Sequence record: OQ411014.1 | Length of the DNA: 64,000 nucleotides | Direction: 5' to 3' (one strand) | Origin: Escherichia phage EJP2 | In this document: in pieces, positions 1-64,000 of the stretch | Position numbering within the stretch: position 1 is the stretch's first letter | Layout of the letters: each line of letters opens with the position of its first letter | Notes under the pieces: generated by a model | The model's input: only the letters and a program-made list of their open reading frames with translations | Told to the model about the DNA's origin: nothing | Database searches by the model: none | Translations under genes and position numbers: made by a program

Positions 1-10
1 TGATTCTTAC

Positions 11-517
11 ATGGCTAAAGCAATGGCTAAATCACAGCGTTATAACAACATGCTGAATGGTCGTAAAGCTCCTTACGGTCAGAACCACCCACACAGCCAC
101 TACGTTGGTATGGTTGCTGAACACGCTACTTTAGTACTGATGGAAGAAATCGAACAGCTTCTGAACATTGATATGAAAATCGATGCAGTGTTCCTGGACG
201 ACAAGCGTGACAAAGAATGTGATATCGTTGTGAATGGTCTGCGTATTGAAGTAAAATGCATCAAGTACGGTTCATGGGTAAAATTCGGCCCTTGCATTAC
301 TGCCGCTCAACGTAAGAACATTGAACGCAAAGCTGATGTAGTACTGTGGGCTGTATACAACGAACGTAAACAATCCTTTACGTTTGAAGGTTTCAACCGT
401 GTAGAAGACATTGCTAACATCCCAACTGAAATGACTGGTGTCCAAGGTCGTGAGAAGATCGAAAACCATCCAGTAATGAGTATCATCAAACCTTTACAGG
501 AGATGCAATTTTGCTAA
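11..517 (+). CDS. hypothetical protein; start may lie upstream of window
   Basis: 168-aa ORF; high-expression-type codon choice (cgt/ctg/ggt); weak D-x8-E-x-K nuclease-like motif (CDIVVNGLRIEVK), unverified. Confidence 0.55.
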   Translation: MAKAMAKSQRYNNMLNGRKAPYGQNHPHSHYVGMVAEHATLVLMEEIEQLLNIDMKIDAVFLDDKRDKECDIVVNGLRIEVKCIKYGSWVKFGPCITAAQRKNIERKADVVLWAVYNERKQSFTFEGFNRVEDIANIPTEMTGVQGREKIENHPVMSIIKPLQEMQFC

Positions 518-720
518 AATATTTCTTACACTTCGAAGATGATGATGAGTTTATTGTGGTACGTGAATTTACATTACCACATAAACCACAGAAAGGTGAT
601 TTCATTACAATTGGAACTGAATACCATTCAGTACAATATGTAGTTCAAGAAGTCGATACGTTCCTTGATATTGAAAGTGCAGCGTATAGTGTGAATGTTC
701 ATTTGGAAAAACGAAAATAA
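511..720 (+). CDS. hypothetical small protein
   Basis: 69-aa ORF; start overlaps end of upstream ORF. Confidence 0.45.
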   Translation: MLKYFLHFEDDDEFIVVREFTLPHKPQKGDFITIGTEYHSVQYVVQEVDTFLDIESAAYSVNVHLEKRK

Positions 721-1067
721 TGAAAATTGTATCAGTACTGGCTGGGTTGATTTTATGTAGTACTCAAGTATTGGCTAGTACAGTCGATACTGATGTGAAT
801 TATAAGAAAGAGTACAAGACTGGTATTGCATCTGACCCATCATATTGTATTGGTTATGCGGATGCAAAGATGTTCCAGACAGGGAATCAGCAGTACTACG
901 AATGGATGAAACAATGGTACGAGGATCAAACTAGTAATACTGATTTGGTCATGAAGCCATTCAATCATCGTTCGTACGTTAACGGTACTGAAATGAATAA
1001 TAACGATTTGACCGTTGAATGTGTAATGGAATTTGATTTCATTATCACTGACGAGGTACAACAGTGA
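720..1067 (+). CDS. putative secreted protein
   Basis: 115 aa; N-terminal signal-like segment MKIVSVLAGLILCSTQVLA; ATGA overlap with upstream stop. Confidence 0.6.
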   Translation: MKIVSVLAGLILCSTQVLASTVDTDVNYKKEYKTGIASDPSYCIGYADAKMFQTGNQQYYEWMKQWYEDQTSNTDLVMKPFNHRSYVNGTEMNNNDLTVECVMEFDFIITDEVQQ

Positions 1068-1073
1068 GGCTCT

Positions 1074-1538
1074 ATGAGTGTATTTGATTTGGTATCTAGT
1101 ATTTCGTGGATTGAAGTAATAATCTTTATTGTACTTAGTGCAGTACTGTTCATGTTCATGTTCAACGATGATTACACGTACTGTAAAAAGATTCATAAAG
1201 CATGTGCAGAACCAGTATGGAAATCATTTTGGTATATGCAGTTCATCCCGAATAAGTTCATACGACCGTTTGAAAGCTGGTGTGATGTTTCAACCAGAAC
1301 AGTCCCCACGATTGAAACGATTTTATCTCTCTATGAAGATAATCGAGATTCGTTGATTATCAAACTTATACCTACATTAGATGATGATACAATCGAATTC
1401 ATATGCAAGAGATTACCATCCGTATCAATTAGGGTTAGTAACAAAATGGTTGTGAACTACAGGACTGAGCATGTGATTCCACCACGAGTTCTTGTGGGTT
1501 TGTTGAATATGTACGAAATAGAACGAAAGAAAATCTAG
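1074..1538 (+). CDS. hypothetical membrane-anchored protein
   Basis: 154 aa; single N-terminal hydrophobic helix. Confidence 0.55.
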   Translation: MSVFDLVSSISWIEVIIFIVLSAVLFMFMFNDDYTYCKKIHKACAEPVWKSFWYMQFIPNKFIRPFESWCDVSTRTVPTIETILSLYEDNRDSLIIKLIPTLDDDTIEFICKRLPSVSIRVSNKMVVNYRTEHVIPPRVLVGLLNMYEIERKKI

Positions 1539-1595
1539 ACATATACTTTGAGTGTGTTATAATACAGTCATCAAATAACAAGAAGAGAGGTTTAT

Positions 1596-2045
1596 ATGAA
1601 CGTACTAGGAACGAAGTTCAGTACTGCAATGGGTGCACGTAATGGTTGGTTTACTATCAATGAAGTACTGGACGATACTTTCAAACATTACACGTTCAAT
1701 CAGTGCCTAAAACTCAAAGTAACTCCAGAAACTAAAGATGACATGAACTTCATCGAGTGGGTTATGTATTGGGAAGGTTCACCCGTTGCAGTGCATTTAC
1801 ACGTTCTAACTACAGTATTGAGTACTGGTTATGTGAAAGCAACTGTCATCTCTAAGCGTCATGTATTCACTGATGAAATTGGTGAATTCCCAGGTAAACA
1901 AGCAATCATTGATGGTTACATGATTGATGGGAAATTCATGGATAAGAAGGGTGCAGAGGCATATCATACTCGTAAGCTAATGAACGGGAACTTCCGTCCA
2001 GCAGCTAAGATCCCTGATGCAGTCATTCAACCTAAACGTAAGTAA
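1596..2045 (+). CDS. hypothetical protein
   Basis: 149 aa; RBS gagagg upstream of ATG. Confidence 0.6.
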   Translation: MNVLGTKFSTAMGARNGWFTINEVLDDTFKHYTFNQCLKLKVTPETKDDMNFIEWVMYWEGSPVAVHLHVLTTVLSTGYVKATVISKRHVFTDEIGEFPGKQAIIDGYMIDGKFMDKKGAEAYHTRKLMNGNFRPAAKIPDAVIQPKRK

Positions 2046-2094
2046 TGTAGTCCCTCCTTAACTGGGGGGATTTAAACACATAAGGACAAAATAA

Positions 2095-2520
2095 ATGTTC
2101 AAATATTGTTTCCGTACGTATGTAGTACTGTTCTTAGTACCAGCACTGTACTTGATTACTGCACAACTTAGTAAAATCTTCGAAAGTCTTAGCTTTTTGA
2201 ATTTTACTGCACCAGAACAGTACAAAATTCTATTGACAATAATGTACGTTTTTTCTTTCATATTGTCAGTACTGATCATTTTCAATTCAGGATGTGACTA
2301 CCGAGAGTTTCATATTTTCAGAAACTTCAAGAACGTAACGTACTCAAAGTTCTGGAGTTATATACTCGCAGTCCCTGTTGTATTGAATTTCCATATTGAG
2401 GGCTTCTCGTTCACAACTTTTATGCTCTTCATTGAACCAATTGCAATCTATATGTACATCCATCAACATAACCGATTCGTATTGAGTCATAATCTAGTCC
2501 ACGTAGAGGAACAACCATGA
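2095..2520 (+). CDS. hypothetical integral membrane protein
   Basis: 141 aa; several hydrophobic helices. Confidence 0.55.
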   Translation: MFKYCFRTYVVLFLVPALYLITAQLSKIFESLSFLNFTAPEQYKILLTIMYVFSFILSVLIIFNSGCDYREFHIFRNFKNVTYSKFWSYILAVPVVLNFHIEGFSFTTFMLFIEPIAIYMYIHQHNRFVLSHNLVHVEEQP

Positions 2521-3014
2521 ATACGTATATCAGTGGGTTTTACAAGTACTACCTATCGTTCATAACTATATTTGCTATTCTGTTATTGAATGAAACAGAA
2601 CAATTTGGATCAAAATTCCTATCAGAAGGACTAGGAATCTTCCTTCAGGTTATCTTTGCACTGATGGCTGCTATATCAATGCCAGTACTGATCTATGGTA
2701 TTCATCTTGTTGCGAGCGATGACCAGGATAGTAAGGACTCGTGTATCCGTGAGTACTGCCAAGCAGCAAAATACAGTACTATAAGTTCTATGATACCGTT
2801 TAGTCTAATTATTGTGTCCATCGCTATGTTCCAATGGAATCTGTGGTTCTTGGGTACGTTTGGATTTATTATGGGTTGTAGTATGTACGTGTATACTAAA
2901 GTACTATACAGAGGTGAGAAACTATTCACTGAAATGGAAGCCCGTAAAGGAACCAAAGCACCAGTTCAACGAGAAGAGCGAGATTATTTCGCACCAGACG
3001 ATGAGTTACCTTGA
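2517..3014 (+). CDS. hypothetical integral membrane protein
   Basis: 165 aa; about four hydrophobic segments; 4-nt overlap with upstream gene. Confidence 0.55.
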   Translation: MNTYISGFYKYYLSFITIFAILLLNETEQFGSKFLSEGLGIFLQVIFALMAAISMPVLIYGIHLVASDDQDSKDSCIREYCQAAKYSTISSMIPFSLIIVSIAMFQWNLWFLGTFGFIMGCSMYVYTKVLYRGEKLFTEMEARKGTKAPVQREERDYFAPDDELP

Positions 3015-3074
3015 CACGTACCTGAAGAGTAGCTATAATACTTTCATTGAAGCGAAACTAACAAAGGAAACATA

Positions 3075-3329
3075 ATGGATACCGTACAGATTGAATCTTT
3101 GACTTCACTTGTTCTTGATAATGTAAAAGCTGAAGAAGAAATTTCAGTACAAATCAAAGCAGAGTATCAGTGCATTACTGAAAAGCTCCAAGATGCGAAG
3201 TACACTGTAACGAAAGAAATTGAAGAGCATTATAAGAACATTGAACGTCTGTTCCGTGTCAAGCAAGAACACATTGTTCGTCAGAATAACGCTAAGACTG
3301 CAATCAATAAACTTCTGGGAATCGCATAA
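3075..3329 (+). CDS. hypothetical protein
   Basis: 84 aa; RBS aaggaaa. Confidence 0.55.
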   Translation: MDTVQIESLTSLVLDNVKAEEEISVQIKAEYQCITEKLQDAKYTVTKEIEEHYKNIERLFRVKQEHIVRQNNAKTAINKLLGIA

Positions 3330-3808
3330 TGAAAAACGTACAACAATACATTCAGAACTTCACCGCATATCCAGTATCAGTAATGTTCGGACATATCGAT
3401 ACACCTACTCCTAAGCAGAAGAAAGCGGAGAAACGTGTAGCAGAAATCTGTGAAGAACTGTATCGTTTTGATTGTACAGTACTATCAGATGTGCGAGCAG
3501 CATTCCGCGAGTTAGATGTTCTTATCTCCTTGAGTGATGATAAGTTCCGCATCAAGCAAGTGCGTCTAACTCGTATGACTGGTCGTTTGGCATATTTTGT
3601 TGACAAAGCGGTTGTAATGCTCGATAATATGCACAAGAAAGACCAGCAACTTCAGCAGTACTGGCAACCGCTGTCAATGAAAGCTAAAGTACTGAAGGAT
3701 GAAATCAAATCATTCCTTATCCAGTACGATACTTCAGTTGATAAGATTGTATTACTGTCTGAATTTGACAATGCATACAAAGAAGCCCAAGAGGAAGATA
3801 AGAAATGA
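3329..3808 (+). CDS. hypothetical protein
   Basis: 159 aa; TAATG-type coupling with upstream gene. Confidence 0.6.
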   Translation: MKNVQQYIQNFTAYPVSVMFGHIDTPTPKQKKAEKRVAEICEELYRFDCTVLSDVRAAFRELDVLISLSDDKFRIKQVRLTRMTGRLAYFVDKAVVMLDNMHKKDQQLQQYWQPLSMKAKVLKDEIKSFLIQYDTSVDKIVLLSEFDNAYKEAQEEDKK

Positions 3809-4305
3809 CAACTGTTTTCGTGAGTAAAGAATTAGGAATTGCTATTACTGACTCACGAGCCACGTTTCAAGAGTCCAGGAAGTTTCTTGGGCTTTTTAAC
3901 TTGACTCCATTACCATCGTATAAAGTTGTGAATCAAAAGGCTTTGTATGTTCATGACCGTTTATTCTTAGCATGTGGAAGTGTAGATACTATTGATAAAG
4001 TATTGCAATATTTCATCGACGGTACTAAGTTCAAGATAAACAAGAAAACTCCAAGCTGTGAGTGTCTTCTTCTTGGTAAAGAATACGGTGTACACTTGTA
4101 CGTGTGGAATGGTAAGATTCATAAGAAGACTATCTTCTTGGCGTATAATTTTGTACACTTCATGGGGTCTGGTAGTTCTGCCCTACTCAGAAAGTACTAC
4201 AAGACTTTAGAACGTAATACACCAGATGAAGTTATTGATATTTTCAAGACTGTACATTTGGATGATAGCTTCACTGACGATAACGTAAATTTATACAGAA
4301 TCTAG
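3805..4305 (+). CDS. hypothetical protein
   Basis: 166 aa; ATGA overlap with upstream gene. Confidence 0.6.
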   Translation: MTTVFVSKELGIAITDSRATFQESRKFLGLFNLTPLPSYKVVNQKALYVHDRLFLACGSVDTIDKVLQYFIDGTKFKINKKTPSCECLLLGKEYGVHLYVWNGKIHKKTIFLAYNFVHFMGSGSSALLRKYYKTLERNTPDEVIDIFKTVHLDDSFTDDNVNLYRI

Positions 4306-4334
4306 TTGACAGTCTAAAAGAGATATCATATAAT
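4306..4334 (+). promoter_or_regulatory. sigma70-type promoter
   Basis: TTGACA-N17-TATAAT (ttgacagtctaaaagagatatcatataat). Confidence 0.65.
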
Positions 4335-4364
4335 CATTGCATACCACAACGAGAGAGAAACAAA

Positions 4365-4511
4365 ATGAGTACATTCATCGTAGAATATGTTCTGACTGGT
4401 CAAAGCATCTGGCAGGTACAAATGGTAAAAGCATGTAATAAAGAGCAAGCCCAGAGCACGCTCAAGAAAATGATTTCTGGTGTAGTAACCACCAAAGCAT
4501 ACCCAGCATAA
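4365..4511 (+). CDS. hypothetical small protein (48 aa), below ORF-track cutoff
   Basis: ATG with RBS gagagag upstream, flanked by promoter 4306-4334 and terminator 4526-4554; preferred over the antisense 4326-4562 ORF. Confidence 0.4.
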   Translation: MSTFIVEYVLTGQSIWQVQMVKACNKEQAQSTLKKMISGVVTTKAYPA

Positions 4512-4525
4512 TTTAGAGCTATAAT

Positions 4526-4554
4526 GAATCCGCTCTGTGCGGATTCTTTTTTTT
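4526..4554 (+). terminator. rho-independent terminator
   Basis: hairpin gaatccgc-tctgt-gcggattc followed by T8. Confidence 0.7.
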
Positions 4555-4573
4555 AATATCAAAGGAGAAAGTA

Positions 4574-5566
4574 ATGACTGTAAAACAACTCAATCTAGAA
4601 TCTATTCAAGACGATATCATGGATGAATGTTTTGTAAATGAAAACAATACGTTCGAGCGTATTAGTGAACAGTCACATGACAGTACTGAAGAAGTAGAAG
4701 AAAGTACTGATGACGTAGGTTCTTTCAAGACTTACAACACATCTAGCGTTTTACCAGAAGGTGAGACGAATGAATCTATTATTCGTTTAATCCGTGACGG
4801 TATCAATGTGAAGCGTAACATTGACCTTATCGTACGTAACAACGTAGGCTTAGTATATAGCCAAGCACGTCAGTGTACTTGTAATATCCCATTCCAAGAT
4901 AAAGCACAGTACGCTTTTGAAGGTCTAATGCGTGCAATCCATCGTTATGATGTGAATCAGAATATTCTTTTCAGTACTTACGCTACTGTGTCTATTCGCC
5001 AAACACTCTATAACTTTGGTAATGATGAAGTTCGTCTAATCAGTATTCCACGTCACTTGTCAGTGGATAACATCAAGATTCAGAACTACATTGAGAAGCA
5101 TCGTTCTAAGTTCGGTCGTACCCCAAGTGAAGATGAAATCAGTACTGCTACTGGCATCAAGTTATCCGCAGTGAAACGTGTAGTGCAGTACATGAACAGT
5201 AAGCCAATGAGTTTCGATACTCCAATGGGTTCTGACAGTACTGAAAACGATATGAGCTTAGTGGATGTAATCCCAGGAACTTCCAATGATTACACACTAA
5301 GTGCAGATACAGTTCAGAAAGCACCACTAGATGTAATTGCATTGGTCATGTCTGAACTACCAGAAGAAGAGCAGTTGCTGATCAATAAGATTCACGGCTT
5401 GAATGGACATGAAGAAAGTACTTTTATTGCTCTAGAGACTGCTGGATTGGTAGATGCGAAGGGTAAGAAGCTAACTAACCGTTGCACTATTCATCGTCGT
5501 TACAATGCAATACTGGATAAGATTCGTAATATTCTAAAAGCACGTGACATTTCATTCGATGACTGA
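4574..5566 (+). CDS. sigma-70 family RNA polymerase sigma factor (phage-encoded)
   Basis: 330 aa; region-2-like FSTYATVSIRQTLYNF (compare FSTYATWWIRQ of sigma70) and a C-terminal HTH-like region-4 segment; acidic N-terminus. Confidence 0.65.
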   Translation: MTVKQLNLESIQDDIMDECFVNENNTFERISEQSHDSTEEVEESTDDVGSFKTYNTSSVLPEGETNESIIRLIRDGINVKRNIDLIVRNNVGLVYSQARQCTCNIPFQDKAQYAFEGLMRAIHRYDVNQNILFSTYATVSIRQTLYNFGNDEVRLISIPRHLSVDNIKIQNYIEKHRSKFGRTPSEDEISTATGIKLSAVKRVVQYMNSKPMSFDTPMGSDSTENDMSLVDVIPGTSNDYTLSADTVQKAPLDVIALVMSELPEEEQLLINKIHGLNGHEESTFIALETAGLVDAKGKKLTNRCTIHRRYNAILDKIRNILKARDISFDD

Positions 5567-5726
5567 TATGATTCGTTACAAGGCAAACAAAGTACAAGGA
5601 ACTGCTGTTGTAGTTTTCTTGTACTGGACTGAGAATCCGGTCTATGTTCTGGCAGAGAACAGTACTGTATCGCTGTCGGAGTTCATTGATATAGCAATTG
5701 AAGAATTCAAATCATTAGAGGAATAA
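5544..5726 (+). CDS. hypothetical small protein
   Basis: 60-aa ORF overlapping 3' end of sigma gene; start uncertain (internal ATG at 5568). Confidence 0.35.
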   Translation: MTFHSMTDMIRYKANKVQGTAVVVFLYWTENPVYVLAENSTVSLSEFIDIAIEEFKSLEE

Positions 5727-5730
5727 TACT

Positions 5731-6102
5731 ATGTTGCACAAAGTTGAAGGTTCAAAGCACAATTGGATTGACGAATACGATATCTATGTTGGGTATGATA
5801 CTTCCCCGTGTTGTTGTGAATATGCGGATTACTTCTTGAGTTATGAGATTGAGAGGAATGGAGTACCAGACGAAGAACTAATTGATAAAAGTACTTTCAA
5901 ATGGGAAGAATACGACTTCTATCCATTCGCATCTGCACTGATCGAAAACGTCCCAGGACTTGATGAAGGTGCTATTGCGATGTTCCCAATGATCCACAAA
6001 ACGACTTCCCGTATGGTGTACTTGCACTTGTTTAACGCTCACAATGGTTATTACAGCCACGGGTTCGAAAGCAATACATTCATTGGTAACGGTTCTTTAT
6101 AA
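5731..6102 (+). CDS. hypothetical protein
   Basis: 123 aa; RBS aggaa upstream. Confidence 0.6.
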   Translation: MLHKVEGSKHNWIDEYDIYVGYDTSPCCCEYADYFLSYEIERNGVPDEELIDKSTFKWEEYDFYPFASALIENVPGLDEGAIAMFPMIHKTTSRMVYLHLFNAHNGYYSHGFESNTFIGNGSL

Positions 6103-6111
6103 GGAATTTTT

Positions 6112-6285
6112 GTGAAAACTAAAAACTCAAAATCTTTAGGTACATATGTGAATGGTAATCGCTATGCGAAAATCAGTACATGTATTGATTGCAGTACTGG
6201 AAATACTTTATACTATTACTGTATTCCTGGTGAGCGGGTGTATATCAGTTCAGAAGAATTCAAGAATGAATGGGTAAAAAACTAA
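6112..6285 (+). CDS. hypothetical Cys-rich small protein (57 aa), GTG start
   Basis: GTG 9 nt after RBS aaggaa; CxxC...C pattern (STCIDCSTG...YYCIPG); not in ORF track. Confidence 0.35.
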   Translation: MKTKNSKSLGTYVNGNRYAKISTCIDCSTGNTLYYYCIPGERVYISSEEFKNEWVKN

Positions 6286-6290
6286 AACAA

Positions 6291-6320
6291 AATGCTTGAC
6301 TTCGGTCGAGCATTCTTTTA
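6291..6320 (+). terminator. rho-independent terminator
   Basis: hairpin aatgcttgac-ttcg-gtcgagcatt followed by T-rich run. Confidence 0.55.
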
Positions 6321-6364
6321 ATATAATTGCATCAACTACACTACTACACTTGAGGATAACAATC

Positions 6365-6805
6365 ATGGCTTGGATTCACAGCAATCATTCTGAACTGAAC
6401 AATTTCGATATCTTTGCATTCGTGAACATGCAAGAGAAGATCTTCATCAAAGGACGTCTCTGCACGCTCTCTGACGGCTCACGGGCCATCTGTAACATGA
6501 ACAACAAGGGTGAAGTACTGGATATCGTTGCTCTTCCTGCGTGGGCTACTGTGCAGCCTGAAGAGGCACTTATGCGTCTACTCTTTGAAGAGATTGGTAA
6601 ACTTCCAGGTACTGATGTGGAGAACAAACTCTTCAACATCAAACACTCCAAGTACAGTGCTGACCAATTATCTGGTTTAACTGATACAGTACTGAAAGAA
6701 GTTGTAAGTAATCAATGTAACGTAATTCTTAAGTACGTTCCTGAACTGGAACTGACTGAAGAAATGCTAGTGGAATTTGACATCAACGCTAAGGGTTCTC
6801 TATGA
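6365..6805 (+). CDS. hypothetical protein
   Basis: track ORF 6296-6805 begins at a TTG inside the terminator; first ATG with RBS gaggataa is at 6365 (146 aa). Confidence 0.55.
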   Translation: MAWIHSNHSELNNFDIFAFVNMQEKIFIKGRLCTLSDGSRAICNMNNKGEVLDIVALPAWATVQPEEALMRLLFEEIGKLPGTDVENKLFNIKHSKYSADQLSGLTDTVLKEVVSNQCNVILKYVPELELTEEMLVEFDINAKGSL

Positions 6806-7164
6806 GACTAATCCTGTTACTGATTTTGTTAGTAACTGCACAGACGATACCATCTGATTCATATATCGATATAAATCCAGCACGTGAGTTCATTATTTGT
6901 ACAGACAGAGTAGACAGTACTAAAAAGATTGAAGTCCTCTTCGATTCAAGTACTCCAGAATATGTAGTGACGAACAAAGTACAGTACAAATTCATTTCTC
7001 ACGAAGTTATTGGGGATGTAGATGTACTTCAATATAAGTTCGGTTCAAAGACTATGAATTTTGAATTTATTATGCAAGGTGATAAAGTATCTTCTATTCG
7101 ATTGGAAGTACTTGGTGCTATCCCTGGTATGGAATTCATGGATGGGGAGTGTAAACTGCTATGA
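6802..7164 (+). CDS. putative secreted protein
   Basis: 120 aa; N-terminal hydrophobic segment MRLILLLILLVTAQT. Confidence 0.55.
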   Translation: MRLILLLILLVTAQTIPSDSYIDINPAREFIICTDRVDSTKKIEVLFDSSTPEYVVTNKVQYKFISHEVIGDVDVLQYKFGSKTMNFEFIMQGDKVSSIRLEVLGAIPGMEFMDGECKLL

Positions 7165-7505
7165 TTTCAGTACTGAATAGTATTAGTATTGTTGTTATGA
7201 TTTTAGCCTGTACCTACGCTATCCTAGCTGGGGTGCTCATCTTCTACAAGAAGACTAAGTTCTTGGGGTGGTTACAGATAAGTAAAACTGGCTATTGTTT
7301 TGTGTACGGAATAAGTGCCTTTTGTATATACAGGGATTTATTTTTAGGAGTACTTCCTCCTGATTTCAATGGGTACAACTTTAGTGCAGTGTTCTTATTG
7401 TTTTATATTGTACTTATTGTGCTTGGTCTTTGTATACCGTATGTACTTATAGTTGGTGTTTCAAAGGTACTTGAGTACCGTAAACGTATTCCTGATGAGG
7501 ATTGA
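7161..7505 (+). CDS. hypothetical integral membrane protein
   Basis: 114 aa; three hydrophobic helices. Confidence 0.55.
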   Translation: MISVLNSISIVVMILACTYAILAGVLIFYKKTKFLGWLQISKTGYCFVYGISAFCIYRDLFLGVLPPDFNGYNFSAVFLLFYIVLIVLGLCIPYVLIVGVSKVLEYRKRIPDED

Positions 7506-7508
7506 TAA

Positions 7509-7838
7509 ATGAAGATGGAAGACTTAGTAGAACTATTACAGCCGTACGCTACAGTACTATTTTTGATTGCTTCAATGTATACTGTTGTAACTCTAGTACT
7601 TGGATTCTTCAAGTATCGAACACTAGCTAAACGCTTAGACGAGAACTTATGGCTCTCTGTTCCTAGTATCTTTAGTGTAGCTATTAGTATTGCAAACTAT
7701 TTTATTGAAGATCGTATGTTCGCTGCTATTATGTTATTATTTGTTTTGGTTGGGGTAACATTTGTAGGTACTATCTATGCAATGTGTAAAGGATTTGTGT
7801 ACGTTCGTTCCAAGATACCAGATCCAGAACAAGAATAA
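7509..7838 (+). CDS. hypothetical integral membrane protein
   Basis: 109 aa; three hydrophobic helices. Confidence 0.55.
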   Translation: MKMEDLVELLQPYATVLFLIASMYTVVTLVLGFFKYRTLAKRLDENLWLSVPSIFSVAISIANYFIEDRMFAAIMLLFVLVGVTFVGTIYAMCKGFVYVRSKIPDPEQE

Positions 7839-7846
7839 TTCTAATT

Positions 7847-7876
7847 AATGCTCACTTCGGTGAGCATTTTTTTTAT
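7847..7876 (+). terminator. rho-independent terminator
   Basis: hairpin aatgctcac-ttcg-gtgagcatt followed by T8. Confidence 0.7.
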
Positions 7877-7880
7877 TTTG

Positions 7881-7889
7881 TGATATAAT
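7881..7889 (+). promoter_or_regulatory. extended -10 promoter candidate
   Basis: TG-a-TATAAT immediately after the terminator; a second TATAAT lies 6 nt downstream. Confidence 0.4.
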
Positions 7890-8469
7890 TAAGCTATAAT
7901 CTCGATTAACCATTATGGTATAAAGAAACCTAATCCACTCGAAAATGTAGAGGGTAGATGAGTTGAGTAATCGCAACGAAGTGCAAATGAAACCCGTTAG
8001 GTGAAGGCATAGTTAGTACCTCCCACGGCGACGCGGCACTATAAATGAGCATGGTAAGATGATATTGCTCACTCGATAGACGTATAGGATGAACACCTAC
8101 CAAATATCTAAGGGAGTTCATCAAAAAGGCTGGCTATAGATCCGTCCAGAATTTGATGAACACAGTACTGAATTGACTGTATAGTTCAGTACTGAAGTGT
8201 AGTAAGACTACGACCGTTGCAGAACAGAGATAGGGAGAAACAGGGCAACCCGCTTCCGTATCGTAAGATAATTCTCTATACAGTACTCCGATGCTATCAG
8301 CGTCAGATTGTCGTCCCTCCCTTGTGGGGGGATGAAATTTCCTCAACAAATCTCGTCAGGATTGATTCAGTACTATTGATATTAAATGAATATTCAGTTA
8401 TGATACGAAGTATCTAACGAATACCAGACTTCTCATAAGAGAAGGATGTGATGACCCAAAGGAGATATA
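7890..8469 (+). other. ~580-bp untranslated region with GC-rich inverted repeats (candidate structured ncRNA)
   Basis: no convincing ORF on either strand; local stems (gttcatcaaa...tttgatgaac; cagtactgaa-N12-ttcagtactg; ccctccc-ttgt-gggggg). Confidence 0.3.
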
Positions 8470-8718
8470 ATGAAGATTTTCAAATTTATTGCTGCTTCAG
8501 TACTAGCACTTTCCCTAAGTGCGTGTGATCGCGTAACAGAAGAACGTTCGCATGAGTTCGCACTTCCTTCTGAGTTAGTTCAAGCAGGATGTAAGATTTA
8601 TCGTATGCGAGCTGAAAGTGGTGTAACTCTATATGCTTTGTATTGTCCTAATTCCACAACCACAACAAGCTACACCAGTGGTAAACAAACTCATCATGTC
8701 ACTACGTACAGTAACTAA
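8470..8718 (+). CDS. putative lipoprotein
   Basis: 82 aa; signal peptide with lipobox LSLSAC; RBS aaggag. Confidence 0.6.
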   Translation: MKIFKFIAASVLALSLSACDRVTEERSHEFALPSELVQAGCKIYRMRAESGVTLYALYCPNSTTTTSYTSGKQTHHVTTYSN

Positions 8719-8720
8719 CT

Positions 8721-9491
8721 ATGTTCAAAATATCATACTACTCACCTAAGTGTATAACTGAGCTTACACAGTCAGAGATTGATGGTATTGACTGGACTGA
8801 AATAGATCCACCAACAATGGATTCTATCCCAGAGGATTATCTACATCACGTCAAGAATCTTCCGATTCTCTTTGAAAAGAGAACACCTGGTACGGTCAGT
8901 GATGCGTGTCTTCGTAAGTTACTTCTCAAAAGCATGAAAGGACGTAGTACGTACTATCGTGATAGTATTTGTGAAAGTCTCTGTGACTGGGCTGGGCCAG
9001 AATTTAGTGCTAGAAATGTGACAATGTTTGCACGTTTCATGCGAACTGGACCAATGTGGAGAACTAAACTCTACCTTATGAAACATAACATCATTAGCCT
9101 AAATGTTTACAGAAGTACCAAATCATTGAGTTCTGCAAACATGGAAGAAGTGCTGAGTTCTGTACATGTCCCAGTGCAGGAAAAGTTTGAGTACTTACTG
9201 CATTCGAATTACATTTTCGACAAGTACAATATCATTGACGAATCGTGCTTATTCGTTCATAATAAGTATCTCATAGATTTGGGCCTACCACCAATAGTGG
9301 TTAACCCTAACTCCATGAACGAATATGAAGTACAAGAATGGAGTAATCTCGGATGTCTACAATGGGATGTTCTCCTTGATGCGTACCTTCGTGGAGAAAT
9401 CGCTCCAGAATATCTGTATGACATTCATATGATGTTCTTTGATGAAAATAGCATGAAAGATAGAACCTTCTATTTTCGTGATAATGAATAG
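8721..9491 (+). CDS. hypothetical protein
   Basis: 256-aa ORF. Confidence 0.6.
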   Translation: MFKISYYSPKCITELTQSEIDGIDWTEIDPPTMDSIPEDYLHHVKNLPILFEKRTPGTVSDACLRKLLLKSMKGRSTYYRDSICESLCDWAGPEFSARNVTMFARFMRTGPMWRTKLYLMKHNIISLNVYRSTKSLSSANMEEVLSSVHVPVQEKFEYLLHSNYIFDKYNIIDESCLFVHNKYLIDLGLPPIVVNPNSMNEYEVQEWSNLGCLQWDVLLDAYLRGEIAPEYLYDIHMMFFDENSMKDRTFYFRDNE

Positions 9492-9498
9492 AATAATA

Positions 9499-9526
9499 CA
9501 GTACAGAAACTTTTCTGTACTTTTTA
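9499..9526 (+). terminator. rho-independent terminator
   Basis: hairpin gtacag-N8-ctgtac followed by T5. Confidence 0.5.
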
Positions 9527-9537
9527 AGAAAAAAGAG

Positions 9538-9565
9538 TTGACACAGATTTCAGTACTGATATAAT
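9538..9565 (+). promoter_or_regulatory. sigma70-type promoter
   Basis: TTGACA-N16-TATAAT with AGTACTG in spacer. Confidence 0.65.
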
Positions 9566-9616
9566 TACTACATCAAGAACGAACTAACTAAAACACTCAA
9601 ACATAGGATTAAAAAT

Positions 9617-9775
9617 ATGCCATATCTTCTGATTATTATCATTTCTTTCGGTGCAGGTATCTACAGTGGTAAAGTGATGTTTGAAAAAGAAATCACTGCT
9701 GGTGCTTGTTTGGACAACAGTACTAAGTCCATCGGAGAGAAGTATGATGATATTATGAAAATCATCAAAGAATAA
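9617..9775 (+). CDS. hypothetical small membrane protein (52 aa)
   Basis: ATG downstream of promoter 9538-9565; hydrophobic N-terminus; not in ORF track; preferred over antisense ORF 9584-9790. Confidence 0.4.
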   Translation: MPYLLIIIISFGAGIYSGKVMFEKEITAGACLDNSTKSIGEKYDDIMKIIKE

Positions 9776-9802
9776 TTCTACACTATACAAAAGGAAACAA
9801 CT

Positions 9803-10126
9803 ATGAAAGCTCTACGTAACATTATCGCTTATGCAGTAATCTCTATGGGTATGACCTTTGCAGCACATGCAAACAGTTCTATCCTATGTGAATCGGAAAA
9901 TGGCAAACAGCACGTTATGAAACATAACAGTACTGTTATGACTGTTCACGGTGAAAACTTCAACTTTGAACAAACTGGCACTCTCAAGAGCGGTGCGGAT
10001 GTATTTGTTTACTGGAACCAAGAGCGTACTAAACTATTGGCGGTAACTTCTGCTGATAAGCAAACTATTGTTTATCAAATCATGGATAAGCGTCAACGTG
10101 TACTTGACATGGGTACTTGTAACTAA
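9803..10126 (+). CDS. putative secreted protein
   Basis: 107 aa; signal peptide MKALRNIIAYAVISMGMTFAAHA; RBS aaggaaa. Confidence 0.65.
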   Translation: MKALRNIIAYAVISMGMTFAAHANSSILCESENGKQHVMKHNSTVMTVHGENFNFEQTGTLKSGADVFVYWNQERTKLLAVTSADKQTIVYQIMDKRQRVLDMGTCN

Positions 10127-10186
10127 TATACTTTATGGGTGCATTAATATTGATGCACCTAAAACAACTAGCTCTGGAGTTTAGAT

Positions 10187-10492
10187 ATGATTGGTGTAAA
10201 TTGGAATATCATTGTATTATGTGTACCGTTGTTATTCATGACTATTGCAATGCTTGTCCGAATGTGGAAGCCCAGCATCACTGAAAAGGATATCGGATTC
10301 AATCCGCTGATTCAGCTACTCGACAATGTTTTATGTATGTGGGTAGTACTGGCATTCGTTTGGCTCTATGTATTCAATGAAGATTATCTAAACGCCAGAG
10401 CAGCACTGTATTCAATGATTGCACTTGGGTGGTTGTGGTTGACGTGCTTCACTATTCAAACTACAGTAAAGTTCTTTCAAAATAAGGGTTGA
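10187..10492 (+). CDS. hypothetical integral membrane protein
   Basis: 101 aa; three hydrophobic helices; stop codon inside terminator stem. Confidence 0.6.
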   Translation: MIGVNWNIIVLCVPLLFMTIAMLVRMWKPSITEKDIGFNPLIQLLDNVLCMWVVLAFVWLYVFNEDYLNARAALYSMIALGWLWLTCFTIQTTVKFFQNKG

Positions 10493-10511
10493 CTTCGGTC
10501 AACCTTTTTTG
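10485..10511 (+). terminator. rho-independent terminator (GGTTGAC-TTCG cassette family)
   Basis: agggttgac-ttcg-gtcaaccttttttg. Confidence 0.7.
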
Positions 10512-10557
10512 AGCCTAATTTTGGGAACTTGATCTAGATCAATGTACAGGAGTAGTA

Positions 10558-10884
10558 ATGAAAAAGATATTTTTCAGCACTTTAGTAGTACTGAGTTTGT
10601 TGTCTTTCAATGTTAGTGCTTTAGAGTGCATAGATGATGCCGATAATCATTACATCATTGAGCCAGGAGAAGAAGATTCAGTACTGATCAATAACACAGA
10701 GTTTTATAAACTCAATACGGAGGAATTCAAAGATACAGAGACAACCATTCATGATACTTGGTTACAGGATGAATCTGGAACCATTGCATTACTATCAGTA
10801 ATAACAACAAAGAAATCAAAAGAAGTTCAAACTAAACTGCACTTCGTCCAGGGAGATGAAATGTATAAGGGGATTTGTAAGTGA
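10558..10884 (+). CDS. putative secreted protein
   Basis: 108 aa; signal peptide MKKIFFSTLVVLSLLSFNVSA. Confidence 0.6.
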   Translation: MKKIFFSTLVVLSLLSFNVSALECIDDADNHYIIEPGEEDSVLINNTEFYKLNTEEFKDTETTIHDTWLQDESGTIALLSVITTKKSKEVQTKLHFVQGDEMYKGICK

Positions 10885-11186
10885 ATACAACACGCGTCAT
10901 AAACTATGTCATGGCAGACATGAAACAAGCGTACGAAGATGCATACGTACGTTACTTAGGGAAAGAGGAAGTTATTGCGACGCGAGTATACCTTGCATAT
11001 GAGATGAGTTGTTCTACACACCCTTCACTGAATAGCAAAGAAAACGCTAAGTTATTTCGTAAAGTAATTATTGACCACTACCGTAAAAACGGGTATCATA
11101 TCCCTAGTGTTATGAAACTCTTCATGAATGTGATTCCTTCTAAGTATTCAGTTCATGGGGACTACGAGCCATTAACCTTAGAGTGA
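10881..11186 (+). CDS. hypothetical protein
   Basis: 101 aa; 4-nt overlap with upstream gene. Confidence 0.6.
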   Translation: MNTTRVINYVMADMKQAYEDAYVRYLGKEEVIATRVYLAYEMSCSTHPSLNSKENAKLFRKVIIDHYRKNGYHIPSVMKLFMNVIPSKYSVHGDYEPLTLE

Positions 11187-11192
11187 TAAACC

Positions 11193-11525
11193 ATGCAACT
11201 AAGAGAAGTACCATTAGTCCTGCCAGTACTGGCAAATTGTGTAGTACTGTTGATATTTGTATACGCATTCTTTGAATGTTTGTGTCACTTATATGTAACA
11301 GGAAGATACAGAAACAAGTTCTTTGAGTACTCAAGAGTAGACGTAATTGCTTCAACATATTGTACGTTACTGTCGAGTACTTTGGTATGTGCTTTCTGTG
11401 TTTATATATTACCGGACACATATTTCGCATTGACTATGTGGGCTATGATATCTAATGGTGCTGCTTTGATGTACCTGATATACATCGTGGACTACTGGAA
11501 TCTAAAAAGAACTAAACGTATATGA
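11193..11525 (+). CDS. hypothetical integral membrane protein
   Basis: 110 aa; hydrophobic helices. Confidence 0.55.
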   Translation: MQLREVPLVLPVLANCVVLLIFVYAFFECLCHLYVTGRYRNKFFEYSRVDVIASTYCTLLSSTLVCAFCVYILPDTYFALTMWAMISNGAALMYLIYIVDYWNLKRTKRI

Positions 11526-11647
11526 TTTTATTCTTTATTTTATGTAGTACTGTAGTGTATACTCTCTTCGCTCCAAAGAAATCTACTATACAGATCTTGA
11601 GCGAAGAGATTAATAAATCCAAATCTAAATCCAATAAGGAGAAGTAA

Positions 11648-11899
11648 ATGTCACTACTTGCTTTTGTAGTACAAATGCTCATTGCAGTTTTAGTCGTACT
11701 TCCAGTACTGATCGCGTTATTCCGTGCTAAACAGGGTGTGTTCTTCGCAACAATGGGCTTGACATTTGTTATCCCAGTTGGACACCAAATCATCTTTGGT
11801 TCTTACGCAAACATGAGCAATACTGTACTAATTGTATATGGTGTATGTTATGTTACAGCACTAGCCCTCGCAATCTTCACTGAAGCAGATAAAGGATAA
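11648..11899 (+). CDS. hypothetical integral membrane protein
   Basis: 83 aa; two or three hydrophobic helices; RBS aaggagaag. Confidence 0.55.
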   Translation: MSLLAFVVQMLIAVLVVLPVLIALFRAKQGVFFATMGLTFVIPVGHQIIFGSYANMSNTVLIVYGVCYVTALALAIFTEADKG

Positions 11900-11903
11900 G
11901 AAC

Positions 11904-12407
11904 ATGCAACTAGAAAATTGGTTAGGATGGACTATCGTAGTAATATGTGTAGTACTGATGTATGCCCCACTAGTGCTGGTATTCGTCAAAACTAAAACAA
12001 TCTCAATGCTGCTTCTGTCAATGGCAATCATTGCTGGTGCAGTAGGTGCACTCTTCGGTCAAGCATCTCCTAAAATCAGTGCAGTATTGATGGTAATGAT
12101 TTGGGTAGTGATGTTGTTCGTTTCTCTCAAACTCATTTGGGCTGAGAAGGCTCCAATGTTTGAAGCTGATGAAAAGGGTAAGCGATGGTTCCTGTACTGC
12201 TTGAGTCATGATTTACGTGTACGCATTACTGACGGAAAGATTGAGTACTATCTAGGTGAAGTAGTAACGCTTGACGAAATTCTAAAAGTGTATAAACTAT
12301 CAGAACAGAATCATAATGCATTACTTGACCAGATTGAAGCTGAAGAGTTCGCAGAACATCGTGAACAAATCAAGAAGGACTTAGCTGATTTGCGTTGTGC
12401 AAACTAA
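11904..12407 (+). CDS. hypothetical membrane-anchored protein
   Basis: 167 aa; N-terminal hydrophobic helices, charged C-terminal half. Confidence 0.6.
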   Translation: MQLENWLGWTIVVICVVLMYAPLVLVFVKTKTISMLLLSMAIIAGAVGALFGQASPKISAVLMVMIWVVMLFVSLKLIWAEKAPMFEADEKGKRWFLYCLSHDLRVRITDGKIEYYLGEVVTLDEILKVYKLSEQNHNALLDQIEAEEFAEHREQIKKDLADLRCAN

Positions 12408-12413
12408 ACACTA

Positions 12414-12437
12414 GGGAACCGATGGGTTCCCTTTATT
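12414..12437 (+). terminator. rho-independent terminator
   Basis: gggaacc-gatg-ggttccc followed by tttatt. Confidence 0.65.
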
Positions 12438-12461
12438 AATCCAACACACATAGAGAACAAA

Positions 12462-12761
12462 ATGAATTACATCTTATCTGTCATCTTCTTCAGTACTCTA
12501 ATTGCGTATTCAGTCAATTCTTATAAAGAGAACATTGCACCAGATATGTATGAGTGTACAATAAATGTACAGTACGATACAGTACTGAAGACTAAGAAAG
12601 ATACGTTCACATCCACACGTCTGAACGAGATTGTAGACCACGGTGGTGCAATGCTGGGTGTTCATGTAGAAGATATGAAAGAAGATTCAGATTCATATAA
12701 AGGTGTAGTACTGAAATATGAAGACGTAGTTGGTGGTAGTGTAGTGTGTAACAGAATATAA
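12462..12761 (+). CDS. putative secreted protein
   Basis: 99 aa; signal-like N-terminus. Confidence 0.55.
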   Translation: MNYILSVIFFSTLIAYSVNSYKENIAPDMYECTINVQYDTVLKTKKDTFTSTRLNEIVDHGGAMLGVHVEDMKEDSDSYKGVVLKYEDVVGGSVVCNRI

Positions 12762-12776
12762 AAAGAGGTACGAGTG

Positions 12777-12950
12777 ATGAAAAAATGTACACTTTATGTA
12801 TTGGCTTTTAGTATCTTTGCTGTACTGACATATTTTTCATTTTCTATCAAAGAAAGTTCTTCCCTTTGGGTATTCGTTGTGTTAGAATTCTTTTCGTTGG
12901 CAGTGACAATGTTGTTCATCGAACTATATTGTCGTTACATTAAAACTTAA
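12777..12950 (+). CDS. hypothetical small membrane protein (57 aa)
   Basis: ATG after RBS aagagg; two hydrophobic helices; not in ORF track. Confidence 0.35.
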   Translation: MKKCTLYVLAFSIFAVLTYFSFSIKESSSLWVFVVLEFFSLAVTMLFIELYCRYIKT

Positions 12951-12964
12951 ATGAGATACTAACC

Positions 12965-13600
12965 ATGACTAAACAAGATATTTTCAAAACTGTAATCAAT
13001 GCTCTTCGGTCTGAAGAAGTTCGTTGTATGATGGAATACAACATCAATAAAGCCACTGACGCTATCGTTCCTGTTATTGAAGCTGCTGGCCTGGTGTTCG
13101 TTGGTATTGGTATGTATTCTGTCGTTGTGGAGCATCCTAAGTACCCTGGACGTGTGTTTAAGGTTAGTACTTCACGTTGGGATGGTTTCCGTGAGTACGC
13201 TAAGTACTGCAAAGATAACAGCAACAAACCATTTGTACCTGCTATCTATAGTGCTGAAGTTAAAGGTAACTTCGCATGGTATGAGATGGACAAATACTTC
13301 TCAATCATGAAGGCTGATGAATCTGATTTCGTAAGCAACAAAGCAGATGAAATGTATTCCTTTGCTAATGCTGGTCAGTACGGTTCATCTCTTCGTGAAG
13401 AGATGGATGTACAACAGGATCGTATGGATATCTACAACTTCGCTAAGGAGTTAGAAAGTGCATACGGTTCGCGTTTCACGCTGGACATTCACACTGGCAA
13501 TATCATGATGGATGTATTCGGTAACTTCTTTATCACTGACCCACTTGCTGGTGATTTACGCCGCGAGATTCCAGTACTGGAAGAAGATCCAGTATTCTAA
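12965..13600 (+). CDS. hypothetical protein with protein-kinase-like motifs
   Basis: 211 aa; Gly-loop-like GIGMYSV, Lys in VFKV ~15 aa later, catalytic-loop-like DIHTGNIMMD, DFG-like ITDP; unverified. Confidence 0.55.
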   Translation: MTKQDIFKTVINALRSEEVRCMMEYNINKATDAIVPVIEAAGLVFVGIGMYSVVVEHPKYPGRVFKVSTSRWDGFREYAKYCKDNSNKPFVPAIYSAEVKGNFAWYEMDKYFSIMKADESDFVSNKADEMYSFANAGQYGSSLREEMDVQQDRMDIYNFAKELESAYGSRFTLDIHTGNIMMDVFGNFFITDPLAGDLRREIPVLEEDPVF

Positions 13601-13609
13601 GGAGATATA

Positions 13610-13903
13610 ATGAAAGGTGCATTATTAGTAATTTTTGGAATGATTTTGATTTATTTTAGTGTTGACAAGTACACACAAAAGTCTGTACAATCAGTACCAG
13701 AAGCCCAAGAGACTTCACCAGTTCAGGAGCCACCAGCACCGGAACCTAAGTCCCAAGAGCAAGTACAAAACGAATACTACGCACATCACGTGTATCGTTT
13801 TAAAGATGACAAGTACAAAGTTATTTGCTGGCGTATCATGAATATGAACCATGCAGGTTTATCTTGTCTCCCTGAACATTTGGTAAACGAAAGGACCGAA
13901 TAA
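13610..13903 (+). CDS. hypothetical membrane-anchored, Pro/Gln-rich protein
   Basis: 97 aa; N-terminal TM helix then PEAQETSPVQEPPAPEP. Confidence 0.55.
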   Translation: MKGALLVIFGMILIYFSVDKYTQKSVQSVPEAQETSPVQEPPAPEPKSQEQVQNEYYAHHVYRFKDDKYKVICWRIMNMNHAGLSCLPEHLVNERTE

Positions 13904-14235
13904 TGAATATCATTTATCCTAACACAAGCACCAATTTTGATGACGTTGTAAGTGTTCTGAACAATAACAGTACTGTAACAATTCAGTTTCAGTTATCACC
14001 AAGTACTGGTCTTCTTGTGAAGAAAGAAGTATCCAAATACGTTGGCTATGAAAACCAAACTGTAATTGAAGTTTCGTTCTATGAAGATGATGCATCTGTG
14101 TTCGGTCGCATGTCATCTGGTACTGAAATTCATGCAGCAGATGAAGCACTATTAGTAGTGCGTGCACTAAAGGAACGCTTGGCTTCAACGTCACCAAGCG
14201 ATGTCAGTTCTATCTCTCTAGCTCGCGTGTGGTAA
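13903..14235 (+). CDS. hypothetical protein
   Basis: 110 aa; TAATG coupling. Confidence 0.55.
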   Translation: MNIIYPNTSTNFDDVVSVLNNNSTVTIQFQLSPSTGLLVKKEVSKYVGYENQTVIEVSFYEDDASVFGRMSSGTEIHAADEALLVVRALKERLASTSPSDVSSISLARVW

Positions 14236-14543
14236 ACGAAATGAAACAGGTTATTATTGCAACGTTTGTATTTTTACTATTCACTCCAGTAACTTATGCT
14301 GGTATCAATCTGGATTGTGTACTCACTAATTCATCTGGTGCAAAGATGCAGATCAATACCAGACAGACCTTTGGTGAATCTTATATTGAGTCAGATGCTT
14401 ATATCAACTTCAAAGCAGTGGACTTTGTTGAAGGCTCGTTCATCAACTCCAACATGGTACTGGATAAGATTACTCTCAAGGGAGTGTTCAGTACTCAAAA
14501 GGATAACGGTAAAACCCATCACGCAATGGTAGATTGTAACTAA
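14229..14543 (+). CDS. putative secreted protein
   Basis: 104 aa; signal peptide ...FTPVTYA. Confidence 0.55.
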   Translation: MVNEMKQVIIATFVFLLFTPVTYAGINLDCVLTNSSGAKMQINTRQTFGESYIESDAYINFKAVDFVEGSFINSNMVLDKITLKGVFSTQKDNGKTHHAMVDCN

Positions 14544-14638
14544 GAGGAAAGCTAAGTTATGACGTACTTATCTATTGCAGTTGTTGTATTTTTAGTTTTA
14601 GTCGTTTGTGCATTTGGGTATCTCATGACTAAAGGTGA

Positions 14639-14833
14639 TTGAATGTGAAATACATATTAGTCCTACTAGTATTATTCACTACATGCACAAATGCTAGTGC
14701 ATTGAAGGAGCAGAAATTCTTTGTATCCTTCTTTGCACCAGTACAAACGAAGCACATTAAATGGACGTATAATTCAAATCTACTAGAGTTGAATGAGCAC
14801 AGGATTGGATTCGTTATCAATTACGTGTGGTGA
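14639..14833 (+). CDS. putative secreted small protein
   Basis: 64 aa; signal-like N-terminus. Confidence 0.45.
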   Translation: MNVKYILVLLVLFTTCTNASALKEQKFFVSFFAPVQTKHIKWTYNSNLLELNEHRIGFVINYVW

Positions 14834-14856
14834 ATAACAATTCAGTACTGAAGAAT

Positions 14857-14882
14857 GGGTTGACTTAGGTCAGCCCTTTTGT
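14857..14882 (+). terminator. rho-independent terminator with embedded promoter elements (cassette family)
   Basis: gggttgac-ttag-gtcagccc + T-run; TTGACT then ttataaat 17-18 nt downstream. Confidence 0.65.
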
Positions 14883-14935
14883 TATAAATAACGGTATAGA
14901 AAAACACTATATGAAATCTATGGAGAGAAATCAAA

Positions 14936-16456
14936 ATGCCAAATGATATGAAACACAAGAATGGTGCATTAGTACAACACTCTGACAAATGGAGTGAAGC
15001 TAATCGTCGTAAGAATTCACACAACGCAGGCCAAGGATCTCGTGGCTCTCGCAATCAGGGGACTGGTGAAGCTGGTAAAGCTAATACAGTTGCTTCTGGT
15101 GGTATGGACACTTCCAATATGTCTCAACATGAGAAACTAAAGTACTTCAACAGTTTAGGACTCCTAAACCCTACACAGAAGAAGCAATTACAAGACATGG
15201 ACGCTGCTGCATCTGCACCAAAAGAACAGCCACAGCAAGCTCCTAAAGCTGCTCCTGCTGGTAATCCTGTCAAAGAGCTATCTGATAACTTAGGTCGTAT
15301 CTTTGCACAGAAGCCTAATCTAATTCAAGGTATTGTAAAAGAACTACAAGCAGTACCGAAGGAAGAGCTAAAGAGTAAAGCACAAGCTGTACTTGATGCT
15401 ATGAAAGGCAATCGCAGTACTGAACCAACCGAAGTATTCAGTACTATCATGCGTGCACTTCAAGCTAAACCACAAGCTGCTCCAGCACAGAAAGCACCTA
15501 AGATGGACAGTGCACAGGACATGTCAGATTTGTTTGGTAAAGTTGGTGCTGAAGGTAAGAACAACGCACAACAAGTCAAGAACGTCCAAGCTAAGATTAT
15601 TGATCGTTTAGGTGATAATCAAGACAAGACTAAGCGGGCATTTGACGCATTGAACAAAGCACTTGAATCTTATGTTCCTGGTGAGAAAGACAAGTTCCAG
15701 ACCATCATGAACGCAGTCTTTGGTGAAATGAAGAAGTACGAAGCAGAGCACGGTGAGAAGGTATCATCTGATGGCTATATGATTCGTAAAGACGAAGAAG
15801 GTGCAGTAGACCAGAAAGATGCTCCTAAAGAGCAAGAAGACCTACCTGATACAGTTGATATGGATGGTTACATTTCTCGTCCAGATGAATATGACTTCGG
15901 TTCAGACAAAGAAGGTTATGAGTATGCTATGGACATTTATCGTTTCCTAGCTAAGAACTATGATTATGCTAACAAGTACGTAGATCAGTTTGTCAGTGCT
16001 TGGGATAATTACAAAGATAAAGGTTATGACTTCCCTGCGGAAGCTGCATTCTTTGAGTTAGGTAAACTACTCCAGAAAGATGGTGTAGAGATTGGCTCGA
16101 AAGAAGATACTTCTAGTCTAGATGCAGAATTGGCAAAAGACCGTCAAATGACACCAGGTTCTAAAGCTGAATTGAATAAGCTCCTATCATGGATTGTTGA
16201 CATTGGTAAAAATGCTGGTAAAGATAACAAGAGTATCAACCGCAGTATTTCTTGGATCAATAATAAAATTGATAACAACGGGCGTAAGCTACAGAAAGCA
16301 TGGAGTGATTTAGTCAATGGTGCAGATGAGATCGATATTGATTCTCCTGAAGCATATGAGTATGCGATGACGACTCTAGACAATTCCTTCCAGGACTATG
16401 AAAATGGTAATCTAACTGCTAGTGAACAAGACATCATGCGTTCACACGGAAAATAA
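14936..16456 (+). CDS. hypothetical protein, low-complexity Lys/Ala/Gln-rich
   Basis: 506 aa, largest plus-strand ORF; repetitive PKxxxxAPA segments; acidic C-terminal part; RBS gagag. Confidence 0.65.
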   Translation: MPNDMKHKNGALVQHSDKWSEANRRKNSHNAGQGSRGSRNQGTGEAGKANTVASGGMDTSNMSQHEKLKYFNSLGLLNPTQKKQLQDMDAAASAPKEQPQQAPKAAPAGNPVKELSDNLGRIFAQKPNLIQGIVKELQAVPKEELKSKAQAVLDAMKGNRSTEPTEVFSTIMRALQAKPQAAPAQKAPKMDSAQDMSDLFGKVGAEGKNNAQQVKNVQAKIIDRLGDNQDKTKRAFDALNKALESYVPGEKDKFQTIMNAVFGEMKKYEAEHGEKVSSDGYMIRKDEEGAVDQKDAPKEQEDLPDTVDMDGYISRPDEYDFGSDKEGYEYAMDIYRFLAKNYDYANKYVDQFVSAWDNYKDKGYDFPAEAAFFELGKLLQKDGVEIGSKEDTSSLDAELAKDRQMTPGSKAELNKLLSWIVDIGKNAGKDNKSINRSISWINNKIDNNGRKLQKAWSDLVNGADEIDIDSPEAYEYAMTTLDNSFQDYENGNLTASEQDIMRSHGK

Positions 16457-16466
16457 GTAAAAATAA

Positions 16467-16491
16467 GGGTTGACATATGTCATCCCTTTTT
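16467..16491 (+). terminator. rho-independent terminator (cassette variant)
   Basis: gggttgaca-tatg-tcatccc followed by T5. Confidence 0.6.
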
Positions 16492-16535
16492 GTATCCTAT
16501 CAGTACTGAATTAATCCCAACTAAGGTGACAAAAC

Positions 16536-16856
16536 ATGGAACTCAAACAATACGACGCAGCAATCGAATTTATGGGTTATACTGAAGAGTACCCAAATGA
16601 CTTCATCTATAAGCACGATGTAGGGCGTGATCATTCAATTTATTTCATTCAGCATAAACAAACTGGTGTACGCATTGGTGTGAATGATACATATTCTGTA
16701 GCGAAGAACTTTTCTTCCTTCAATCATGTAAATTCAACTGTAGCAAAGAATGTTGTTGACACAGTACGCAAATTCATAGAGAATGAACGTCATCAGGAAT
16801 CAGTTTCCTCCGACAACGCAAGCCTTATGAAAGTGTTTGCTCACTATAAACTCTAA
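16536..16856 (+). CDS. hypothetical protein
   Basis: 106 aa; RBS aaggtga. Confidence 0.6.
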   Translation: MELKQYDAAIEFMGYTEEYPNDFIYKHDVGRDHSIYFIQHKQTGVRIGVNDTYSVAKNFSSFNHVNSTVAKNVVDTVRKFIENERHQESVSSDNASLMKVFAHYKL

Positions 16857-17170
16857 TGCTGAGACTAATCATGACTAATCCACAATCTGATTTTGATATT
16901 GAAGTGTATGTAGGTTCTAATGTGTACCCTGAAATCTTGTCAGATGTACAGGAACTGAAAGGTACAAGTTCAGTACTGCACTTTGAAGAACTTTGCGTGA
17001 AGTACGGTTCTATGGGTGATAAAGAGTTTATTGCATTCTACATGGAAGCGAGAAACTTGAAGTTTTTAGATGGTTCATATTTCAAAGTACAAGAAACAGT
17101 CGCAGCAGACTATTCAAAGAAATATGAAAGTTCAATCATTGACTTGTATAAAAAGTACGGAATCTTATAA
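16856..17170 (+). CDS. hypothetical protein
   Basis: 104 aa; TAATG coupling; alternative ATG at 16871. Confidence 0.5.
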   Translation: MLRLIMTNPQSDFDIEVYVGSNVYPEILSDVQELKGTSSVLHFEELCVKYGSMGDKEFIAFYMEARNLKFLDGSYFKVQETVAADYSKKYESSIIDLYKKYGIL

Positions 17171-17179
17171 GGAACTCCA

Positions 17180-17557
17180 ATGCGTGTATCATATAAAGTA
17201 ACTGAATTCAACAAAGATTTGTTAGTACGTTCTATGTTTGAAGATGCGAAATCATTCAAGTACTTCAAAATTGGATTAGATGCGTGTATTGAGATTCAGA
17301 AGTTGATAGATGCTGGATATATCATCATGGATAATGGTGAACCTATTCCACGGCATTATGAGTTCAAGATTGCATTTGACTCATTCGATTCAGTGCTTAG
17401 TATGCCGCGACTGGGACCAGATGGGGTTATGTGGTTAGGTTCAACTATGGGTAACATTGAAGATACTGTGTTTGTGTATAAGAAAGAACTCAACGAAGCA
17501 TTTGGTAAACTTTCTTACATCAAGCCAGAAGACCAATGTAAACTGAAATTTATTTGA
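17180..17557 (+). CDS. hypothetical protein
   Basis: 125 aa; RBS aaggaa. Confidence 0.6.
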   Translation: MRVSYKVTEFNKDLLVRSMFEDAKSFKYFKIGLDACIEIQKLIDAGYIIMDNGEPIPRHYEFKIAFDSFDSVLSMPRLGPDGVMWLGSTMGNIEDTVFVYKKELNEAFGKLSYIKPEDQCKLKFI

Positions 17558-17564
17558 GGTATGT

Positions 17565-17897
17565 ATGTTAGTATATAATTACTTCAGTTTTATAATCTTC
17601 ATGATGTTTTCGCTTTATATCATCATGGGTAACGTTGCGTGTTTCTTGAAGCATTATAAACTCGCAAACAGATGGTTTATGATGACAAATCCTTGCTTCC
17701 CGAATTTCTGTGCATTTATATCTGGGATTTTAGTACTGGTAGATTTGTTCTTGGGTATCTCATCGGAACAACCATGCTTCTCTGCGGTAGCGATGACATT
17801 TTTGCTCGTTGCAACAGTCCTGGGTATTGTGTTTATCATCTGTACAGTACTGATAGAGTTGATTAGTGATTGGCGACGAAAGTGGCCTGAACAATAA
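17565..17897 (+). CDS. hypothetical integral membrane protein
   Basis: 110 aa; hydrophobic helices. Confidence 0.55.
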   Translation: MLVYNYFSFIIFMMFSLYIIMGNVACFLKHYKLANRWFMMTNPCFPNFCAFISGILVLVDLFLGISSEQPCFSAVAMTFLLVATVLGIVFIICTVLIELISDWRRKWPEQ

Positions 17898-17907
17898 CAT
17901 CATAAAA

Positions 17908-17932
17908 GGGTTGACTTCGGTCAGCCCTTTCT
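17908..17932 (+). terminator. rho-independent terminator with embedded promoter elements (cassette family)
   Basis: gggttgac-ttcg-gtcagccc + tttct; TTGACT ... TATTAT downstream. Confidence 0.65.
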
Positions 17933-17966
17933 GTATTATACATACATCAACTGAGAGGATAATTAA

Positions 17967-18395
17967 ATGCGTGTATTTCGTTTTGAATTAAAATATTCTA
18001 TTCTTGAAGGTAAGTACAACTCTATCATTACTGGTATGGGACCATTCACATGGTACTACAAAGATTACAGTACTGAAGCTGGCTACCGTGCACTTGAAAT
18101 GAAAACGCTTGAAGAGTGTCAACCAGAGCCAGAGGATGATGGTATTCATGCTATTAAGAACGGATGGGCTTTTGGGTGTGACTCACTGGAATCGCTGTAT
18201 GAGTTCTTTAATGCTGATATCCAGGCTTTGAGTGCTGCTGGGTTTGCAGTGTCTGAATATGAAGTTCCTTATCAGCACGTAGACATTGGTCTACATCAAG
18301 TACAGTACTACAAAAAGAGTGCACAATTGCTAGCTATCCATGATGTGAATGAAATATTCAAATCAGTACTTGACAATTGTACTGTTCAGTACTAA
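17967..18395 (+). CDS. hypothetical protein
   Basis: 142 aa; RBS gagagga. Confidence 0.6.
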   Translation: MRVFRFELKYSILEGKYNSIITGMGPFTWYYKDYSTEAGYRALEMKTLEECQPEPEDDGIHAIKNGWAFGCDSLESLYEFFNADIQALSAAGFAVSEYEVPYQHVDIGLHQVQYYKKSAQLLAIHDVNEIFKSVLDNCTVQY

Positions 18396-18427
18396 ACTAT
18401 ATCTAACTTAACAGAGGAATCAAACAA

Positions 18428-19039
18428 ATGACTAAATGTGCTTACGGTCTGGACTATTCCATCAATGGTAAATTCACATCTCTCGGCACTTCTAACGATT
18501 GGCGTGCCATTTTTGAGACATTCATTAATGATGTTATTAGCACATCAGTTGAAAGTGTTGAATATGCAATCCTCACGTTCAACGATGAACCGATTGTAAA
18601 TTCAGTACTGGACGTTATTCTTTTTGGGATGGTAGAACACAAATATCGTGTAGTTCTTTTGAATAAAGAACGTGACACTATTATTTCATGTGCTTCTTAC
18701 AACGAAACATATAACATGCGTGAATGTAATTTATGCTCTGGTATTATTGAAGTAAAAGCAGTAAATCAAAACAACTTATGTTTTTCATTGGGTAAGGACT
18801 TTTCATTTAGTAGTGCTGATTTTGAAGTGTTCATGAATGATTGGAATACTATGCATCTCAAGACTAAAACTAAAATTTCTAGCTTACAACGCCCTACTGA
18901 AGTTGCAAAAAACGAGAATACTATTCAGTACCATGTCAGTACTGAATTAGAGAAAGCAATCAAAGTAATTGATTCTAATCCAGAAGAAGCAAAGCGTATT
19001 CTTAACGTAATGCAATATATGTTCACTAACAAAGGATAA
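18428..19039 (+). CDS. hypothetical protein
   Basis: 203 aa; RBS agagga. Confidence 0.6.
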   Translation: MTKCAYGLDYSINGKFTSLGTSNDWRAIFETFINDVISTSVESVEYAILTFNDEPIVNSVLDVILFGMVEHKYRVVLLNKERDTIISCASYNETYNMRECNLCSGIIEVKAVNQNNLCFSLGKDFSFSSADFEVFMNDWNTMHLKTKTKISSLQRPTEVAKNENTIQYHVSTELEKAIKVIDSNPEEAKRILNVMQYMFTNKG

Positions 19040-19044
19040 TTGAA

Positions 19045-19641
19045 ATGCTATTCAATAAAAGTAATTATTTTTCAGTACCGAAGGTTTCTGGCAAACCGCT
19101 CCAAATGACTTTTGATATGAATATCAGTACTATATTCTATAATTTGCTTCGCATTCAAAATAATGATAAAGAGTTCGTCTTGGGTAAAGCAGCAATTTAC
19201 AATTCAGATGATATTCCTTTGATTTGTGATTTTGATAAAATTCTTGAAGCAGCACGTTCAGCCACCAGTAGAGTATATAAATTCACTGTTTGTGATTTGT
19301 CACAGAAGGTACTTGATTATAGTTTCTATATGGATGAAGAAAGTTTGAAGGTAAGTATCACAAATATCATCAATGCAGACATTACCCTTGATAAGAAACC
19401 GCACCTTTCGATCACAGATAATGAGACTGGGGAAACTCGAAGTGGTACTGTGAATGAAATTTATGATCATTACTTCCATGCACAGATTGCACCTAAAAAT
19501 GATTCTACTATGTCTGTAGTACTGGACATGGAAGAAGTACTGAATGAAATGCGTCCTATTATTCAGAATGGTACTGACGTAGAAAAGTCCAACGCAAAAG
19601 CAATCCTGGCGTATGTTGCAGCTAAATTGGCTAAACAATAA
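19045..19641 (+). CDS. hypothetical protein; C-terminus paralogous to 24117-24779
   Basis: 198 aa; C-terminal EEVLNEMRPIIQNGTDVEKSNAKAILAYVAAKLAKQ resembles DEVVNDMREQIKSGTDKEKIEAKAVLSYIATKIALKQ. Confidence 0.6.
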   Translation: MLFNKSNYFSVPKVSGKPLQMTFDMNISTIFYNLLRIQNNDKEFVLGKAAIYNSDDIPLICDFDKILEAARSATSRVYKFTVCDLSQKVLDYSFYMDEESLKVSITNIINADITLDKKPHLSITDNETGETRSGTVNEIYDHYFHAQIAPKNDSTMSVVLDMEEVLNEMRPIIQNGTDVEKSNAKAILAYVAAKLAKQ

Positions 19642-19677
19642 AAGAAAAAAGGAGACTTTGTAGTCTCCTTTCTTTTT
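19641..19677. terminator. bidirectional rho-independent terminator between convergent genes
   Basis: A-run, hairpin aaaggagact-ttgt-agtctccttt, T-run. Confidence 0.7.
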
Positions 19678-20854
19678 ATGGTAAATCAAATTCCGTATAT
19701 GAATATTTGTATACACCATCTGGTCCACGACCTGAGTATCGTAATTTACCAGAAGTAGTTATATATGCTGAAGTAATATTACTAGTACTGAATATGTTAA
19801 ACACTGACTTCATATCATTCACTGTACCGTTACCGAATGGTATCAGGTTAAGTTCATTGCCGTTGACACCAGTACTCAATCTTCCTGAAGAATTTGCTCC
19901 ACAACCATATGCATTTGATGGGCTAAGAGCAACGTAACCAGTATTACTAGTATAATAACTTAGTAAACCAATAAAATTCTCTGTAGTGGCTATTTCAGTA
20001 AAGACTCTAATATTGACAGAACTATTCACTCCATTACCTAAGTTTCCAGCATTCTGGCTTCCCGCAGCATATAGATGTGTTTTACCAGTACCGTCACTGT
20101 ACAATATTGTGAATGCTGATTCAGTTAGACCAATATCAAAAACACTAAGACCTGGGTCTGGTAGTGGTACTTGTGTTAGCACATTTATTCTTGTATCTGG
20201 ATGACCAATACCGAGTTGACCAAATGAGTTTGAACCTGAAACCCAAACACTTAAATCATTTTTTAATATCAGTACTGATGAATTAACAAATTCAACTTTT
20301 TGAACATCTGATGTAAGTTTTGAGAAAGTAGTTAGTGCAAGATAATTACCAGTTGCTAGTTGGCCTTGGTTATTAAAACCGCTTCTATAAAGATCACCAT
20401 TGTTCATTAATATATATAATGCATATACACCAGCATGAACAGATGTTATTTGATTAAGATTCCCTGTACCTATACCAGCTTCAATAAATGGGGTACAATC
20501 AGTATATGATGTCACAACTTCAGTAGATGATGTATTGCCAGTTTGAAAGCTACGGCGACCAGTATATAATAATTTTCCATCCATAGTTTTAATGATAACA
20601 AAACTTGTGTTTGTACACCAAACATCTTGAACATCATCTCTGATTAAAGTCCACTCTAGCTTTTGTTCTGTTGGCTTTCCATCCCCATAGATATAATTAT
20701 CAACTGTTCCTCCACCGATACCATACAATCTGTTATCATCATATAATACCATAAATGCCGGACGAGACGATGCATAAGGTACTAATATTTTTGTAATTTC
20801 AGGTAATGAAGGTGCTTTATTACCATAATTAAGCATTCGTACAAAAGGTAACAT
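19676..20854 (-). CDS. RCC1-like beta-propeller protein, N-terminal MLPFVRMLNYGN (distal member of paralog family)
   Basis: 392 aa; motifs WVSGSNSFGQLGIGH and YRSGFNNQGQLATGN; conserved leader/N-terminus shared with array at 33.4-50.4 kb. Confidence 0.8.
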   Translation of the reverse strand: MLPFVRMLNYGNKAPSLPEITKILVPYASSRPAFMVLYDDNRLYGIGGGTVDNYIYGDGKPTEQKLEWTLIRDDVQDVWCTNTSFVIIKTMDGKLLYTGRRSFQTGNTSSTEVVTSYTDCTPFIEAGIGTGNLNQITSVHAGVYALYILMNNGDLYRSGFNNQGQLATGNYLALTTFSKLTSDVQKVEFVNSSVLILKNDLSVWVSGSNSFGQLGIGHPDTRINVLTQVPLPDPGLSVFDIGLTESAFTILYSDGTGKTHLYAAGSQNAGNLGNGVNSSVNIRVFTEIATTENFIGLLSYYTSNTGYVALSPSNAYGCGANSSGRLSTGVNGNELNLIPFGNGTVNDMKSVFNIFSTSNITSAYITTSGKLRYSGRGPDGVYKYSYTEFDLP

Positions 20855-20900
20855 AATTAAATCTCCGTCTAATAATTATAATGTATTTACCAAAAAGGAC

Positions 20901-20929
20901 TTGACAGTACTGAACAGTACTAGTAGAAT
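20901..20929 (+). promoter_or_regulatory. sigma70-type promoter
   Basis: TTGACA-N17-TAGAAT with two AGTACT copies in spacer. Confidence 0.55.
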
Positions 20930-20963
20930 TGTATCCAAGATAACTCACTAAGGAATATCCAAA

Positions 20964-21254
20964 ATGACAACTGTTACTTATTATCAAACACGCCGCCTTT
21001 TTGACATGACTGAAGGGCGTGGCCCAATGATCAATGATTTGGCATTCACTGAGTACCGCCATGCTGAAGCATACATCAACTCCCAACCTGGTGTTATGGG
21101 TCGTCGCTGTAACTGGACACAAGAGCGTCATGCGTCTGACTGGGACATTCAAACAGTACACGCCAGGACTGAAGCCTATGATCCACAAGAAGAAGCACGT
21201 CAGCGTGCATTAGCTAAACTAACCAAAGAAGAACGTAAACTACTAGGACTCTAA
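20964..21254 (+). CDS. hypothetical protein
   Basis: 96 aa; RBS aaggaa. Confidence 0.55.
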   Translation: MTTVTYYQTRRLFDMTEGRGPMINDLAFTEYRHAEAYINSQPGVMGRRCNWTQERHASDWDIQTVHARTEAYDPQEEARQRALAKLTKEERKLLGL

Positions 21255-21255
21255 T

Positions 21256-21468
21256 ATGACAGTACAACTAAAAACTTATAAAGAAGATGATAAAACATAT
21301 GTAGCTACTGGTTTTATCAAAGACAATGGCTTCCATCGTGCACACGATCAACGTCAATACACAGCAGAACGTGCTGGCGGTGAAGTACTCAACACTGACA
21401 GCTATGATGATGCATTAGCTTTCATTGCTGCCGGACTAGGTAAACCAGAGCGGTTATATACGTTATGA
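21256..21468 (+). CDS. hypothetical protein
   Basis: 70 aa; TAATATG spacing. Confidence 0.5.
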   Translation: MTVQLKTYKEDDKTYVATGFIKDNGFHRAHDQRQYTAERAGGEVLNTDSYDDALAFIAAGLGKPERLYTL

Positions 21469-21731
21469 AATACATTCTAGTACTTCTAAGTATCTTCTTT
21501 CTTACGGCATGTGAACCGGAAGAAGAACGTGAAGAACGTATTGATGCGAAGTATCTGGTGGCGAATGATTGTAAGTACACTGGCGAATCCTTTATAAACG
21601 AAGAAACCATTATGGTGGGTCCAGCCCGTTTCTCTAGGCCAGAGGTCGTTGAGAAGCGTTATTACGTGTATAAATGCAGTCAAGAGCGGAAGGTTCTCGC
21701 TACAGTTCGATTTGAAATTGAAAAAGAATAG
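21465..21731 (+). CDS. putative lipoprotein
   Basis: 88 aa; signal peptide with lipobox FFLTAC. Confidence 0.55.
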   Translation: MKYILVLLSIFFLTACEPEEEREERIDAKYLVANDCKYTGESFINEETIMVGPARFSRPEVVEKRYYVYKCSQERKVLATVRFEIEKE

Positions 21732-21759
21732 TTGACACACAATGGGAGTACTGTATAAT
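21732..21759 (+). promoter_or_regulatory. sigma70-type promoter
   Basis: TTGACA-N16-TATAAT. Confidence 0.65.
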
Positions 21760-21791
21760 ACTCCCATCTTAACGACAAAAGAGGAATTGAA

Positions 21792-21941
21792 ATGGAACGT
21801 GTATACTTGAACGTAATCACTGGTGCTAAACGTAAGTTCATCGGCAAAGAAGGATATTTCTGGATGAACAATAAGCAGTGGGTTCCTAATGGTACATCAG
21901 AAGAACTCATCAAAGCATTACCATATTACAAAGTACTCTAA
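21792..21941 (+). CDS. hypothetical small protein (49 aa)
   Basis: ATG 7 nt after RBS gaggaa, downstream of promoter; not in ORF track. Confidence 0.4.
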   Translation: MERVYLNVITGAKRKFIGKEGYFWMNNKQWVPNGTSEELIKALPYYKVL

Positions 21942-21958
21942 CTATAGGAATCAATCCC

Positions 21959-22606
21959 ATGCTCAAAGATATATCAATTGATGTAGATGCACTGAATGAA
22001 GAGTACAAAGATAAAGGGATTGATTTTTTTGAAACCGTAAGGGAAAACCCAATTAATGGTTCAAAACTACAAGTTACAATGGGAGTTGTTAATCCATTAC
22101 ATCCAGCAATACAGGCAAAGAAACTACCTATTAGTACTAAACCAATACGCCTTATGCTCGCGGCACATTGTAGTACTGGTATCTATATGGGATTCCCATT
22201 ACATGAAACTATTCGCAAGTACAGCAAAAGCGAAGTTGTTTCTCGTATGGTTGAGTTTGATTTGAGTACTGGAATGTGGTATGATTCTCATGAAGTGGCA
22301 CAGTCCTTCAATGAGAAGGAATTACCTTCTGGAAAGGCTCCTGCCGATATTACTCGCTTGAGTAGTTCTTATGGTTTAGCTGATAACATCAAGCAAATCA
22401 TCAAGCACTACAGAAAAGTAATTAACAGGAGTGACTTCAATGTAGTGCTGCATATTACGTACAACAATGAAAAGCAACTGGCTGGATTGCGTTGGCATAA
22501 ATGCGGGAAGTACTTGGGTAAGCATAAACAGAAGCACGAATACTTAGAAGAAGATAATATAAAGAGTATTCTACAATTCCACCTTTATGTACTGAAGGAG
22601 GACTAA
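21959..22606 (+). CDS. hypothetical protein
   Basis: 215-aa ORF. Confidence 0.6.
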   Translation: MLKDISIDVDALNEEYKDKGIDFFETVRENPINGSKLQVTMGVVNPLHPAIQAKKLPISTKPIRLMLAAHCSTGIYMGFPLHETIRKYSKSEVVSRMVEFDLSTGMWYDSHEVAQSFNEKELPSGKAPADITRLSSSYGLADNIKQIIKHYRKVINRSDFNVVLHITYNNEKQLAGLRWHKCGKYLGKHKQKHEYLEEDNIKSILQFHLYVLKED

Positions 22607-22765
22607 ATGAATCATGATAAGATTCAAGAAATTGAAGAGAAGCGTAATCACTTAAACGCACTCACGTATGAAATGACACAGACTGCTGATGTGGTGATGG
22701 GAGTATTATCAACATCCGCAGTTCTTTCAGTACTGATAGCGATTTATATATTTTTCTTGTCATGA
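22607..22765 (+). CDS. hypothetical small protein with C-terminal TM helix (52 aa)
   Basis: ATG directly after upstream stop with RBS aaggagg; not in ORF track. Confidence 0.4.
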   Translation: MNHDKIQEIEEKRNHLNALTYEMTQTADVVMGVLSTSAVLSVLIAIYIFFLS

Positions 22766-22831
22766 AGTGTTTGACAATCTTAGTATCATCTAGTATGATG
22801 TTTGTACTATAATGATATAAGGAAATACAAA

Positions 22832-23077
22832 ATGAAATTTATTAGTGCAATTATTCTTTCGATGACTTTATTGGTTGGATGTTCAACTGATTTCATGAAA
22901 GAAGCATACGTTGGTGAAGTGAATGGACGTACAATCGTCTTCTTCAAAGATATCCAACGTAACGGTATGCAGTACTACACTCCGCAGTTTGCATCTGTAT
23001 GCCGTGATATGTTCGGGGTAAGTTCACCATGTAGGATAAAAGAAACTGCAATCAAAAACATTCGTCCATACAAATAA
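22832..23077 (+). CDS. putative lipoprotein
   Basis: track ORF starts at TTG 22802; ATG at 22832 follows RBS aaggaaa; signal peptide with lipobox LLVGC. Confidence 0.55.
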   Translation: MKFISAIILSMTLLVGCSTDFMKEAYVGEVNGRTIVFFKDIQRNGMQYYTPQFASVCRDMFGVSSPCRIKETAIKNIRPYK

Positions 23078-23088
23078 GGAAACACAAT

Positions 23089-23412
23089 ATGTTTATTCTT
23101 TCTTTCCCACTGTTCGTTCTGCTTATCTGTTATATTGCAGTAGTAGCAGTAGGTTCTAAGTACAAAGATCTCCCTGAATATCTGAACATTGGTGACGGTC
23201 AAACAAATTCGCTACGCTTTGTTCTGGGTGCAACGTTTGTATCATTAGGGTTCCAAATTCTTGGTCTGTTCTTTGCGTTTGCAATTAGTCTAGGACTGTT
23301 GTTTTCAACTATTGCTTCAGTCCTTGCGTGGTGGTGGTTGTTTGAAACATTCCAGTCTGGTAAGATCAAGATCTGGTACAAAGATGCTAAAGCATATTTC
23401 GATCAGGACTAA
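23089..23412 (+). CDS. hypothetical integral membrane protein
   Basis: 107 aa; three hydrophobic helices. Confidence 0.6.
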   Translation: MFILSFPLFVLLICYIAVVAVGSKYKDLPEYLNIGDGQTNSLRFVLGATFVSLGFQILGLFFAFAISLGLLFSTIASVLAWWWLFETFQSGKIKIWYKDAKAYFDQD

Positions 23413-23467
23413 TTGATTCATTGTTTCATCGGGGTTAACATGTGTTAGCCCTTTTTTGTAGGTAATA

Positions 23468-23851
23468 ATGCGAGCGATGATTAGTATAGATAAGAAAGGT
23501 GCAACTCGGATTGTATTCTTGACGAAGAGATACGCAATCAAGATACCATCTTTCTATTCGTGGAAAATGTTCTTACATGGATTGATTGCTAATCTAAATG
23601 AAAGAGCATTCAAAGAGTACTCATGTTCTCCTGGTTCTGGATTATGCCCTACTGTATATGCGTCAGGAACGGGTCTAATAAGCATTCAGAAGAGATGTTT
23701 ACCAGTACAGCACAGAGGTATGTTCTGGGTGGAATTGGCTCACCTAGCGTGCAGTACTGTACTACATGAGGACTTCTTTTATTCGGATGCGAAGCCTGAG
23801 AACTTCGGGTATATAGATGGGAAGTTAGTAAAATTGGATTACGGAGATTGA
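23468..23851 (+). CDS. hypothetical protein
   Basis: 127-aa ORF. Confidence 0.5.
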   Translation: MRAMISIDKKGATRIVFLTKRYAIKIPSFYSWKMFLHGLIANLNERAFKEYSCSPGSGLCPTVYASGTGLISIQKRCLPVQHRGMFWVELAHLACSTVLHEDFFYSDAKPENFGYIDGKLVKLDYGD

Positions 23852-23852
23852 T

Positions 23853-24041
23853 ATGCTAATTTACAATAACAATGGTATTAGAGTACTTCAGCATGAATAC
23901 TTACAAGTGTTTCATGTACAGAAGTTCATGGAGGGTGATAATCCTCGGAGCTATGGTCGTACGATGGATTACTTCACTGTAAAGGAATGCTATAGTATTC
24001 AAGAAGTTCGTGAAGTTGTATCTGAATTACTTGAAGAATAA
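23853..24041 (+). CDS. hypothetical protein
   Basis: 62-aa ORF. Confidence 0.5.
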   Translation: MLIYNNNGIRVLQHEYLQVFHVQKFMEGDNPRSYGRTMDYFTVKECYSIQEVREVVSELLEE

Positions 24042-24050
24042 TATTAGAAA

Positions 24051-24076
24051 GGGGTTGACTTCGGTCGGCCCTTTTT
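24051..24076 (+). terminator. terminator-promoter cassette
   Basis: ggggttgac-ttcg-gtcggccc + T5; TTGACT then TTATAAT ~18 nt downstream. Confidence 0.65.
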
Positions 24077-24116
24077 GTTATAATCATTACATCGACAACC
24101 AATAGGAAATCTAAAA

Positions 24117-24779
24117 ATGCCAATTCCATTGTTTCATGAAAGTAATACATTCACTATCTACAAAAATAATGGCGAACTGAAGACTATTCACTTCACTGGT
24201 CACAAAGTAGGTTTGTATTACAAGTTGTATTCAATCCTACGTAAGAGTCACAACTTCAATATGCCTTCAGTAACTGTACGTGATATTACAGGGCGGGTAT
24301 TATCCAATGGAAACTTCTTGGATATCTATTTTGAGTTGATTGATGTATTGAAAGCAGAACACAAGTACTCAATCATGACGACCAATAGTGTTGGTGAAGA
24401 TCTATATCACTTCCGTGATGAACCTGAAGGTGTACTGCAACAACTGAAGCATCTGAGAGATACATATACTAAAAATGGTGATCCGCGTCGTTTTGAATAT
24501 CACACAGTAGTACGAAGAGATGACTCATCGTTTATTCGTAACAAGTTGGATTATTTGATTATAGAATACCAGAAAATTGCTGATGCAGAGAACTCAGAGA
24601 AAGCTGGCGAAACCGACTGCATTGGTGAAACTGGCGAAATGGGGTTAGGTGTGTACCTGGAGTTCGATGAAGTAGTGAACGATATGCGTGAGCAAATCAA
24701 ATCAGGTACTGACAAAGAGAAGATTGAAGCTAAAGCAGTACTGTCATATATCGCTACTAAAATAGCACTGAAACAGTAA
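24117..24779 (+). CDS. hypothetical protein; C-terminus paralogous to 19045-19641
   Basis: 220 aa; RBS aggaaa. Confidence 0.6.
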   Translation: MPIPLFHESNTFTIYKNNGELKTIHFTGHKVGLYYKLYSILRKSHNFNMPSVTVRDITGRVLSNGNFLDIYFELIDVLKAEHKYSIMTTNSVGEDLYHFRDEPEGVLQQLKHLRDTYTKNGDPRRFEYHTVVRRDDSSFIRNKLDYLIIEYQKIADAENSEKAGETDCIGETGEMGLGVYLEFDEVVNDMREQIKSGTDKEKIEAKAVLSYIATKIALKQ

Positions 24780-24785
24780 AATAAA

Positions 24786-24811
24786 AGGGTTGACTTCGGT
24801 CGGCCCTTTTT
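24786..24811 (+). terminator. terminator-promoter cassette
   Basis: gggttgac-ttcg-gtcggccc + T5 then TATAAT. Confidence 0.65.
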
Positions 24812-24849
24812 GCTATAATCATTTCAACTTCTGATGAAAGGAAAATTAT

Positions 24850-25098
24850 ATGTTCGCACTACGCCACAAAGAAACAAAGAACTTCATGTGTATTGATACA
24901 CAGTGGGATTGCTTTGGTAGTACTGAAGTATTGGAAGAACACGCTGAGAACGTCTTTGTTGTTAGTGAACGTTCATTGTTGGAAGCACTAATTGAGGACT
25001 TCAATGCTGGTACTAATGCATTCTCTCTGAACTTTCCGGTTGTTGCAGATCCAGAAGCATTTGTTATGTACGAAATTGTAGAACTTACTGTGAAATAG
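24850..25098 (+). CDS. hypothetical protein
   Basis: 82 aa; RBS aaggaaa. Confidence 0.55.
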   Translation: MFALRHKETKNFMCIDTQWDCFGSTEVLEEHAENVFVVSERSLLEALIEDFNAGTNAFSLNFPVVADPEAFVMYEIVELTVK

Positions 25099-25115
25099 TA
25101 TCATTGGAGATAACC

Positions 25116-25412
25116 ATGAAAGCACTGACCGCCGTAGAAATCAAAGAGCAATACAAAGATTTATTCGAGTTTAAACACAACGGTGAAGAATTCAAACGTA
25201 GTAGTACTGTACGTGACTTCTTGAACAAACTCTTCTGTACTAAGTTCAAAGCTGCGTACATTACTATGCCTGAGCGTACTTCAAGTGCAGAAGATATCAA
25301 GAAGTTCGGTTTAGGTTGGGATGCACAATCAATCATCCTGGTGAATGCAGATGAAGAGCTAGTGTACTTGACTAACTCCGAGTGGGCTTCTTTCATGTAT
25401 CTTCGTAAATAA
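25116..25412 (+). CDS. hypothetical protein
   Basis: track ORF starts at TTG 25104; ATG at 25116 follows RBS ggagataa (98 aa). Confidence 0.55.
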   Translation: MKALTAVEIKEQYKDLFEFKHNGEEFKRSSTVRDFLNKLFCTKFKAAYITMPERTSSAEDIKKFGLGWDAQSIILVNADEELVYLTNSEWASFMYLRK

Positions 25413-25421
25413 GGAACTATA

Positions 25422-25604
25422 ATGAAACTGAAACGTTATGACCGCAATCGTATTATGGATGCTTTGTATCGTGAAGAAATTTCACTCAATAAGGTGAAAG
25501 TGTACTTTATGTTAGAAGGACGGCTTCCAGCACGTAAAGCTAAACAGTTAGCTATTGAACTGTTGAACGAAGGTATTGAGTACTGGCATTATGACGGATA
25601 TTGA
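25422..25604 (+). CDS. hypothetical small protein
   Basis: 60 aa; RBS aaggaa. Confidence 0.5.
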   Translation: MKLKRYDRNRIMDALYREEISLNKVKVYFMLEGRLPARKAKQLAIELLNEGIEYWHYDGY

Positions 25605-25616
25605 TTTGTGAAATAA

Positions 25617-25645
25617 AAGGTTGACTTCGGTCAGCCTTTTTCGTA
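25617..25645 (+). terminator. terminator-promoter cassette (near-identical copies at 27457 and 27751)
   Basis: aaaggttgac-ttcg-gtcagccttttt then cgTATTATgtactcatcgaaacgaaggag. Confidence 0.7.
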
Positions 25646-25680
25646 TTATGTACTCATCGAAACGAAGGAGATATAAAAAA

Positions 25681-25917
25681 ATGAAACTATCTTTTATACG
25701 ATTGGGTCAATTCTTCGGTACTAATGTTATAACTTTACAACAAATTGCAGATAATACATCTCTAACGATTCAAGAAGTACTTGACTTGGATGACATAAAT
25801 TACGATACTACATGTATCGAGTACAAAGAAGGTCTTATCGAAAAGGATAAGATTCAGGCTAAAATTAATGGTGCTGGAAAAGTTCAGTACTGGAAGGGAG
25901 TGTTAAGTAATGTGTAA
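25681..25917 (+). CDS. hypothetical protein
   Basis: track ORF starts at TTG in terminator (25621); ATG at 25681 follows RBS aaggag (78 aa). Confidence 0.5.
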   Translation: MKLSFIRLGQFFGTNVITLQQIADNTSLTIQEVLDLDDINYDTTCIEYKEGLIEKDKIQAKINGAGKVQYWKGVLSNV

Positions 25918-27007
25918 CTTTGATGTTTTAGATTGTTTTTCTGTAGATGAAATTATTTATGAACCCAAATCACATAATTCAGTATCCCCAGGGCAATATG
26001 AAAAGAAAATAACAGAGTTATTTTCATTAAATGATCATAATGTTGTTTTTATCGGATTCAATATGAAAACCGCCAATGAATGGCAAGCGGGTGATACTAA
26101 AGTACATTTTAAACTCGTCAACAAATATTACGAGGATATTTTTTCTGATGTGACAATAGAAAAGATTATCAAAAAATTTAAGAAAAAAACCTACAAACCT
26201 AAACATAAAAAATTAACAATGGAAATTATTGAATATCAGGCCAAGGCTGTATCTTACTTAAAAGGCCATCGGATTATATCATTTGGTCCATTTGATGGTG
26301 CACTCACTAAAATTGAGATGGAATGTCTAATGGATTCACATACGTGGTCTACCAGTTACAATTCATATGTGACAAATGACAAAGGTTGTGTTAAATGTGG
26401 AATTGTAGTGACCTCTGAGTTTCACCGGACAAATCACGATGATGTGAACTTGTTCTTAAAAGAAAATGGAGATATTAACAATTATGATTTATATGAAGAA
26501 TTCATATATTCTAATAATTTAACAATAATAAAAAGAATTTGCAAAATATGTAATCATGGTAAATGTGGAGAATGGAAAACGTCTTATGAATGCATTAAGA
26601 ATCGTGATCATCAGTGTCCAGTATGTAAGACAACTGAAGCTCGGTGCATCAAACGTGATCTAGATCCGATTTTTAGTGGGTTCGGTGTGGTAGAATGTGA
26701 AAAAAAATATGATGATTGTAGGATGATTAATCATTTACGCTACGACCGCTTCATCCCGAAACTCAACATGTTATTTGAATATGATGGAGAGCAACATTTC
26801 AATAAGAGGAACATTCGTTGGCATGGTGAAAGTGGTGAAAAACGTGATCAAATAAAAACAGAGTTCGCAATCAACAACGGTTACAACTTCATTAGGATTG
26901 CATACTATGAAGACCACGTTGCAGTACTGGAATCTTTCCTTAAACTCATAGAAGAGAACCCAGGAAAGCAAATCGTACAGATCTATGGTGATGTGAAAAT
27001 TATCTAA
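25910..27007 (+). CDS. Cys-rich zinc-finger protein with C-terminal DUF559/Vsr-like endonuclease-fold motif
   Basis: 365 aa; CxxC clusters (CKICNHGKCGEW, CPVCKTTEARC); C-terminal FEYDGEQHF...RDQIKTEF...GYNFIRIAYYE resembles the EVDGxQH motif of DUF559 proteins. Confidence 0.6.
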   Translation: MCNFDVLDCFSVDEIIYEPKSHNSVSPGQYEKKITELFSLNDHNVVFIGFNMKTANEWQAGDTKVHFKLVNKYYEDIFSDVTIEKIIKKFKKKTYKPKHKKLTMEIIEYQAKAVSYLKGHRIISFGPFDGALTKIEMECLMDSHTWSTSYNSYVTNDKGCVKCGIVVTSEFHRTNHDDVNLFLKENGDINNYDLYEEFIYSNNLTIIKRICKICNHGKCGEWKTSYECIKNRDHQCPVCKTTEARCIKRDLDPIFSGFGVVECEKKYDDCRMINHLRYDRFIPKLNMLFEYDGEQHFNKRNIRWHGESGEKRDQIKTEFAINNGYNFIRIAYYEDHVAVLESFLKLIEENPGKQIVQIYGDVKII

Positions 27008-27013
27008 AATAAA

Positions 27014-27038
27014 AGGTTGACTTCGGTCAGCCTTTTTG
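27014..27038 (+). terminator. terminator-promoter cassette
   Basis: aggttgac-ttcg-gtcagcct + T5 then TATTAT. Confidence 0.65.
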
Positions 27039-27181
27039 CTATTATATCAGTACTATCAATGTGAAAGAGTTCGATAAACATCTGAAGAAGAATGGCTTCG
27101 ATACGAACAACTTTGCTATCAGTAGTATTACTGAAATCATGATTCAATACAACATTATTGTAGATACATTACGAGGGTAAA

Positions 27182-27448
27182 ATGAAACCAATCACAACAA
27201 CACAGAGTACTAACCTAACGGTTTTACATGATGGTTTAAAAGGTACAGTACGTGATCTTCTGAACTTCATTGATAGTATTCAAGGTGATACCGGATACTG
27301 CATTTATACTACTATCATTCCTGGTGGTACAGAACTGTACTTCACCAATATGGAAGTATCGGAATCGGGTGAAACTGATGATTCATTCCAAGAAGCCATC
27401 CAACAATTTCAGGAATCCTTAGAGGATTTAGGTTTTACGGTACAATGA
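27182..27448 (+). CDS. hypothetical acidic protein
   Basis: 88-aa ORF. Confidence 0.55.
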   Translation: MKPITTTQSTNLTVLHDGLKGTVRDLLNFIDSIQGDTGYCIYTTIIPGGTELYFTNMEVSESGETDDSFQEAIQQFQESLEDLGFTVQ

Positions 27449-27456
27449 CGAAAAAA

Positions 27457-27481
27457 AGGTTGACTTCGGTCAGCCTTTTTC
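27457..27481 (+). terminator. terminator-promoter cassette
   Basis: ggttgac-ttcg-gtcagcc + T5 then cgtattatgtactcatcgaaacgaaggag. Confidence 0.65.
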
Positions 27482-27750
27482 GTATTATGTACTCATCGAA
27501 ACGAAGGAGATTATTATGTATATTTTAATAGTGGAGTACTGCTTCTATACTCTATGGATTTACTTAGGTTGTCGATATGGCTTACCTTTATTTGGTAAGT
27601 ACTTCTTAGATTCTGGTTCAGACAAATATGGCGAGAGAAATGACTAAAGGAATGCAGAAGTTAAACTGTTCGTGAAAACTCAAGACTGGCCTGAAGTTGT
27701 ACAGCAAGTAATATGTTCATTCACTAAGACTGAACTAATATAAGAAAAAA

Positions 27751-27775
27751 TGGTTGACTTCGGTCAGCCTTTTTC
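27751..27775 (+). terminator. terminator-promoter cassette
   Basis: ggttgac-ttcg-gtcagcc + T5 then cgtattatgtactcatcgaaacgaaacg. Confidence 0.65.
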
Positions 27776-27819
27776 GTATTATGTACTCATCGAAACGAAA
27801 CGTACTAAGGATTAAGAAA

Positions 27820-28590
27820 ATGAACCGCACAGAAAAAGCAATGCAAATCGAAAAGAACTTCAACTCCATGATGGCTGCTCTTGAATGTCTTCTGGATACC
27901 CAAGCTAACTCAATCAACTCTCTGATTGTTTCTGGTAAAGGTGGTGTTGGTAAAACTTATAACGTAGACAAACGTCTGCAACAAGCAGATAACAACTACG
28001 AAATCGACTACAAAAAGATTTCTGGTAAAGTAACTACTATGGGTCTGTACGAAGCACTGTATCACTCTCGCCACGCTGCTTCAGTACTGTTACTCGATGA
28101 CGTTGATATCTTCGGTGACGAAACTAATATCGACCTCCTTAAAGCAGTACTGGATACTTCCGATAAGCGTGTTGTTTCTTATGCAACTTCCGGTAAGCAC
28201 TTGGACGCGATGGGTATTCCTAAGCAGTTCGAGTTCCGTGGTAAAGTGATCTTCCTGACGAACAAAAACCTGTCACAGATTGCTAAAGGTAAAAGCAGTT
28301 TAGCACCACACATCGATGCTCTGATTACTCGTAGTATCTTCGTGGACCTGCAACTGTTCAGCAACGAAGAAGTAATGATTCACATCGAAAACGTTATGTC
28401 CAAAACTAACATTCTGGAAAACCAGTTCGTTAGTCCAGAAGGTGCAGGTCACATTCTGAACTTCATGCTCAAGAATGAAGATCGTCTGCGTAGTCCTTCT
28501 CTGCGTATGCCAGTACTGATCGCTGGCTTGTATAATAAGTTCCCGTTTGATTGGGAATCAATGGCTGAAAACATGTTCCTGGAGAAATAA
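27820..28590 (+). CDS. P-loop NTPase (Walker A GKGGVGKT, Walker B LLLDDVD)
   Basis: track ORF starts at TTG in terminator (27754); ATG at 27820 (256 aa); markedly high-expression codon usage. Confidence 0.7.
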   Translation: MNRTEKAMQIEKNFNSMMAALECLLDTQANSINSLIVSGKGGVGKTYNVDKRLQQADNNYEIDYKKISGKVTTMGLYEALYHSRHAASVLLLDDVDIFGDETNIDLLKAVLDTSDKRVVSYATSGKHLDAMGIPKQFEFRGKVIFLTNKNLSQIAKGKSSLAPHIDALITRSIFVDLQLFSNEEVMIHIENVMSKTNILENQFVSPEGAGHILNFMLKNEDRLRSPSLRMPVLIAGLYNKFPFDWESMAENMFLEK

Positions 28591-28591
28591 T

Positions 28592-28969
28592 ATGCAAATG
28601 TTCTTGACACCTTTTGGTTCAATCTGTTTAGTACTGGAAACTTTCCTATCTGTTGCAGTACTATGTATGCTGATTGGGAAGTTCTTTAATGCTCGCCCAT
28701 TCAATAAGTACTATGATGCAATTTATGATCAAAGTGAAAGTGAAGGCGTAGCTATCTTTCAATTGCTGGTGGCTATCGTAATCGCTACTATCCTTGCATG
28801 GATTGGTATCATCGGGGAATTCGAACTCCTAACAGAATTTTCAGTTGTAGCAGCTTCTGTGTGTACTGCCTTTACAATTCTGTACTTTACAATCTGTGCA
28901 GTGGATGCTATTATTCCTTATATCAAAAACGTGCACCACAAAATCGTAAAGAAAACCAACGGGGAATAA
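28592..28969 (+). CDS. small integral membrane protein, member of tandem paralog family
   Basis: track ORF from 28547; ATG at 28592 follows RBS ggagaaa; resembles 30140-30496 (PF.KFYD, HKKIV.KK). Confidence 0.55.
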   Translation: MQMFLTPFGSICLVLETFLSVAVLCMLIGKFFNARPFNKYYDAIYDQSESEGVAIFQLLVAIVIATILAWIGIIGEFELLTEFSVVAASVCTAFTILYFTICAVDAIIPYIKNVHHKIVKKTNGE

Positions 28970-28970
28970 A

Positions 28971-29099
28971 ATGAAACCTGAGCAGTGGATTATTGATGAC
29001 ATGCGTTCTATGCGAGCAATTAAAGAACGCACATACGTACAAGAACAATATCTCGAACTCTTGATGTGGTACGTAAAAGTACTGAACTCTAAGGAATAA
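28971..29099 (+). CDS. hypothetical small protein (42 aa)
   Basis: ATG 1 nt after upstream stop; not in ORF track. Confidence 0.3.
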   Translation: MKPEQWIIDDMRSMRAIKERTYVQEQYLELLMWYVKVLNSKE

Positions 29100-29101
29100 T
29101 T

Positions 29102-29449
29102 ATGTCTGCATATACTATGATTACATGTTCTAATCTTGTTAGTATTGCGTACTTTATGTACGTCGCACTTATGGTTGTATGTTGGTACTTTCGCTTGTCA
29201 AAGGTTTATTGTGCAATTGTCCCAAGTTCTGAATTTGGGATGTTCTTTATAAAATTCATGTTCATTGTTACATCAGTAACGAACTTCCTACAACTTATGG
29301 ACTCCTTCTTCCCAGGTACTGGTGAGCCAGTAGCGTTTGCATTCTATATGAACGTTGCAATTGCCGGAGCTTTATTAGGTTGGTTCTTACTGTGTAAAGT
29401 AGTGAATTACCTTTTGTACATCCGAGCAGAACATATTCCACGGAGATAA
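29102..29449 (+). CDS. small integral membrane protein (tandem family)
   Basis: 115 aa; 3-4 hydrophobic helices; basic C-terminus. Confidence 0.6.
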   Translation: MSAYTMITCSNLVSIAYFMYVALMVVCWYFRLSKVYCAIVPSSEFGMFFIKFMFIVTSVTNFLQLMDSFFPGTGEPVAFAFYMNVAIAGALLGWFLLCKVVNYLLYIRAEHIPRR

Positions 29450-29452
29450 TAA

Positions 29453-29800
29453 ATGAATTCGTTCTTTTCTTCATTAGCAGCATTAGCAACAGAAAACACA
29501 CTATACACCATCTTCATTTGTACTCTATCATTATGTTATGGTGCAATGTGGTTCACTAATCATCGCTGGTTCCATGTTATTGATAAGAAGTTCGGTATAG
29601 TAGTATTTGCAATACATTTAGCAACACTAGTAGCAGTACTGACGTGGGTGATTGATACTCTAGCTCCAGGAAAGCCCGTTGGGATGGTTATCAACTTCAT
29701 GTATTGGGTTGTGATGGGTGTATTTGTTGGTGGTGTATTCATCTTTGAATATATGTCAAAGATTCGTAAAAAATATTTTATTGATAAAGGAAACTACTAA
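29453..29800 (+). CDS. small integral membrane protein (tandem family)
   Basis: 115 aa; 3-4 hydrophobic helices; basic C-terminus. Confidence 0.6.
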   Translation: MNSFFSSLAALATENTLYTIFICTLSLCYGAMWFTNHRWFHVIDKKFGIVVFAIHLATLVAVLTWVIDTLAPGKPVGMVINFMYWVVMGVFVGGVFIFEYMSKIRKKYFIDKGNY

Positions 29801-30138
29801 TGTTTTATTTCTGTTCAGCAGTAATGCTATTGTGGATCTTCACATGGGTTAGTTGGATCTTCTGTCTAGATATCGCCAAATGGTTCGACAAACAACTCAA
29901 ATACACTACATATGACTTTGATGGTAAGATCTTTATCATAATCGTTTCGGTTTTTGCTGTCATCGCTGAAGTTCTTGCGTGTCTTGGTATCTTTGTGATG
30001 CACGGTAAGGACTCAACGGTACTATTGGTAATTGCTACACTAATTACTAGTACTACCTTGATATCTTATGTAGTTTCGTTTATAATCTTTTGTGTCGTCC
30101 CCTGGAGGGATAAACTAGCACGTAAGAAAGGATATTAG
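29800..30138 (+). CDS. small integral membrane protein (tandem family)
   Basis: 112 aa; hydrophobic helices; basic C-terminus RDKLARKKGY. Confidence 0.6.
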   Translation: MFYFCSAVMLLWIFTWVSWIFCLDIAKWFDKQLKYTTYDFDGKIFIIIVSVFAVIAEVLACLGIFVMHGKDSTVLLVIATLITSTTLISYVVSFIIFCVVPWRDKLARKKGY

Positions 30139-30139
30139 T

Positions 30140-30496
30140 ATGGAATCATTATCACCGTTCGGGTTAGGTATTTGGTACATGAACGTAGTCATTTCAGTAC
30201 TGATAGTGTTGTTGTTCGTACTGAAGTTCTTCCATGTATCACCGTTTTATAAGTTCTATGACTCAATGATAGAAACTGCTGTTATTGTTCCTATTCTGTC
30301 TGTGGTATATGTAATATGCACATTGATTCTAGTGCCATCAAATATCAATACGTTCTGGACTATTTTTGGGATGATGATCCCAACGTTGTATGATATTTGT
30401 TTAGTAGTTTTCTTATTCATTTTAGGACTACTCGGTGCATATCAAGGCTTAGAGAATCTTCACAAGAAAATCGTTGATAAAAAGGTAAATCGATAA
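30140..30496 (+). CDS. small integral membrane protein (tandem family)
   Basis: 118 aa; hydrophobic helices; C-terminus NLHKKIVDKKVNR. Confidence 0.6.
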   Translation: MESLSPFGLGIWYMNVVISVLIVLLFVLKFFHVSPFYKFYDSMIETAVIVPILSVVYVICTLILVPSNINTFWTIFGMMIPTLYDICLVVFLFILGLLGAYQGLENLHKKIVDKKVNR

Positions 30497-30834
30497 TGAA
30501 TATTTCACCTGACTTCATCGTACTAGTGAACTGCATGAGTATCTTTGTATGTGCATGTTCACTGTTCCTTGCTGTTATCTGGTTCTTTGACACTCCATTA
30601 TGGAACCATTTTACCAGTACTGATGGATGTACCTTCATTGTTATTCCAGTGCAATTGTTCCTTACTGTTCTAGTACTTACAGGTCAGTACGCAACAACTG
30701 GTGGTAATATGAAGCCATACGAAATATTATTCCTAGGTATTCTTCTCGGAATGGCAGTAAACATCGGTTCAGTACTAGTAGCTTTAGTAATGTACTGGAG
30801 AACAAAGATGCTAGAACGTCGTGATAGACGATAA
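30496..30834 (+). CDS. small integral membrane protein (tandem family)
   Basis: 112 aa; hydrophobic helices; C-terminus MLERRDRR. Confidence 0.6.
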   Translation: MNISPDFIVLVNCMSIFVCACSLFLAVIWFFDTPLWNHFTSTDGCTFIVIPVQLFLTVLVLTGQYATTGGNMKPYEILFLGILLGMAVNIGSVLVALVMYWRTKMLERRDRR

Positions 30835-30850
30835 AAAATAGTTTCAAATA

Positions 30851-30876
30851 ACCCAGTCCTAATGGCTGGGTTTTGC
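30851..30876 (+). terminator. rho-independent terminator
   Basis: acccag-N9-ctgggt followed by tttt. Confidence 0.55.
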
Positions 30877-30989
30877 TCTTGAATGTATTAAATACATTTT
30901 TAGACAATATCTTTCTTGTCTAATGCTTAAAAAAACAAGAGGAAATAAATGATAAATTTTGACTTCTATTTGATTGTTGAGGACTGTAT

Positions 30990-31292
30990 ATGCTAATTTA
31001 TATATTGACCTCGATTGTTGTGTATTATCACGTATGTATACTATTAGGTACTTCGCTGTTGTTGCTAGACTATGCTTTGGATGTAAACTATCTCGAAGGT
31101 TATAGATGGATTGCGGACGAGCCTCTCTTTATAATGTTGTGGTTCGTTGAGATCCCAATGATTATAGGATATGCATTGTCTTTCTACATGAACAGTACTT
31201 TAATATTAAGCATCTTATGGGTTAGTACTTTCATAGTACTAATAACTATCTTATTAACGTTAATTGGATATTATATACATAAAAATGTATAA
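30990..31292 (+). CDS. small integral membrane protein
   Basis: 100 aa; three hydrophobic helices. Confidence 0.5.
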   Translation: MLIYILTSIVVYYHVCILLGTSLLLLDYALDVNYLEGYRWIADEPLFIMLWFVEIPMIIGYALSFYMNSTLILSILWVSTFIVLITILLTLIGYYIHKNV

Positions 31293-31296
31293 CATA

Positions 31297-31324
31297 AAGC
31301 CCCTCAATCGAGGGGCTTTTTTTA
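31297..31324 (+). terminator. rho-independent terminator
   Basis: aaagcccctc-aat-cgaggggcttt followed by T-run. Confidence 0.7.
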
Positions 31325-31380
31325 TTGACACAATCCCTTAGACTATGCTATGATGTATCAAATTCATTGGAGACGCAACG

Positions 31381-32058
31381 ATGCATAAGAAGACACAAAA
31401 GAAGAAATCCCGTACATTCAAACATTACTTACACAGTTTTAAGTTCTGGCGGTACAGGTCTAAGTTATATGAGAAGATGTATGATGTTGGGCGTGAACCT
31501 TGGCAGTACTATTCGACTTACTCATTGGCAGTTCGAGAAAACGATTATGGCATTTCTAAGAAAGTACATAAGCTATTAGAAGCCTGTAATGTACGTTTGG
31601 ACTATGCAGAAGTACTACATGACTTTGTGTACATGTACATGGCAAAACCAAATGACCAAATGCACTACACAAGTGGTGAATTTATACACAGCAATACACA
31701 GTACGAATTCAATATCATGGGGGATAAATCCTTTATGATCCGTGAGTACAATCGTGCTGATCCACAGGTGTATATTTCGTACAAGAAAGGTTCAGTAAAG
31801 GTAGAACTAAAGTACGCATACAGTGCTAGACCTAAAAATAATGATGAGCTACAAGAAGCTCTCACTAAGCACGTACAATCTGAACTAACCGAAGCGGAGT
31901 TATTTCAGTACACAATTATGTACGAACAGTTCGAGAGACTCATTTTCATGTTGAATCTGCTTAAACCTTTATGTATATTCAAAGATACTAAAGTAAATGC
32001 CTATTCGTTGTACACACTATTCAGTACTCACGAGACTTACAAAGGACAATTACAATGA
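31381..32058 (+). CDS. basic protein, LQKHY/LTEAELFQY family (copy 1)
   Basis: 225 aa; shares LTKHVQSELTEAELFQYTIMY-type segment with 32055-32675 and 32672-33346. Confidence 0.6.
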   Translation: MHKKTQKKKSRTFKHYLHSFKFWRYRSKLYEKMYDVGREPWQYYSTYSLAVRENDYGISKKVHKLLEACNVRLDYAEVLHDFVYMYMAKPNDQMHYTSGEFIHSNTQYEFNIMGDKSFMIREYNRADPQVYISYKKGSVKVELKYAYSARPKNNDELQEALTKHVQSELTEAELFQYTIMYEQFERLIFMLNLLKPLCIFKDTKVNAYSLYTLFSTHETYKGQLQ

Positions 32059-32675
32059 AGCTAACAGCCTTACAGAAGCACTATCAACAAACGTTCAATT
32101 TCTACCGAACTCGATATCATCGCACACACGGAGCAACAATCTATCGCCCTCGTAGATTGGGACGTGTACGTAAAGGAGGTAAGTTCTTCAAAAAGATCTG
32201 TAACGAACTGAACATCAAATGTCATGGACTGTACGGTTCTAATTCTAATGGCAAAGTAAACGTAAATGAAAACCTTCGCAGTGGTACACGTATTGATACG
32301 GTTGCTGGGAATATCTACACATCCGAAAGCCGGATGTATTTCCCTAAAGGTAAGTCCGAAGATTCTCGCTATGTATTGTGTTATGATTCTTGTGAGTCAC
32401 CGCTTAGTATCGAAGATATCATGGTACTTGATTATAAGTTCGAATACCAGGATGATTCGGTCACTAGTGAAGAACTAACCGACATCGTTCAGAAGCACCT
32501 AAAAGGTACTCTAACGGAGGCAGAACTATTTGTAGCCCTACTATACCATGAAGAGGTAATGCAGCTTCTGGCTGGTGCTGAGATGCTTTATAAGCTATTT
32601 GGATACGTACACAAAGAGCAAGTATCACTCATTGACATTTATGTTTCAGTACTGAAGAGTGAGCAATCTAAATGA
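32055..32675 (+). CDS. basic protein, LQKHY/LTEAELF family (copy 2)
   Basis: 206 aa; N-terminus MKLTALQKHYQQ matches MKLSKLQKHY of 50502-51194. Confidence 0.6.
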   Translation: MKLTALQKHYQQTFNFYRTRYHRTHGATIYRPRRLGRVRKGGKFFKKICNELNIKCHGLYGSNSNGKVNVNENLRSGTRIDTVAGNIYTSESRMYFPKGKSEDSRYVLCYDSCESPLSIEDIMVLDYKFEYQDDSVTSEELTDIVQKHLKGTLTEAELFVALLYHEEVMQLLAGAEMLYKLFGYVHKEQVSLIDIYVSVLKSEQSK

Positions 32676-33346
32676 AGATGAACCGTTTTGGGAATCACTA
32701 CAACAAGTACTTCAAACATATGCACTACGTACAAGCAGAATCTACTACTTCTGCGTATGTATATAACCGTAATGCAACCAGACGGACTCATATGCGTAGG
32801 TCGTTTTCTGCTGTACTGAAGAAGTTCATGCGAGCTAAAGGATTTATGTTCAAAAAAGATACACGGTCTGGATGGTCTTGGGAGAACCATAACACATCAC
32901 CATCATCTGTGTATAATATAGGTCTAACATATTTCAGTTTTATGATTGATGATATTCCTTGTTTGGTTTCGTATTATACATATCCATATACCTACAATGT
33001 CACTGTATATGTGAATTATATATCAGTCGATGATGATGAAAAATTACTGAAACAAAACGTTATTCAAGTTGGTATATCAAATGAAGTATACGCCGCCCAG
33101 GATAAAGAGTTGGAGGATATTCTTAGGAAAAAGTTACCAAAGTACCATGAAGTACTGACGGATGAAAAGATGTTTCAGTACAGTACAATGATACCGAATG
33201 CAGATGTATATTGGAAAGCTAACAATATATATCATAATATTACACAAATGATAATGAGTAGTTATCATGAGAACATACATCACCCATACAATAAAAAGAA
33301 TAAAACAATCATTCATTTATTGAATTGTATCTTGAAGGAATTATAA
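32672..33346 (+). CDS. basic protein, LTDEKMFQY family (copy 3)
   Basis: 224 aa; LPKYHEVLTDEKMFQYSTMIPNADVY resembles LHTTYKNYTEEEIFQQSLVLPNAELY of 50502-51194. Confidence 0.6.
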   Translation: MKMNRFGNHYNKYFKHMHYVQAESTTSAYVYNRNATRRTHMRRSFSAVLKKFMRAKGFMFKKDTRSGWSWENHNTSPSSVYNIGLTYFSFMIDDIPCLVSYYTYPYTYNVTVYVNYISVDDDEKLLKQNVIQVGISNEVYAAQDKELEDILRKKLPKYHEVLTDEKMFQYSTMIPNADVYWKANNIYHNITQMIMSSYHENIHHPYNKKNKTIIHLLNCILKEL

Positions 33347-33382
33347 AAGAAAAATGCCAGTACATATTTTAGTACTGGCATT
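33347..33382. terminator. bidirectional terminator at strand switch
   Basis: A-run, gccagtac-N8-gtactggc, T-run. Confidence 0.65.
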
Positions 33383-33385
33383 TTG

Positions 33386-34516
33386 TTAAAATGGTAAATC
33401 TATTTGTTTGGTAATCGTCATACCTAAAGGTATTGAACACATTGACATATTTTTCCCATTTAGATTGGAAGGCGGCTGTCCGTTCATCCATATATTGGTA
33501 TCGTCATAGAATGTACTCCACCACGTAGAACCACCTTCTATGTGAATATTTTGATTAAAATCAGCGAATTGGCATTCTTGAAAAACTTCAAAAAACGGAA
33601 TAGATGATAAACTACTACTAGTAAATGGTGTATATCCTGTTGCCATTAACTTATTCGTATCTGAATTTACTAAAAAGATAACATTACCTGCATTGTATGG
33701 TACATATTTGGGATATAAATTACTCATATCACCAATAGGGAAGTTAATATTAAATATTTTACTATGCGTACCCGTTCCTGAAAGTGTAGTACCAGTTACG
33801 TATATTTTATTATCAGTTGTACCCATAATAAACCCAATACCAAACCCAGAACAAAATGTAATGTCGTATGAAACATTATCAAATAGTTGAACAAACGTAG
33901 TTACATCACCTGCTGGACTTTGTATTTGTAAACTATTGTTTGCACCTGCTCCCCAAACAGTTCCGTTACTTTTCACTTTGAATAAAGTATCTCCTATATA
34001 GTGACCATATATGCTATCAACTTCAGTATCAAGTTCTGTCCATTGTGACACAAAGTTTTTATGCCCTAAACCTAAACACCCATTACGATTAAGCCCTCTA
34101 CCGTACAATGTACCATCATTCATCAATACAAATACTGTATATCCACATAACATTTTTTTAATTTGTGTAACGTCGATACCATTAAAATACCCACTCCAAT
34201 CTGCATAACCTTGTTGCATTGTCGAAGAATTTGTAAATGCTTGTGTTGGCCCTGAACCATATATTTTACCACCTTTAATAATGACTGAAAACGATCCCAA
34301 CCACACATCTTGAACATCCTGAGCAATTGTTTTCAATTCACCATATGCAGTTAAGGGAGTACTTTGCCCTGAACTATATGTTGAATCTTCTCCGTGTGCA
34401 TATAATGTTCCATCTTGTGTTAGAATCATTTCTAAGTAAACAGCACTTACACTTTTCTTTATTTTATTAACTTCTATTTTATTTCCGTACTTCAACATCC
34501 TTGCAAAAGGTAACAT
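33386..34516 (-). CDS. RCC1-like beta-propeller paralog, N-terminal MLPFARMLKYGN
   Basis: 376 aa; YGRGLNRNGCLGLGHK-type repeats; 9 bp downstream of preceding paralog (likely co-transcribed). Confidence 0.8.
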   Translation of the reverse strand: MLPFARMLKYGNKIEVNKIKKSVSAVYLEMILTQDGTLYAHGEDSTYSSGQSTPLTAYGELKTIAQDVQDVWLGSFSVIIKGGKIYGSGPTQAFTNSSTMQQGYADWSGYFNGIDVTQIKKMLCGYTVFVLMNDGTLYGRGLNRNGCLGLGHKNFVSQWTELDTEVDSIYGHYIGDTLFKVKSNGTVWGAGANNSLQIQSPAGDVTTFVQLFDNVSYDITFCSGFGIGFIMGTTDNKIYVTGTTLSGTGTHSKIFNINFPIGDMSNLYPKYVPYNAGNVIFLVNSDTNKLMATGYTPFTSSSLSSIPFFEVFQECQFADFNQNIHIEGGSTWWSTFYDDTNIWMNGQPPSNLNGKNMSMCSIPLGMTITKQIDLPF

Positions 34517-34525
34517 GATAATCTC

Positions 34526-35704
34526 CTATCGATCAAATTTAAAATCTGTTATGTGTGTCCAAACATGTGGTAATGGTGTACTCAATGGTGTAAATCCAGC
34601 AGGGTCTGACAAAGTACTACCACATGCGTACATAAATTGATTACCAGTACAATCCATTATAGCATAAGAACGTGTAGCTGTACCACATTTGAATCCAACT
34701 GCACTGCTTGGTGTTGGTAATACTTCAAATGTTAGTGCATTTGATGAACCACCACCATCCTTTGTACCTGCGATGTATAGTACTCCATTATTATCAATGA
34801 TTAAGTTGGTCCAATATGCTTGTTCTCTCCCAGCAAGGAAATATGATAAATCACCTGGTACAAATGGTAATGTTCCTTTATACATGGTAGTATTAACATT
34901 CACTGGTGCTCCAGATACACCCCAAGCACTCATGAAGTTTCTTCCACTTGCGTAGAATGTAGTTCCTTTACCGTAAAGTATTAACGTCGCTTGACTTGTA
35001 CGCATTGCATTGTATTCAAACTCAGGATCATCAGTTGCGTTCTTAAAAATCTGTGTCCATGATGTGATATTTCCAGCAGTTGTTACGCCCATTTGATAAT
35101 AATAATTATCACCAGTAGCATAGAATTCTTTTGGTCCAGTTTGCACAACTGCATTACTATTAGTGAGCCAAAAATTCAAAGTTCCAGTTCTTACTATAGT
35201 TGGTGTAAAATTACCGACTGTGTTTCCTTTACCGAAATAACCATTCGCGTTATCCCCATGACCCCACACATCACCATTTGTTGTACGTATGAATAATGTA
35301 CCAGTATTGAAAGCAACTTTTTCTATAGTACTGATATCAATACCAGCCGAAGTGTACTTCGATGTGAAATCTTGAAAAGTACCCCAATAATTAGATGAAC
35401 CATTAAACATTGCTTGTCTACCAGTGTACTTCACTTTATTATCATTAGTTATAAGTAACGTCCCCCACACTGACGCGAACATCAACTTAACATTTTCCAT
35501 AACGAAATATGGTTTACCATATGCCGCAGCGGTAGAGTTCCTCCCTAAAAGTTGACCATTATTACTACAACCCCATACTTCGCCATTATCCAATAGCATT
35601 AACATTGTAGGCTTACCCGATGACACATCCAAGAAGAAATCCACGGGTGTTGCACCTTTCGGTATCACATTTCCATATTCTAACATCCTTACAAAAGGTA
35701 ACAT
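34526..35704 (-). CDS. beta-propeller-like paralog, N-terminal MLPFVRMLEYGN
   Basis: track ORF extends to TTG at 35710; ATG at 35704 follows GGAGA; Gly/Thr/Asn-rich repeat body. Confidence 0.8.
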   Translation of the reverse strand: MLPFVRMLEYGNVIPKGATPVDFFLDVSSGKPTMLMLLDNGEVWGCSNNGQLLGRNSTAAAYGKPYFVMENVKLMFASVWGTLLITNDNKVKYTGRQAMFNGSSNYWGTFQDFTSKYTSAGIDISTIEKVAFNTGTLFIRTTNGDVWGHGDNANGYFGKGNTVGNFTPTIVRTGTLNFWLTNSNAVVQTGPKEFYATGDNYYYQMGVTTAGNITSWTQIFKNATDDPEFEYNAMRTSQATLILYGKGTTFYASGRNFMSAWGVSGAPVNVNTTMYKGTLPFVPGDLSYFLAGREQAYWTNLIIDNNGVLYIAGTKDGGGSSNALTFEVLPTPSSAVGFKCGTATRSYAIMDCTGNQFMYACGSTLSDPAGFTPLSTPLPHVWTHITDFKFDR

Positions 35705-35740
35705 AATCAAATCTCCGTAATTAAATCATACAGTATTTAC

Positions 35741-35771
35741 AAAAAAAATGCCAGTACATATTTCAGTACTA
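35741..35771 (-). terminator. rho-independent terminator within paralog array (example)
   Basis: minus strand: agtactgaaatatgtactggc followed by T8. Confidence 0.6.
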
Positions 35772-35775
35772 TATA

Positions 35776-36942
35776 TTATTGGGGAAAGCGTGGATCGTCA
35801 AGAATAAATTCAGTACTGCTAGTTCCACCATCTGTGATATATGTTCCAGTACTATAGATGTAGTTTCCATCAGTTAGATACGTTCTGAAATTCGTACCAA
35901 TAACCTTAACATTAGGCATATCAGTTACTTCAGATGGTAAAATACATTTTGTATAGAATAGTTTATTTCCACTTGAACCTACACCTAAACAAACATAGTT
36001 GCTGGTATTATAACCACTACCATATACACCATCGGTTGTAACAACAAATGATTTATAATATTCGTATCCCAAATTGACACTTAAACGTTCACCTGCGGGT
36101 TGTTGTCCAGCCGAAATAGTACTATAAGCCTTATAAGTACCAGCCGAATCCTGACCATTACCAAGTGCACCAAATCGAGCAGCACCACCATTATATACGT
36201 TTTTAACTAATGAAGAATTTTGGTTTATACCAATAGCAACAAATTCGTTATTACTATACGCTATATTTGGACTTCCAACAGAAGTTGAATTTAACGTATA
36301 AATGGTTACTCTAGCACTAACATCATTATTATTATACCCAACAATTGTTCCAGTGTAATATAATTTACCGTCTTCTGTATTAAATCCATGCATGGTGCTA
36401 TTTGCGAATATTTTATGTGGGATAATACCATCTGGTATGGTGGCTTTAACAAAAGAACCAGTAATATTCGCTGTAGTATTATTTCCTAATTCACCATAGC
36501 TGCCGTACCCAGTTGACCATATAGTATCATTGGATAATAAAACACTTAGAGAGAATTTTGATGTTACGATATCTTTAATATCTGCCTCTAACAACGCAAA
36601 CAATGAAGAACAATCTGTCCATTGATTAACTGAACCACCAGGAACGCCAATATATGAGTTATTACCACTGAACCAGAACTCCCCATTGAACTTTTGAACT
36701 AATATAGTTTCCGCAGTAACCCATACCTTTTGTACGGAATCCAACGTCGGTGTCCATACAGTAACTTTAGTACCACTGGCATTACCCATACCAAACGCAC
36801 CCGATTGGTCACGCCCACGAACAAATAACTCACCAGATGTCATTAGAACAACCGTGAAATACATAGAGCATTTAATATCTTTTATTGGTGCTGGTGTTGG
36901 GGCTTTATTCCCATAATTTATCATCCTCACAAAAGGTAACAT
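35776..36942 (-). CDS. RCC1-like beta-propeller paralog, N-terminal MLPFVRMINYGN
   Basis: 388 aa; YGSGYNTSNYVCLGVG-type repeats. Confidence 0.8.
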   Translation of the reverse strand: MLPFVRMINYGNKAPTPAPIKDIKCSMYFTVVLMTSGELFVRGRDQSGAFGMGNASGTKVTVWTPTLDSVQKVWVTAETILVQKFNGEFWFSGNNSYIGVPGGSVNQWTDCSSLFALLEADIKDIVTSKFSLSVLLSNDTIWSTGYGSYGELGNNTTANITGSFVKATIPDGIIPHKIFANSTMHGFNTEDGKLYYTGTIVGYNNNDVSARVTIYTLNSTSVGSPNIAYSNNEFVAIGINQNSSLVKNVYNGGAARFGALGNGQDSAGTYKAYSTISAGQQPAGERLSVNLGYEYYKSFVVTTDGVYGSGYNTSNYVCLGVGSSGNKLFYTKCILPSEVTDMPNVKVIGTNFRTYLTDGNYIYSTGTYITDGGTSSTEFILDDPRFPQ

Positions 36943-37019
36943 AATTAATTCTCCAAAATTAAAATAATTATAAGGTATTTAATAAAAAAATACCAGCACC
37001 TTTCAGTACTGGTATTATA

Positions 37020-38402
37020 TTACATACTAGTTAATTGTATTTCTGTTAATGTCGCATAAGTTACGCCTTTGTAAATCCCACGCCAATAAATTTTCCCATC
37101 AGTTCCCATAACTACTAATCCATAGGACAAATGAGCACCAGCATCGTTATAGAGTGTTCCACCAACGTACATAGCATCATATACATCAATGCCAATATCT
37201 TCTGGTGTGAAATTCGCCACCGCCCCAGTAGACCATGTTGGACTTGCAAAATAATCACTATATACACCATGTGCTACTGTTATAACACTTGATCCTCGTT
37301 CATACAACACAGTACCACAAAAACTCATGTGGATACGCGTCGTCTGCGTCGTCGGTATATCAACCAATCCAGCACCTGGGTAAGACCCTGTAGTAATCTT
37401 CTTGTAATCACCACCAGTTGTGTTCAAGCTATTGACAGATGTACTACTCATACCAACGTTGTAGTTCTGGTAGTAATAGAAATTACCACTTATATATACT
37501 GAATACCCACCACCAGTACCATTACGTAATAATTTACCACCGGAAGTGAATAATATACCCTCATTACATGAATCAAAATGATATGTATCAGTTGTTGGAG
37601 CAACAATCTCAGTCCATGCTGTTAGGTTCTGATACGCCCCAGGTGTGTTCGTTAAGCATCTATTACTGTTTGTTCCTTTACCAACCAACGAGCCATCTTC
37701 TAATTGTGCATAAATTGCTTGATAACCATCAGTGTAATAAGTTGAGTTGTGAGCGAAACCAAGAATACCACTTATCTTTTTGACTTTTTGTGTTAATTTG
37801 GTATCTTTAACAAAACCAACAGTCCATTGACCATATGATACAATCTCGTTTATCATACCTAACCCATATGGGCCATTGTACCATATCTCACCCGCATCGT
37901 TAAGTACTACAACTAATCCTTCGTACTTACTTGTAAATGTCCCACTATTCCATGTTACTGGTCCGTTATTATATGCACTTACAACAATCGCATCAACTAT
38001 AGTCCCAACTTTGGTCAAAAATGCACTTACATCAACCCATTGGTAATCAGTCGTGAAAGGTGCACTAGTAGTACTCGCGTTAGTGAACAAACCAGTACTG
38101 TACTGTCCACAGAAGAAATATTTTCCGTTATTATCCAGTACTAAACATCCAATGTTTAATAACCAGAAATCCTTTACATTAGTACGGATAGCTTCTAAAC
38201 CAGAATCAACTGGAGTTTGTACACCAAAGGCAACCTTCTTCGTGTTACCCATTCCATAAAGAGTACCATCATTTCCTAAAATAGCACCCGCCCAGTTCCC
38301 ACCGCCATTTGAGTTTCGTCCTCTACCTACAGTTTGCATCTTTGTACCTTTAGGCACTTCAACTGTATTTCCATAATTTAACATCCTCACAAAAGGTAAC
38401 AT
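37020..38402 (-). CDS. beta-propeller-like paralog, N-terminal MLPFVRMLNYGN
   Basis: track ORF extends to TTG at 38417; ATG at 38402 (460 aa); Gly/Thr/Tyr-rich repeats. Confidence 0.8.
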   Translation of the reverse strand: MLPFVRMLNYGNTVEVPKGTKMQTVGRGRNSNGGGNWAGAILGNDGTLYGMGNTKKVAFGVQTPVDSGLEAIRTNVKDFWLLNIGCLVLDNNGKYFFCGQYSTGLFTNASTTSAPFTTDYQWVDVSAFLTKVGTIVDAIVVSAYNNGPVTWNSGTFTSKYEGLVVVLNDAGEIWYNGPYGLGMINEIVSYGQWTVGFVKDTKLTQKVKKISGILGFAHNSTYYTDGYQAIYAQLEDGSLVGKGTNSNRCLTNTPGAYQNLTAWTEIVAPTTDTYHFDSCNEGILFTSGGKLLRNGTGGGYSVYISGNFYYYQNYNVGMSSTSVNSLNTTGGDYKKITTGSYPGAGLVDIPTTQTTRIHMSFCGTVLYERGSSVITVAHGVYSDYFASPTWSTGAVANFTPEDIGIDVYDAMYVGGTLYNDAGAHLSYGLVVMGTDGKIYWRGIYKGVTYATLTEIQLTSM

Positions 38403-38443
38403 AACTAAATTCTCCAAAATTAAAATAATTATAATGTATTTAC
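38403..38443 (-). promoter_or_regulatory. conserved upstream leader/promoter module of paralog array (example)
   Basis: minus strand gtaaatacattataattattttaattttggagaatttagtt-ATG; near-identical upstream of at least 10 paralogs. Confidence 0.5.
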
Positions 38444-38474
38444 AAAAAAATACCAGTACGTATTTCAGTACTGG
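38444..38474 (-). terminator. rho-independent terminator within array
   Basis: minus strand: ccagtac-tgaaatac-gtactgg followed by T7. Confidence 0.65.
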
Positions 38475-38482
38475 CTTTTTAA

Positions 38483-39652
38483 TTAAGAAGGTAATAGAAA
38501 ATTAGCAAATCCACCCATCCCCAATGTGGGTACTAATCCAGCTACAGTTGGTGCTCTATTTGATGGTGAGCTAACAGCAATTCGACCATCTTTATATACC
38601 AATGAATTAGAACTGCCTGTGCATAAGTATCCACCTGAATATGGTACTGTACTTTGTTTACATTTGGTGAAAATTCCAATGGAAGACGATGCATTTATTA
38701 AATTTACACCATCATATCCACAACTATATATCCACCCATCTTCCCCTATGTATAAAGAAGAACTTGCATTTGCCGAACTAACGAACTTTCTGAATATTCG
38801 CTGATCCATAGGAGCAACTGACAATGTACCGGAATAGAATTTATTATTAATACCACTAGTAACACCGTCACCAAATACACCATAAGAACCTGAACCAGTT
38901 GCATAGTATCGTTTATCTCCCAAGAAAATCATACAGTTGTTATTGCATATTTTATATTGATATATTAAAGTAGTATCAATTCCTGGGAAAGATTCAGTAA
39001 ATGATAGAACATTAGCAATTGTACTTGCGTTGCATTGATGACTTGCATTTTGTCCTGATGATAAAATTGTTCCATCTTGTAGTAATATTCGAGATGTACC
39101 AGTACCACTAAAAACTCTTAATGCTGGTTTTGTATTATATATTTGTTTAAATGAAAAGAAACCAACAGACATTATTCCCTGACCACTCCATCCAGTATTG
39201 TCAGTTCCAATAGCCCATACTGAATCGTCTTCAGCGATAACCATAACACCATAGCGGTCAATGCTAATATCTTTAATTTTGGACATATCAATTGCATTGA
39301 ACCTTGAACTAATATCCTTCCATGTTGTTGTGCTTGCAGTAGGACTTACAGTTATATCATTCCCTGCTATATAAACACTCCCACTTATTGTAACATAAAT
39401 CGTTTGGGAATACCCAGTACTGCATAATAATACATTTTCTGAACTTGGAACCTTAATCCATTCGTTGTAAACTCCAGTTTGGGGCGTAATACCTAACTGA
39501 TAAAAATCATTTGACCCAGTAAGATATAGTTTTCCATCCTTAACAAAACTGAAATTAGAACTGTAATCACTGGATGTAAGTCTTGGTTCAATTGGTACTG
39601 GTGGTACTGGTGCATTATTCCCATATTCTAACATCCTCACAAAAGGTAACAT
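38483..39652 (-). CDS. RCC1-like beta-propeller paralog, N-terminal MLPFVRMLEYGN
   Basis: track ORF to 39667 (TTG); ATG at 39652; resembles 43486-44658. Confidence 0.8.
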   Translation of the reverse strand: MLPFVRMLEYGNNAPVPPVPIEPRLTSSDYSSNFSFVKDGKLYLTGSNDFYQLGITPQTGVYNEWIKVPSSENVLLCSTGYSQTIYVTISGSVYIAGNDITVSPTASTTTWKDISSRFNAIDMSKIKDISIDRYGVMVIAEDDSVWAIGTDNTGWSGQGIMSVGFFSFKQIYNTKPALRVFSGTGTSRILLQDGTILSSGQNASHQCNASTIANVLSFTESFPGIDTTLIYQYKICNNNCMIFLGDKRYYATGSGSYGVFGDGVTSGINNKFYSGTLSVAPMDQRIFRKFVSSANASSSLYIGEDGWIYSCGYDGVNLINASSSIGIFTKCKQSTVPYSGGYLCTGSSNSLVYKDGRIAVSSPSNRAPTVAGLVPTLGMGGFANFLLPS

Positions 39653-39739
39653 AACTAAATTCTCCAAAATTAAAATAATTATAATGTATTTACAAAAAAA
39701 TACCAGTACGTATTTCAGTACTGGTATTGTGGTATTGTA

Positions 39740-40846
39740 TCATTTCGGCATTGTAATTGCAGACCATGAATTTGAAGTAATTGGACCTGGTACGAACACT
39801 GTTGAACCACATGCATAAATTTGTCTATCCCCATCATACACAACACTAAAGCTAGTACAAGTAAACAATGACGAATTTAATGGATTGTAAGTATCTAATG
39901 TTAGTGTATTCTCCCACTGACTTGAACCTAGACCACCTGACCTACCAAATGCACCAGTACTGTATATCTTACCTTCAGTTGTTGCATATATATTAACATA
40001 TGAAGTTGAACTGGATTTAGATATTTTATGTATCTTATTATCAATTGCACTAGGGTTAAATGTAAATGGATATATTTGTACGTTAGTTCTTGAACCATTA
40101 CCAAGTTGACCATCATACTGCCAGCCAGCAACGTATGTACTACTACCTGAATATGCTATAGTACTAGTACTGTTACCGCCCAGTATTTTAACACTAGTTA
40201 AACGACTTACTAAAGTAATGTACTGCCCTTGACTCACACCCAGTGAACCATAACTACTAGTCCCACATCCAATAAGGTCACCGTTGGATGTTAAGATTAA
40301 TGTGTTGTTTTGCGTACCATATATATCAGCAACTTCATTTGTACCAGTATTCAGTACTAACACAAAAGCACTCTGTGAACTTGGATATCCACCACCGAGT
40401 GAATAGTTACCGTTCATGCCTCTTCCATAAACCTTTGTACCACTAGCATCTACGTAGTGCATCGTATCTGAACCAATTGATATCATTTTAATATTAGATA
40501 TGTGTGGGAATGAAGAAGTAACATCTAAACCACCCAAGGGGATTGCAGTATTACCCGTACCTAACTGAGAAGTAACTCCGTGTATTCTGAACTCTTCTCC
40601 TTTGAGATACAGAAGACTGTACCCACCAGCCCATGCATCAGAAACACCCTCTGCAACTAATATCCAAGTATTTTTTGCTGCTGTACCAAAGACATTCAAC
40701 TGCAAATATGAATTATCTCCACATCCATATAATGTCCCATCACTATATAGTACGTACAAATTATTGGTTCCACAAAATACTTTCTTGATCGTTATACCTT
40801 CTGGGGCTATATTTCCATAGGTCATTATTCTTGCAAAAGGTAACAT
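39740..40846 (-). CDS. RCC1-like beta-propeller paralog, N-terminal MLPFARIMTYGN
   Basis: 368 aa; LYGCGDNSYLQLNVFG and related repeats. Confidence 0.8.
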   Translation of the reverse strand: MLPFARIMTYGNIAPEGITIKKVFCGTNNLYVLYSDGTLYGCGDNSYLQLNVFGTAAKNTWILVAEGVSDAWAGGYSLLYLKGEEFRIHGVTSQLGTGNTAIPLGGLDVTSSFPHISNIKMISIGSDTMHYVDASGTKVYGRGMNGNYSLGGGYPSSQSAFVLVLNTGTNEVADIYGTQNNTLILTSNGDLIGCGTSSYGSLGVSQGQYITLVSRLTSVKILGGNSTSTIAYSGSSTYVAGWQYDGQLGNGSRTNVQIYPFTFNPSAIDNKIHKISKSSSTSYVNIYATTEGKIYSTGAFGRSGGLGSSQWENTLTLDTYNPLNSSLFTCTSFSVVYDGDRQIYACGSTVFVPGPITSNSWSAITMPK

Positions 40847-40937
40847 AATTAAATCTCCATATAATAATTATAATGTATTTACAAAAAAAGCCAGTACGTA
40901 TTTCAGTACTGGTATTGTGGTATTGTGGTATTGTGAT

Positions 40938-42128
40938 TTAAGGCTTCGGCACTGGCGGTGTTACCAGTTGATATGTGTTCTGAATTGTATTGTTCGAGAA
41001 TGAACGTCCAGTGTAGTATACGTCACCAGCTTTCGTCAAATAAGCAACGCCGAAATCAGCACCAACATATGTTTCCATGCTGCTAATATTAGGTGGATTC
41101 ACTGGCGGCGTAAATCTAGCCTTGTTACTATTAGTACCATTACCAAACCGACCATAAGTACCATTACCTGTAGTATATAATGTACCATTAGTACTAATAA
41201 CGCAACCAATGTCTGAACCATCACCATTGGTGTTAAGTGTTACTGGAGAAGTTATTACAGTACTGCTATCAGTAAGGAATAGTAAGTTATTATTAATACT
41301 TACAGCATTACTTAAACTACCTGTTCCTAAGTTTCCATTAATACTGTTACCACTTACAATTAAGTACCAAGCGTCAGTTGTTGTATTGTTTATCAATATG
41401 AATGAACCATCTGTGTTCATTGCAACATCATGTGGAATTAGGTTAGTAGCTAAATTGTACTTAGTCCATGAATATATGTTATTCGTTGTTGCCGTAATAC
41501 CCAAGATCCCAGAACTATTCTGACCAGTTCTCCAGAGTGAATTATCATTCTTGATAATCCACGTGGTATTAATGCGATGTGTTAATTTTTTTACATCAGT
41601 ATTCAATTTAGTAAAAGTACTAACCATAGTGTTACTACCAAGTCCTAATGTCCCTCCTAGGTTTCTACCCATACCATATAGATCACCATTTTCTAAGTGC
41701 ACTAAAATATGACTCCACGAAACCTGAATATCAATTATACTGTCTATTTGTGTAGGTGTAAAAACACTCGTAAACAAAGTCGTTATATCAGTCCACGTGG
41801 TACTAAACCCAGTACCAGCAACAATATCATTTGCTCCGGTGTAATAAAATTTATTATCAATAGTCTGAATCAATGCGAACTCAACAAGTGAACATGCAAA
41901 TCTTTTAACATCATGATGTACTAAAACCCAATTCGGATAATTTGTACCACCTGAATCACCTTGTCCGAAGCAGTAGTTCCTTGAAGTTCCACCACCAATC
42001 CCATATAGTGTGTTGTCCTTGTACAATATAAACAAACAACCACTATTACCCGATGGCATATAAATTGTTTCTATTGGTGAAGTAGGTAACTTATTCCCGT
42101 ACTCCAAAATTCTTGCAAAAGGTAACAT
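40938..42128 (-). CDS. beta-propeller-like paralog, N-terminal MLPFARILEYGN
   Basis: track ORF to 42188; conserved ATG at 42128 (396 aa). Confidence 0.75.
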   Translation of the reverse strand: MLPFARILEYGNKLPTSPIETIYMPSGNSGCLFILYKDNTLYGIGGGTSRNYCFGQGDSGGTNYPNWVLVHHDVKRFACSLVEFALIQTIDNKFYYTGANDIVAGTGFSTTWTDITTLFTSVFTPTQIDSIIDIQVSWSHILVHLENGDLYGMGRNLGGTLGLGSNTMVSTFTKLNTDVKKLTHRINTTWIIKNDNSLWRTGQNSSGILGITATTNNIYSWTKYNLATNLIPHDVAMNTDGSFILINNTTTDAWYLIVSGNSINGNLGTGSLSNAVSINNNLLFLTDSSTVITSPVTLNTNGDGSDIGCVISTNGTLYTTGNGTYGRFGNGTNSNKARFTPPVNPPNISSMETYVGADFGVAYLTKAGDVYYTGRSFSNNTIQNTYQLVTPPVPKP

Positions 42129-42215
42129 AACTAAATTCTCCAAAATTAAAATAATTATATTGTATTTACAAAAAAAATACCAGCACATATTTCAGTACTG
42201 GTATTGTTTCTTATT

Positions 42216-43406
42216 TTATTGCCATAACTGTGTTGGCATTAGGGTTAGTGTAGTAACAACAGACGCACCATTAGGTAAGTTACCACCAGAACCATTAAAA
42301 CCACCACACGCATATAATTTATAATCTTTAGTAACAATTAATGTCCTGGACCAGTCTTTAGATGCCATAAGAACATTGTCATATCCACCAGGTATAGCAG
42401 TTAATTTAAACAACGCCCACGAATTAACTAGAGTTGTATTTCCTGTTCCTTGTTGACCATATGAATTGACACCACCACTCCTAACATATGATGGGTATTG
42501 AGCCATAGGTGTACCAATTGATGCGTTACCCATAGAACTAGGACATAAGAAAGCATCACTAATATTCACTGTAACTTGTGAATTTTTAACTGGAGTGAGT
42601 TGGTTTGTAGATGAAGTAGTACCATTCCCAGCTTGTCCAGTATTGTTGTAACCACTCCAATACACACTACCAGCAGTGAACCACCAAGTAACATCATAGG
42701 TAGCACTTATATAATCGACGTTCGTTCGTATTAATTTATTAGTATAAACGAATGAGCTAGTCCCACCCCCACTTTCACCAAAGTTATCCTTACCACAAAA
42801 CCATGCTTCTTTATTTGTTTTGAGATAGTGTGTACCCTGTAATGAACATGCGAGTTGAGAAACTTCACCCATATTAGTCATAACTGTTAGTACTGGAATA
42901 GCATTTTTATTCCCTGAACCACATTCAGCATTTGTATTGTTACCACAAGCAATGACTCTTCCATCGTGTAGTAATATTCTAGTACTTTCACCTATATGTA
43001 CACTCTTGATTAAATTAGCGTGCACATTAATTTTGTCAAAGGAAGCAGTAACATCAGTCCATGTTAAGAAATATCCATTAACAGGAGTTGCGGCTCCATA
43101 ATCAGGAAATGCACCTATCGACCCAGTGTAGTATATTCTATTATCCAGATCAATCATCAATGATCCATGAACACCTACCCAAAACGCCGCACAGTGCATT
43201 GCGAGTACAGTAAAAGTAGAAACTGTTGATCTATTCCCTAGACCTAATTGGCCCAAGTTATTACTACCATATCCGTATAATGTATTCGTGGGCTTATGTA
43301 GATACATAGCATTGGTGTATTGTTGCTGTAAAACATCAGTAAACTCTACTGGATCAGGAGGGGCAATCGTATTCCCATAAGTCATTATTCTTGCAAAAGG
43401 TAACAT
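42216..43406 (-). CDS. RCC1-like beta-propeller paralog, N-terminal MLPFARIMTYGN
   Basis: track ORF to 43421; ATG at 43406; clear repeats LYGYGSNNLGQLGLGN, WYSGYNNTGQAGNG, VNSYGQQGTGN. Confidence 0.85.
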   Translation of the reverse strand: MLPFARIMTYGNTIAPPDPVEFTDVLQQQYTNAMYLHKPTNTLYGYGSNNLGQLGLGNRSTVSTFTVLAMHCAAFWVGVHGSLMIDLDNRIYYTGSIGAFPDYGAATPVNGYFLTWTDVTASFDKINVHANLIKSVHIGESTRILLHDGRVIACGNNTNAECGSGNKNAIPVLTVMTNMGEVSQLACSLQGTHYLKTNKEAWFCGKDNFGESGGGTSSFVYTNKLIRTNVDYISATYDVTWWFTAGSVYWSGYNNTGQAGNGTTSSTNQLTPVKNSQVTVNISDAFLCPSSMGNASIGTPMAQYPSYVRSGGVNSYGQQGTGNTTLVNSWALFKLTAIPGGYDNVLMASKDWSRTLIVTKDYKLYACGGFNGSGGNLPNGASVVTTLTLMPTQLWQ

Positions 43407-43447
43407 AACTAAATTCTCCAAAATTAAAATAATTATAATGTATTTAC

Positions 43448-43481
43448 AAAAAAATACCAGTACGTATTTCAGTACTGGTAT
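43448..43481 (-). terminator. rho-independent terminator within array
   Basis: minus strand: taccagtac-N8-gtactggta followed by T7. Confidence 0.65.
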
Positions 43482-43485
43482 AATG

Positions 43486-44658
43486 TTATGGTAAAATAAT
43501 AGCTTGTAACGAACTCATACCCAATTCTGGAACACTCGCCTGTGGTGCTGGTGCATTCACTTTTGGTGATGAAACCGCATAAGTCATTCCTGTACCCAAA
43601 TCTGGATCAAAAACTACAGAACAATAATCCCCATTGTATATAAGTCCATTAGTATATCCTTGTGCACTTTGAATGCATTTCGTGAACGTACCAATGTCAG
43701 TAGTGGCATTTATTAAGTTCCTCCCACGGTAGCCACAGGTGTATATGAAATTATCAACACCTATGTACATACTCGCATTCCCAGAAGAACTACATAGATA
43801 AGACATATAAGCACGCATGTTTTTAGGAGCAACTGACAATGTACCAGCATAGAATTTATTATTCGAACCCGAAATATCACCATCACCCAAAGCACCAAAA
43901 CTCCCCCAACCAGTACCATAATATCTCTTATCACTCAAGAATATAATACAGTTGTTATTACACATCTTGATTTGATATATCAATGAAGGATCAACCCCAG
44001 GGAATGATTCAGTGTATGTTAGAACAGCCAGATCAGTACTAGCATTACATTGATGATATGTATTAGTACCAGCGGACAATATTGTACCATTAGCTAATAG
44101 AATCCTCGAAGTGCCAGTACCAGCAGTACAAGCAACAGCATTACCTGTATATATTTGTCTGAAAGTAAAGAAACCAACAGTTTTACTCCCCTGTCCACTC
44201 CAACCAGTATTATCAACACCACATGCCCATACTGAACCATCTTGCATGATCATCATTACACCATAGCGTTCTATCGAAATATAGACAATCTTCGTAGTAT
44301 CAACTGCACTAAATCTAGAAGTTATATCAGTCCAAACCTTTACACTCACCGCCGTCGCACCGAAAGTAGGATCTTCCCCTGCTATCATTATCCTACCATT
44401 GTTAGTCAGATACATTGTCTGACCATAACCAGTACTACAAAACTTAACACTATCAGTCTCTGGAACTTTTAACCACTCGTTGTAACGTGTTACGTTAGTG
44501 TTATTACCTAACTGATAATAGTTATTCATCCCAGATACATATAACACACCATCCTTTATTAAACTATAAGTCGCACTATAGTCACTACAGGTATAACGTG
44601 TACCCACAGGCCGCTCAACGACGTTCCCATATTCTAACATCCTTACAAAAGGTAACAT
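43486..44658 (-). CDS. RCC1-like beta-propeller paralog, N-terminal MLPFVRMLEYGN
   Basis: track ORF to 44664; ATG at 44658; LYVSGMNNYYQLGNNT repeat. Confidence 0.8.
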   Translation of the reverse strand: MLPFVRMLEYGNVVERPVGTRYTCSDYSATYSLIKDGVLYVSGMNNYYQLGNNTNVTRYNEWLKVPETDSVKFCSTGYGQTMYLTNNGRIMIAGEDPTFGATAVSVKVWTDITSRFSAVDTTKIVYISIERYGVMMIMQDGSVWACGVDNTGWSGQGSKTVGFFTFRQIYTGNAVACTAGTGTSRILLANGTILSAGTNTYHQCNASTDLAVLTYTESFPGVDPSLIYQIKMCNNNCIIFLSDKRYYGTGWGSFGALGDGDISGSNNKFYAGTLSVAPKNMRAYMSYLCSSSGNASMYIGVDNFIYTCGYRGRNLINATTDIGTFTKCIQSAQGYTNGLIYNGDYCSVVFDPDLGTGMTYAVSSPKVNAPAPQASVPELGMSSLQAIILP

Positions 44659-44732
44659 AATCAAATCTCCGTAATTAAATCATACAGTATTTACAAAAAA
44701 ATACCAGTACATATTCCAGTACTGGCCTATTA

Positions 44733-45854
44733 TTAAAAGGGCAACGGTAACTCAGTAAAAGTACTTACGTTCGGTAAACCATACATTAAATTAGCATCAC
44801 CACAGTAATACCACTTCGTAGAATCATGTACCACCGATAAACGCTGTGCACATAACACTTCCTGTATGTCATTAAACACCATCGGGACTAACTCATATGT
44901 ATCCGCATATGAAGATTCACCACCACTCGCATGAAAAGTATTCATCCCAGCATAAAATAACTGATTAGTGTTCTTACCCACAGCAAATGTCATCAATATC
45001 CCATCATTCTCCCATAAAGAAGAAAACTTATCAACACTACCAGAAAGCTCTGTGTAAGTACTCGTAATGGCACTCGCAGCCGCCGCATTACCCATCTGTT
45101 TATTCAAGTTCTGTCCAGCAATAAAATATCTCGTGCGTGCACTAGAATCAGTATATAATAACCCAGTGTTCGTAGTCATCATTCCAATGTCCTTAATCGT
45201 CATACCAGTCTGTGAATAACTTAGATACGAAGTTAAACTACCATTATTACCCAACGAACCGTTATCACTCATGCCACAACGATGTAATATACCACTTGTA
45301 TCAACGTAGATAGTACTAACTAAACTCGTATACAACTCTTGTACATTATTCGCAATAAACACAGCAGTCGCCTTATTAGTAACCCCACCAAATGATAGGT
45401 TATTATCAAATCCCTTAGCGTATAATTGATTATTAGTAGTAACTAACCCAATCGCGTAATAAGATATTTTCATATCCCTTACAGTACTCAAATCTACTAC
45501 CCCAAATTGATGCGTAACATCTGTCCATGTGAAAATCTGTGCACTACCAACACCACCCGTTTCAAACCATTTGTCACCACAGTACAATATGCGATTATCC
45601 TTAGTAAAGATAACTGTTACCAATCCACTACCACACGCAAACTTTACATCACTTCTAACCTTCGTCCAATCAAGTACATAGGTAGTGGTGTTATTACCTA
45701 TACCTAACTTACCATAACGGTTATAACCACGCACCCACAAATCACCACTCTCAGTAATTAATAGTAATGCGTCTCCTGTACTTATTATTCGAAATCCCGA
45801 ACTAGGATCGGGTGCTATATTCCCATAAGTCATCATTCTTGCAAAAGGCAACAT
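44733..45854 (-). CDS. beta-propeller-like paralog, N-terminal MLPFARMMTYGN
   Basis: 373 aa; WVRGYNRYGKLGIGNN repeat. Confidence 0.8.
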   Translation of the reverse strand: MLPFARMMTYGNIAPDPSSGFRIISTGDALLLITESGDLWVRGYNRYGKLGIGNNTTTYVLDWTKVRSDVKFACGSGLVTVIFTKDNRILYCGDKWFETGGVGSAQIFTWTDVTHQFGVVDLSTVRDMKISYYAIGLVTTNNQLYAKGFDNNLSFGGVTNKATAVFIANNVQELYTSLVSTIYVDTSGILHRCGMSDNGSLGNNGSLTSYLSYSQTGMTIKDIGMMTTNTGLLYTDSSARTRYFIAGQNLNKQMGNAAAASAITSTYTELSGSVDKFSSLWENDGILMTFAVGKNTNQLFYAGMNTFHASGGESSYADTYELVPMVFNDIQEVLCAQRLSVVHDSTKWYYCGDANLMYGLPNVSTFTELPLPF

Positions 45855-45935
45855 AATAAAATCTCCGTAATTAAATCATACAGTATTTACAAAATACCAG
45901 CACATATTTCAGTACTGGTATAGTGGTATATTAAA

Positions 45936-47084
45936 TCACTGCACAAATGACATATCAACTTCTGTGTAACTAGGCACGCTCTGTGTAGAAAGACCACCCA
46001 TTGCTACCATCGCAATTCCACAATAATATAACTTCCCTTTGTCATCGAGTAACAATGTCCCAGATGGTGTTGTTACTAAATTACACGAAGTATTAAAAGA
46101 AGTATATGAAGGAGTATAGTAGTACTGATTAATGGTATTACCTACACCTAATTTTCCATACCCATTGCCGCCAGATGCGTAAAGTACTTCATCTGCTTTG
46201 ACAATATGTGATGCCATGTTACTAACACACGTATATACAGCACTAACTCCTGTACTCAATAATGTAGGAGTCTTGTATTGGAGATCAGTACTGGAAGATG
46301 TTCCACCTGTACCAAATTCATTACCGTATTGTGCACCGTATTGTTTACCACATCCGTACAAATTACCATCACTCTTAATAAAAAACGTACTCTGGTAACT
46401 TACATTAAAATCAATAACATCTGATGCAATCTGCTTTACTCCAGTGATAGAAACCTGATCCCCTGTACCTAACTGATAGTAATAGTTAAATCCACATCCC
46501 CATAAGGTATTGTCTGTACGCAAATAAATGTTACCAACAGCCTTTTTAACAGACGTTATAGTACTGACCTTCTTGAATGTATTAAATGAACTAATGTTTG
46601 TACCATCTCCAAAGGATGTTATATTAGATATGTTATTAGCACCACAACAATATAATGTACCGTCATTTGTTACCAAATTCACCTTCATATTATTAAAACT
46701 ACTCATGTACGCAATATCCGAAACAGTAATACCACTGGATGTTATCCACGTAGTACAATCCGTCCATAACGTCTTTCTATCAGTTACACCAGTGAATGCA
46801 TTTGTGTTTCCAGTCATAAACACTTTCCCTGTGCCCTCTTCTTCATACAACTGACAATCACTGCTGTTATCTTCCAATAGAACTCTTTTAACGTTCTCTG
46901 CACATAGAATAAATTTACTCGCAGCTACTCCAGTTCCCGTACCATAAATGCTTCCAGATGATGCATACAACTTTTTAGTGAAAGTATCATGTAAGTATAC
47001 AGACATACTAGAATATATTTTAAAACGATCATCGTTAGTAGGAGCAACATTACTGTACTCCAATATCCTCGCAAAAGGTAACAT
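45936..47084 (-). CDS. beta-propeller-like paralog, N-terminal MLPFARILEYSN
   Basis: track ORF to 47099; ATG at 47084; Gly/Thr/Asn-rich repeats. Confidence 0.75.
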   Translation of the reverse strand: MLPFARILEYSNVAPTNDDRFKIYSSMSVYLHDTFTKKLYASSGSIYGTGTGVAASKFILCAENVKRVLLEDNSSDCQLYEEEGTGKVFMTGNTNAFTGVTDRKTLWTDCTTWITSSGITVSDIAYMSSFNNMKVNLVTNDGTLYCCGANNISNITSFGDGTNISSFNTFKKVSTITSVKKAVGNIYLRTDNTLWGCGFNYYYQLGTGDQVSITGVKQIASDVIDFNVSYQSTFFIKSDGNLYGCGKQYGAQYGNEFGTGGTSSSTDLQYKTPTLLSTGVSAVYTCVSNMASHIVKADEVLYASGGNGYGKLGVGNTINQYYYTPSYTSFNTSCNLVTTPSGTLLLDDKGKLYYCGIAMVAMGGLSTQSVPSYTEVDMSFVQ

Positions 47085-47123
47085 AACTAAATTCTCCATA
47101 CAATAATTATAATGTATTTAACC

Positions 47124-47153
47124 AAAAAAAGCCAGCACCTTTCAGTACTGGTA
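47124..47153 (-). terminator. rho-independent terminator within array
   Basis: minus strand: accagtactgaaaggtgctggc followed by T7. Confidence 0.6.
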
Positions 47154-47162
47154 TCTATAATC

Positions 47163-48059
47163 CTATGTAAAAACATACTGCGTGTTAACACGTGTACCAT
47201 TGTCAAAACCAAGCACATAAAATATCTCAGGACTATTATTAGAACCAAATAACGCTCCAGTACTACTACTCAAAGTACTATTAACCGCTAACGCAATCCA
47301 TTCGTTTTGTTCTTGGTCGTATCTCAATAAATTTAATGCACCAAATGATACTGCATATATTTGTTTATCATATGTATTGTAAATTATTTTACTAGGGTTA
47401 GAACCACCAACACCAGCAATGTTAGACCACACAGCACTCTGTATATGATATTTTTGTGCAGTACTCACACCTTGGCCTGTAATATATATGTAAGTACCAT
47501 CTGTACACATATCACCACCACCATTGTTATTTGTACCATCACTCGTACCTAATGATGCCCAGGTATTAGTACTAGGAGTATAACTGTATAACGAATTATT
47601 AGTAGGAGATCCCCACAAATATATCTTATCACCAGCAGTAATCATCTTACTATACGCCAGTTGATTAGGCTTCCCAATACTGTTAGTGTTCAGAATCCAG
47701 GTATTTGTACTTATATTATATACATAAAAATTATTAGCACCATTACCAGTACCACCAAACAAATATATTTTCCCCTCATAAAAACATAACGCACTACCAA
47801 ATGTAGATACAGGTGCATTGGCTAATTGTAACCACGTTCTAGTACTTAAATTAAAACTCCATAACTGATTATCCCCCATCACCGCATTCTGTATACCACC
47901 AAATATATAAGCAGTATTACTTTTCGCATCATACGTATAACCAAAGTTATTTTTAGCAGGAGGTACAGGTGATGTCGTAAATGCAGAACGTATTCCCCTA
48001 TTGGTAGCAAACACCTCTGCAACATTCCCGTACTCCAACATCCTTACAAAAGGTAACAT
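47163..48059 (-). CDS. Kelch-like beta-propeller paralog, N-terminal MLPFVRMLEYGN (short member)
   Basis: 298 aa; Kelch-type spacing: AYIFGG...WSFNLSTRTW...KIYLFGG...YVYNISTNTW. Confidence 0.75.
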   Translation of the reverse strand: MLPFVRMLEYGNVAEVFATNRGIRSAFTTSPVPPAKNNFGYTYDAKSNTAYIFGGIQNAVMGDNQLWSFNLSTRTWLQLANAPVSTFGSALCFYEGKIYLFGGTGNGANNFYVYNISTNTWILNTNSIGKPNQLAYSKMITAGDKIYLWGSPTNNSLYSYTPSTNTWASLGTSDGTNNNGGGDMCTDGTYIYITGQGVSTAQKYHIQSAVWSNIAGVGGSNPSKIIYNTYDKQIYAVSFGALNLLRYDQEQNEWIALAVNSTLSSSTGALFGSNNSPEIFYVLGFDNGTRVNTQYVFT

Positions 48060-48136
48060 AACTAATTCTCCAAAATTAAAATAATTATAATGTATTTACA
48101 AAAATACCAGCACCTTTCAGTACTGGTATAGTAGTA

Positions 48137-49246
48137 TTATATCGGTAAATCTATCTTAGTGAAAATACCAACATCTTCACTCGCTCCAGGTATTGCATAA
48201 TATGTCCCAGTACTGTACACTTCACCATCTTTTGTTAATATAGATGTTAAACCATCACTATAAAGAACATCCCTGATATCACTAACTCCAACTGGTAACT
48301 GCAAATTCGTTGCACTATAAACCGCTCCAGTCTGAGAATTGTTTAATCCTAAACCACGGTTTGAACCTACACCCTTCTGATATGTACTAGTAATTATAAT
48401 TTGTGTAGCAGTATTTAATGCAGGTGAATTCGTCATAAACAACGGAGAACTATTAGGCAAAGAACTTGCAGGAACTGCACGAAATGTAGTTGCATCTGAA
48501 CTAAGAAAGTTTGGCGTTTGACCACATACGAAATATGATGTACCATTATAGTAATTAAATGCATTACCACCTATAGCTGCATCTATTACTCCAGTACTAC
48601 GTAATCCCCACGTGTTAATTTGTGTTCGGTTCCCCGTACCATGCTGACCCCTGTCATTCCACCCAGAACTATATAACTTATTATCTAATGTAATATACAT
48701 ACTGTCATTTGCATTCGTCATTACTTTACGCACATTAGTAGCACATTGAGTTAATGTGTAAATTGATGATGAACCAATACCTAAAGCACCACGATATCCA
48801 TTAGCCCCTGCACCATAGAGTACTGAACTAGTGCTAAGTACAAATATTAAACCATACGAACATACTATATCAGCAATTTCATTTACCGATAGTACACTAG
48901 TAAACCACGCAGTCCTATCAACTAATACAGTACTGTAAGAAGTCCCAGTAGAAGACGAAAACCAATAAGTCTCACCAGTAGTCCATATAGTATTGTCACT
49001 CTTAATAACAACAACTGTACGATCACCAGCAAAAAAATTAGTAACTCCTGTACTCACTAATGTCCATGAAGATACAGTGTTCGTATTGTTATTACCCGAT
49101 TCCCCACCCTGATTCCTACCTATGTAATATAATTCATTCGTGTCAGTCAACACATACTGCCCCTGCGTCGATGCCCCAACCTTAATTATATTTTTAGGAC
49201 CGGGTGCAACATTCCCGTACTCCAACATCCTTACAAAAGGTAACAT
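48137..49246 (-). CDS. RCC1-like beta-propeller paralog, N-terminal MLPFVRMLEYGN
   Basis: 369 aa; LYSSGWNDRGQHGTGN, LYGAGANGYRGALGIG; 10 bp downstream of 49257-50387. Confidence 0.8.
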   Translation of the reverse strand: MLPFVRMLEYGNVAPGPKNIIKVGASTQGQYVLTDTNELYYIGRNQGGESGNNNTNTVSSWTLVSTGVTNFFAGDRTVVVIKSDNTIWTTGETYWFSSSTGTSYSTVLVDRTAWFTSVLSVNEIADIVCSYGLIFVLSTSSVLYGAGANGYRGALGIGSSSIYTLTQCATNVRKVMTNANDSMYITLDNKLYSSGWNDRGQHGTGNRTQINTWGLRSTGVIDAAIGGNAFNYYNGTSYFVCGQTPNFLSSDATTFRAVPASSLPNSSPLFMTNSPALNTATQIIITSTYQKGVGSNRGLGLNNSQTGAVYSATNLQLPVGVSDIRDVLYSDGLTSILTKDGEVYSTGTYYAIPGASEDVGIFTKIDLPI

Positions 49247-49256
49247 ATTTCTCTCC

Positions 49257-50387
49257 TTAATTTAATAATGCCCCTGGCAAATCCACTTTGACGAATTGTG
49301 CATATGCTGTGGAATTTTGATCAAAGTTTGGTCCCAATCCATAAAATGAGCTAATGCCGTCTTCATTTGTGTATATGATATAAACGTTCTTTACATCATT
49401 TCCGCATATAAATCGAATGTCTTTCGTTTGTGTTCCCGCTGGAACATTACGAAGGCTCACAACGCCATTACTTGCATTGTTATCAGCCGACGCAATTGGT
49501 AATTGATTTTGACCATATTGACCACGCATATTTTTTGCATCTAAACCAAACACAGTATTTGATACCGCACCAACTTTCAAAAATGAACCAAAACTATCAT
49601 TGAATGACTTTGGAAATGTACCACTATAAACACTTCTCCCATCTGATAATACCGCTGAACTGAATTTCCCGCTATTCGATATGGCAAATTCATTGTAAGG
49701 AAGTGTACCCATTTTGGTATATACAGAATATGAATTAGTGGAAGTATTATCAATAATCTTATTACCATTATATCCAATACCATACTGGTATCCGTCTGCA
49801 TCTTGAACTATACACAAAGGACCACTTGGGGTTTGTGTCAACGAAACAACACGTTCAACTTGTATATCACCAAATGTATTTCTTCGCCATGTTCTATCTA
49901 TTATAGTACTAGTATTACCCAAAGATAATGCCACACTATATAATAGATTGTTTTCAGTAAAAATGGCAACATAATATGCGTGGTTAATAACTTGCTTCAT
50001 CCCAGCATCAATAACTTCCTGTGGAATATGATCAGTAACATCCAACCAATCAAGGTTAGATGATGCAATATCTGGAGTACTGAATTTGTCAAATCTAGTT
50101 GAGCCACAAACTAGCACTCTATCATCATTTGTCAAAGCCACTGTGCTAGTCTGCATATTAGAACTGAATGATTTAACATTACTAATGTTAGACTTGTACC
50201 AACCCTTATCAGCAGCACCCACCGTGAATCCGGTTCCCATTGATCCACTTGTACTTGTACCATAAGCCCACATCTCACCACTATATGTTAGTGCCATACA
50301 GTGGCTTCCATTTGCTTGGAAATCCTTTATACCAGTGGGAGCAGCCACTGTATTCCCATAATTAAACATTCTAACAAAAGGTAACAT
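49257..50387 (-). CDS. beta-propeller-like paralog, N-terminal MLPFVRMFNYGN (first gene of array)
   Basis: track ORF to 50396; conserved ATG at 50387; upstream conserved gtaaatactatataat motif. Confidence 0.75.
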   Translation of the reverse strand: MLPFVRMFNYGNTVAAPTGIKDFQANGSHCMALTYSGEMWAYGTSTSGSMGTGFTVGAADKGWYKSNISNVKSFSSNMQTSTVALTNDDRVLVCGSTRFDKFSTPDIASSNLDWLDVTDHIPQEVIDAGMKQVINHAYYVAIFTENNLLYSVALSLGNTSTIIDRTWRRNTFGDIQVERVVSLTQTPSGPLCIVQDADGYQYGIGYNGNKIIDNTSTNSYSVYTKMGTLPYNEFAISNSGKFSSAVLSDGRSVYSGTFPKSFNDSFGSFLKVGAVSNTVFGLDAKNMRGQYGQNQLPIASADNNASNGVVSLRNVPAGTQTKDIRFICGNDVKNVYIIYTNEDGISSFYGLGPNFDQNSTAYAQFVKVDLPGALLN

Positions 50388-50501
50388 AATAATCATCCCT
50401 ATACAATAAAATTATATAGTATTTACCAAAACAACTATTGACAACACAATAGCAGTACTGTATAGTATAGCAATAAAATTCCCACATAAAGGCCCAACAA
50501 C

Positions 50502-51194
50502 ATGAAACTCTCTAAACTACAAAAGCACTACAATTCAGTACTGAAAGCTACTAAAGCAGCTAATACACTACTATTCAATGAACCCCCAAAAAATATATTC
50601 AAACATATACCCAAAATGTATATAACAAAATCCCCAAATAAAATCCTTAAAAAGATTTCACAAAAATATAACATAACAATTGCTCACGTAGGTAAGTCCA
50701 AATCAAACCATAAACTATCATTCAGTACTAAAGCTAATGAAAGAACTACATTCATAGAATTTTCACTGTACAATATCCCGTGCGTTCTTTGGATCTCACC
50801 AGCAGTATACTTCGATGCTACATCTAAAGTGCATATAAACAATTCGTACAAAAACTTATTCTCATTCAATAATATCGACGACACACAACAACCAAGAGTC
50901 TCACTAGCAAATTCCGGCGATTCATACTTATCAGATAAAATACAAAACTCTAAACTAATCGTAACTACACCTAATAAAGAACTACAAAAAGTACTAGCTA
51001 AAAATCTGCACACAACCTATAAGAACTATACAGAAGAAGAAATCTTCCAACAATCTCTAGTACTACCTAATGCAGAACTCTATATAGCAGCACAAAACAT
51101 AAACATAAAAATAGCAGAACTAATCTCTAATAACAACTGTACTATAAAAGATATTATATACACTATAGCTAATGAAACTATTCATAACATATAA
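50502..51194 (+). CDS. basic protein, LQKHY family (copy 4, right flank of array)
   Basis: 230 aa; MKLSKLQKHY N-terminus and EEEIFQQSLVLPNAELY segment match the 31381-33346 family. Confidence 0.6.
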   Translation: MKLSKLQKHYNSVLKATKAANTLLFNEPPKNIFKHIPKMYITKSPNKILKKISQKYNITIAHVGKSKSNHKLSFSTKANERTTFIEFSLYNIPCVLWISPAVYFDATSKVHINNSYKNLFSFNNIDDTQQPRVSLANSGDSYLSDKIQNSKLIVTTPNKELQKVLAKNLHTTYKNYTEEEIFQQSLVLPNAELYIAAQNINIKIAELISNNNCTIKDIIYTIANETIHNI

Positions 51195-51292
51195 AAGTAT
51201 ATAGGAAGAGAATACTATATAGATATCTATACTATTACTATAGGGAGAGAAAACTATATAGGCTATACTTCAGTACTATACTATATAGGAAC
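51195..51292. repeat. cluster of CTATATAGG/CTATAGGGAGA iteron-like motifs
   Basis: about five copies of actatatagg/ctataggg within ~100 bp; one copy is ttactatagggagaga. Confidence 0.5.
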
Positions 51293-51300
51293 AGAAAACA

Positions 51301-51328
51301 CAGTAAGAACAGTAAGAACAGTAAGCAC
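51301..51328. repeat. tandem 9-bp repeat (cagtaagaa x3)
   Basis: cagtaagaacagtaagaacagtaagcac. Confidence 0.6.
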
Positions 51329-51756
51329 TATTACAGTACTATAAGCACTAAGGGTGTTTGCTCCGTAGAGAGAACGTTCTCCTATATAGGGGGATGGCCT
51401 TTAGATAATCCCCCTGGACAAAACGTTATCGAACGGATTCAACACCCCGTCCAGGGGGCATTTATTAATATACAGTCCTAGATGAATTAATATAAAAAGT
51501 ACGATATAACATTACATACACGATGGCAGTACTAGAGTTCATGGGACGATTGTGTATAAGACTTCAGTACTATAGACAATACTTCAGTACTGACCCCCTT
51601 GCACTATATCTTCTTAGTACGTAAGAGTACAAGAAGTATTTTTCAGAGCCTGTACTTTTTTGTCAAAGCCTTTCCCTTCCCCAGCGTAAAAGTACTTTTC
51701 AGTACTGTCAAAATTACCTTCCACCCTCCAGCAAAAAGTTGGTTAGTACTCCATCC

Positions 51757-51848
51757 TAAATCCCGATCCTAAAAATTTTGGAGTACCAACGAAATTAAAT
51801 CCCGATCCTAAAAATTTTGGAGTACCAACGAAATTAAATCCCGATCAT
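51757..51848. repeat. tandem direct repeat, 39-bp unit x2.3
   Basis: taaatcccgatcctaaaaattttggagtaccaacgaaat repeated exactly, then a partial third copy. Confidence 0.75.
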
Positions 51849-52380
51849 CAAAAGTTCAAATTTACCTTGACGTGTTCATGATTTCTCTCTATAGTACTGG
51901 CTAATGTTCAGTACTGAATGATGTTTTTCACTATAGGGTAAATTAATCTCCTATATAGTAGAAATTAGGGCTTGACTAAATCTTTCAGTACTGTATAATG
52001 ATTTGCATAGGGAGAGAAATCACCGCAAAAGATTTTGAACCTTATGCCTCCTGTCGTGAGACAGTACCGAAGAGATTGACCCTCCTATGCTGGTGGTCAT
52101 CTTGGACAACTAGTTTTCTCTATTCATCCTAAACAGTACTGTTACATCCCTCTGAGCAATCAGGTGACAGTACTGATATTAATCCACCAGCGTCGTTCTA
52201 ACGATGCTAATGATAAACAACGTATATAGTACTACATGATAGTCTTTGTATCTTCTGGGTGAGTTATGAGGGTTATGATGGCAGTACTGTATACACTCCT
52301 ATTAAGAAGTTACAGATACACTAAGGGCGTACTATGGGTAAATTTTGGGCGTACTTGTGCTAGGAAGGATTTAGCCGTAG

Positions 52381-52580
52381 AGACACCTAGACCTCCAGAC
52401 TCCTGGATGGATAGATGGATTTCCATCTAGACGGCTAAACGGCTAGATTGCTGGATGGATAGATGGCTAGCCATTTAGACGGCTAAACGGCTAAACGTCC
52501 GAACGTCTAGAAGTCTGGCGGTATGGATGGCTAAACGTCTGGACTGATAAACGTCTAACCATCTGGACGGCTAAAAATCA
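52381..52580. repeat. cluster of short direct repeats and palindromes
   Basis: ctggatggatagatgg x2; tagacggctaaacgg x2; ggctaaacg x4; aaacgtc x3; palindromes agatgga-tt-tccatct and atggct-agccat. Confidence 0.7.
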
Positions 52581-52753
52581 TTAGTGTCATTTTCAAGCAT
52601 TGGCTAGCCTACCGCGTCGGGGTAAATTCCCCAGCAGTATCGAACGTTAGATTTTTCTGAATCTGGAATCATTATCTTATAAACTGGGGGCAATGTCAAC
52701 GGCCTGGACGGATATTTTTAAAATTTTTTTCAGTACTGAATTTTGGGCGTAAC

Positions 52754-53030
52754 TATGCACCCGGTGGGCTTGAGTCTTTCTCGACTTGATGGAACTATTA
52801 TACAGTACTGAATTTTTAAAGCAATACCATAAACGCAAAAAGTTTTAATTAATTTGCTTGCTATCCTGGGCCGGACTATGGTACTATATTTCAGTACTGA
52901 GAAAGTGCGTTTACCTGCTAGGGTGCGGGAGTGTATCCTTTTTTTATATCTTGAATTTTGGGCGTAATTCCGCACCCTCTGGGGTTTCCGCTTTCTCGCG
53001 TCTATGTAGTAATTATACGCTTTTTCAGGA
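52754..53030. repeat. two diverged copies of the tatgcacccggtggg / agggtgcgg inverted-repeat element
   Basis: gaattttgggcgtaa...gcaccc...tttctcg...attata present twice; agggtgcgg ... ccgcaccct inverted repeat. Confidence 0.45.
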
Positions 53031-53298
53031 TCAAGTCAATACCTAAAAACAAAATAATTGAAAATAATTTAACGCGTTTAAACGACCCGTAAAGCCCTGG
53101 AATGGTTGGAATGGTGCAAATGTATAGCTTAGGGGTAATAATGCGTTAGAATGCGTCTGAGGCCGTTTTACGGGGTATAGGGATGATTTAGTGGATTGAT
53201 TCAGTACTGAATGATAGTTCCCCTGGATGGTTGCAGTACTGAATAATAGTTCCCCTATATAGAAAGAAAACTATTTTAAAAGTATTTGTAGAAAGTAC

Positions 53299-53360
53299 TT
53301 GCACCGTACTGATAAAAGCGTATAATGTTTTACATCGAGAGCGGGAACACTTCCCGCTAC
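53299..53360 (+). promoter_or_regulatory. early-type promoter + 5' leader hairpin module
   Basis: TTGCAC-N16-TATAAT then gagagcggga-aca-cttcccgc. Confidence 0.7.
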
Positions 53361-53381
53361 ACTTTAAAAGAGATTAAAACG

Positions 53382-53744
53382 ATGGCAACTCAAATCACCA
53401 AAATTATTGCTAACCTGGTTAACTTCCGCGACGAGATGAAAGATCTTCCGGCGGCGACGGTTAAAACTCACATTGACGCATACCGCGAACTGATTAAAAT
53501 GCTGCCGCTTAAGCGTGAACAATACGCCGCCACCGTGATGCTTGATGCGATGATCCATAAGATGATCGCCAGTGATTTGACGATGGTTTATCAGTACATG
53601 GGCGAAAAATTCTCGGTGTATAGTAAACCAGTCCCAGGCATGGCAACAACTGAGGAATTGCACTGCCTTAACTTAAAGCAAGATGCATGGGATAATATGC
53701 CGCGTTTCATGGTATGGGTAGAAAGTGGTAAAATTTACGAATAA
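53382..53744 (+). CDS. hypothetical small protein
   Basis: track ORF starts at ATG inside the -10 box (53325); ATG at 53382 follows the leader hairpin (120 aa). Confidence 0.6.
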   Translation: MATQITKIIANLVNFRDEMKDLPAATVKTHIDAYRELIKMLPLKREQYAATVMLDAMIHKMIASDLTMVYQYMGEKFSVYSKPVPGMATTEELHCLNLKQDAWDNMPRFMVWVESGKIYE

Positions 53745-53757
53745 GTTAAAAATTAGT

Positions 53758-53819
53758 TTGACAGTACTGAATAAAAGCGTATAATGTTTTATATCGAGAG
53801 CGGGAAGAGTTCCCGCCTC
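53758..53819 (+). promoter_or_regulatory. early-type promoter + leader hairpin
   Basis: TTGACA-N16-TATAAT then gagagcgggaa-gag-ttcccgcctc. Confidence 0.7.
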
Positions 53820-53839
53820 CATTAAAGAGGAATTAAAAA

Positions 53840-54064
53840 ATGACTACTAAAACTTTCAACGGCCATAAAAACTACAACCATTGGAATGTTAGCCTTTGGA
53901 TCAATAACGATGAATCACTGTACCAATTGGCCCTGGAATGTATTAAAAGCACCAACACGCGAGATAAAGCGGTTGAGCGGATGTTACGCCTTTTAGGTAC
54001 TCACACGCCTGATGGGGCACGTTATAGCAAATCAAGCGTTCGTGCGGCAATGGTTGGAATGTAA
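53840..54064 (+). CDS. hypothetical small protein (paralog of 56336-56575)
   Basis: 74 aa; shares HWNVSLWINNDESLY and C-terminal AAMVGM. Confidence 0.6.
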   Translation: MTTKTFNGHKNYNHWNVSLWINNDESLYQLALECIKSTNTRDKAVERMLRLLGTHTPDGARYSKSSVRAAMVGM

Positions 54065-54076
54065 TAGAATATATTT

Positions 54077-54107
54077 AAAGTACTATCATTCTATGCGATA
54101 GTACTTT
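54077..54107 (+). terminator. hairpin, possible terminator
   Basis: aaagtactatc-N9-gatagtacttt (11-bp stem); weak T-run. Confidence 0.4.
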
Positions 54108-54157
54108 ATAATAGTGTTCTAACATACAGTACTCACTTAACTAATAGGATGTATACC

Positions 54158-54535
54158 ATGATCATTAAATTCTACGCTACCCGTGAAATCGCTCGCATCG
54201 TTGCCCGTACCGAAGGAGAAACCTTTAAAGATATGGGAACGAGTGCTGAGAAGGGTAAACGCTGGGCGGTACAGTTCAAAGAATTATCAGATATTATTAA
54301 TTCACCTGAGCCAGTACTGACAGCGGCAGAACAAGCGAAAGCCAATGAGCTGGCGGATCTTCTGAATGGTGTCAATGTGAACGTTAAAGTTAATGCGGCG
54401 GCCTGGTCACATGCTGATGCACTGGCAGCTTTAAAAAGTCCTGATAGTGTATCTCGTCGAGTGGTAGAAATAAAGCACGACCGCAAGGGCAACCGCGTTA
54501 CAGTATACAGTAAGCGTAAAATTGCAGTACTGTAA
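54158..54535 (+). CDS. hypothetical protein
   Basis: ATG at 54158 with RBS tagga 8 nt upstream (alternative ATG at 54149); 125 aa. Confidence 0.55.
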   Translation: MIIKFYATREIARIVARTEGETFKDMGTSAEKGKRWAVQFKELSDIINSPEPVLTAAEQAKANELADLLNGVNVNVKVNAAAWSHADALAALKSPDSVSRRVVEIKHDRKGNRVTVYSKRKIAVL

Positions 54536-54551
54536 TAATTCAAAAAAGTAC

Positions 54552-54614
54552 TTGCACAGTACTGAATAAAGCGTATAATGTTTTATATCGAGAGCGGGAA
54601 GAGTTCCCGCCTCC
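54552..54614 (+). promoter_or_regulatory. early-type promoter + leader hairpin
   Basis: TTGCAC-N16-TATAAT then gagagcgggaa-gag-ttcccgcctc. Confidence 0.7.
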
Positions 54615-54633
54615 ACTTAAGAGGAATTAAAAA

Positions 54634-54864
54634 ATGACTACTATGTATATGATCGAAGTTAAAACCGTAAAAGATACGACCACGAATAAAACTACTTACT
54701 TACAGCGGATCTGCGGTGTCTGGCAACGTATCAGCAAATCAAAGTACTTTAAATTAACATCATATGCAAATCGTTCGGATTCATTCAGTACTGAAATAAA
54801 AGGTAATAAAGTACACCAATACGGCACTTATTATTATTACAGCCTGGACGCGATTGCAGTATAA
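54634..54864 (+). CDS. hypothetical small protein
   Basis: 76 aa; RBS aagaggaa. Confidence 0.6.
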   Translation: MTTMYMIEVKTVKDTTTNKTTYLQRICGVWQRISKSKYFKLTSYANRSDSFSTEIKGNKVHQYGTYYYYSLDAIAV

Positions 54865-54897
54865 TCATATTTTTTGAAAAATTTACAATTGCCGGTA

Positions 54898-54926
54898 TTG
54901 ACTTATTTTGTCAGTACTGGCATAAT
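54898..54926 (+). promoter_or_regulatory. type-II promoter (TTGACT-N17-CATAAT)
   Basis: ttgacttattttgtcagtactggcataat; converges on minus-strand promoter 55049-55077. Confidence 0.55.
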
Positions 54927-55048
54927 GTATTCATTGGCAGATAAGCCGTAGCCCATAGGGTGCGGAGATGTATCTATAGAAAAAGTAGTTTAGTATAGTT
55001 ACAGTTATGCACCCGGTGGGTTAGTGACTTTCTCGTCTTTATGTAGCT

Positions 55049-55077
55049 ATTATGCCAGTACTGGATAGTGCTGTCAA
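55049..55077 (-). promoter_or_regulatory. minus-strand type-II promoter inside repeated element
   Basis: reverse complement reads TTGACA-gcactatccagtactgg-CATAAT. Confidence 0.55.
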
Positions 55078-55121
55078 TACTTTTTTCTATTCAGTACTGA
55101 AAAAGTATTTGTAGAAAGTAC

Positions 55122-55149
55122 TTGCATAGTACTGAATAAAGCGTATAAT
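55122..55149 (+). promoter_or_regulatory. early-type promoter driving structured-RNA element
   Basis: TTGCAT-N16-TATAAT. Confidence 0.65.
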
Positions 55150-55156
55150 GTTTTAT

Positions 55157-55226
55157 ATCAGGACGGGGAAGAGATTCACTGTTAAGTAGTCTAGGTGTAA
55201 GACGTATGAAAAACACCCCTGATAAA
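55157..55226 (+). ncRNA. candidate small structured RNA / leader element (copy 1 of 3)
   Basis: atcaggacgggga ... cccctgat closing helix; conserved core gttaagtagtc.agg.gtaagac.ta.gaaaa; no ORF. Confidence 0.35.
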
Positions 55227-55241
55227 AGAATTAAAAAGTAC

Positions 55242-55305
55242 TAGACAGTAAGAAATAAAAAGCGTATAATGTTTTACATCGAGTAGGGGGAATGGTTCTC
55301 CTACC
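55242..55305 (+). promoter_or_regulatory. promoter + leader hairpin
   Basis: TAGACA-N17-TATAAT then gtaggggga-atgg-ttctcctac. Confidence 0.6.
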
Positions 55306-55324
55306 TAAATTAAGGAATTACAAA

Positions 55325-55924
55325 ATGAATACTATCGTTAAATCTTTCGCAGACCTGGACGCAGAACAGAAGATCGCAGCGGTTGAAATGTATACAGACC
55401 GTGAAAAAGATAGCTCGGAAGATTTCTTTTCCGAAGGTGTAGTGGAATATTACCGTGAAACGGTACTACCTGAATACGGCATAGATGAAGCTGAATTGCA
55501 ATACAGTGGTTTTTGGTCGCAAGGTGACGGTGCATCAATCAGTACTGACAGCGTGGACGCGGAGAAGTTTTTACGCAAGATTAAAGCGTTAACGAAATAT
55601 CGTTCTATCCGTCACTTGTTGAATGAAGATGATTTGGCAATGAGTGTAGAACGTTCACACTCTCGCTACGCACACGAAAACACGGTAAGCGGATACATTG
55701 AAACGGCGTACACTGATTTAACTGTAAAACAAGCGGCACTTGCTGATGACCTGGAAAACGTACTGACCGAAACTATCCGCGAATTGTCTTGTGAACTGTA
55801 CCGTGAACTTGAGAAGGCTTATGATGATTATTACAGTACTGAAAGCATGGTTAATCAAATCGAGGGTAATGGTTACCAGTTTGAAGTAAACGAAGATGGC
55901 GACGTGGTAGGGATTGAATACTAA
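55325..55924 (+). CDS. hypothetical acidic protein
   Basis: track ORF from 55292; ATG at 55325 follows RBS aaggaa (199 aa). Confidence 0.6.
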   Translation: MNTIVKSFADLDAEQKIAAVEMYTDREKDSSEDFFSEGVVEYYRETVLPEYGIDEAELQYSGFWSQGDGASISTDSVDAEKFLRKIKALTKYRSIRHLLNEDDLAMSVERSHSRYAHENTVSGYIETAYTDLTVKQAALADDLENVLTETIRELSCELYRELEKAYDDYYSTESMVNQIEGNGYQFEVNEDGDVVGIEY

Positions 55925-55932
55925 AAAAGTAC

Positions 55933-55994
55933 TTGCATAGTACTGAATAAGGCGTATAATGTTTTATATCGAGAGCGGGAACACTTCCCGCCTC
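55933..55994 (+). promoter_or_regulatory. early-type promoter + leader hairpin
   Basis: TTGCAT-N16-TATAAT then gagagcgggaa-cac-ttcccgcctc. Confidence 0.7.
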
Positions 55995-56017
55995 ACATTA
56001 AGAGGAATTAAAAAAAA

Positions 56018-56251
56018 ATGAGTACTATCTTAACCGTTTCTCAATCTGTTGCCCTGGCTGACTTGTTGAACGCTTTAAGCCGTTGTACTGAGGTTGGCTT
56101 GTTTGATGTGGTTGACGTTGCCCCTGATGTTATCAATCATTTTTGTGATGCAATGGCTGAATGCCAGGAAGATGATCGCCGTATGATGGCGGTAAACTTT
56201 GCGGAAGTCCAGCCGGGAGAGTTAAAAGGTTTACCGGAAGTTAAAAATTAG
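56018..56251 (+). CDS. hypothetical small acidic protein
   Basis: 77-aa ORF. Confidence 0.6.
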   Translation: MSTILTVSQSVALADLLNALSRCTEVGLFDVVDVAPDVINHFCDAMAECQEDDRRMMAVNFAEVQPGELKGLPEVKN

Positions 56252-56252
56252 T

Positions 56253-56314
56253 TTGACAGTACTATCAAATAGTGTATAATGTTTTATATCGAGAGCGGGA
56301 ATGGTTCCCGCCTC
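56253..56314 (+). promoter_or_regulatory. early-type promoter + leader hairpin
   Basis: TTGACA-N16-TATAAT then gagagcgggaa-tgg-ttcccgcctc; overlaps 3' end of upstream gene. Confidence 0.7.
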
Positions 56315-56335
56315 CAATTAAGAGAGATTAATATC

Positions 56336-56575
56336 ATGGCAACTACTAAAACTTACAACGGTTACAAAAACAAAACTCATTGGAACGTTTCTTTGTGGAT
56401 CAATAACGATGAATCATTGTACCGCCTGGCGAAAGAGTTTATCGACGATAACGCTAATCGTGAAGATGCAGCCCGTCAGATGATGCTCTTTCTGGAACAA
56501 ACTGGACAAGATAAAACACCGGACGGCTTTAAGTATAGTACTACTGCGATCCGTGCGGCAATGGTTGGAATGTAA
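56336..56575 (+). CDS. hypothetical small protein (paralog of 53840-54064)
   Basis: track ORF from 56279; ATG at 56336 (79 aa). Confidence 0.6.
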   Translation: MATTKTYNGYKNKTHWNVSLWINNDESLYRLAKEFIDDNANREDAARQMMLFLEQTGQDKTPDGFKYSTTAIRAAMVGM

Positions 56576-56584
56576 AAAAAAGAG

Positions 56585-56645
56585 TAGACAGTACTGAATA
56601 AAAGCGTATAATGTTTTATATCGAGAGCGGGAATGGTTCCCGCTA
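56585..56645 (+). promoter_or_regulatory. early-type promoter + leader hairpin
   Basis: TAGACA-N16-TATAAT then gagagcgggaa-tgg-ttcccgc. Confidence 0.65.
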
Positions 56646-56664
56646 CTAACCTGGAGTAATTGCA

Positions 56665-56850
56665 ATGCTGAATATTTTAATCGTTGATGAACATGGTAAA
56701 GAACTGGAATCATTTGAGTCTATGATCAATCCAATTGGTTCAAAGACTATCACTACTAATCTGGCTGTTTATGAATGTAATGAGTTTTCTGTTGACTTTA
56801 AACGCAATGAGATTGTAGTACACGTTCAAAATGATTTTATGAAATTTTAA
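56665..56850 (+). CDS. hypothetical small protein
   Basis: 61-aa ORF. Confidence 0.55.
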   Translation: MLNILIVDEHGKELESFESMINPIGSKTITTNLAVYECNEFSVDFKRNEIVVHVQNDFMKF

Positions 56851-56858
56851 AATAGTAC

Positions 56859-56920
56859 TTGCATAGTACTGAATAAGGCGTATAATGTTTTATATCGAGA
56901 GCGGGAATGGTTCCCGCCTC
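56859..56920 (+). promoter_or_regulatory. early-type promoter + leader hairpin
   Basis: TTGCAT-N16-TATAAT then gagagcgggaa-tgg-ttcccgcctc. Confidence 0.7.
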
Positions 56921-56939
56921 ACTATTAAGGAATACTACA

Positions 56940-57161
56940 ATGGCTAATATCACTACTCTTTCCCAACTTGAAGCACTGGTTAAATCTATGCGTGACCATG
57001 CCAATAGTATTGGTGTACAAGATCCGGCGGTATGTTTTTGTGACGAATTGAATGATGATACTTTAATCATTGCAGAAGTCCAGGACGTTTCCAACTATTC
57101 ATCGCGTTACACTGGCGACGTAGCAAATAAAGGTGACTTCTGTTTATACCTTACAAAATAA
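56940..57161 (+). CDS. hypothetical small protein
   Basis: track ORF from 56907; ATG at 56940 follows RBS aaggaa (73 aa). Confidence 0.6.
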   Translation: MANITTLSQLEALVKSMRDHANSIGVQDPAVCFCDELNDDTLIIAEVQDVSNYSSRYTGDVANKGDFCLYLTK

Positions 57162-57165
57162 TAAC

Positions 57166-57195
57166 AACGGGGATAATAACTCCCCGTTACTTTTT
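57166..57195 (+). terminator. rho-independent terminator
   Basis: aacgggga-taataac-tccccgtt followed by acttttt. Confidence 0.65.
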
Positions 57196-57266
57196 CAGTA
57201 CTGAATCATTTAATAGACGGATCTATGCACCCGGTGGGTTAGTGACTTTCTCGTCTTTATGTAGCT

Positions 57267-57295
57267 ATTATGCCAGTACTGGATTGTATTGTCAA
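57267..57295 (-). promoter_or_regulatory. minus-strand type-II promoter inside repeated element
   Basis: reverse complement reads TTGACA-atacaatccagtactgg-CATAAT. Confidence 0.55.
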
Positions 57296-57338
57296 GCATT
57301 TAAAGTACATTTATTTTAAAAAGAATATGAAGAAAGTA

Positions 57339-57396
57339 CTATACACGGCTGAATAAAAGCGTATAATGTTTTGCATAGGGGGAAACAACTTCCCCC
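57339..57396 (+). promoter_or_regulatory. promoter (weak -35) + leader hairpin
   Basis: TATAAT at 57362-57367; hairpin agggggaa-acaac-ttccccc. Confidence 0.5.
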
Positions 57397-57418
57397 ACTA
57401 ATTAAGAGAGAAATAAAA

Positions 57419-57625
57419 ATGGCTAAATGTACTATTTGTAATAAAGCAATTGTGCTAGTTCCTTCCGCTAGTGAACGTGCTAAACGTTATGGTGGCAAAG
57501 CGTCAGACTATACAAAAATGTTCACTACTCATACTGAATGTGCTATTAAAAAACGTTCAGAAGAAAGCACTGAATTAATGCGTCGAATTGTCGCGGAATC
57601 AAAAGCTAAAAAAGTACTTGCATAA
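57419..57625 (+). CDS. hypothetical small Cys/His protein
   Basis: track ORF from 57371; ATG at 57419 (68 aa); MAKCTICNK...HTEC. Confidence 0.55.
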   Translation: MAKCTICNKAIVLVPSASERAKRYGGKASDYTKMFTTHTECAIKKRSEESTELMRRIVAESKAKKVLA

Positions 57626-57673
57626 CTTATTCAGTACTGTACAATGTTTTTCAAAGGGGGAACAACTTCCCCC
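57617..57673 (+). promoter_or_regulatory. early-type promoter + leader hairpin
   Basis: TTGCAT-N16-TACAAT then agggggaa-caac-ttccccc; -35 lies in last codons of upstream gene. Confidence 0.65.
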
Positions 57674-57693
57674 GCTAATTAAGGAATAAGAAA

Positions 57694-57930
57694 ATGGCTG
57701 AACAAATTAAATCAACGTCTTCGAATGTGACGGGTACTGTAGCTCACTTTATCGGTGATGAATCGCGTGGTGTTCCCTATTGTGCGGTGCATGTAAACAC
57801 TGAGGGTAACTACTGGTTTACAGTTTACGGATCATATTCATTTGGACGACCTGGACACCAAAAAATCCTGGATAAAGTACAACCAACGGGTAAAAATATC
57901 ACTGCTGAAATGTTTTATAAAAAATCATAA
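57694..57930 (+). CDS. hypothetical small protein
   Basis: 78 aa; RBS aaggaataag. Confidence 0.6.
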   Translation: MAEQIKSTSSNVTGTVAHFIGDESRGVPYCAVHVNTEGNYWFTVYGSYSFGRPGHQKILDKVQPTGKNITAEMFYKKS

Positions 57931-57936
57931 AAGTAC

Positions 57937-57997
57937 TTGCATAACTTATTCAGTACTGTACAATGTTTTATATCGAGAGCGGGGAATACTTCCTCGC
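57937..57997 (+). promoter_or_regulatory. early-type promoter + leader hairpin variant
   Basis: TTGCAT-N16-TACAAT then gagagcggggaatacttcctcgcc. Confidence 0.6.
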
Positions 57998-58018
57998 CTT
58001 AACTAAAAGGATATACTA

Positions 58019-58318
58019 ATGAAAATTGCACTAATCGCCCTGGCCTTGTCTGTTTCCTCTTTCGCCGCTACTGCATCGCGTGATGTACCAACTGAAAAAT
58101 TTATTCAGTGCCAGGTTATCATGACAGACGAAAACACGGGCGGCATGTTTACCAAACCGCTTGAATTAAATCCGGCGATGTTTAAGGCGGGGATGTTCCA
58201 CGAAGAAGACGAAAAAGGCAGTACTACAATCTATTACGACGAACAACGTAAACGCGGCACTGTTACGGTAATGGATGAATCATCAGTTACCTTTACGGGG
58301 ATCATTACCTGTAAGTAA
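58019..58318 (+). CDS. putative secreted protein
   Basis: 99 aa; signal peptide MKIALIALALSVSSFAATA. Confidence 0.6.
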   Translation: MKIALIALALSVSSFAATASRDVPTEKFIQCQVIMTDENTGGMFTKPLELNPAMFKAGMFHEEDEKGSTTIYYDEQRKRGTVTVMDESSVTFTGIITCK

Positions 58319-58367
58319 TAAGGGGAATTATCATCATAACTTTCACTGGCGGTTAACAGTACTGAAT

Positions 58368-58389
58368 CATAGGGGGAATAGTTCCCCCT
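58368..58389 (+). promoter_or_regulatory. leader hairpin without obvious consensus promoter
   Basis: agggggaa-tag-ttccccct upstream of 58421. Confidence 0.35.
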
Positions 58390-58420
58390 TACTATATTAA
58401 ACATCAAAGGAGTAAAGGCA

Positions 58421-58690
58421 ATGGCTATCATCACGGCAAAGACTATCTATACTATTCAACATGGTAATCAGTCCTACCAGGTGGAAGGCGTGGAAGGTTT
58501 AAAACAGTACTGCGACGATATTATGGGCGGCCTGGTTGACCGTATGACGGCGGGGAATGTAGGCCATCATTTAACTGATAAGATGAATCAGCACGCTTTC
58601 TTGATGAAATCATTCGACGAGCTTGATCTAATCGTCGATACCGTTCGCAGTGTAAAACAGTATATTGATGATATAACCAAAGATGATTGA
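58421..58690 (+). CDS. hypothetical small protein (MAII- family)
   Basis: 89 aa; N-terminus MAIITAKTIYTIQ resembles 59639-59818. Confidence 0.55.
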   Translation: MAIITAKTIYTIQHGNQSYQVEGVEGLKQYCDDIMGGLVDRMTAGNVGHHLTDKMNQHAFLMKSFDELDLIVDTVRSVKQYIDDITKDD

Positions 58691-58709
58691 TAGTACTGTA
58701 AACGTGTAT

Positions 58710-58745
58710 AAGCCTGTAGAATCAATTCTACGGGCTTTTTTGTTT
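58710..58745 (+). terminator. rho-independent terminator
   Basis: gcctgtagaat-caa-ttctacgggc followed by T6. Confidence 0.7.
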
Positions 58746-58846
58746 TATATGATGTGTTAGCCTGGCTGGTGGCGTTAAGGCCGTTAGAATGCGATTGAGA
58801 GCGTCGAAAGTATTTTAAAAGTATTTTTAGAAAGTACTTGCACAGT

Positions 58847-58865
58847 ACTGATAAAAGCGTATAAT
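58847..58865 (+). promoter_or_regulatory. early-type promoter driving structured-RNA element
   Basis: TTGCAC-N16-TATAAT. Confidence 0.65.
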
Positions 58866-58872
58866 GTTTTAC

Positions 58873-58948
58873 ATCAGGACGGGGAAGCAAACTAGCTCAA
58901 CCGTTAAGTAGTCCAGGAGTAAGACATACGAAAACCTCCCCTGATAAA
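58873..58948 (+). ncRNA. candidate small structured RNA / leader element (copy 2 of 3)
   Basis: atcaggacgggga ... tcccctgat closing helix; conserved core. Confidence 0.35.
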
Positions 58949-58963
58949 GTACTAAAAAGTAGT

Positions 58964-58991
58964 TTGACAATAGAAAGTAAACGAGTATAAT
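58964..58991 (+). promoter_or_regulatory. sigma70-type promoter
   Basis: TTGACA-N16-TATAAT (tttgacaatagaaagtaaacgagtataat). Confidence 0.65.
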
Positions 58992-59024
58992 ACTCACATC
59001 AACTTAACGAAAGGAATAAAAAAA

Positions 59025-59252
59025 ATGGCTATCATCATCACTCGCGTATCTGGTACAGTTGGCAATGCGGTAGTAGTAGCGGTTATCACTAACAAGAAAG
59101 GTGCGGAACTGCATTTTGCAATGAATAACTGGTCAGTGAATGAGTTCGGGCAGTTCGCTAGTGTAGAATACATTGAAACCTATCAAGTACCGACTATTAG
59201 CTTAACTGATTTAGGTGTCGAGCGTATCCTTTGCCTGGATGAATTAAACTGA
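59025..59252 (+). CDS. hypothetical small protein (MAII- family)
   Basis: 75 aa; RBS aaaggaa. Confidence 0.55.
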   Translation: MAIIITRVSGTVGNAVVVAVITNKKGAELHFAMNNWSVNEFGQFASVEYIETYQVPTISLTDLGVERILCLDELN

Positions 59253-59262
59253 TAAAAAGTAC

Positions 59263-59319
59263 TTGCACAGTACTGAAAAAAGCGTATAATGTTTTATATA
59301 GGGGGAAACAACTTCCCCC
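59263..59319 (+). promoter_or_regulatory. early-type promoter + leader hairpin
   Basis: TTGCAC-N16-TATAAT then agggggaa-acaac-ttccccc. Confidence 0.7.
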
Positions 59320-59339
59320 GCTAATTAAGGAATAAGAAA

Positions 59340-59552
59340 ATGGCTAATATCTGCACTGTACTGAAAAATGCAAAACAAGTTTTATTTTCTGACCATGAAA
59401 ATTTTAATAAAGATATTACAGGCGTTAAGAATATCAAAGATGTAAAAAGTGCAATAGGTATCTATTGCAATATGAAACGTGTTGGAACGTTCGGTGACAA
59501 GGTACTATATCAGGCAGGGGATTACAATTTTACACTGACTATCATTAACTAA
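59340..59552 (+). CDS. hypothetical small protein
   Basis: 70-aa ORF. Confidence 0.55.
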   Translation: MANICTVLKNAKQVLFSDHENFNKDITGVKNIKDVKSAIGIYCNMKRVGTFGDKVLYQAGDYNFTLTIIN

Positions 59553-59571
59553 AAATATTATCACAGTACTA

Positions 59572-59600
59572 TTGACATAATTTGATAGTACTGACATAAT
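59572..59600 (+). promoter_or_regulatory. type-II promoter (TTGACA-N17-CATAAT)
   Basis: ttgacataatttgatagtactgacataat; no leader hairpin. Confidence 0.6.
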
Positions 59601-59638
59601 AACTTTTATCAAGTACATACTATTAAGGAATTTAAAAA

Positions 59639-59818
59639 ATGGCTATCATCGCAAAAACTGAGATTCAAGGCTTAGATTCTATCCTCCTGGCTTATGAGTC
59701 CGAGAAAGGTTTATATGTTGTTTCCTATGGTGATTATATTCGTGACTTTGAAGAAATTGATCAAGCCTTTGAATGCTACATTCGCCAGGTGAATAAAGCA
59801 TACGACGATTACCGGTAA
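59639..59818 (+). CDS. hypothetical small protein (59 aa, MAII- family)
   Basis: ATG after RBS aaggaa; not in ORF track. Confidence 0.45.
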   Translation: MAIIAKTEIQGLDSILLAYESEKGLYVVSYGDYIRDFEEIDQAFECYIRQVNKAYDDYR

Positions 59819-59836
59819 AATATTATCACAGTACTA

Positions 59837-59865
59837 TTGACATAGTTTGATAGTACTGACATAAT
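59837..59865 (+). promoter_or_regulatory. type-II promoter (TTGACA-N17-CATAAT)
   Basis: ttgacatagtttgatagtactgacataat. Confidence 0.6.
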
Positions 59866-59901
59866 AACTTTTATCGAGTGCAACTATTAAGGAATACTAA
59901 A

Positions 59902-60153
59902 ATGCAATCTATCAGTACTTTAATCGATGCAGGTTATGATGTTCGTCGTTCCATGATCGCGGTTAGTTCTTCCCAGGTCGTTCAAAGTGGTTATGTATGT
60001 TTTGTTGTTCGTGGTACATTACAGGAGCGAGCAATAAACCACGATGTAAAGAATAATTGCTCTTACATTGTATTCCGAAAAGTCAAATATAAACTTGATG
60101 TTCCCGTAAAGCCTATTAGCGGGGCGTACAACGTAGAATCATTAAAAGCGTAA
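59902..60153 (+). CDS. hypothetical small protein
   Basis: track ORF from GTG 59878; ATG at 59902 follows RBS aaggaa (83 aa). Confidence 0.55.
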   Translation: MQSISTLIDAGYDVRRSMIAVSSSQVVQSGYVCFVVRGTLQERAINHDVKNNCSYIVFRKVKYKLDVPVKPISGAYNVESLKA

Positions 60154-60221
60154 CAGCATAGCAGTACTGACCATTAACGCCGTAGCGGTCGATTTAGGCC
60201 GCTTATATTGAGGATTTAACT

Positions 60222-60611
60222 ATGAATACTAATCAAGTACTGAACGAAATCGAAAGCATCATTAAGCCGATGAAACGTGTTGATGCAATGCTAACACCGG
60301 AAGAAAGTCGCTTGTATGAGCGATACAGCGTCGAACAAGCCCAGGCGATGGCACGTATTCGCCCCGTTGCCAGTACTGACAAGGAAGATCCAACGTTAGC
60401 CATCCAAAAGAAGATCGACATCTTAGCGGCGAATATGTATATGATTGATGCGTCGCCAGGTAAAGTATTTGCGTATGATGATACAACTGAAAGCGATTTC
60501 TACTATAGCCTGGACGTGGGGGATCTTCCTATCGAGTCAGTGATTGAACATGTTGTAACTGTTGCTTATGATCATTTAGTTAAAAACAATGTTGACAGTA
60601 CTATCAAATAG
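60222..60611 (+). CDS. hypothetical protein
   Basis: 129 aa; RBS gaggat. Confidence 0.6.
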   Translation: MNTNQVLNEIESIIKPMKRVDAMLTPEESRLYERYSVEQAQAMARIRPVASTDKEDPTLAIQKKIDILAANMYMIDASPGKVFAYDDTTESDFYYSLDVGDLPIESVIEHVVTVAYDHLVKNNVDSTIK

Positions 60612-60654
60612 CGTATAATGTTTTACATCGAGAGCGGGAATACTTCCCGCCTCA
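60592..60654 (+). promoter_or_regulatory. early-type promoter + leader hairpin
   Basis: TTGACA-N16-TATAAT then gagagcgggaa-tac-ttcccgcctc; promoter embedded in 3' end of upstream CDS. Confidence 0.7.
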
Positions 60655-60674
60655 CTAATTAAGGAATTAAAATT

Positions 60675-60908
60675 ATGATGCACATCCTTACTCTTACTCT
60701 GAATCACAAAACTTATGAAACTATCCTCGTCATCTCTGAGTCGCAGGAAAAGGTACGTGATCACGCGGCGAAAGTAATGCAGGCATTCAGTGAACGTTAT
60801 CCTACATGGGATCGTGATTATAGTATGTTACACATTGCCGATGGCAACGCGATAATGGTCCAGGACGTGCCAAATCACGGGGCTGAATCAGTACTAGTTT
60901 TATTTTAA
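60675..60908 (+). CDS. hypothetical small protein
   Basis: 77 aa; RBS aaggaa. Confidence 0.6.
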   Translation: MMHILTLTLNHKTYETILVISESQEKVRDHAAKVMQAFSERYPTWDRDYSMLHIADGNAIMVQDVPNHGAESVLVLF

Positions 60909-60916
60909 AATAGTAC

Positions 60917-60978
60917 TTGCATAGTACTGAAAAAAGCGTATAATGTTTTATATCGAGAGCGGGAATAGTTCCCGCCTT
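60917..60978 (+). promoter_or_regulatory. early-type promoter + leader hairpin
   Basis: TTGCAT-N16-TATAAT then gagagcgggaa-tag-ttcccgcc. Confidence 0.7.
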
Positions 60979-60996
60979 AACTAAAAGGGTAACATC

Positions 60997-61209
60997 ATGC
61001 AAGGTCAACTAATCGTTCGTAAATGGTCTGATACTAACGCTAAACCGTGGGATGTACAATACATCGCCCCAAATGGTGAATCCAGATATCAACCAGGTGT
61101 AACGCATAGTACTGAGCAATTCGCCGCCGCTCATCGCGAACGTCTGTTACAATCAATTCAGCAAGGTTCCGGTGAAAAATTCATTCAGGATCATTGGCTG
61201 AAAGATTAA
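60997..61209 (+). CDS. hypothetical small protein
   Basis: 70-aa ORF. Confidence 0.6.
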   Translation: MQGQLIVRKWSDTNAKPWDVQYIAPNGESRYQPGVTHSTEQFAAAHRERLLQSIQQGSGEKFIQDHWLKD

Positions 61210-61227
61210 CAAAAAAAGATTAAAAAA

Positions 61228-61258
61228 GGGATTGACTCCGGTCAGTCCTTTTTGCTAT
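61228..61258 (+). terminator. rho-independent terminator (cassette family)
   Basis: gggattgac-tccg-gtcagtcc followed by T5. Confidence 0.65.
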
Positions 61259-61351
61259 TATATACGCATCGAAACAATCTAGCCCACCGGGTGCATAAAT
61301 GTATCTTTTTTTTGCTGGTGGCTAGTACTGAAAACTATTTTTAAAAAGTAC

Positions 61352-61379
61352 TTGCATTGTACTTAGAATAAAGTATAAT
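61352..61379 (+). promoter_or_regulatory. early-type promoter driving structured-RNA element
   Basis: TTGCAT-N16-TATAAT. Confidence 0.6.
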
Positions 61380-61387
61380 GTTTTACA

Positions 61388-61461
61388 TCAGGACGGGGAA
61401 CGAAACAAGTAACCCCGTTAAGTAGTCCAGGAGTAAGACATACGAAAACCTCCCCTGATAA
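61388..61461 (+). ncRNA. candidate small structured RNA / leader element (copy 3 of 3)
   Basis: atcaggacgggga ... tcccctgat closing helix; inner stem acgggg/ccccgt. Confidence 0.35.
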
Positions 61462-61467
61462 AATAGT

Positions 61468-61495
61468 TTGACAATAGAAATTAAACGAGTATAAT
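61468..61495 (+). promoter_or_regulatory. sigma70-type promoter
   Basis: TTGACA-N16-TATAAT (tttgacaatagaaattaaacgagtataat). Confidence 0.65.
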
Positions 61496-61527
61496 ACTTA
61501 CATCAACTACTGTTAAGGAAACATAAA

Positions 61528-61803
61528 ATGCGGATTCTACTGACAGCTAACGAAATCGAACAAGTACTGACTACTAACCTGGAAGACTGGAAACGTGAAG
61601 CAGATATCCAGGCGGTTCAATTGCTTAACGATAAGTTAACGCCGGATGACTTAAGCAAAATTGTAGATCCTCAATTCTACGAAGATATCCACGACACCGC
61701 GTTAAGCGTCGAGGATGTACTTGATAAGCATTTTATTGATATTGATTTGCAGGTTTACGGTCGTAAAAACTTTATCACTATCCACGACATTTACAATAAT
61801 TAA
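61528..61803 (+). CDS. hypothetical small acidic protein
   Basis: 91-aa ORF. Confidence 0.6.
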   Translation: MRILLTANEIEQVLTTNLEDWKREADIQAVQLLNDKLTPDDLSKIVDPQFYEDIHDTALSVEDVLDKHFIDIDLQVYGRKNFITIHDIYNN

Positions 61804-61805
61804 GT

Positions 61806-61866
61806 ATTGACAAAGTATCTTAGTACTGTATAATAGTTTACATCAAGGGGGGAATGGTTCCCCTCA
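61806..61866 (+). promoter_or_regulatory. promoter + leader hairpin
   Basis: TTGACA-N16-TATAAT then aggggggaa-tgg-ttcccct. Confidence 0.65.
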
Positions 61867-61883
61867 AGTCCAGGAGATACACC

Positions 61884-62147
61884 ATGAACGCTATTGAAAT
61901 CACTATTAATGCACACGTATACGACAACGTAGTACTGCAAACTACTATGACCGCCAATGATAGCAGTACTTTGCGAAATACTGTTATCAGTGCCGTTTGT
62001 GCTGCTGTTGGTGATGTAGCACTGGAGAACGCACAACATATTAACCAGGCCTTTACTATGTGCAAGCGTGATAACTCAAAACATATTATCGTCGAAGGTG
62101 TAGGCGGTGTTGAATTTAACGTATACATGAAAAAGGTAACAGCATGA
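61884..62147 (+). CDS. hypothetical small protein
   Basis: track ORF from 61854; ATG at 61884 follows RBS aggaga (87 aa). Confidence 0.55.
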   Translation: MNAIEITINAHVYDNVVLQTTMTANDSSTLRNTVISAVCAAVGDVALENAQHINQAFTMCKRDNSKHIIVEGVGGVEFNVYMKKVTA

Positions 62148-62335
62148 CCGTCGATGAAGTCCGCAAAGTACTGGCAGCGTTACGCTATCATAATCATAGC
62201 AAGGTCATAAATGATCCTGATTATGTTGATTCAAGCCTGGAGGAAGACACCTTGAACGCGATTAGCTATATGCAAACGTTACTGAAGCGTATGACTGAGA
62301 AGAATAGATCTGATTTCATCGGTGATAAAATTTAA
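62144..62335 (+). CDS. hypothetical small protein
   Basis: 63 aa; ATGA overlap with upstream gene. Confidence 0.55.
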   Translation: MTVDEVRKVLAALRYHNHSKVINDPDYVDSSLEEDTLNAISYMQTLLKRMTEKNRSDFIGDKI

Positions 62336-62342
62336 AAAGTAC

Positions 62343-62405
62343 TTGCACAGTACTGATAAAAGCGTATAATGTTTTATATCGAGAGCGGGAATACTTCCCG
62401 CCTCA
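62343..62405 (+). promoter_or_regulatory. early-type promoter + leader hairpin
   Basis: TTGCAC-N16-TATAAT then gagagcgggaa-tac-ttcccgcctc. Confidence 0.7.
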
Positions 62406-62423
62406 CTATTAAGGGATAACAAA

Positions 62424-62642
62424 ATGAATTTAAATAAAGTCGAAACGAAAACTATGGTTGAAGCTATTAAACACGGTTTCACATTTAGAAATGATTCACA
62501 TTTTATTAATTTTCAACAAGGCCATAGAACTATTAAAAAACTAACAGACAAAGGTTTATTAGTAGAAGTGAATGAAGGGAACGGCGTGGAATATCGCCCT
62601 ACCCATGACGGTATTACATTTATGAAATACAGTGTAAAATAA
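62424..62642 (+). CDS. hypothetical small protein
   Basis: 72-aa ORF. Confidence 0.6.
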   Translation: MNLNKVETKTMVEAIKHGFTFRNDSHFINFQQGHRTIKKLTDKGLLVEVNEGNGVEYRPTHDGITFMKYSVK

Positions 62643-62654
62643 TTCAAAAAGTAC

Positions 62655-62717
62655 TTGCACAGTACTGAGATTCAGGTATAATGTTTTACATAGAGCGGGG
62701 GAATGGTTCTCCCGCCT
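62655..62717 (+). promoter_or_regulatory. early-type promoter + leader hairpin
   Basis: TTGCAC-N16-TATAAT then agagcggggga-atgg-ttctcccgcc. Confidence 0.65.
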
Positions 62718-62735
62718 ACATTAAGGAATAGAATC

Positions 62736-62960
62736 ATGACTACATACGCAGCACTCGAATCAGTAGTATCAGACCTGGCATTTGAATCTAAGCCGTTTGA
62801 TGCGATCTATAGTACTGATTACCGTGATGCCGTCCTGAATAGTACGCAGGAAGAAAAAGATAAACTTATCGCAACATACCATGAAGCATGGAAGTACTAC
62901 CGCCAATGGGAAAAAGAAGAAAGTGAGTCTACCATCGACGGCCTGAATAATTTAATTTAA
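62736..62960 (+). CDS. hypothetical small protein
   Basis: track ORF from 62703; ATG at 62736 follows RBS aaggaa (74 aa). Confidence 0.55.
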   Translation: MTTYAALESVVSDLAFESKPFDAIYSTDYRDAVLNSTQEEKDKLIATYHEAWKYYRQWEKEESESTIDGLNNLI

Positions 62961-62980
62961 AAAGTTTTATTTCAGTACTA

Positions 62981-63009
62981 TTGACATAGCTTGATAGTAC
63001 TGACATAAT
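62981..63009 (+). promoter_or_regulatory. type-II promoter (TTGACA-N17-CATAAT)
   Basis: ttgacatagcttgatagtactgacataat. Confidence 0.6.
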
Positions 63010-63046
63010 AACTTTTATCAAGTACATACTATTAAGGAAACAAATC

Positions 63047-63460
63047 ATGACTTCTCAAGCTCAAAACGTCCTGGCCCAAAATATTCAAGCTGACAAAAAT
63101 CATGCCGCTATGGTTGTTGGTTATATTCAAGCTATGCAATTCAGTACTGTACACAATGAGAACGGCGATTACCTGGAAGATTATGAGCTATCTGATGAAG
63201 CACGTCAAGCGGCGGTGATTGCATGTTCTCGTTTCCTTGAGAAACACGGTAATGATCTGGAAGTAGTTCGCGGCATGTTTATTGACTATAGTTATGAGAA
63301 AGCAGGTAATGATCTGTTTCTTACCCGCGAAGGTCACGGAACTGGTTTTTGGGATCGTGATTTAGGTCACTACAGCGATGTATTCACGAAGTACTGCGAA
63401 AGTATTAATGTTTGTGATCCGTACCTGGGCGATGATAACTTGATCTATATGGGTGAGTAA
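63047..63460 (+). CDS. hypothetical protein
   Basis: 137 aa; RBS aaggaaa. Confidence 0.6.
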   Translation: MTSQAQNVLAQNIQADKNHAAMVVGYIQAMQFSTVHNENGDYLEDYELSDEARQAAVIACSRFLEKHGNDLEVVRGMFIDYSYEKAGNDLFLTREGHGTGFWDRDLGHYSDVFTKYCESINVCDPYLGDDNLIYMGE

Positions 63461-63721
63461 ATGGCTGTAGGATTTGCAAAGGACGGAGCGGAGCAATTAG
63501 AGATTCTGGCGGTCGTGGAGGCCGCTGTACAGCACGCAAGAAATCAGCTAGGGGATAGTACTACTGAATCACTTAAACACTGTCAGGACTGTTTTAAGCC
63601 TATTCCTGAACGTCGTAGAGAACTGGTTAAAGGTTGCAAATATTGTATTGACTGTCAAACGGAATATGATACTATATTTAAACGAGATCCGCGTAATTGC
63701 TGGCATAGGTCGATGAGATAG
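63461..63721 (+). CDS. TraR/DksA-family C4 zinc-finger protein
   Basis: 86 aa; HCQDCFKPIPERRRELVKGCKYCIDCQ matches the CxxC-x-PIPxxRR-x-CxxC pattern of TraR-like proteins; TAAATG coupling. Confidence 0.6.
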   Translation: MAVGFAKDGAEQLEILAVVEAAVQHARNQLGDSTTESLKHCQDCFKPIPERRRELVKGCKYCIDCQTEYDTIFKRDPRNCWHRSMR

Positions 63722-63743
63722 GGGATCACTCCCCTGTTTTATT
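63721..63743 (+). terminator. rho-independent terminator
   Basis: ggggatcactcccc followed by tgttttatt. Confidence 0.55.
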
Positions 63744-63808
63744 ATTTCAGTACTGTAACCTATAGATACATTTATGCACCCGGTGGGTTAGTTGTTGTCA
63801 TGGGATAT

Positions 63809-63837
63809 ATTATGCCAGTACTGGATAAGGTTGTCAA
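63809..63837 (-). promoter_or_regulatory. minus-strand type-II promoter inside repeated element
   Basis: reverse complement reads TTGACA-accttatccagtactgg-CATAAT. Confidence 0.55.
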
Positions 63838-63871
63838 CAATTATTTTGATGTAATTATTTTAAAAAAGTAC

Positions 63872-63933
63872 TTGCACAGTACTGAAAAAGGCGTATAATG
63901 TTTTACATCGAGAGGGGGAATACTTCTCCCTGG
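63872..63933 (+). promoter_or_regulatory. early-type promoter + leader hairpin
   Basis: TTGCAC-N16-TATAAT then gagaggggga-atac-ttctccct. Confidence 0.65.
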
Positions 63934-63951
63934 TACATTAAGGAATAAAAA

Positions 63952-64000
63952 ATGAAAGCATCAAAAAAACGTAATACCAAGAAATCATCTTCAACGTTCG
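63952..64000 (+). CDS. hypothetical basic protein, 3'-truncated by window edge
   Basis: ATG after RBS aaggaa; MKASKKRNTKKSSSTF... Confidence 0.4.
   Translation, partial: MKASKKRNTKKSSSTF

Follow-up and report, generated by a model that had tools for sequence, protein, structure and literature searches.

The window, by which we mean the whole 64,000-nucleotide stretch of Escherichia phage EJP2 DNA analysed here, comes from an Asteriusvirus-like jumbo coliphage. It contains three short elements, all on the + strand, each of which begins at the +1 of a strong σ70 early promoter (TTGCA(T/C)-N16-TATAAT, 7 nt ahead of the element) and is followed by a second promoter (TAGACA or TTGACA-N16/17-TATAAT) whose onset lies 8–18 nt past the element (Table 1). 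The initial annotation had described this arrangement, together with the lack of an ORF and of a terminator, and each part of that description holds: none of the copies contains a + strand ORF, and no terminator-like site was detected from the element to the next gene. The core pattern GTTAAGTAGTCYAGGWGTAAGACRTAYGAAAA occurs three times, at 55181, 58903 and 61417, always on the + strand, with 0 occurrences expected by chance in the 64,000-nt window. With a covariance model of the core, these copies score 48–50.7 bits and the runner-up in the window only 8.5 bits, which excludes a fourth hidden copy; pattern and model thus agree on exactly three. The 5' box ATCAGGACGGGGAA is present without mismatches at 55157, 58873 and 61387, and the third copy therefore begins at 61387 rather than at 61388 as first annotated.

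Table 1. Coordinates of the three elements, their helices and the flanking features in the window
Feature	Position	Strand	Remarks
Promoter 1 of copy 1	55122..55149	+	TTGCAT-N16-TATAAT; predicted transcript start A55157
Element copy 1	55157..55223	+	core model 48 bits
Copy 1 P1	55157-55162/55218-55223	+	
Copy 1 P2	55163-55166/55179-55182	+	ACGG/CUGU, one G-U
Copy 1 UAAGUAGUC	55183-55191	+	
Copy 1 P3	55194-55197/55214-55217	+	GGUG/CACC
Copy 1 pseudoknot	55189-55191/55201-55203	+	GUC with GAC
Promoter 2 after copy 1	55242..55270	+	TAGACA-N17-TATAAT; then +1 hairpin, then gene at ATG 55325
First gene 3' of copy 1	55325..55924	+	PHROG 5162, unknown function
Intrinsic-terminator-like hairpin and T-run	58710..58737	+	ends preceding unit, ~100 nt 5' of copy 2 promoter 1
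Promoter 1 of copy 2	58838..58865	+	TTGCAC-N16-TATAAT
Element copy 2	58873..58945	+	core model 50.7 bits
Copy 2 P1	58873-58878/58940-58945	+	
Copy 2 P2	58879-58882/58901-58904	+	
Copy 2 UAAGUAGUC	58905-58913	+	
Copy 2 P3	58916-58919/58936-58939	+	GGAG/CUCC
Copy 2 pseudoknot	58911-58913/58923-58925	+	GUC with GAC
Promoter 2 after copy 2	58964..58991	+	TTGACA-N16-TATAAT, 12/12 consensus match
First gene 3' of copy 2	59025..59252	+	75 aa, PHROG 13850, unknown function
Terminator-like hairpin	61224..61253	+	ends preceding unit, 5' of copy 3
Promoter 1 of copy 3	61352..61379	+	TTGCAT-N16-TATAAT
Element copy 3	61387..61459	+	core model 50.7 bits
Copy 3 P1	61387-61392/61454-61459	+	
Copy 3 P2	61393-61398/61413-61418	+	ACGGGG/CCCCGU
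Copy 3 UAAGUAGUC	61419-61427	+	
Copy 3 P3	61430-61433/61450-61453	+	
Copy 3 pseudoknot	61425-61427/61437-61439	+	GUC with GAC
Promoter 2 after copy 3	61468..61495	+	TTGACA-N16-TATAAT
First gene 3' of copy 3	61528..61803	+	91 aa, PHROG 14947, unknown function

The transcription units headed by the element begin just past terminators, both in the window and in the Vequintavirinae phage A73, where the N-terminus of the copy-2 gene product (MAIVITRVSGTVG) is also encoded behind an element. Likewise, the entire element-promoter-gene cassette of copy 3 recurs in PBECO4, WPEC3 and Justusliebigvirus muut. The genes around the three copies lack Pfam domains; as none has a known function, and T7-like phages have no member of the copy-3 gene family, we discarded the option of assigning a function to the element from its neighbors.

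The minimum-free-energy fold and the RNAalifold consensus fold both contain three helices: P1, in which the 5'-terminal AUCAGG pairs with CCUGAU, P2, a hairpin of variable length, and P3, a 4-bp stem. In addition, the invariant strand UAAGUAG-N-C can pair with the 5' half of the equally invariant P3 loop (UAAG-N'-C), leaving the A-rich strand GAAAA as the third loop of a pseudoknot. Covariation supports a predicted structure in which a three-way junction (P1, P2, P3) is combined with this H-type pseudoknot. Across 28 distinct cores, 93.8% of cells are paired, as against 81% in shuffled alignments (0/500 as high) and 19–34% when the partners are slid. P3 alone occurs as GGAG/CUCC, GGUG/CACC, CCAG/CUGG, CCUG/CAGG and CUUG/CAAG in these cores, and the N after UAAGUAG and the N' after the second UAAG form A-U in 20, U-A in 4 (this pair in all three window copies), C-G in 3 and another combination in 1. 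Independently, the four helices of 18 T7-like sequences contain 11 pairs changed on both sides, compared with 2.8 after shuffling (0/500) and 2–3 after sliding. In both sets many G-U pairs fit the + strand transcript only, being A-C mismatches on the other strand. Thus the suggestion of a structured RNA made from its own promoter is upheld by covariation across the copies and their homologs.

The helix model of the initial annotation stands in part. Its ~10-bp terminal helix contains the 6-bp AUCAGG/CCUGAU pairing of P1; the GGGGA/UCCCC extension, on the other hand, competes with P2 (ACGG../..CYGU) and P3 (GGAG/CUCC), and cannot form at all in copy 1, where P3 is preserved by the compensatory change to GGUG/CACC. 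That model also missed the pseudoknot and the relationship to phage T7 described below. A 6-bp P1 is by itself not rare, since it arises in 11–22% of shuffles of the 3' flank (for ATCAGG/CCTGAT and ATCAAG/TTTGAT); the case for P1 in the window comes from other subtypes, where it reappears in the same position but in different sequence, and from a covarying equivalent in the T7-like phages.

These data also bear on the notion that the conservation operates only at the level of DNA, as a spacer, an UP-element or factor site for promoter 2, or a recombination linker, with the RNA fold being incidental. The tandem promoters are indeed spaced similarly, ~116–128 bp apart, in the window and in T7, an A-tract (ACGAAAAAC) lies immediately 5' of the A2 -35 box in T7-like phages, and cassettes recombine at this site. 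Nevertheless, such a role explains neither the compensatory changes in four helices nor the strand-specific G-U pairs, the gap from the element to the next -35 box ranges from 2 to more than 40 nt, and one variant lacks a second promoter altogether, all of which makes this explanation very improbable.

Using a relaxed version of the core pattern we uncovered a family defined by the core UAAGUAG-N-C / 4-5-bp stem / (N)UAAG-N'-C-NN-A-N-GAAA(A/G)N / stem, in which N pairs with N'. All three window copies conform to this definition at 48–51 bits and share the position typical of the family, namely within ~100 nt 3' of a strong σ70 early promoter and co-oriented with early genes in virulent phages of Enterobacterales. 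The core is found in 507 phage records, with hosts including Escherichia, Klebsiella, Salmonella, Yersinia, Enterobacter, Shigella, Citrobacter and Serratia, among others, and there is one further copy on a metagenomic contig related to Pantoea phage LIMEzero. The closest copies are those of Asteriusvirus, Vequintavirinae and Justusliebigvirus; the shared 39-nt core is also present in T7, T3 and ~500 further Autographiviridae, where it invariably follows the first early promoter, and in the jumbo phages Munch, Hallingskeid and LTH01. In contrast to this breadth of the core, a query of IMG/VR and the JGI metagenomes with the jumbo-type sequence recovered only 121Q and two near-identical contigs. 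Taken together, sequence and fold identify the three elements as an unannotated, tightly folded non-coding RNA belonging to a large and previously unannotated RNA family. The spread across unrelated phage families is patchy and looks horizontal, with entire element-promoter-gene cassettes common to several of them; phages of Enterobacterales between which the element has moved are of the jumbo (Asteriusvirus; Munch- and Hallingskeid-like), rV5-like and phi92-like kinds.

Certain details differ between the types. P1 begins at +1 to +5 in the jumbo, rV5-like and Munch types, the 3' flanks are unlike between types and contain no conserved processing signal, and the distance to the next promoter varies from about 2 to 40 nt. 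In relatives of Asteriusvirus, a variant leads directly into a ribosome-binding site, i.e. it lies in the 5' UTR, and has no second promoter. All copies that we read are co-oriented with, and directly upstream of, genes, and none of these ~60 copies has a terminator after the element.

The T7 core, which scores 61.5 bits, occupies positions 550–588, between the early promoters A1 (498) and A2 (626), and its pseudoknot is predicted to pair G556-A-C558 (the GAC after UAAGUA) with G569-U-C571. By the criteria of shared core and fold, the window element is homologous to the T7/T3 A1-A2 inter-promoter spacer, that is, the early leader of the Studiervirinae: the order of strong early promoter, element and next promoter is identical, and P3 and the pseudoknot are held in common. 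The T7-like versions differ in that the element starts ~50 nt into the RNA, behind a separate 5' hairpin, and in that the strand pairing with the 3' tail sits in the P2 hairpin loop, which would produce a second pseudoknot, whereas in the window copies this strand sits 5' of P2 and closes a three-way junction. In T7, only the A1 transcripts carry the element. The records of T7, T3 and phiA1122 have no RNA annotation for the region, and our search of the literature found no description of the element. Hence one of the best annotated genomes harbors, in the 128 bp stretch between A1 and A2, a covariation-supported double pseudoknot, an RNA that is kept in ~500 Autographiviridae and has also passed between these and no fewer than four unrelated groups of large coliphages. 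The family model provides annotators with a handle on this recurrent, apparently empty intergenic region.

Comparisons with known RNAs and host sequences gave no relative outside the phages. No Rfam 15 family matches the window at gathering score, none overlaps any copy even at E<=10, and nothing was recovered on the elements of T7, phiA1122, Munch, Hallingskeid and LTH01; membership of a known RNA family, small ribozymes and riboswitches among them, was accordingly set aside. A tRNA or tRNA-like identity, already doubted in the initial annotation, is incompatible with the fold of P1, P2, P3 and pseudoknot, and ARAGORN finds no tRNA gene in the whole window. Blastn against 5,426 E. coli genomes did not find the element, and a scan of 100,044 bacterial species genomes with the core pattern gave 11 matches, none of them enterobacterial and none with a P3 stem, which is the level expected by chance; a copy of a host sequence is thus rejected. 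Mimicry of the rrn leader was likewise dismissed, since the rrnB CUUAACGUCGCAAGACGAAAAAU was confirmed and only ACGAAAAA is common to it and the element (5.5 bits). The likeness of AAGUCG.AAC to 16S rRNA 1492–1501 is confined to some subtypes and is regarded as chance. A CsrA sponge (CAGGA motifs) is contradicted by the absence of GGA motifs from copy 1, the type-B variant and the T7-like phages, and a CRISPR-repeat mimic by what we judged by eye to be the wrong stem polarity.

Pseudoknotted RNAs with protein targets do have a precedent: Blower and colleagues reportedly described ToxI and the phage-borne pseudo-ToxI as protein-binding pseudoknots, copied by the phage to neutralize the host toxin. 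In ToxI, 36-nt repeats are arrayed in tandem beside the toxin gene. The window units share the pseudoknotted nature, but are single, 2.5–3.7 kb apart, placed behind promoters and devoid of a toxin gene, an Rfam match or a bacterial-genome copy; given also that their neighbors lack Pfam domains, we reject a type III antitoxin (ToxI-like) identity.

Small H-type pseudoknots also serve as aptamers in the preQ1-I, SAM-II and fluoride classes, and the element resembles these in topology, short first loop, A-rich third loop, size and conserved unpaired nucleotides. It could therefore be a ligand-binding aptamer, acting as a riboswitch or, with no platform, as a sponge for small molecules such as a nucleotide second messenger, a view compatible with its compact, P1-closed 55-75-nt domain, its near-invariant unpaired nucleotides, the strong promoter and the several copies. 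However, it differs from these classes in having neither an Rfam riboswitch match nor an expression platform: P1 is not linked to a terminator, an anti-terminator or a structure sequestering the ribosome-binding site, and is followed by another promoter or, in the variant, by an unpaired 5' UTR. A riboswitch proper is thus rejected, and the aptamer reading in general appears improbable.

A different perspective is offered by the early promoters of the window. Behind ~17 others of these lies a AUCGAGAGCGGGAA...UUCCCGCCUC hairpin, and the element takes exactly that position, with its 5' box (AUCAGGACGGGGAA) resembling the 5' arm of the hairpin. As in the ompA 5' hairpin and the phage's own hairpin, the structure is located at +1 with its 5'-terminal nucleotides paired, which also suits the onset of P1 in the jumbo, rV5-like and Munch types. 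The element might hence be an elaborate +1 hairpin that protects the promoter-1 transcript from attack by RppH and RNase E by means of a paired first nucleotide and a rigid pseudoknot. Yet it is 3-4 times longer than these hairpins, its loops are invariant, it contains a pseudoknot and it is conserved across families; a plain hairpin would suffice for protection, so that neither the loops nor the pseudoknot covariation would be explained. Moreover, the downstream gene has its own promoter, and T7-like phages possess a separate 5' hairpin ahead of the element. Dunn and Studier are said to have described in 1983 the severing of the T7 leader by RNase III at R0.3; such detachment from the coding RNA makes a role in stabilizing or translating the mRNA unlikely in T7. 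Overall, we consider a protective function unlikely.

The phages that carry the element have no early proteins of the region in common; what they share are their hosts and the early use of host RNA polymerase. The invariant loops are therefore most simply understood as binding a conserved host component, and the element, which is made first in infection, probably acts on such a component. This conservation points to an unrecognized early RNA-host interaction, a contact that would fall within the first seconds of infection. The initial annotation had left open whether the RNA is an independent small RNA or a 5' leader. Even though the promoter of a small-RNA gene is present, no terminator is found up to the next gene in the window, in A73 or in the ~60 copies, and we do not regard the element as such a gene. 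The terminator-free copies, the co-orientation with genes and the variant placed directly in a 5' UTR incline us towards a leader.

One way in which the RNA could act in trans is as an immediate-early decoy or sponge, with promoter 1 mass-producing a ~70-nt domain that titrates a host nuclease, defence sensor or global RNA-binding protein ahead of any phage protein. Release of the domain from the longer transcript might involve an endonucleolytic cut in the A/U-rich stretch past P1, RNase III in the case of T7, or a 3' exonuclease that trims the RNA up to the pseudoknot. Consistent with this, the element owns a consensus-strength promoter while the gene is served by a separate one, there are three copies per genome, P1 joins the 5' and 3' ends as in stable RNAs, and the first-entering DNA harbors the element (the left end in T7; the terminal-repeat region in some jumbo records). 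The patchy horizontal spread with cassette sharing is typical of accessory or anti-defence loci, and RNase III, as noted above, would free the T7 leader from the mRNA. Arguing against a decoy are the lack of a terminator after all copies and of a conserved processing signal in the type-specific 3' flanks, the start of the T7-like element ~50 nt into the RNA, the variant located directly in a 5' UTR, and the failure to find any host sequence like the element, so that mimicry of a host RNA is not obvious. We regard this alternative as possible, though doubtful. A decoy or an aptamer, if that is what the element proves to be, would represent a new class of RNA anti-host device.

A more specific version, which we consider a rather unlikely one, combines these thoughts: the pseudoknot would be an RNA-only immediate-early countermeasure, a platform-less aptamer or decoy that sequesters a component of host defence before phage proteins appear. 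Its target may be a nucleotide used in immune signalling, a nuclease or a sensor, and the RNA would be produced in large amounts by the first promoter of the first-entering DNA. We know of no RNA-only immediate-early countermeasure of this kind. If true, it would account for the dedicated promoter, the multiple copies and the absent expression platform, and also for the horizontal movement between T7-like, jumbo, rV5-like and phi92-like phages with common hosts.

For action in cis, the best analogue may be the put RNA of phage HK022. The put RNAs (putL and putR) are ~70 nt long, with putL starting from +3 of PL, act without any protein and bind the β' zinc-binding domain of RNA polymerase; they consist of two long stems arranged in a V and a minor-groove triplex (PMC9378689). 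The window element agrees with put in being a ~70-nt non-coding RNA directly 3' of an early σ70 promoter, with no ORF or terminator and with several copies per genome. In terms of structure they differ, the element being a P1-closed junction with an H-type pseudoknot in place of stems and a triplex; furthermore, a second promoter follows the element, and its phages are virulent whereas those with put are temperate lambdoids. The core model scores <=7.7 bits over 10 kb of HK022 (24.0–32.5 kb), the expected immunity region (put, nun and cI are unannotated there). As there is no likeness in sequence within this stretch, nor in fold, homology to put is rejected and the comparison is one of analogy.

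By this analogy, we tentatively favor, at clearly less than even confidence, a leader RNA close to the promoter that, like put, interacts with the host transcription complex. The element would fold co-transcriptionally on leaving the polymerase and act in cis on its own elongation complex, contacting the polymerase or else an elongation factor. Once modified in this way, the complex transcribing the first-entering unit might resist pausing, backtracking or termination, as happens with put, while the second promoter would simply supply additional unmodified transcripts. All copies read lie no more than ~100 nt from where a strong promoter for the host polymerase starts; this placement, together with the co-orientation with genes, the lack of a terminator, the onset of the headed units just past terminators, the 5' UTR variant of the Asteriusvirus relatives and the put precedent, is in line with such a leader. 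Against it, the genes behind the element in the window and in A73 each own a promoter, the downstream promoter gives element-free transcripts, and no internal terminator exists between the element and the unit's end in these phages, so that antitermination is not obviously needed. Because the spacing between the element and the next promoter varies, its target is not a pause at a precise position. Some in vitro T7 A1 templates include the element sequence, and, to our knowledge, decades of in vitro work with A1 templates have not reported terminator read-through. Were a leader of this kind indeed to modify the polymerase, put would no longer be the sole RNA to do so without a protein, and virulent phages would have their first example.

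We also considered a lambda nut- or rrn-type antitermination site, which was rejected as the window has no convincing boxA (YGCUCUUUAACAA): there are 23 matches with <=3 mismatches, as against 44 expected, which likewise counts against a cis-acting leader. In favor of such a leader, a boxA follows within 20–25 nt of the element in the metagenomic contigs L022 and L056 (the latter being related to LIMEzero), and in the T7-like phages a boxA occurs farther 3' in the same leader.

The initial annotation had described a repeated promoter-driven element at three sites, and it was seen again on reading all of them (Table). A degenerate core, GTTAAGTAGTCYAGGWGTAAGACRTAYGAAAA, occurs three times in the window, always on the + strand, where chance would give none, and the exact 5' box ATCAGGACGGGGAA lies at 55157, 58873 and 61387. 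Promoter 1 of every copy has the form TTGCA(T/C)-N16-TATAAT with the element beginning 7 nt past the -10, and the separate downstream promoter that had been claimed (promoter 2) is present after all three copies, beginning 8-18 nt past the element. A covariance model derived from the core of the wider family (see below) gives 50.7, 50.7 and 48 bits at these sites, as against at most 8.5 bits for the rest of the window. As stated earlier, the copies contain no + strand ORF, and no terminator-like site lies between any of them and the next gene; the latter rules out a small-RNA gene with its own terminator. ARAGORN finds no tRNA, in line with the earlier reading, and an Rfam search of the copies gave no match even at E<=10, ruling out a riboswitch of a known class; a ToxI array was likewise rejected. 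That the element is a ligand aptamer lacking an expression platform appears quite improbable.

Coordinates of the element and of associated features
Feature	Record	Position	Strand	Remark
Element copy 1	window	55157-55223	+	
Element copy 2	window	58873-58945	+	
Element copy 3	window	61387-61459	+	
Promoter 2, copy 1	window			TAGACA-N17-TATAAT
Promoter 2, copy 2	window	58964-58991		TTGACA-N16-TATAAT
Promoter 2, copy 3	window	61468-61495		TTGACA-N16-TATAAT
Terminator-like hairpin	window	58710-58737		just 5' of copy 2 promoter
Terminator-like hairpin	window	61224-61253		just 5' of copy 3 promoter
TATGCACCCGGTGGG	window	52754, 55006, 57224, 63773	+	
TATGCACCCGGTGGG	window	61283-61297	-	
AGTACT (example)	window	58834-58839, 58844-58849		flanks -35 of copy 2 promoter 1
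Divergent variant	L011 (WPEC3)	about 15588-15673	-	
Divergent variant	L012 (PBECO4)	about 16450-16535	-	
Divergent variant	L010 (comparison record)	about 9768	-	
Element with boxA-like sequence	L022 (metagenomic contig)	5387-5460		(C/T)GCTCTTTAA follows element within 20-25 nt
Element with boxA-like sequence	L056 (metagenomic contig)	4112-4180		(C/T)GCTCTTTAA follows element within 20-25 nt

The window is ~85-89% identical to the Asteriusvirus jumbo coliphages (PBECO4, 121Q, G17, WPEC3), and its part from ~53.3 kb to the end is taken up by small genes arrayed on the + strand. Of the promoters listed in 53299-63900, about 17 conform to AAAGTACTTGCA-N-TATAATgttttayATCGAGAGCGGGAAnnnTTCCCGCCTC or a close variant, i.e. 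a strong promoter with a hairpin, AUCGAGAGCGGGAAnnnUUCCCGCCUC, at +1 (e.g. 53299-53326, 55933-55960 and 62343-62370), and at its three sites the element stands in place of this hairpin. As a terminator-like hairpin directly precedes promoter 1 in both copy 2 and copy 3, the element heads a multi-promoter unit; phage A73 shows the same order of terminator, promoter, element, promoter, genes each with their own promoter, and terminator. The first eight transcribed bases of the usual early promoters (ATCGAGAG) are identical to those of T7 A1 (ATCGAGAGGGACACGG).

A blastn search with copy 2 recovered the element from 44 phage records, in all of which it is intergenic and unannotated, and which reach beyond Asteriusvirus to Vequintavirinae (A73, W70, A7_1 and A5-4; identity up to 91%) and Justusliebigvirus (EmilieFrey, outra and muut). 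The promoter-element-promoter order is common to these relatives and the window, and entire cassettes are shared: the gene downstream of copy 2 also follows the element in A73, and that of copy 3 does so in muut, PBECO4 and WPEC3. Promoter 2 of copies 2 and 3 (TTGACAATAGAAAGTAAAC...) is identical to T7 A3 (TTGACAACATGAAGTAAAC...; T7 record L073, 715-743) at 16 of the first 19 positions, a likeness that reaches well past the -35 hexamer, and the element and the promoter following it may therefore have moved together; the promoter 2 spacers of A73 and EmilieFrey differ from those of copies 2 and 3. Asteriusvirus relatives carry a divergent variant as a third family copy (ATCAAGACGGGGAGCAC-TAAGTAG-ACCG-CCAG-TAAGTCGAACGAAAAA-CTGG-...-CTTTGAT), which is devoid of the hairpin termed P2 below and of a second promoter and, lying in the 5' UTR, leads straight into the RBS of a gene whose product begins MANVKSF. 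This variant is absent from the window, which carries copy 2 instead.

With the divergent variant as query, blastn matched T7-like phages ~550-590 bp from the left end, the jumbo phages Munch, 7t3, SE_PL, PHA46, fENko-Kae01 and Hallingskeid, and the rV5-like LTH01. A relaxed core pattern retrieved 44 IMG/VR loci, of which 34 belong to T7-like contigs (~27-45 kb), T7 itself included, and six are chance matches in coding regions without stems. Two further metagenomic contigs contain the core, one of which (L056) has its relatives among Pantoea phages of the LIMEzero group, and a 61-nt T3-type query matched 507 phage records with hosts in Escherichia, Klebsiella, Salmonella, Yersinia, Enterobacter, Shigella, Citrobacter, Serratia and others. 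Among 100,044 bacterial and archaeal species (one genome each) the relaxed pattern gave 11 matches, which we take as chance level because none is enterobacterial and none bears a stem; blastn found no match to the element in E. coli genomes. Within the data searched the family is limited to virulent phages of Enterobacterales. Nothing is annotated at the T7 core, which occupies 550-588 and is flanked by A1 and A2, with annotated starts at 498 and 626, respectively. RNA annotation at this locus is absent from the T7, T3 and phiA1122 records, the T7/T3-family element has no Rfam model, and full-text literature searches yielded no description of it, the matches being template sequences only. The family to which the element belongs is thus best known from the T7 A1-A2 spacer, a locus not described as an RNA element in the literature searched; it sits unnoticed in T7, where it is directly testable.

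Folded singly, the window copies and their close relatives gave an identical set of three helices every time, and RNAalifold on 11 jumbo-type sequences gives the same: P1 (AUCAGG/CCUGAU, 6 bp), P2 (ACGG(GG)/(CC)CYGU, a hairpin of variable length) and P3 (GGAG/CUCC, 4 bp). Of the ~10-bp terminal helix proposed initially, the 6 bp of P1 stand, whereas GGGGA/UCCCC competes with P2 and P3 and is impossible in copy 1. Since the jumbo-type sequences are too alike to covary, covariation was assessed in the wider family. In the 28 distinct cores compared, pairing holds for 93.8% of cells, versus 81% when shuffled (0/500) and 19-34% with slid partners, and three pairs of P3 are altered on both sides (GGAG/CUCC, GGUG/CACC, CCAG/CUGG, CCUG/CAGG and CUUG/CAAG). 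The nucleotide N after UAAGUAG covaries with N' after the second UAAG (A-U 20, U-A 4, C-G 3; the single exception is C-A in EmilieFrey), flanked by invariant G-C and C-G pairs; the search pattern fixed the flanking boxes, making their invariance partly a matter of construction, and left the covarying positions free. This pairing indicates that the core is an H-type pseudoknot, with the order stem 1 5' (G-N-C), 2-3 nt, P3 5', (A)UAA, stem 1 3' (G-N'-C), an A-rich loop ending GAAAA, and P3 3'. In 18 T7-like sequences four helices are upheld, with 11 pairs altered on both sides, as against 2.8 shuffled (0/500) and 2-3 slid. Here the small hairpin immediately ahead of UAAGUAG has a loop that pairs with the stretch beyond P3 (e.g. 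GUCAA/UUGAC, GUCAUC/GAUGAC, GUCGGU/ACCGAC and GAUUAG/CUAAUC), and this second pseudoknot fills the role of P1. P1 itself is invariant among the window copies and by itself statistically unremarkable, and is supported by the recurrence of a closing helix at the same place, with other sequences, in other subtypes. Frequent G-U pairs accord with an RNA transcribed off the + strand rather than with structured DNA. The covariation contradicts a purely DNA-level role as spacer or UP element, as does the distance to the next promoter, which varies; this reading is very improbable indeed. We conclude that the feature is genuine, ordered and widespread, with good support for its fold. The copy in phage CMSTMSU (L006, 1501-1572; record flagged UNVERIFIED) is short of three bases in the P3 5' strand (GTCGAGTAAG where others have GTCCAGGAGTAAG) and one C in the 3' strand, probably through sequencing error rather than natural variation.

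We rate the element as a promoter-proximal structured phage leader RNA, unrelated in sequence and fold to known ones. Transcription of the RNA is predicted to begin at +1 of a strong promoter of host type; the RNA folds into a closed domain, compact and pseudoknotted, whose loops are invariant, and is always 5' of, and co-oriented with, early genes, never with a terminator after it. It is conserved across phage groups that have hosts in common and rely early on the host polymerase, their neighbouring proteins being different, and this conservation, the invariant loops and the promoter-proximal layout point to a conserved host partner. We tentatively prefer the possibility, drawn by analogy, that the element acts in cis and co-transcriptionally, the nascent RNA engaging the elongation complex as the HK022 put RNA does. 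The ~70-nt put, which binds the beta' zinc-binding domain, starts at +3 of PL and acts without a protein cofactor (PMC9378689). The mode of action may be alike, but the element fails put membership on both sequence and fold, and this want of likeness counts against action in cis. In its favour are the strict promoter-proximal position, the variant in the 5' UTR of Asteriusvirus relatives, and boxA, which closely follows the element in L022 and L056, in a composite that recalls nut or rrn antitermination sites, and lies further downstream in T7-likes. Against it, promoter 2 bypasses the element, internal terminators needing read-through were not found in the window or the A73 units, and no boxA was found in the window, which also rules out a nut site. 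Some published T7 A1 template sequences contain the element, and we know of no report of read-through from such templates, a further point against cis action. A processed decoy or sponge RNA, which would act in trans, is a somewhat doubtful alternative. RNase III is said, by Dunn and Studier in 1983, to cut off the T7 leader at R0.3; this makes a function on the coding mRNA less likely and counts in favour of action in cis. An elaborate 5' stabiliser is unlikely.

The window contains five copies of another repeated element, TATGCACCCGGTGGG, versus 0.01 expected; they lie at unit boundaries, directly 5' of promoter 1 in the case of copies 1 and 3. The repeat makes up one arm of an imperfect hairpin ~90 nt long (about 54945-55035; folding of 54934-55100 gives z = -4.9) that could be an insulator, a bidirectional terminator or another RNA. 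The palindromic hexamer AGTACT is spread throughout the window (294 occurrences versus ~21 expected from base composition). In native early promoters, counting from where the -35 begins, it occupies -5 and +6 (AAAGTACTTGCAcAGTACTGA), a placement like that of an operator or modification site, and it is missing from promoter 2 of copies 2 and 3. A near-identical promoter pair at 24055-24084 and 24790-24819 (TTGACTTCGGTCGGCCCTTTTTG(T/C)TATAAT) has a spacer resembling the 3' half of a terminator hairpin and its T-run, suggesting that terminator and promoter overlap there.

Follow-up and report, generated by a model that had tools for sequence, protein, structure and literature searches.

An 86-residue YbiI-like zinc-finger protein of the DksA/TraR superfamily in phage EJP2 probably plugs into host RNA polymerase early in infection

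Escherichia phage EJP2, a jumbo (giant) phage with Asteriusvirus and Salmonella phage Munch among its relatives, encodes a small zinc-finger protein that probably plugs into host RNA polymerase (RNAP) early in infection. The 86-aa protein (MAVGFAKDGAEQLEILAVVEAAVQHARNQLGDSTTESLKHCQDCFKPIPERRRELVKGCKYCIDCQTEYDTIFKRDPRNCWHRSMR) belongs, by profile and motif comparison, to the YbiI-like branch of the DksA/TraR superfamily and not to TraR proper. We favor, with moderate confidence, a role in which it acts early on host RNAP via the secondary channel, in the manner of TraR, while phage promoters are spared. The evidence comes from the window, by which we mean the whole 64-kb stretch of EJP2 DNA that was analyzed, and from comparisons of its sequence with phage and bacterial homologs; the features discussed are collected in Table 1.

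The open reading frame, present in both the ORF listing of the window and the raw sequence, runs from an ATG to a TAG stop (63719-63721, counted within the ORF coordinates), and it contains exactly the peptide singled out by the earlier sequence-only reading of this DNA. It is a genuine, well-conserved small gene. Among eight phages compared, more than one codon is used at 40 of the 48 invariant amino-acid columns, with S84 and G9 each encoded by four different codons. This variation shows that purifying selection acts on the encoded protein and rules out a DNA or RNA element behind the conservation of the termini.

Table 1. Positions in the window of the zinc-finger gene, its coding segments, and its operon signals
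Feature	Position	Strand	Evidence
Near-consensus sigma70 promoter: TTGACA, 17-nt spacer, extended -10 TG, CATAAT, A+T-rich discriminator AACTTTTATC	62981..63009	+	11/12 match
First cistron, 137-aa protein, phrog_1915	63047..63460	+	ORF listing, PHROG match
Shine-Dalgarno-like GGGTGAG, 3 nt 5' of the start codon, within the 3' end of the preceding cistron (translational coupling)	63451..63457	+	Raw sequence
CDS, 86-aa YbiI-type DksA/TraR-family C4 zinc-finger protein	63461..63721	+	ORF, profile, homolog and codon data
Near-invariant N-terminal motif MAVGFAKDGAEQxE, codons 1-14	63461..63502	+	Homolog alignment, codon variation
Predicted long N-terminal helix, putative secondary-channel probe, codons 8-29 (TraR residues 2-27)	63482..63547	+	AF2, Foldseek, hhalign
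C4 zinc-finger globule, codons 41-66 (C41, C44, C62, C65; I48-P49-E50, R52-R53)	63581..63658	+	Pfam, PDB search, homolog alignment
Near-invariant basic tail FKRxPRNCWHRSMR, codons 73-86	63677..63718	+	Alignment, synonymous variation, P0081 bridge
Intrinsic-terminator-like hairpin, overlaps the stop codon, closes the operon	63712..63747	+	Folding: -18.3 kcal/mol, z = -4.07

Profile searches place the protein in the superfamily and, within it, closest to YbiI. Pfam PF01258 (zf-dskA_traR) matches residues 38-69 with 34.7 bits, above its gathering threshold of 24.9 (E = 1.8e-08), and phrog_54, a 'DksA-like zinc-finger protein' family, matches at E = 8e-17. The best-scoring NCBIfam model is the YbiI equivalog (NF008243 / PRK11019), which spans residues 1-71 and gives 72.2 bits, below its cut-off of 96. 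Scores also fall below the cut-off for the TraR subfamily TIGR02419 (47.5 bits, cut-off 59.7) and the TraR equivalog NF010268 (24.3 bits, cut-off 108), and the DksA equivalogs give 13-15 bits against cut-offs of 105-115, so the protein is not DksA proper. The closest PDB sequence is YbiI (2KGO, 1.8e-11, residues 1-70), followed by TraR (5W1S/6N57) at 2e-4 and then by DksA, a marginal match at E = 0.04. The sequence-only reading had described a TraR/DksA-like zinc-finger protein and pointed to Pfam zf-dskA_traR as a check; that identity is borne out by the match above the gathering score and by phrog_54. Its TraR-family label holds at the level of the superfamily, but the branch has to be revised, as YbiI 2KGO and NF008243 outscore the TraR matches. 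The motif it described stands in its CxxC/PIPxxRR/CxxC core; the gap between the first CxxC and PIP is two residues (C41-Q-D-C44-F-K-P47-I-P), as in TraR, where it had given one, and eight residues separate R52-R53 from C62 where it had given 9-10.

Residues that matter for zinc binding and for RNAP contact in TraR are well kept. C41, C44, C62, and C65 are invariant across 44 homologs, as are I48, P49, R52, R53, and G9, while D8, A10, and E50 are conserved in at least 90%. C59 is not a zinc ligand: it varies between C and V among homologs, whereas the other four cysteines do not change. I48-P49-E50 and R52-R53 align with I44-P45-E46 and R48-R49 of TraR, whose I44, P45, R48, and R49 counterparts are therefore the invariant ones and whose E46 counterpart reaches at least 90%; the position matching TraR K50 varies. 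TraR contacts RNAP through R48, E46/R49/K50, and three TraR elements, with R48 touching the rim helices and E46/R49 touching beta'Si3 (PMC6970531, PMC9239242). By alignment, the phage protein keeps these docking residues for the beta' rim helices and beta'Si3 as E50, R52, and R53.

The predicted fold is TraR-like, with a long N-terminal helix (8-29), a zinc globule, and a short C-terminal helix. The AF2 model, which excludes the tail and has a moderate pLDDT of 73.6, contains helices at 8-29, 50-55, and 63-71. The first ten Foldseek matches in the PDB are all DksA/TraR-family structures, YbiI being the best; RNAP-bound TraR (5W1S_M, 6N57_M) superposes with an rmsd of 3.7 Å over 62 columns, at weak E-values of 0.02-0.04. 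An hhalign comparison with TraR gives 98% probability over residues 21-70 only, and a Foldseek search of viral models (BFVD) returned nothing beyond generic DksA-like matches with weak scores. The C-terminal helix predicted at 63-71 is unrelated in sequence to TraR 58-73. The two-helix coiled coil of DksA (~150 aa) has no counterpart in this 86-aa protein, which has a single N-terminal helix in the AF2 model.

The phage protein carries the YbiI N-terminal motif M-A-x-G-[W/F]-x-x-D-x-A, of which residues 1-7 (MAVGFAK) form a clade-specific conserved extension without a TraR counterpart. An M..G[WFYM] start is found in 42/42 close phage homologs and is combined with D8.A10 in 38 of them; among 149 family representatives the corresponding numbers are 104 and 81. 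We regard D8-G9-A10 as a putative channel-tip D-x-A. By zinc-anchored spacing, D8-x-A10 would correspond to TraR D6-x-A8 and to DksA D74-x-A76, where D74 and A76 are critical tip residues (PMC4010833). The distance from D8 to the first cysteine is 33 in the EJP2 protein and 31-33 in its phage clade, and the equivalent distance is 31 residues in 77/91 YbiI-like representatives, the same as from D6 to C37 in TraR and from the second Asp of the DxxDxA protein P0177. Functional TraR/DksA proteins are defined by a DxxDxA motif at the tip, of which the phage protein has only the D-x-A half: the sequence reads F5-A-K-D8-G-A10-E11, with F5 (W in bacteria) in place of the first Asp. In the MAFFT and hhalign alignments, D8/A10 is shifted by one residue relative to TraR D6/A8, and tip homology to TraR remains unproven because hhalign covers only 21-70 and the MAFFT alignment is one residue off the zinc-anchored spacing. 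We also considered whether E11 could supply the second acidic residue of a DxxE motif like that of Gre factors and dropped the idea, since D8..E11 occurs in just 3/149 representatives; E11 is thus a peculiarity of the phage clade, whereas D8.A10 is family-wide.

At the other end, the RNCWHRSMR tail is invariant in the phage clade, and TraR has no such tail. It appears to be a diverged version of the tail seen in YbiI (...YNRRGSKDSQLR), with P0081 (...HNRKVWHRSMR) bridging the two forms. The canonical YbiI tail, ...[Y/F]NRRGSKDSQLR, is found in 0/42 close phage homologs and is kept in 50/149 representatives.

The layout around the gene is that of a second cistron in a two-gene operon, likely served by the sigma70 promoter listed in Table 1. 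The TAA stop of the 137-aa cistron (63458-63460) directly adjoins the zinc-finger ATG; searches with the 137-aa protein gave no Pfam, PDB, or PADLOC match, phrog_1915 being its one assignment. The hairpin at the end of the operon was missed by a simple terminator scan and found by strand folding. Its core stem pairs AGGGGA (63720-63725) with TCCCCT (63730-63735) around a TCAC loop and is followed by a T-rich tract (63736-63747). Promoters at 59572 and 59837 have hexamers, 17-nt spacing, TG, and discriminator identical to those of the operon promoter.

This architecture, a sigma70 promoter within an early-type block, fits an early gene transcribed by host RNAP. The + strand of the region carries 28 near-consensus sigma70 promoters against ~1.75 expected, which is consistent with early, host-RNAP-dependent expression, and their discriminators hold at most 4 G/C in 8. 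The zinc-finger gene itself lies within a + strand block of short ORFs. In two relatives, fENko-Kae01 and vB_Ec-M-J, the gene is inside a ~20-kb direct terminal repeat, so that each genome has two copies. Promoter quality, promoter density, the short-ORF block, and this terminal-repeat site lend indirect support to the earlier placement of the gene among the early genes. The equivalent region of the Rak2-like phage CBB was proposed to be an early host-takeover region (PMC5259590), and PA5oct, a relative, relies on host RNAP (PMC7318152). The Asteriusvirus and Rak2-like phage papers that we found contain either no temporal transcriptome or no mention of a DksA/TraR-like gene.

Related genes are abundant in phages. 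A tblastn search found similar sequences in 782 phage records, many of them named "DksA-like zinc-finger protein", and the ten commonest host genera in these records are all Gammaproteobacteria. At E <= 1e-3, 1784 representative clusters match; ~160 do so at E <= 1e-10, and most of these align from residue 1 to ~70, as YbiI does. Annotated orthologues include 121Q gp294 ('DksA-like zinc-finger protein'), Munch gp007 ('zinc finger protein'), a 'TraR/DksA C4-type zinc finger protein' of Enterobacter phage Entb_45, and Citrobacter phage CF1 gp108. They share 67-77% identity with the EJP2 protein over the full length, the same N- and C-terminal motifs, and similar surroundings of short early-type ORFs, but their flanking genes change in every lineage. 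PADLOC returned no defense or anti-defense family match.

TraR occupies the secondary channel of RNAP and regulates transcription without needing ppGpp. Like the phage protein in its predicted fold, F-plasmid TraR (73 aa; 5W1S, 6N57/6N58) combines an N-terminal helix, a C4 zinc globule, and a C-terminal helix, and its D-x-A-to-zinc spacing recurs in most YbiI-like proteins. Unlike TraR, the phage protein lacks the full DxxDxA and has seven extra N-terminal residues, and its C-terminal helix is of unrelated sequence and leads into a 14-residue conserved tail. We propose that, soon after infection, the zinc-finger protein would bind host RNAP, its N-terminal helix pointing through the secondary channel at the active site and its zinc globule seating on the channel rim; the sequence-only reading had likewise suggested an early-expressed modulator of host RNAP. 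There it would act as TraR and lambda Orf73 do, destabilizing, with no need of ppGpp, the open complexes formed at rRNA and ribosomal-protein promoters of the host. The consensus promoters of the phage, whose discriminators are A+T-rich, should yield stable open complexes; they would escape this effect or be favored, leaving RNAP free for phage genes. MAVGFAK and RNCWHRSMR would be YbiI-clade additions to this scheme and may supply extra contacts in the vicinity of the active site and to the beta lobe/Si1 or nucleic acid.

Precedent for such a role comes from other phages. Five phage TraR homologs were tested, and all bound RNAP and inhibited rRNA promoters (PMC9239242). Lambda Orf73, P2 Orf82, VHML Orf8, and VP882 Orf61/TraR_VP882 resemble the EJP2 protein as small C4 zinc-finger proteins of Gammaproteobacteria phages, and the tested homologs likewise lie among small ORFs in early or regulatory regions; they have been proposed to draw host RNAP off rRNA and r-protein promoters (PMC9239242; bioRxiv 10.64898/2026.07.27.740977). 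The tested proteins are of the TraR type (~61-82 aa), carry DxxDxA, which has partly degenerated in P2 Orf82, and come from temperate phages, whereas the EJP2 protein belongs to the YbiI branch in a virulent-type jumbo phage and has orthologues in T4-like phages. DksA (151 aa; 1TJL, 7KHI) shares the Pfam zinc-finger domain and the D-x-A, as D74 and A76, but is about twice as long, carries the motif in the tip loop of a two-helix coiled coil, and needs ppGpp.

The closest relative of the phage protein opens a different reading, which we consider unlikely: a YbiI-like protein could function outside the secondary channel, with its termini binding another target, such as nucleic acid, a ribosome-associated factor, or a stress/metal factor, and its zinc finger serving as a scaffold. 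YbiI, the best match by both sequence and fold, is uncharacterized; beyond its sigmaS dependence, Fur-regulon listings, and one 'data not shown' remark, we found no functional study of it. The most conserved segments of the phage protein, 1-14 and 73-86, have no TraR counterpart, and the YbiI tail is itself conserved in 50/149 representatives. Some C4 zinc-finger members, RSP0166 and SMc00049, do not act like DksA (PMC9239242, PMC4010833). Retention of E50, R52, R53, and a TraR-spaced D-x-A argues against such a function. Overexpressed YbiI reportedly rescued dksA auxotrophy, according to the 'data not shown' remark, and the same authors judged an iron-related role likelier (PMC2613031). An iron-metabolism factor would be of no obvious use to a lytic phage. 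TraR makes use of the Si1 and Si3 insertions of gammaproteobacterial RNAP, and carrier hosts that are largely or wholly Gammaproteobacteria fit a dependence on them.

E. coli YbiI (88 aa) and the phage protein are near-equal in length and share a MAxG[W/F]AxD.A start, a helix, an IPxxRR zinc finger, and a basic tail ending in Arg. The phage protein differs in having E11 where bacteria usually have V and one to two extra linker residues, and the two tail forms are joined only via intermediates like P0081. YbiI is chromosomal and rpoS-dependent (PMC4447067), whereas the phage gene belongs to a lytic phage and lies behind a sigma70 consensus promoter.

Even as an RNAP binder, the protein might mainly steer the phage's own transcription, through middle or late promoters or a phage sigma factor, instead of shutting off host rRNA synthesis; we judge this improbable. 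Promoters of the F plasmid are activated by TraR, whose homologs can work as activators as well as inhibitors (PMC9239242). The window also carries a sigma70-family protein at 4574-5566, and separate middle and late promoter types occur in relatives (PMC5259590). The sequence is compatible with this role and with host shut-off alike and gives no way to tell them apart, and the protein could do both.

A dependence on a co-encoded partner is more improbable still. The precedent is VP882, where TraR works in complex with QisA (bioRxiv 10.64898/2026.07.27.740977), and the partner here would be the 137-aa protein, whose TAA abuts the zinc-finger ATG with the Shine-Dalgarno-like sequence internal to its gene; several lineages have an upstream ORF that overlaps or abuts the start codon. 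Upstream and downstream neighbors, however, are unrelated between lineages (137, 195, 48, 77, 72, and 67 aa), with BLASTP similarity only between two sister T4-like phages, and the Asteriusvirus homolog of the 137-aa gene lies ~5 kb from the zinc-finger gene. With the flanking ORFs of six lineages unrelated by BLASTP, we rejected a conserved partner gene like that of VP882, and none was found for the EJP2 gene. That the ORF is a chance frame or a decaying remnant with a fortuitous CxxC...CxxC pattern, as its length of only 86 aa and its site at a mosaic junction where Asteriusvirus nucleotide similarity ends might suggest, is scarcely credible and is refuted by a Pfam score above the curated threshold, full-length matches in 405 phage records, and synonymous-only variation at the 40/48 invariant residues, in a gene with its own Shine-Dalgarno-like sequence, promoter, and terminator.

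The preferred reading of a TraR-like polymerase factor leaves room for a further, doubtful proposal: that the YbiI-type branch, including the phage clade, represents a mechanistically distinct class of polymerase-channel factor, or that its termini bind a non-RNAP target. As a distinct class, the MAVGF extension would reach farther into the active-site region than the N-terminus of TraR does, and the basic tail RNCWHRSMR would engage the beta lobe or nucleic acid. If so, virulent jumbo and T4-like phages would own a dedicated factor for host shut-off or RNAP retargeting, and the role of bacterial YbiI would be revealed. The practical value of the finding is modest and the finding itself ordinary, since its counterparts in relatives already bear the DksA-like label. 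The gene nevertheless provides a clean and abundant entry into the uncharacterized YbiI branch, and its sharply conserved termini lead to specific mutational hypotheses, namely D8, A10, R52/R53, and deletion of the tail. Should the proposed role be right, the protein would be a lytic jumbo-phage counterpart of lambda Orf73, reprogramming host RNAP without ppGpp.

The zinc-finger ORF, whose 86-aa product is MAVGFAKDGAEQLEILAVVEAAVQHARNQLGDSTTESLKHCQDCFKPIPERRRELVKGCKYCIDCQTEYDTIFKRDPRNCWHRSMR, is a real gene and truly belongs to the DksA/TraR family. The peptide quoted in the sequence-only reading lies unaltered within this product, and the family it named, zf-dskA_traR, was recovered when Pfam was searched (PF01258, E = 1.8e-08; 34.7 bits, gathering score 24.9). 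PHROGs likewise returned phrog_54, 'DksA-like zinc-finger protein' (E = 8e-17). The motif had been given with slightly incorrect spacing, two residues separating CxxC from PIP and eight separating RR from the second CxxC, a discrepancy that is immaterial. Searches with tblastn matched 782 phage records, 405 of them at query coverage of at least 80%, and many are labelled 'DksA-like zinc-finger protein', 'C-4 type zinc finger protein' or 'TraR/DksA C4-type zinc finger protein'. The closest relatives in tblastn (76-77%) are in Salmonella phages Munch, PHA46 and 7t3 and Klebsiella phage fENko-Kae01, with Asteriusvirus phages such as 121Q and PBECO4 at ~69% and T4-like phages of ~172 kb (Moonvirus CF1, Kanagawavirus Entb_45) at ~67-70%. 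Identity to the nearest known sequences is 76-84%; the finding is correct but ordinary, as GenBank annotation already describes this phage family as DksA/TraR-like. Across eight phage genes, two or more codons serve 40 of the 48 invariant amino-acid columns (four each at S84 and G9), and the reading frame is therefore under purifying selection at the protein level.

Our analysis adds that the protein belongs to the YbiI branch of the family and not to TraR proper. The top-ranked NCBIfam model was NF008243/PRK11019, the E. coli YbiI type (72.2 bits; cut-off 96), with lower scores for the TraR subfamily TIGR02419 (47.5 bits; cut-off 59.7), the TraR equivalog NF010268 (24.3 bits; cut-off 108) and the DksA models (about 13-15 bits; cut-offs 105-115). 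A PDB sequence search placed YbiI first (2KGO, 'uncharacterized protein'; 1.8e-11, residues 1-70), TraR (5W1S, 6N57) being aligned at the zinc core only (~2e-4) and DksA reaching 0.04. The predicted fold is TraR-like: an AF2 model built from an alignment of 44 homologs (pLDDT 73.6) contains a long helix (8-29), a zinc globule that includes a short helix (50-55) and a further short helix (63-71), the tail being unmodelled. Foldseek against PDB returned DksA/TraR-family structures as its first 10 matches, YbiI leading, then RNAP-bound TraR (5W1S_M, 6N57_M), then DksA and DksA2; E-values for TraR were weak, and 5W1S_M superposed at an rmsd of 3.7 Å over 62 columns. With hhalign, the family profile matched TraR at 98% probability over residues 21-70 only. 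The TraR comparison sequence is 98.6% identical to annotated traR genes over all 73 aa.

Of the three elements into which cryo-EM divides TraR, one is a globular domain (residues 28-57) that sits on the beta' rim helices and meets Si3 through E46, R49 and K50, and another is a C-terminal helix (58-73) placed on the beta lobe/Si1 (PMC6970531). Gopalkrishnan et al. list DxxDxA, R48/R49 and the C-terminal helix as functional hallmarks (PMC9239242), and in DksA the tip residues identified as critical, D74 and A76, make up the motif's D-x-A half (Lennon et al., PMC4010833). A zinc-anchored offset of +4 carries TraR E46, R48 and R49 onto conserved E50, R52 and R53, and K50 onto a variable E54; the predicted rim and Si3 contact residues are kept, as is a predicted D-x-A helix tip. 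A second addition to the earlier reading is that the protein, judged by its sequence, keeps the functional tip motif in part only. It has no complete DxxDxA, the tip reading F5-A-K-D8-G-A10 with an aromatic residue at the first-Asp position and, unlike TraR, seven conserved residues before the helix. D8 lies 31 residues from the first zinc cysteine in 77 of 91 YbiI-like representatives, the spacing seen between TraR D6 and C37 and, in the retrieved homolog P0177, whose DxxDxA is genuine, between the motif's second Asp and the Cys. The phage clade spans 31-33, the present protein reaching 33 because its linker is slightly longer. It is this zinc-anchored match that leads us to propose that D8-x-A10 could plausibly correspond to TraR D6-x-A8 and DksA D74-x-A76, while MAFFT and hhalign set the tip one residue out of register with that mapping.

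Among 44 close homologs, the zinc ligands C41, C44, C62 and C65 are invariant, as are I48, P49, R52 and R53 of the globule, with E50 at 90% or more; C59 varies and is not a ligand. Almost no variation is seen in the N-terminal 14 residues (MAVGFAKDGAEQxE) or the C-terminal 14 (FKRxPRNCWHRSMR). An exhaustive profile search gave 1784 representative clusters (E <= 1e-3; 163 at E <= 1e-10), among which P0020 (155 bits) alone shows the tailed phage type; those ranking next, at 94 bits or below, are YbiI-like and aligned from residue 1 to ~70. The N-terminal motif M-A-x-G-[W/F]-x-x-D-G-A-x-Q is family-wide in the representatives inspected, M..G[WFYM] starting 104 of 149 and D8.A10 occurring in 81. 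A tail of the form ...[Y/F]NRRGSKDSQLR is widespread, being present in 50 of the 149, and some members, 68-72 aa long, have no tail. The ending of the homolog P0081 (...HNRKVWHRSMR) forms a bridge from the YbiI-type tail to that of the phages, so this C-terminal extension, which TraR lacks, is probably ancestral to the YbiI branch. A third new point is that the protein carries two termini that are clade-specific and conserved at the protein level. The main rival to action on RNAP is that the YbiI branch acts otherwise, through these two ends; we regard it as unlikely. Gopalkrishnan et al. caution that DksA-like action is not common to every C4 protein (PMC9239242). An overlapping DNA or RNA signal as the cause of the strong end conservation is ruled out by the codon variation among the eight phage genes.

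Two observations concern the 3' end of the gene. The profile phrog_25948 (54 positions, unknown function) aligns solely with residues 61-86, the last 26 (E = 1.2e-11); another small phage protein may carry the conserved tail as well, or the profile may represent truncated or mis-called versions of the gene. On a 989-nt Logan contig, the 99%-identical sequence P0001 was called as a 145-aa read-through product in which Gln replaces the stop and the frame crosses the terminator into a small ORF, probably through a point variant or sequencing error in a near-identical phage.

The gene carries a predicted host-type promoter and terminator. The TAA stop of the upstream 137-aa ORF directly adjoins its ATG, and an SD-like GGGTGAG lies within the end of that ORF. 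Similarity to Asteriusvirus in megablast (~88% over 62642-63461) stops exactly at the start codon, which points to the TAA/ATG boundary as a mosaic junction or rearrangement. Flanking genes differ in each lineage compared: the ORFs upstream of the orthologues are 137, 195, 48, 77, 72 and 67 aa long, and BLASTP among them detected no relatedness except between two sister T4-like phages. In Asteriusvirus EC22.5-2, the segment homologous to 62642-63461 (47346-48958) lies ~5 kb from the zinc-finger orthologue (42280-42534), as does the homolog of the 137-aa ORF. The unrelated flanks and this separately placed homolog therefore indicate that the gene behaves as an independent module. A partner like QisA, recently described for TraR of VP882 (bioRxiv 10.64898/2026.07.27.740977), is unsupported given the varying neighbours. 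A second near-consensus promoter faces the 3' end of the gene from the minus strand and could produce an antisense transcript through the hairpin, or could be a chance match or cassette remnant.

Features of the window discussed in the text
Feature	Position	Strand	Details
Zinc-finger gene	63461..63721, TAG stop included	+	ATG ORF, 86 aa (ORF listing and raw sequence)
Near-consensus sigma70 promoter	62981-63009	+	TTGACA-17-CATAAT, extended -10 TG
137-aa ORF downstream of this promoter	63047-63460	+	phrog_1915, unknown function
Hairpin	over stop codon of zinc-finger gene		AGGGGA-TCAC-TCCCCT and T-rich tract; -18.3 kcal/mol, z = -4.07 (folding)
Promoter facing the gene	63837->63809	-	near-consensus sigma70, TTGACA-17-CATAAT with TG
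Match to phrog_25948	63641-63718
P0001 read-through	63719-63898		small ORF 63800-63898
Example promoters	53758, 56253, 58964, 60592, 61468, 61807; 59572, 59837, 62981	+
Sigma70-family protein	4574-5566	+	330 aa; Sigma70_r2 36.3 bits, r3 34.2 bits (both above Pfam cut-offs); phrog_351
HNH or homing-endonuclease-like ORF	25910-27007	+	phrog_559
'Virion structural protein'	14936-16456	+	506 aa; phrog_20398
Tandem run	33386-50396	-	~15 ORFs, 298-465 aa
RCC1-like repeats	33386-34516, 37020-38417	-	within run
RCC1-like repeats	19676-20854	-	separate copy
Other family in run	47163-48059		phrog_12615

The Rak2-like phage CBB has an equivalent block, made up of short ORFs and RpoD-type promoters together with a sigma factor, for which a role as the early host-takeover region, reaching into the terminal repeat, has been proposed (PMC5259590); PA5oct, a relative, relies on host RNAP (PMC7318152). 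The window encodes the phage's own sigma factor, which evidently redirects the host RNAP core. In fENko-Kae01 (4429-4689) and vB_Ec-M-J (12349-12606), direct terminal repeats annotated at ~20 kb and ~21.5 kb enclose the orthologue, which each genome therefore holds twice; in the T4-like CF1, tk/rI-like genes lie on one side and an RNA polymerase ADP-ribosylase gene on the other. In the window, the block of short early-type ORFs also contains the HNH or homing-endonuclease-like and 'virion structural protein' ORFs. Elsewhere, an uninterrupted minus-strand array is striking within a region otherwise on the plus strand; its RCC1-like beta-propeller assignment (phrog_4219; Pfam RCC1, RCC1_2, WD40_RLD) applies to the scanned members 33386-34516 and 37020-38417 and to the separate copy at 19676-20854; 47163-48059 matched a different family.

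On the plus strand of the window, 28 sigma70 promoters match at 11 or more of 12 positions, 10 of them perfectly, where shuffling leads one to expect about 1.75 per strand. All 28 discriminators are A+T-rich, with one to four G/C in 8, and several promoters are repeated cassettes sharing hexamers, spacing and discriminator (GTTTTATATC, GTTTTACATC, AACTTTTATC). Where DksA/ppGpp or TraR inhibits a promoter, as at rrnB P1, the discriminator is G+C-rich and the open complex short-lived; by this comparison, we infer that the phage promoters would be comparatively insensitive to such inhibition.

Each of five phage TraR homologs put to the test bound RNAP and inhibited promoters of rRNA and r-protein genes (PMC9239242), and overexpressed YbiI rescues dksA auxotrophy, a remark given as data not shown (PMC2613031). 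Supported by these precedents, we think it rather probable that the zinc-finger protein is made early, binds host RNAP and steers initiation from rRNA and r-protein promoters to those of the phage. Host Esigma70 would express the protein early; the N-terminal helix of the protein would then enter the secondary channel of host RNAP, with the zinc globule seated at the rim; initiation would be moved off rRNA and r-protein promoters without ppGpp, and the consensus promoters of the phage would gain from the shift.
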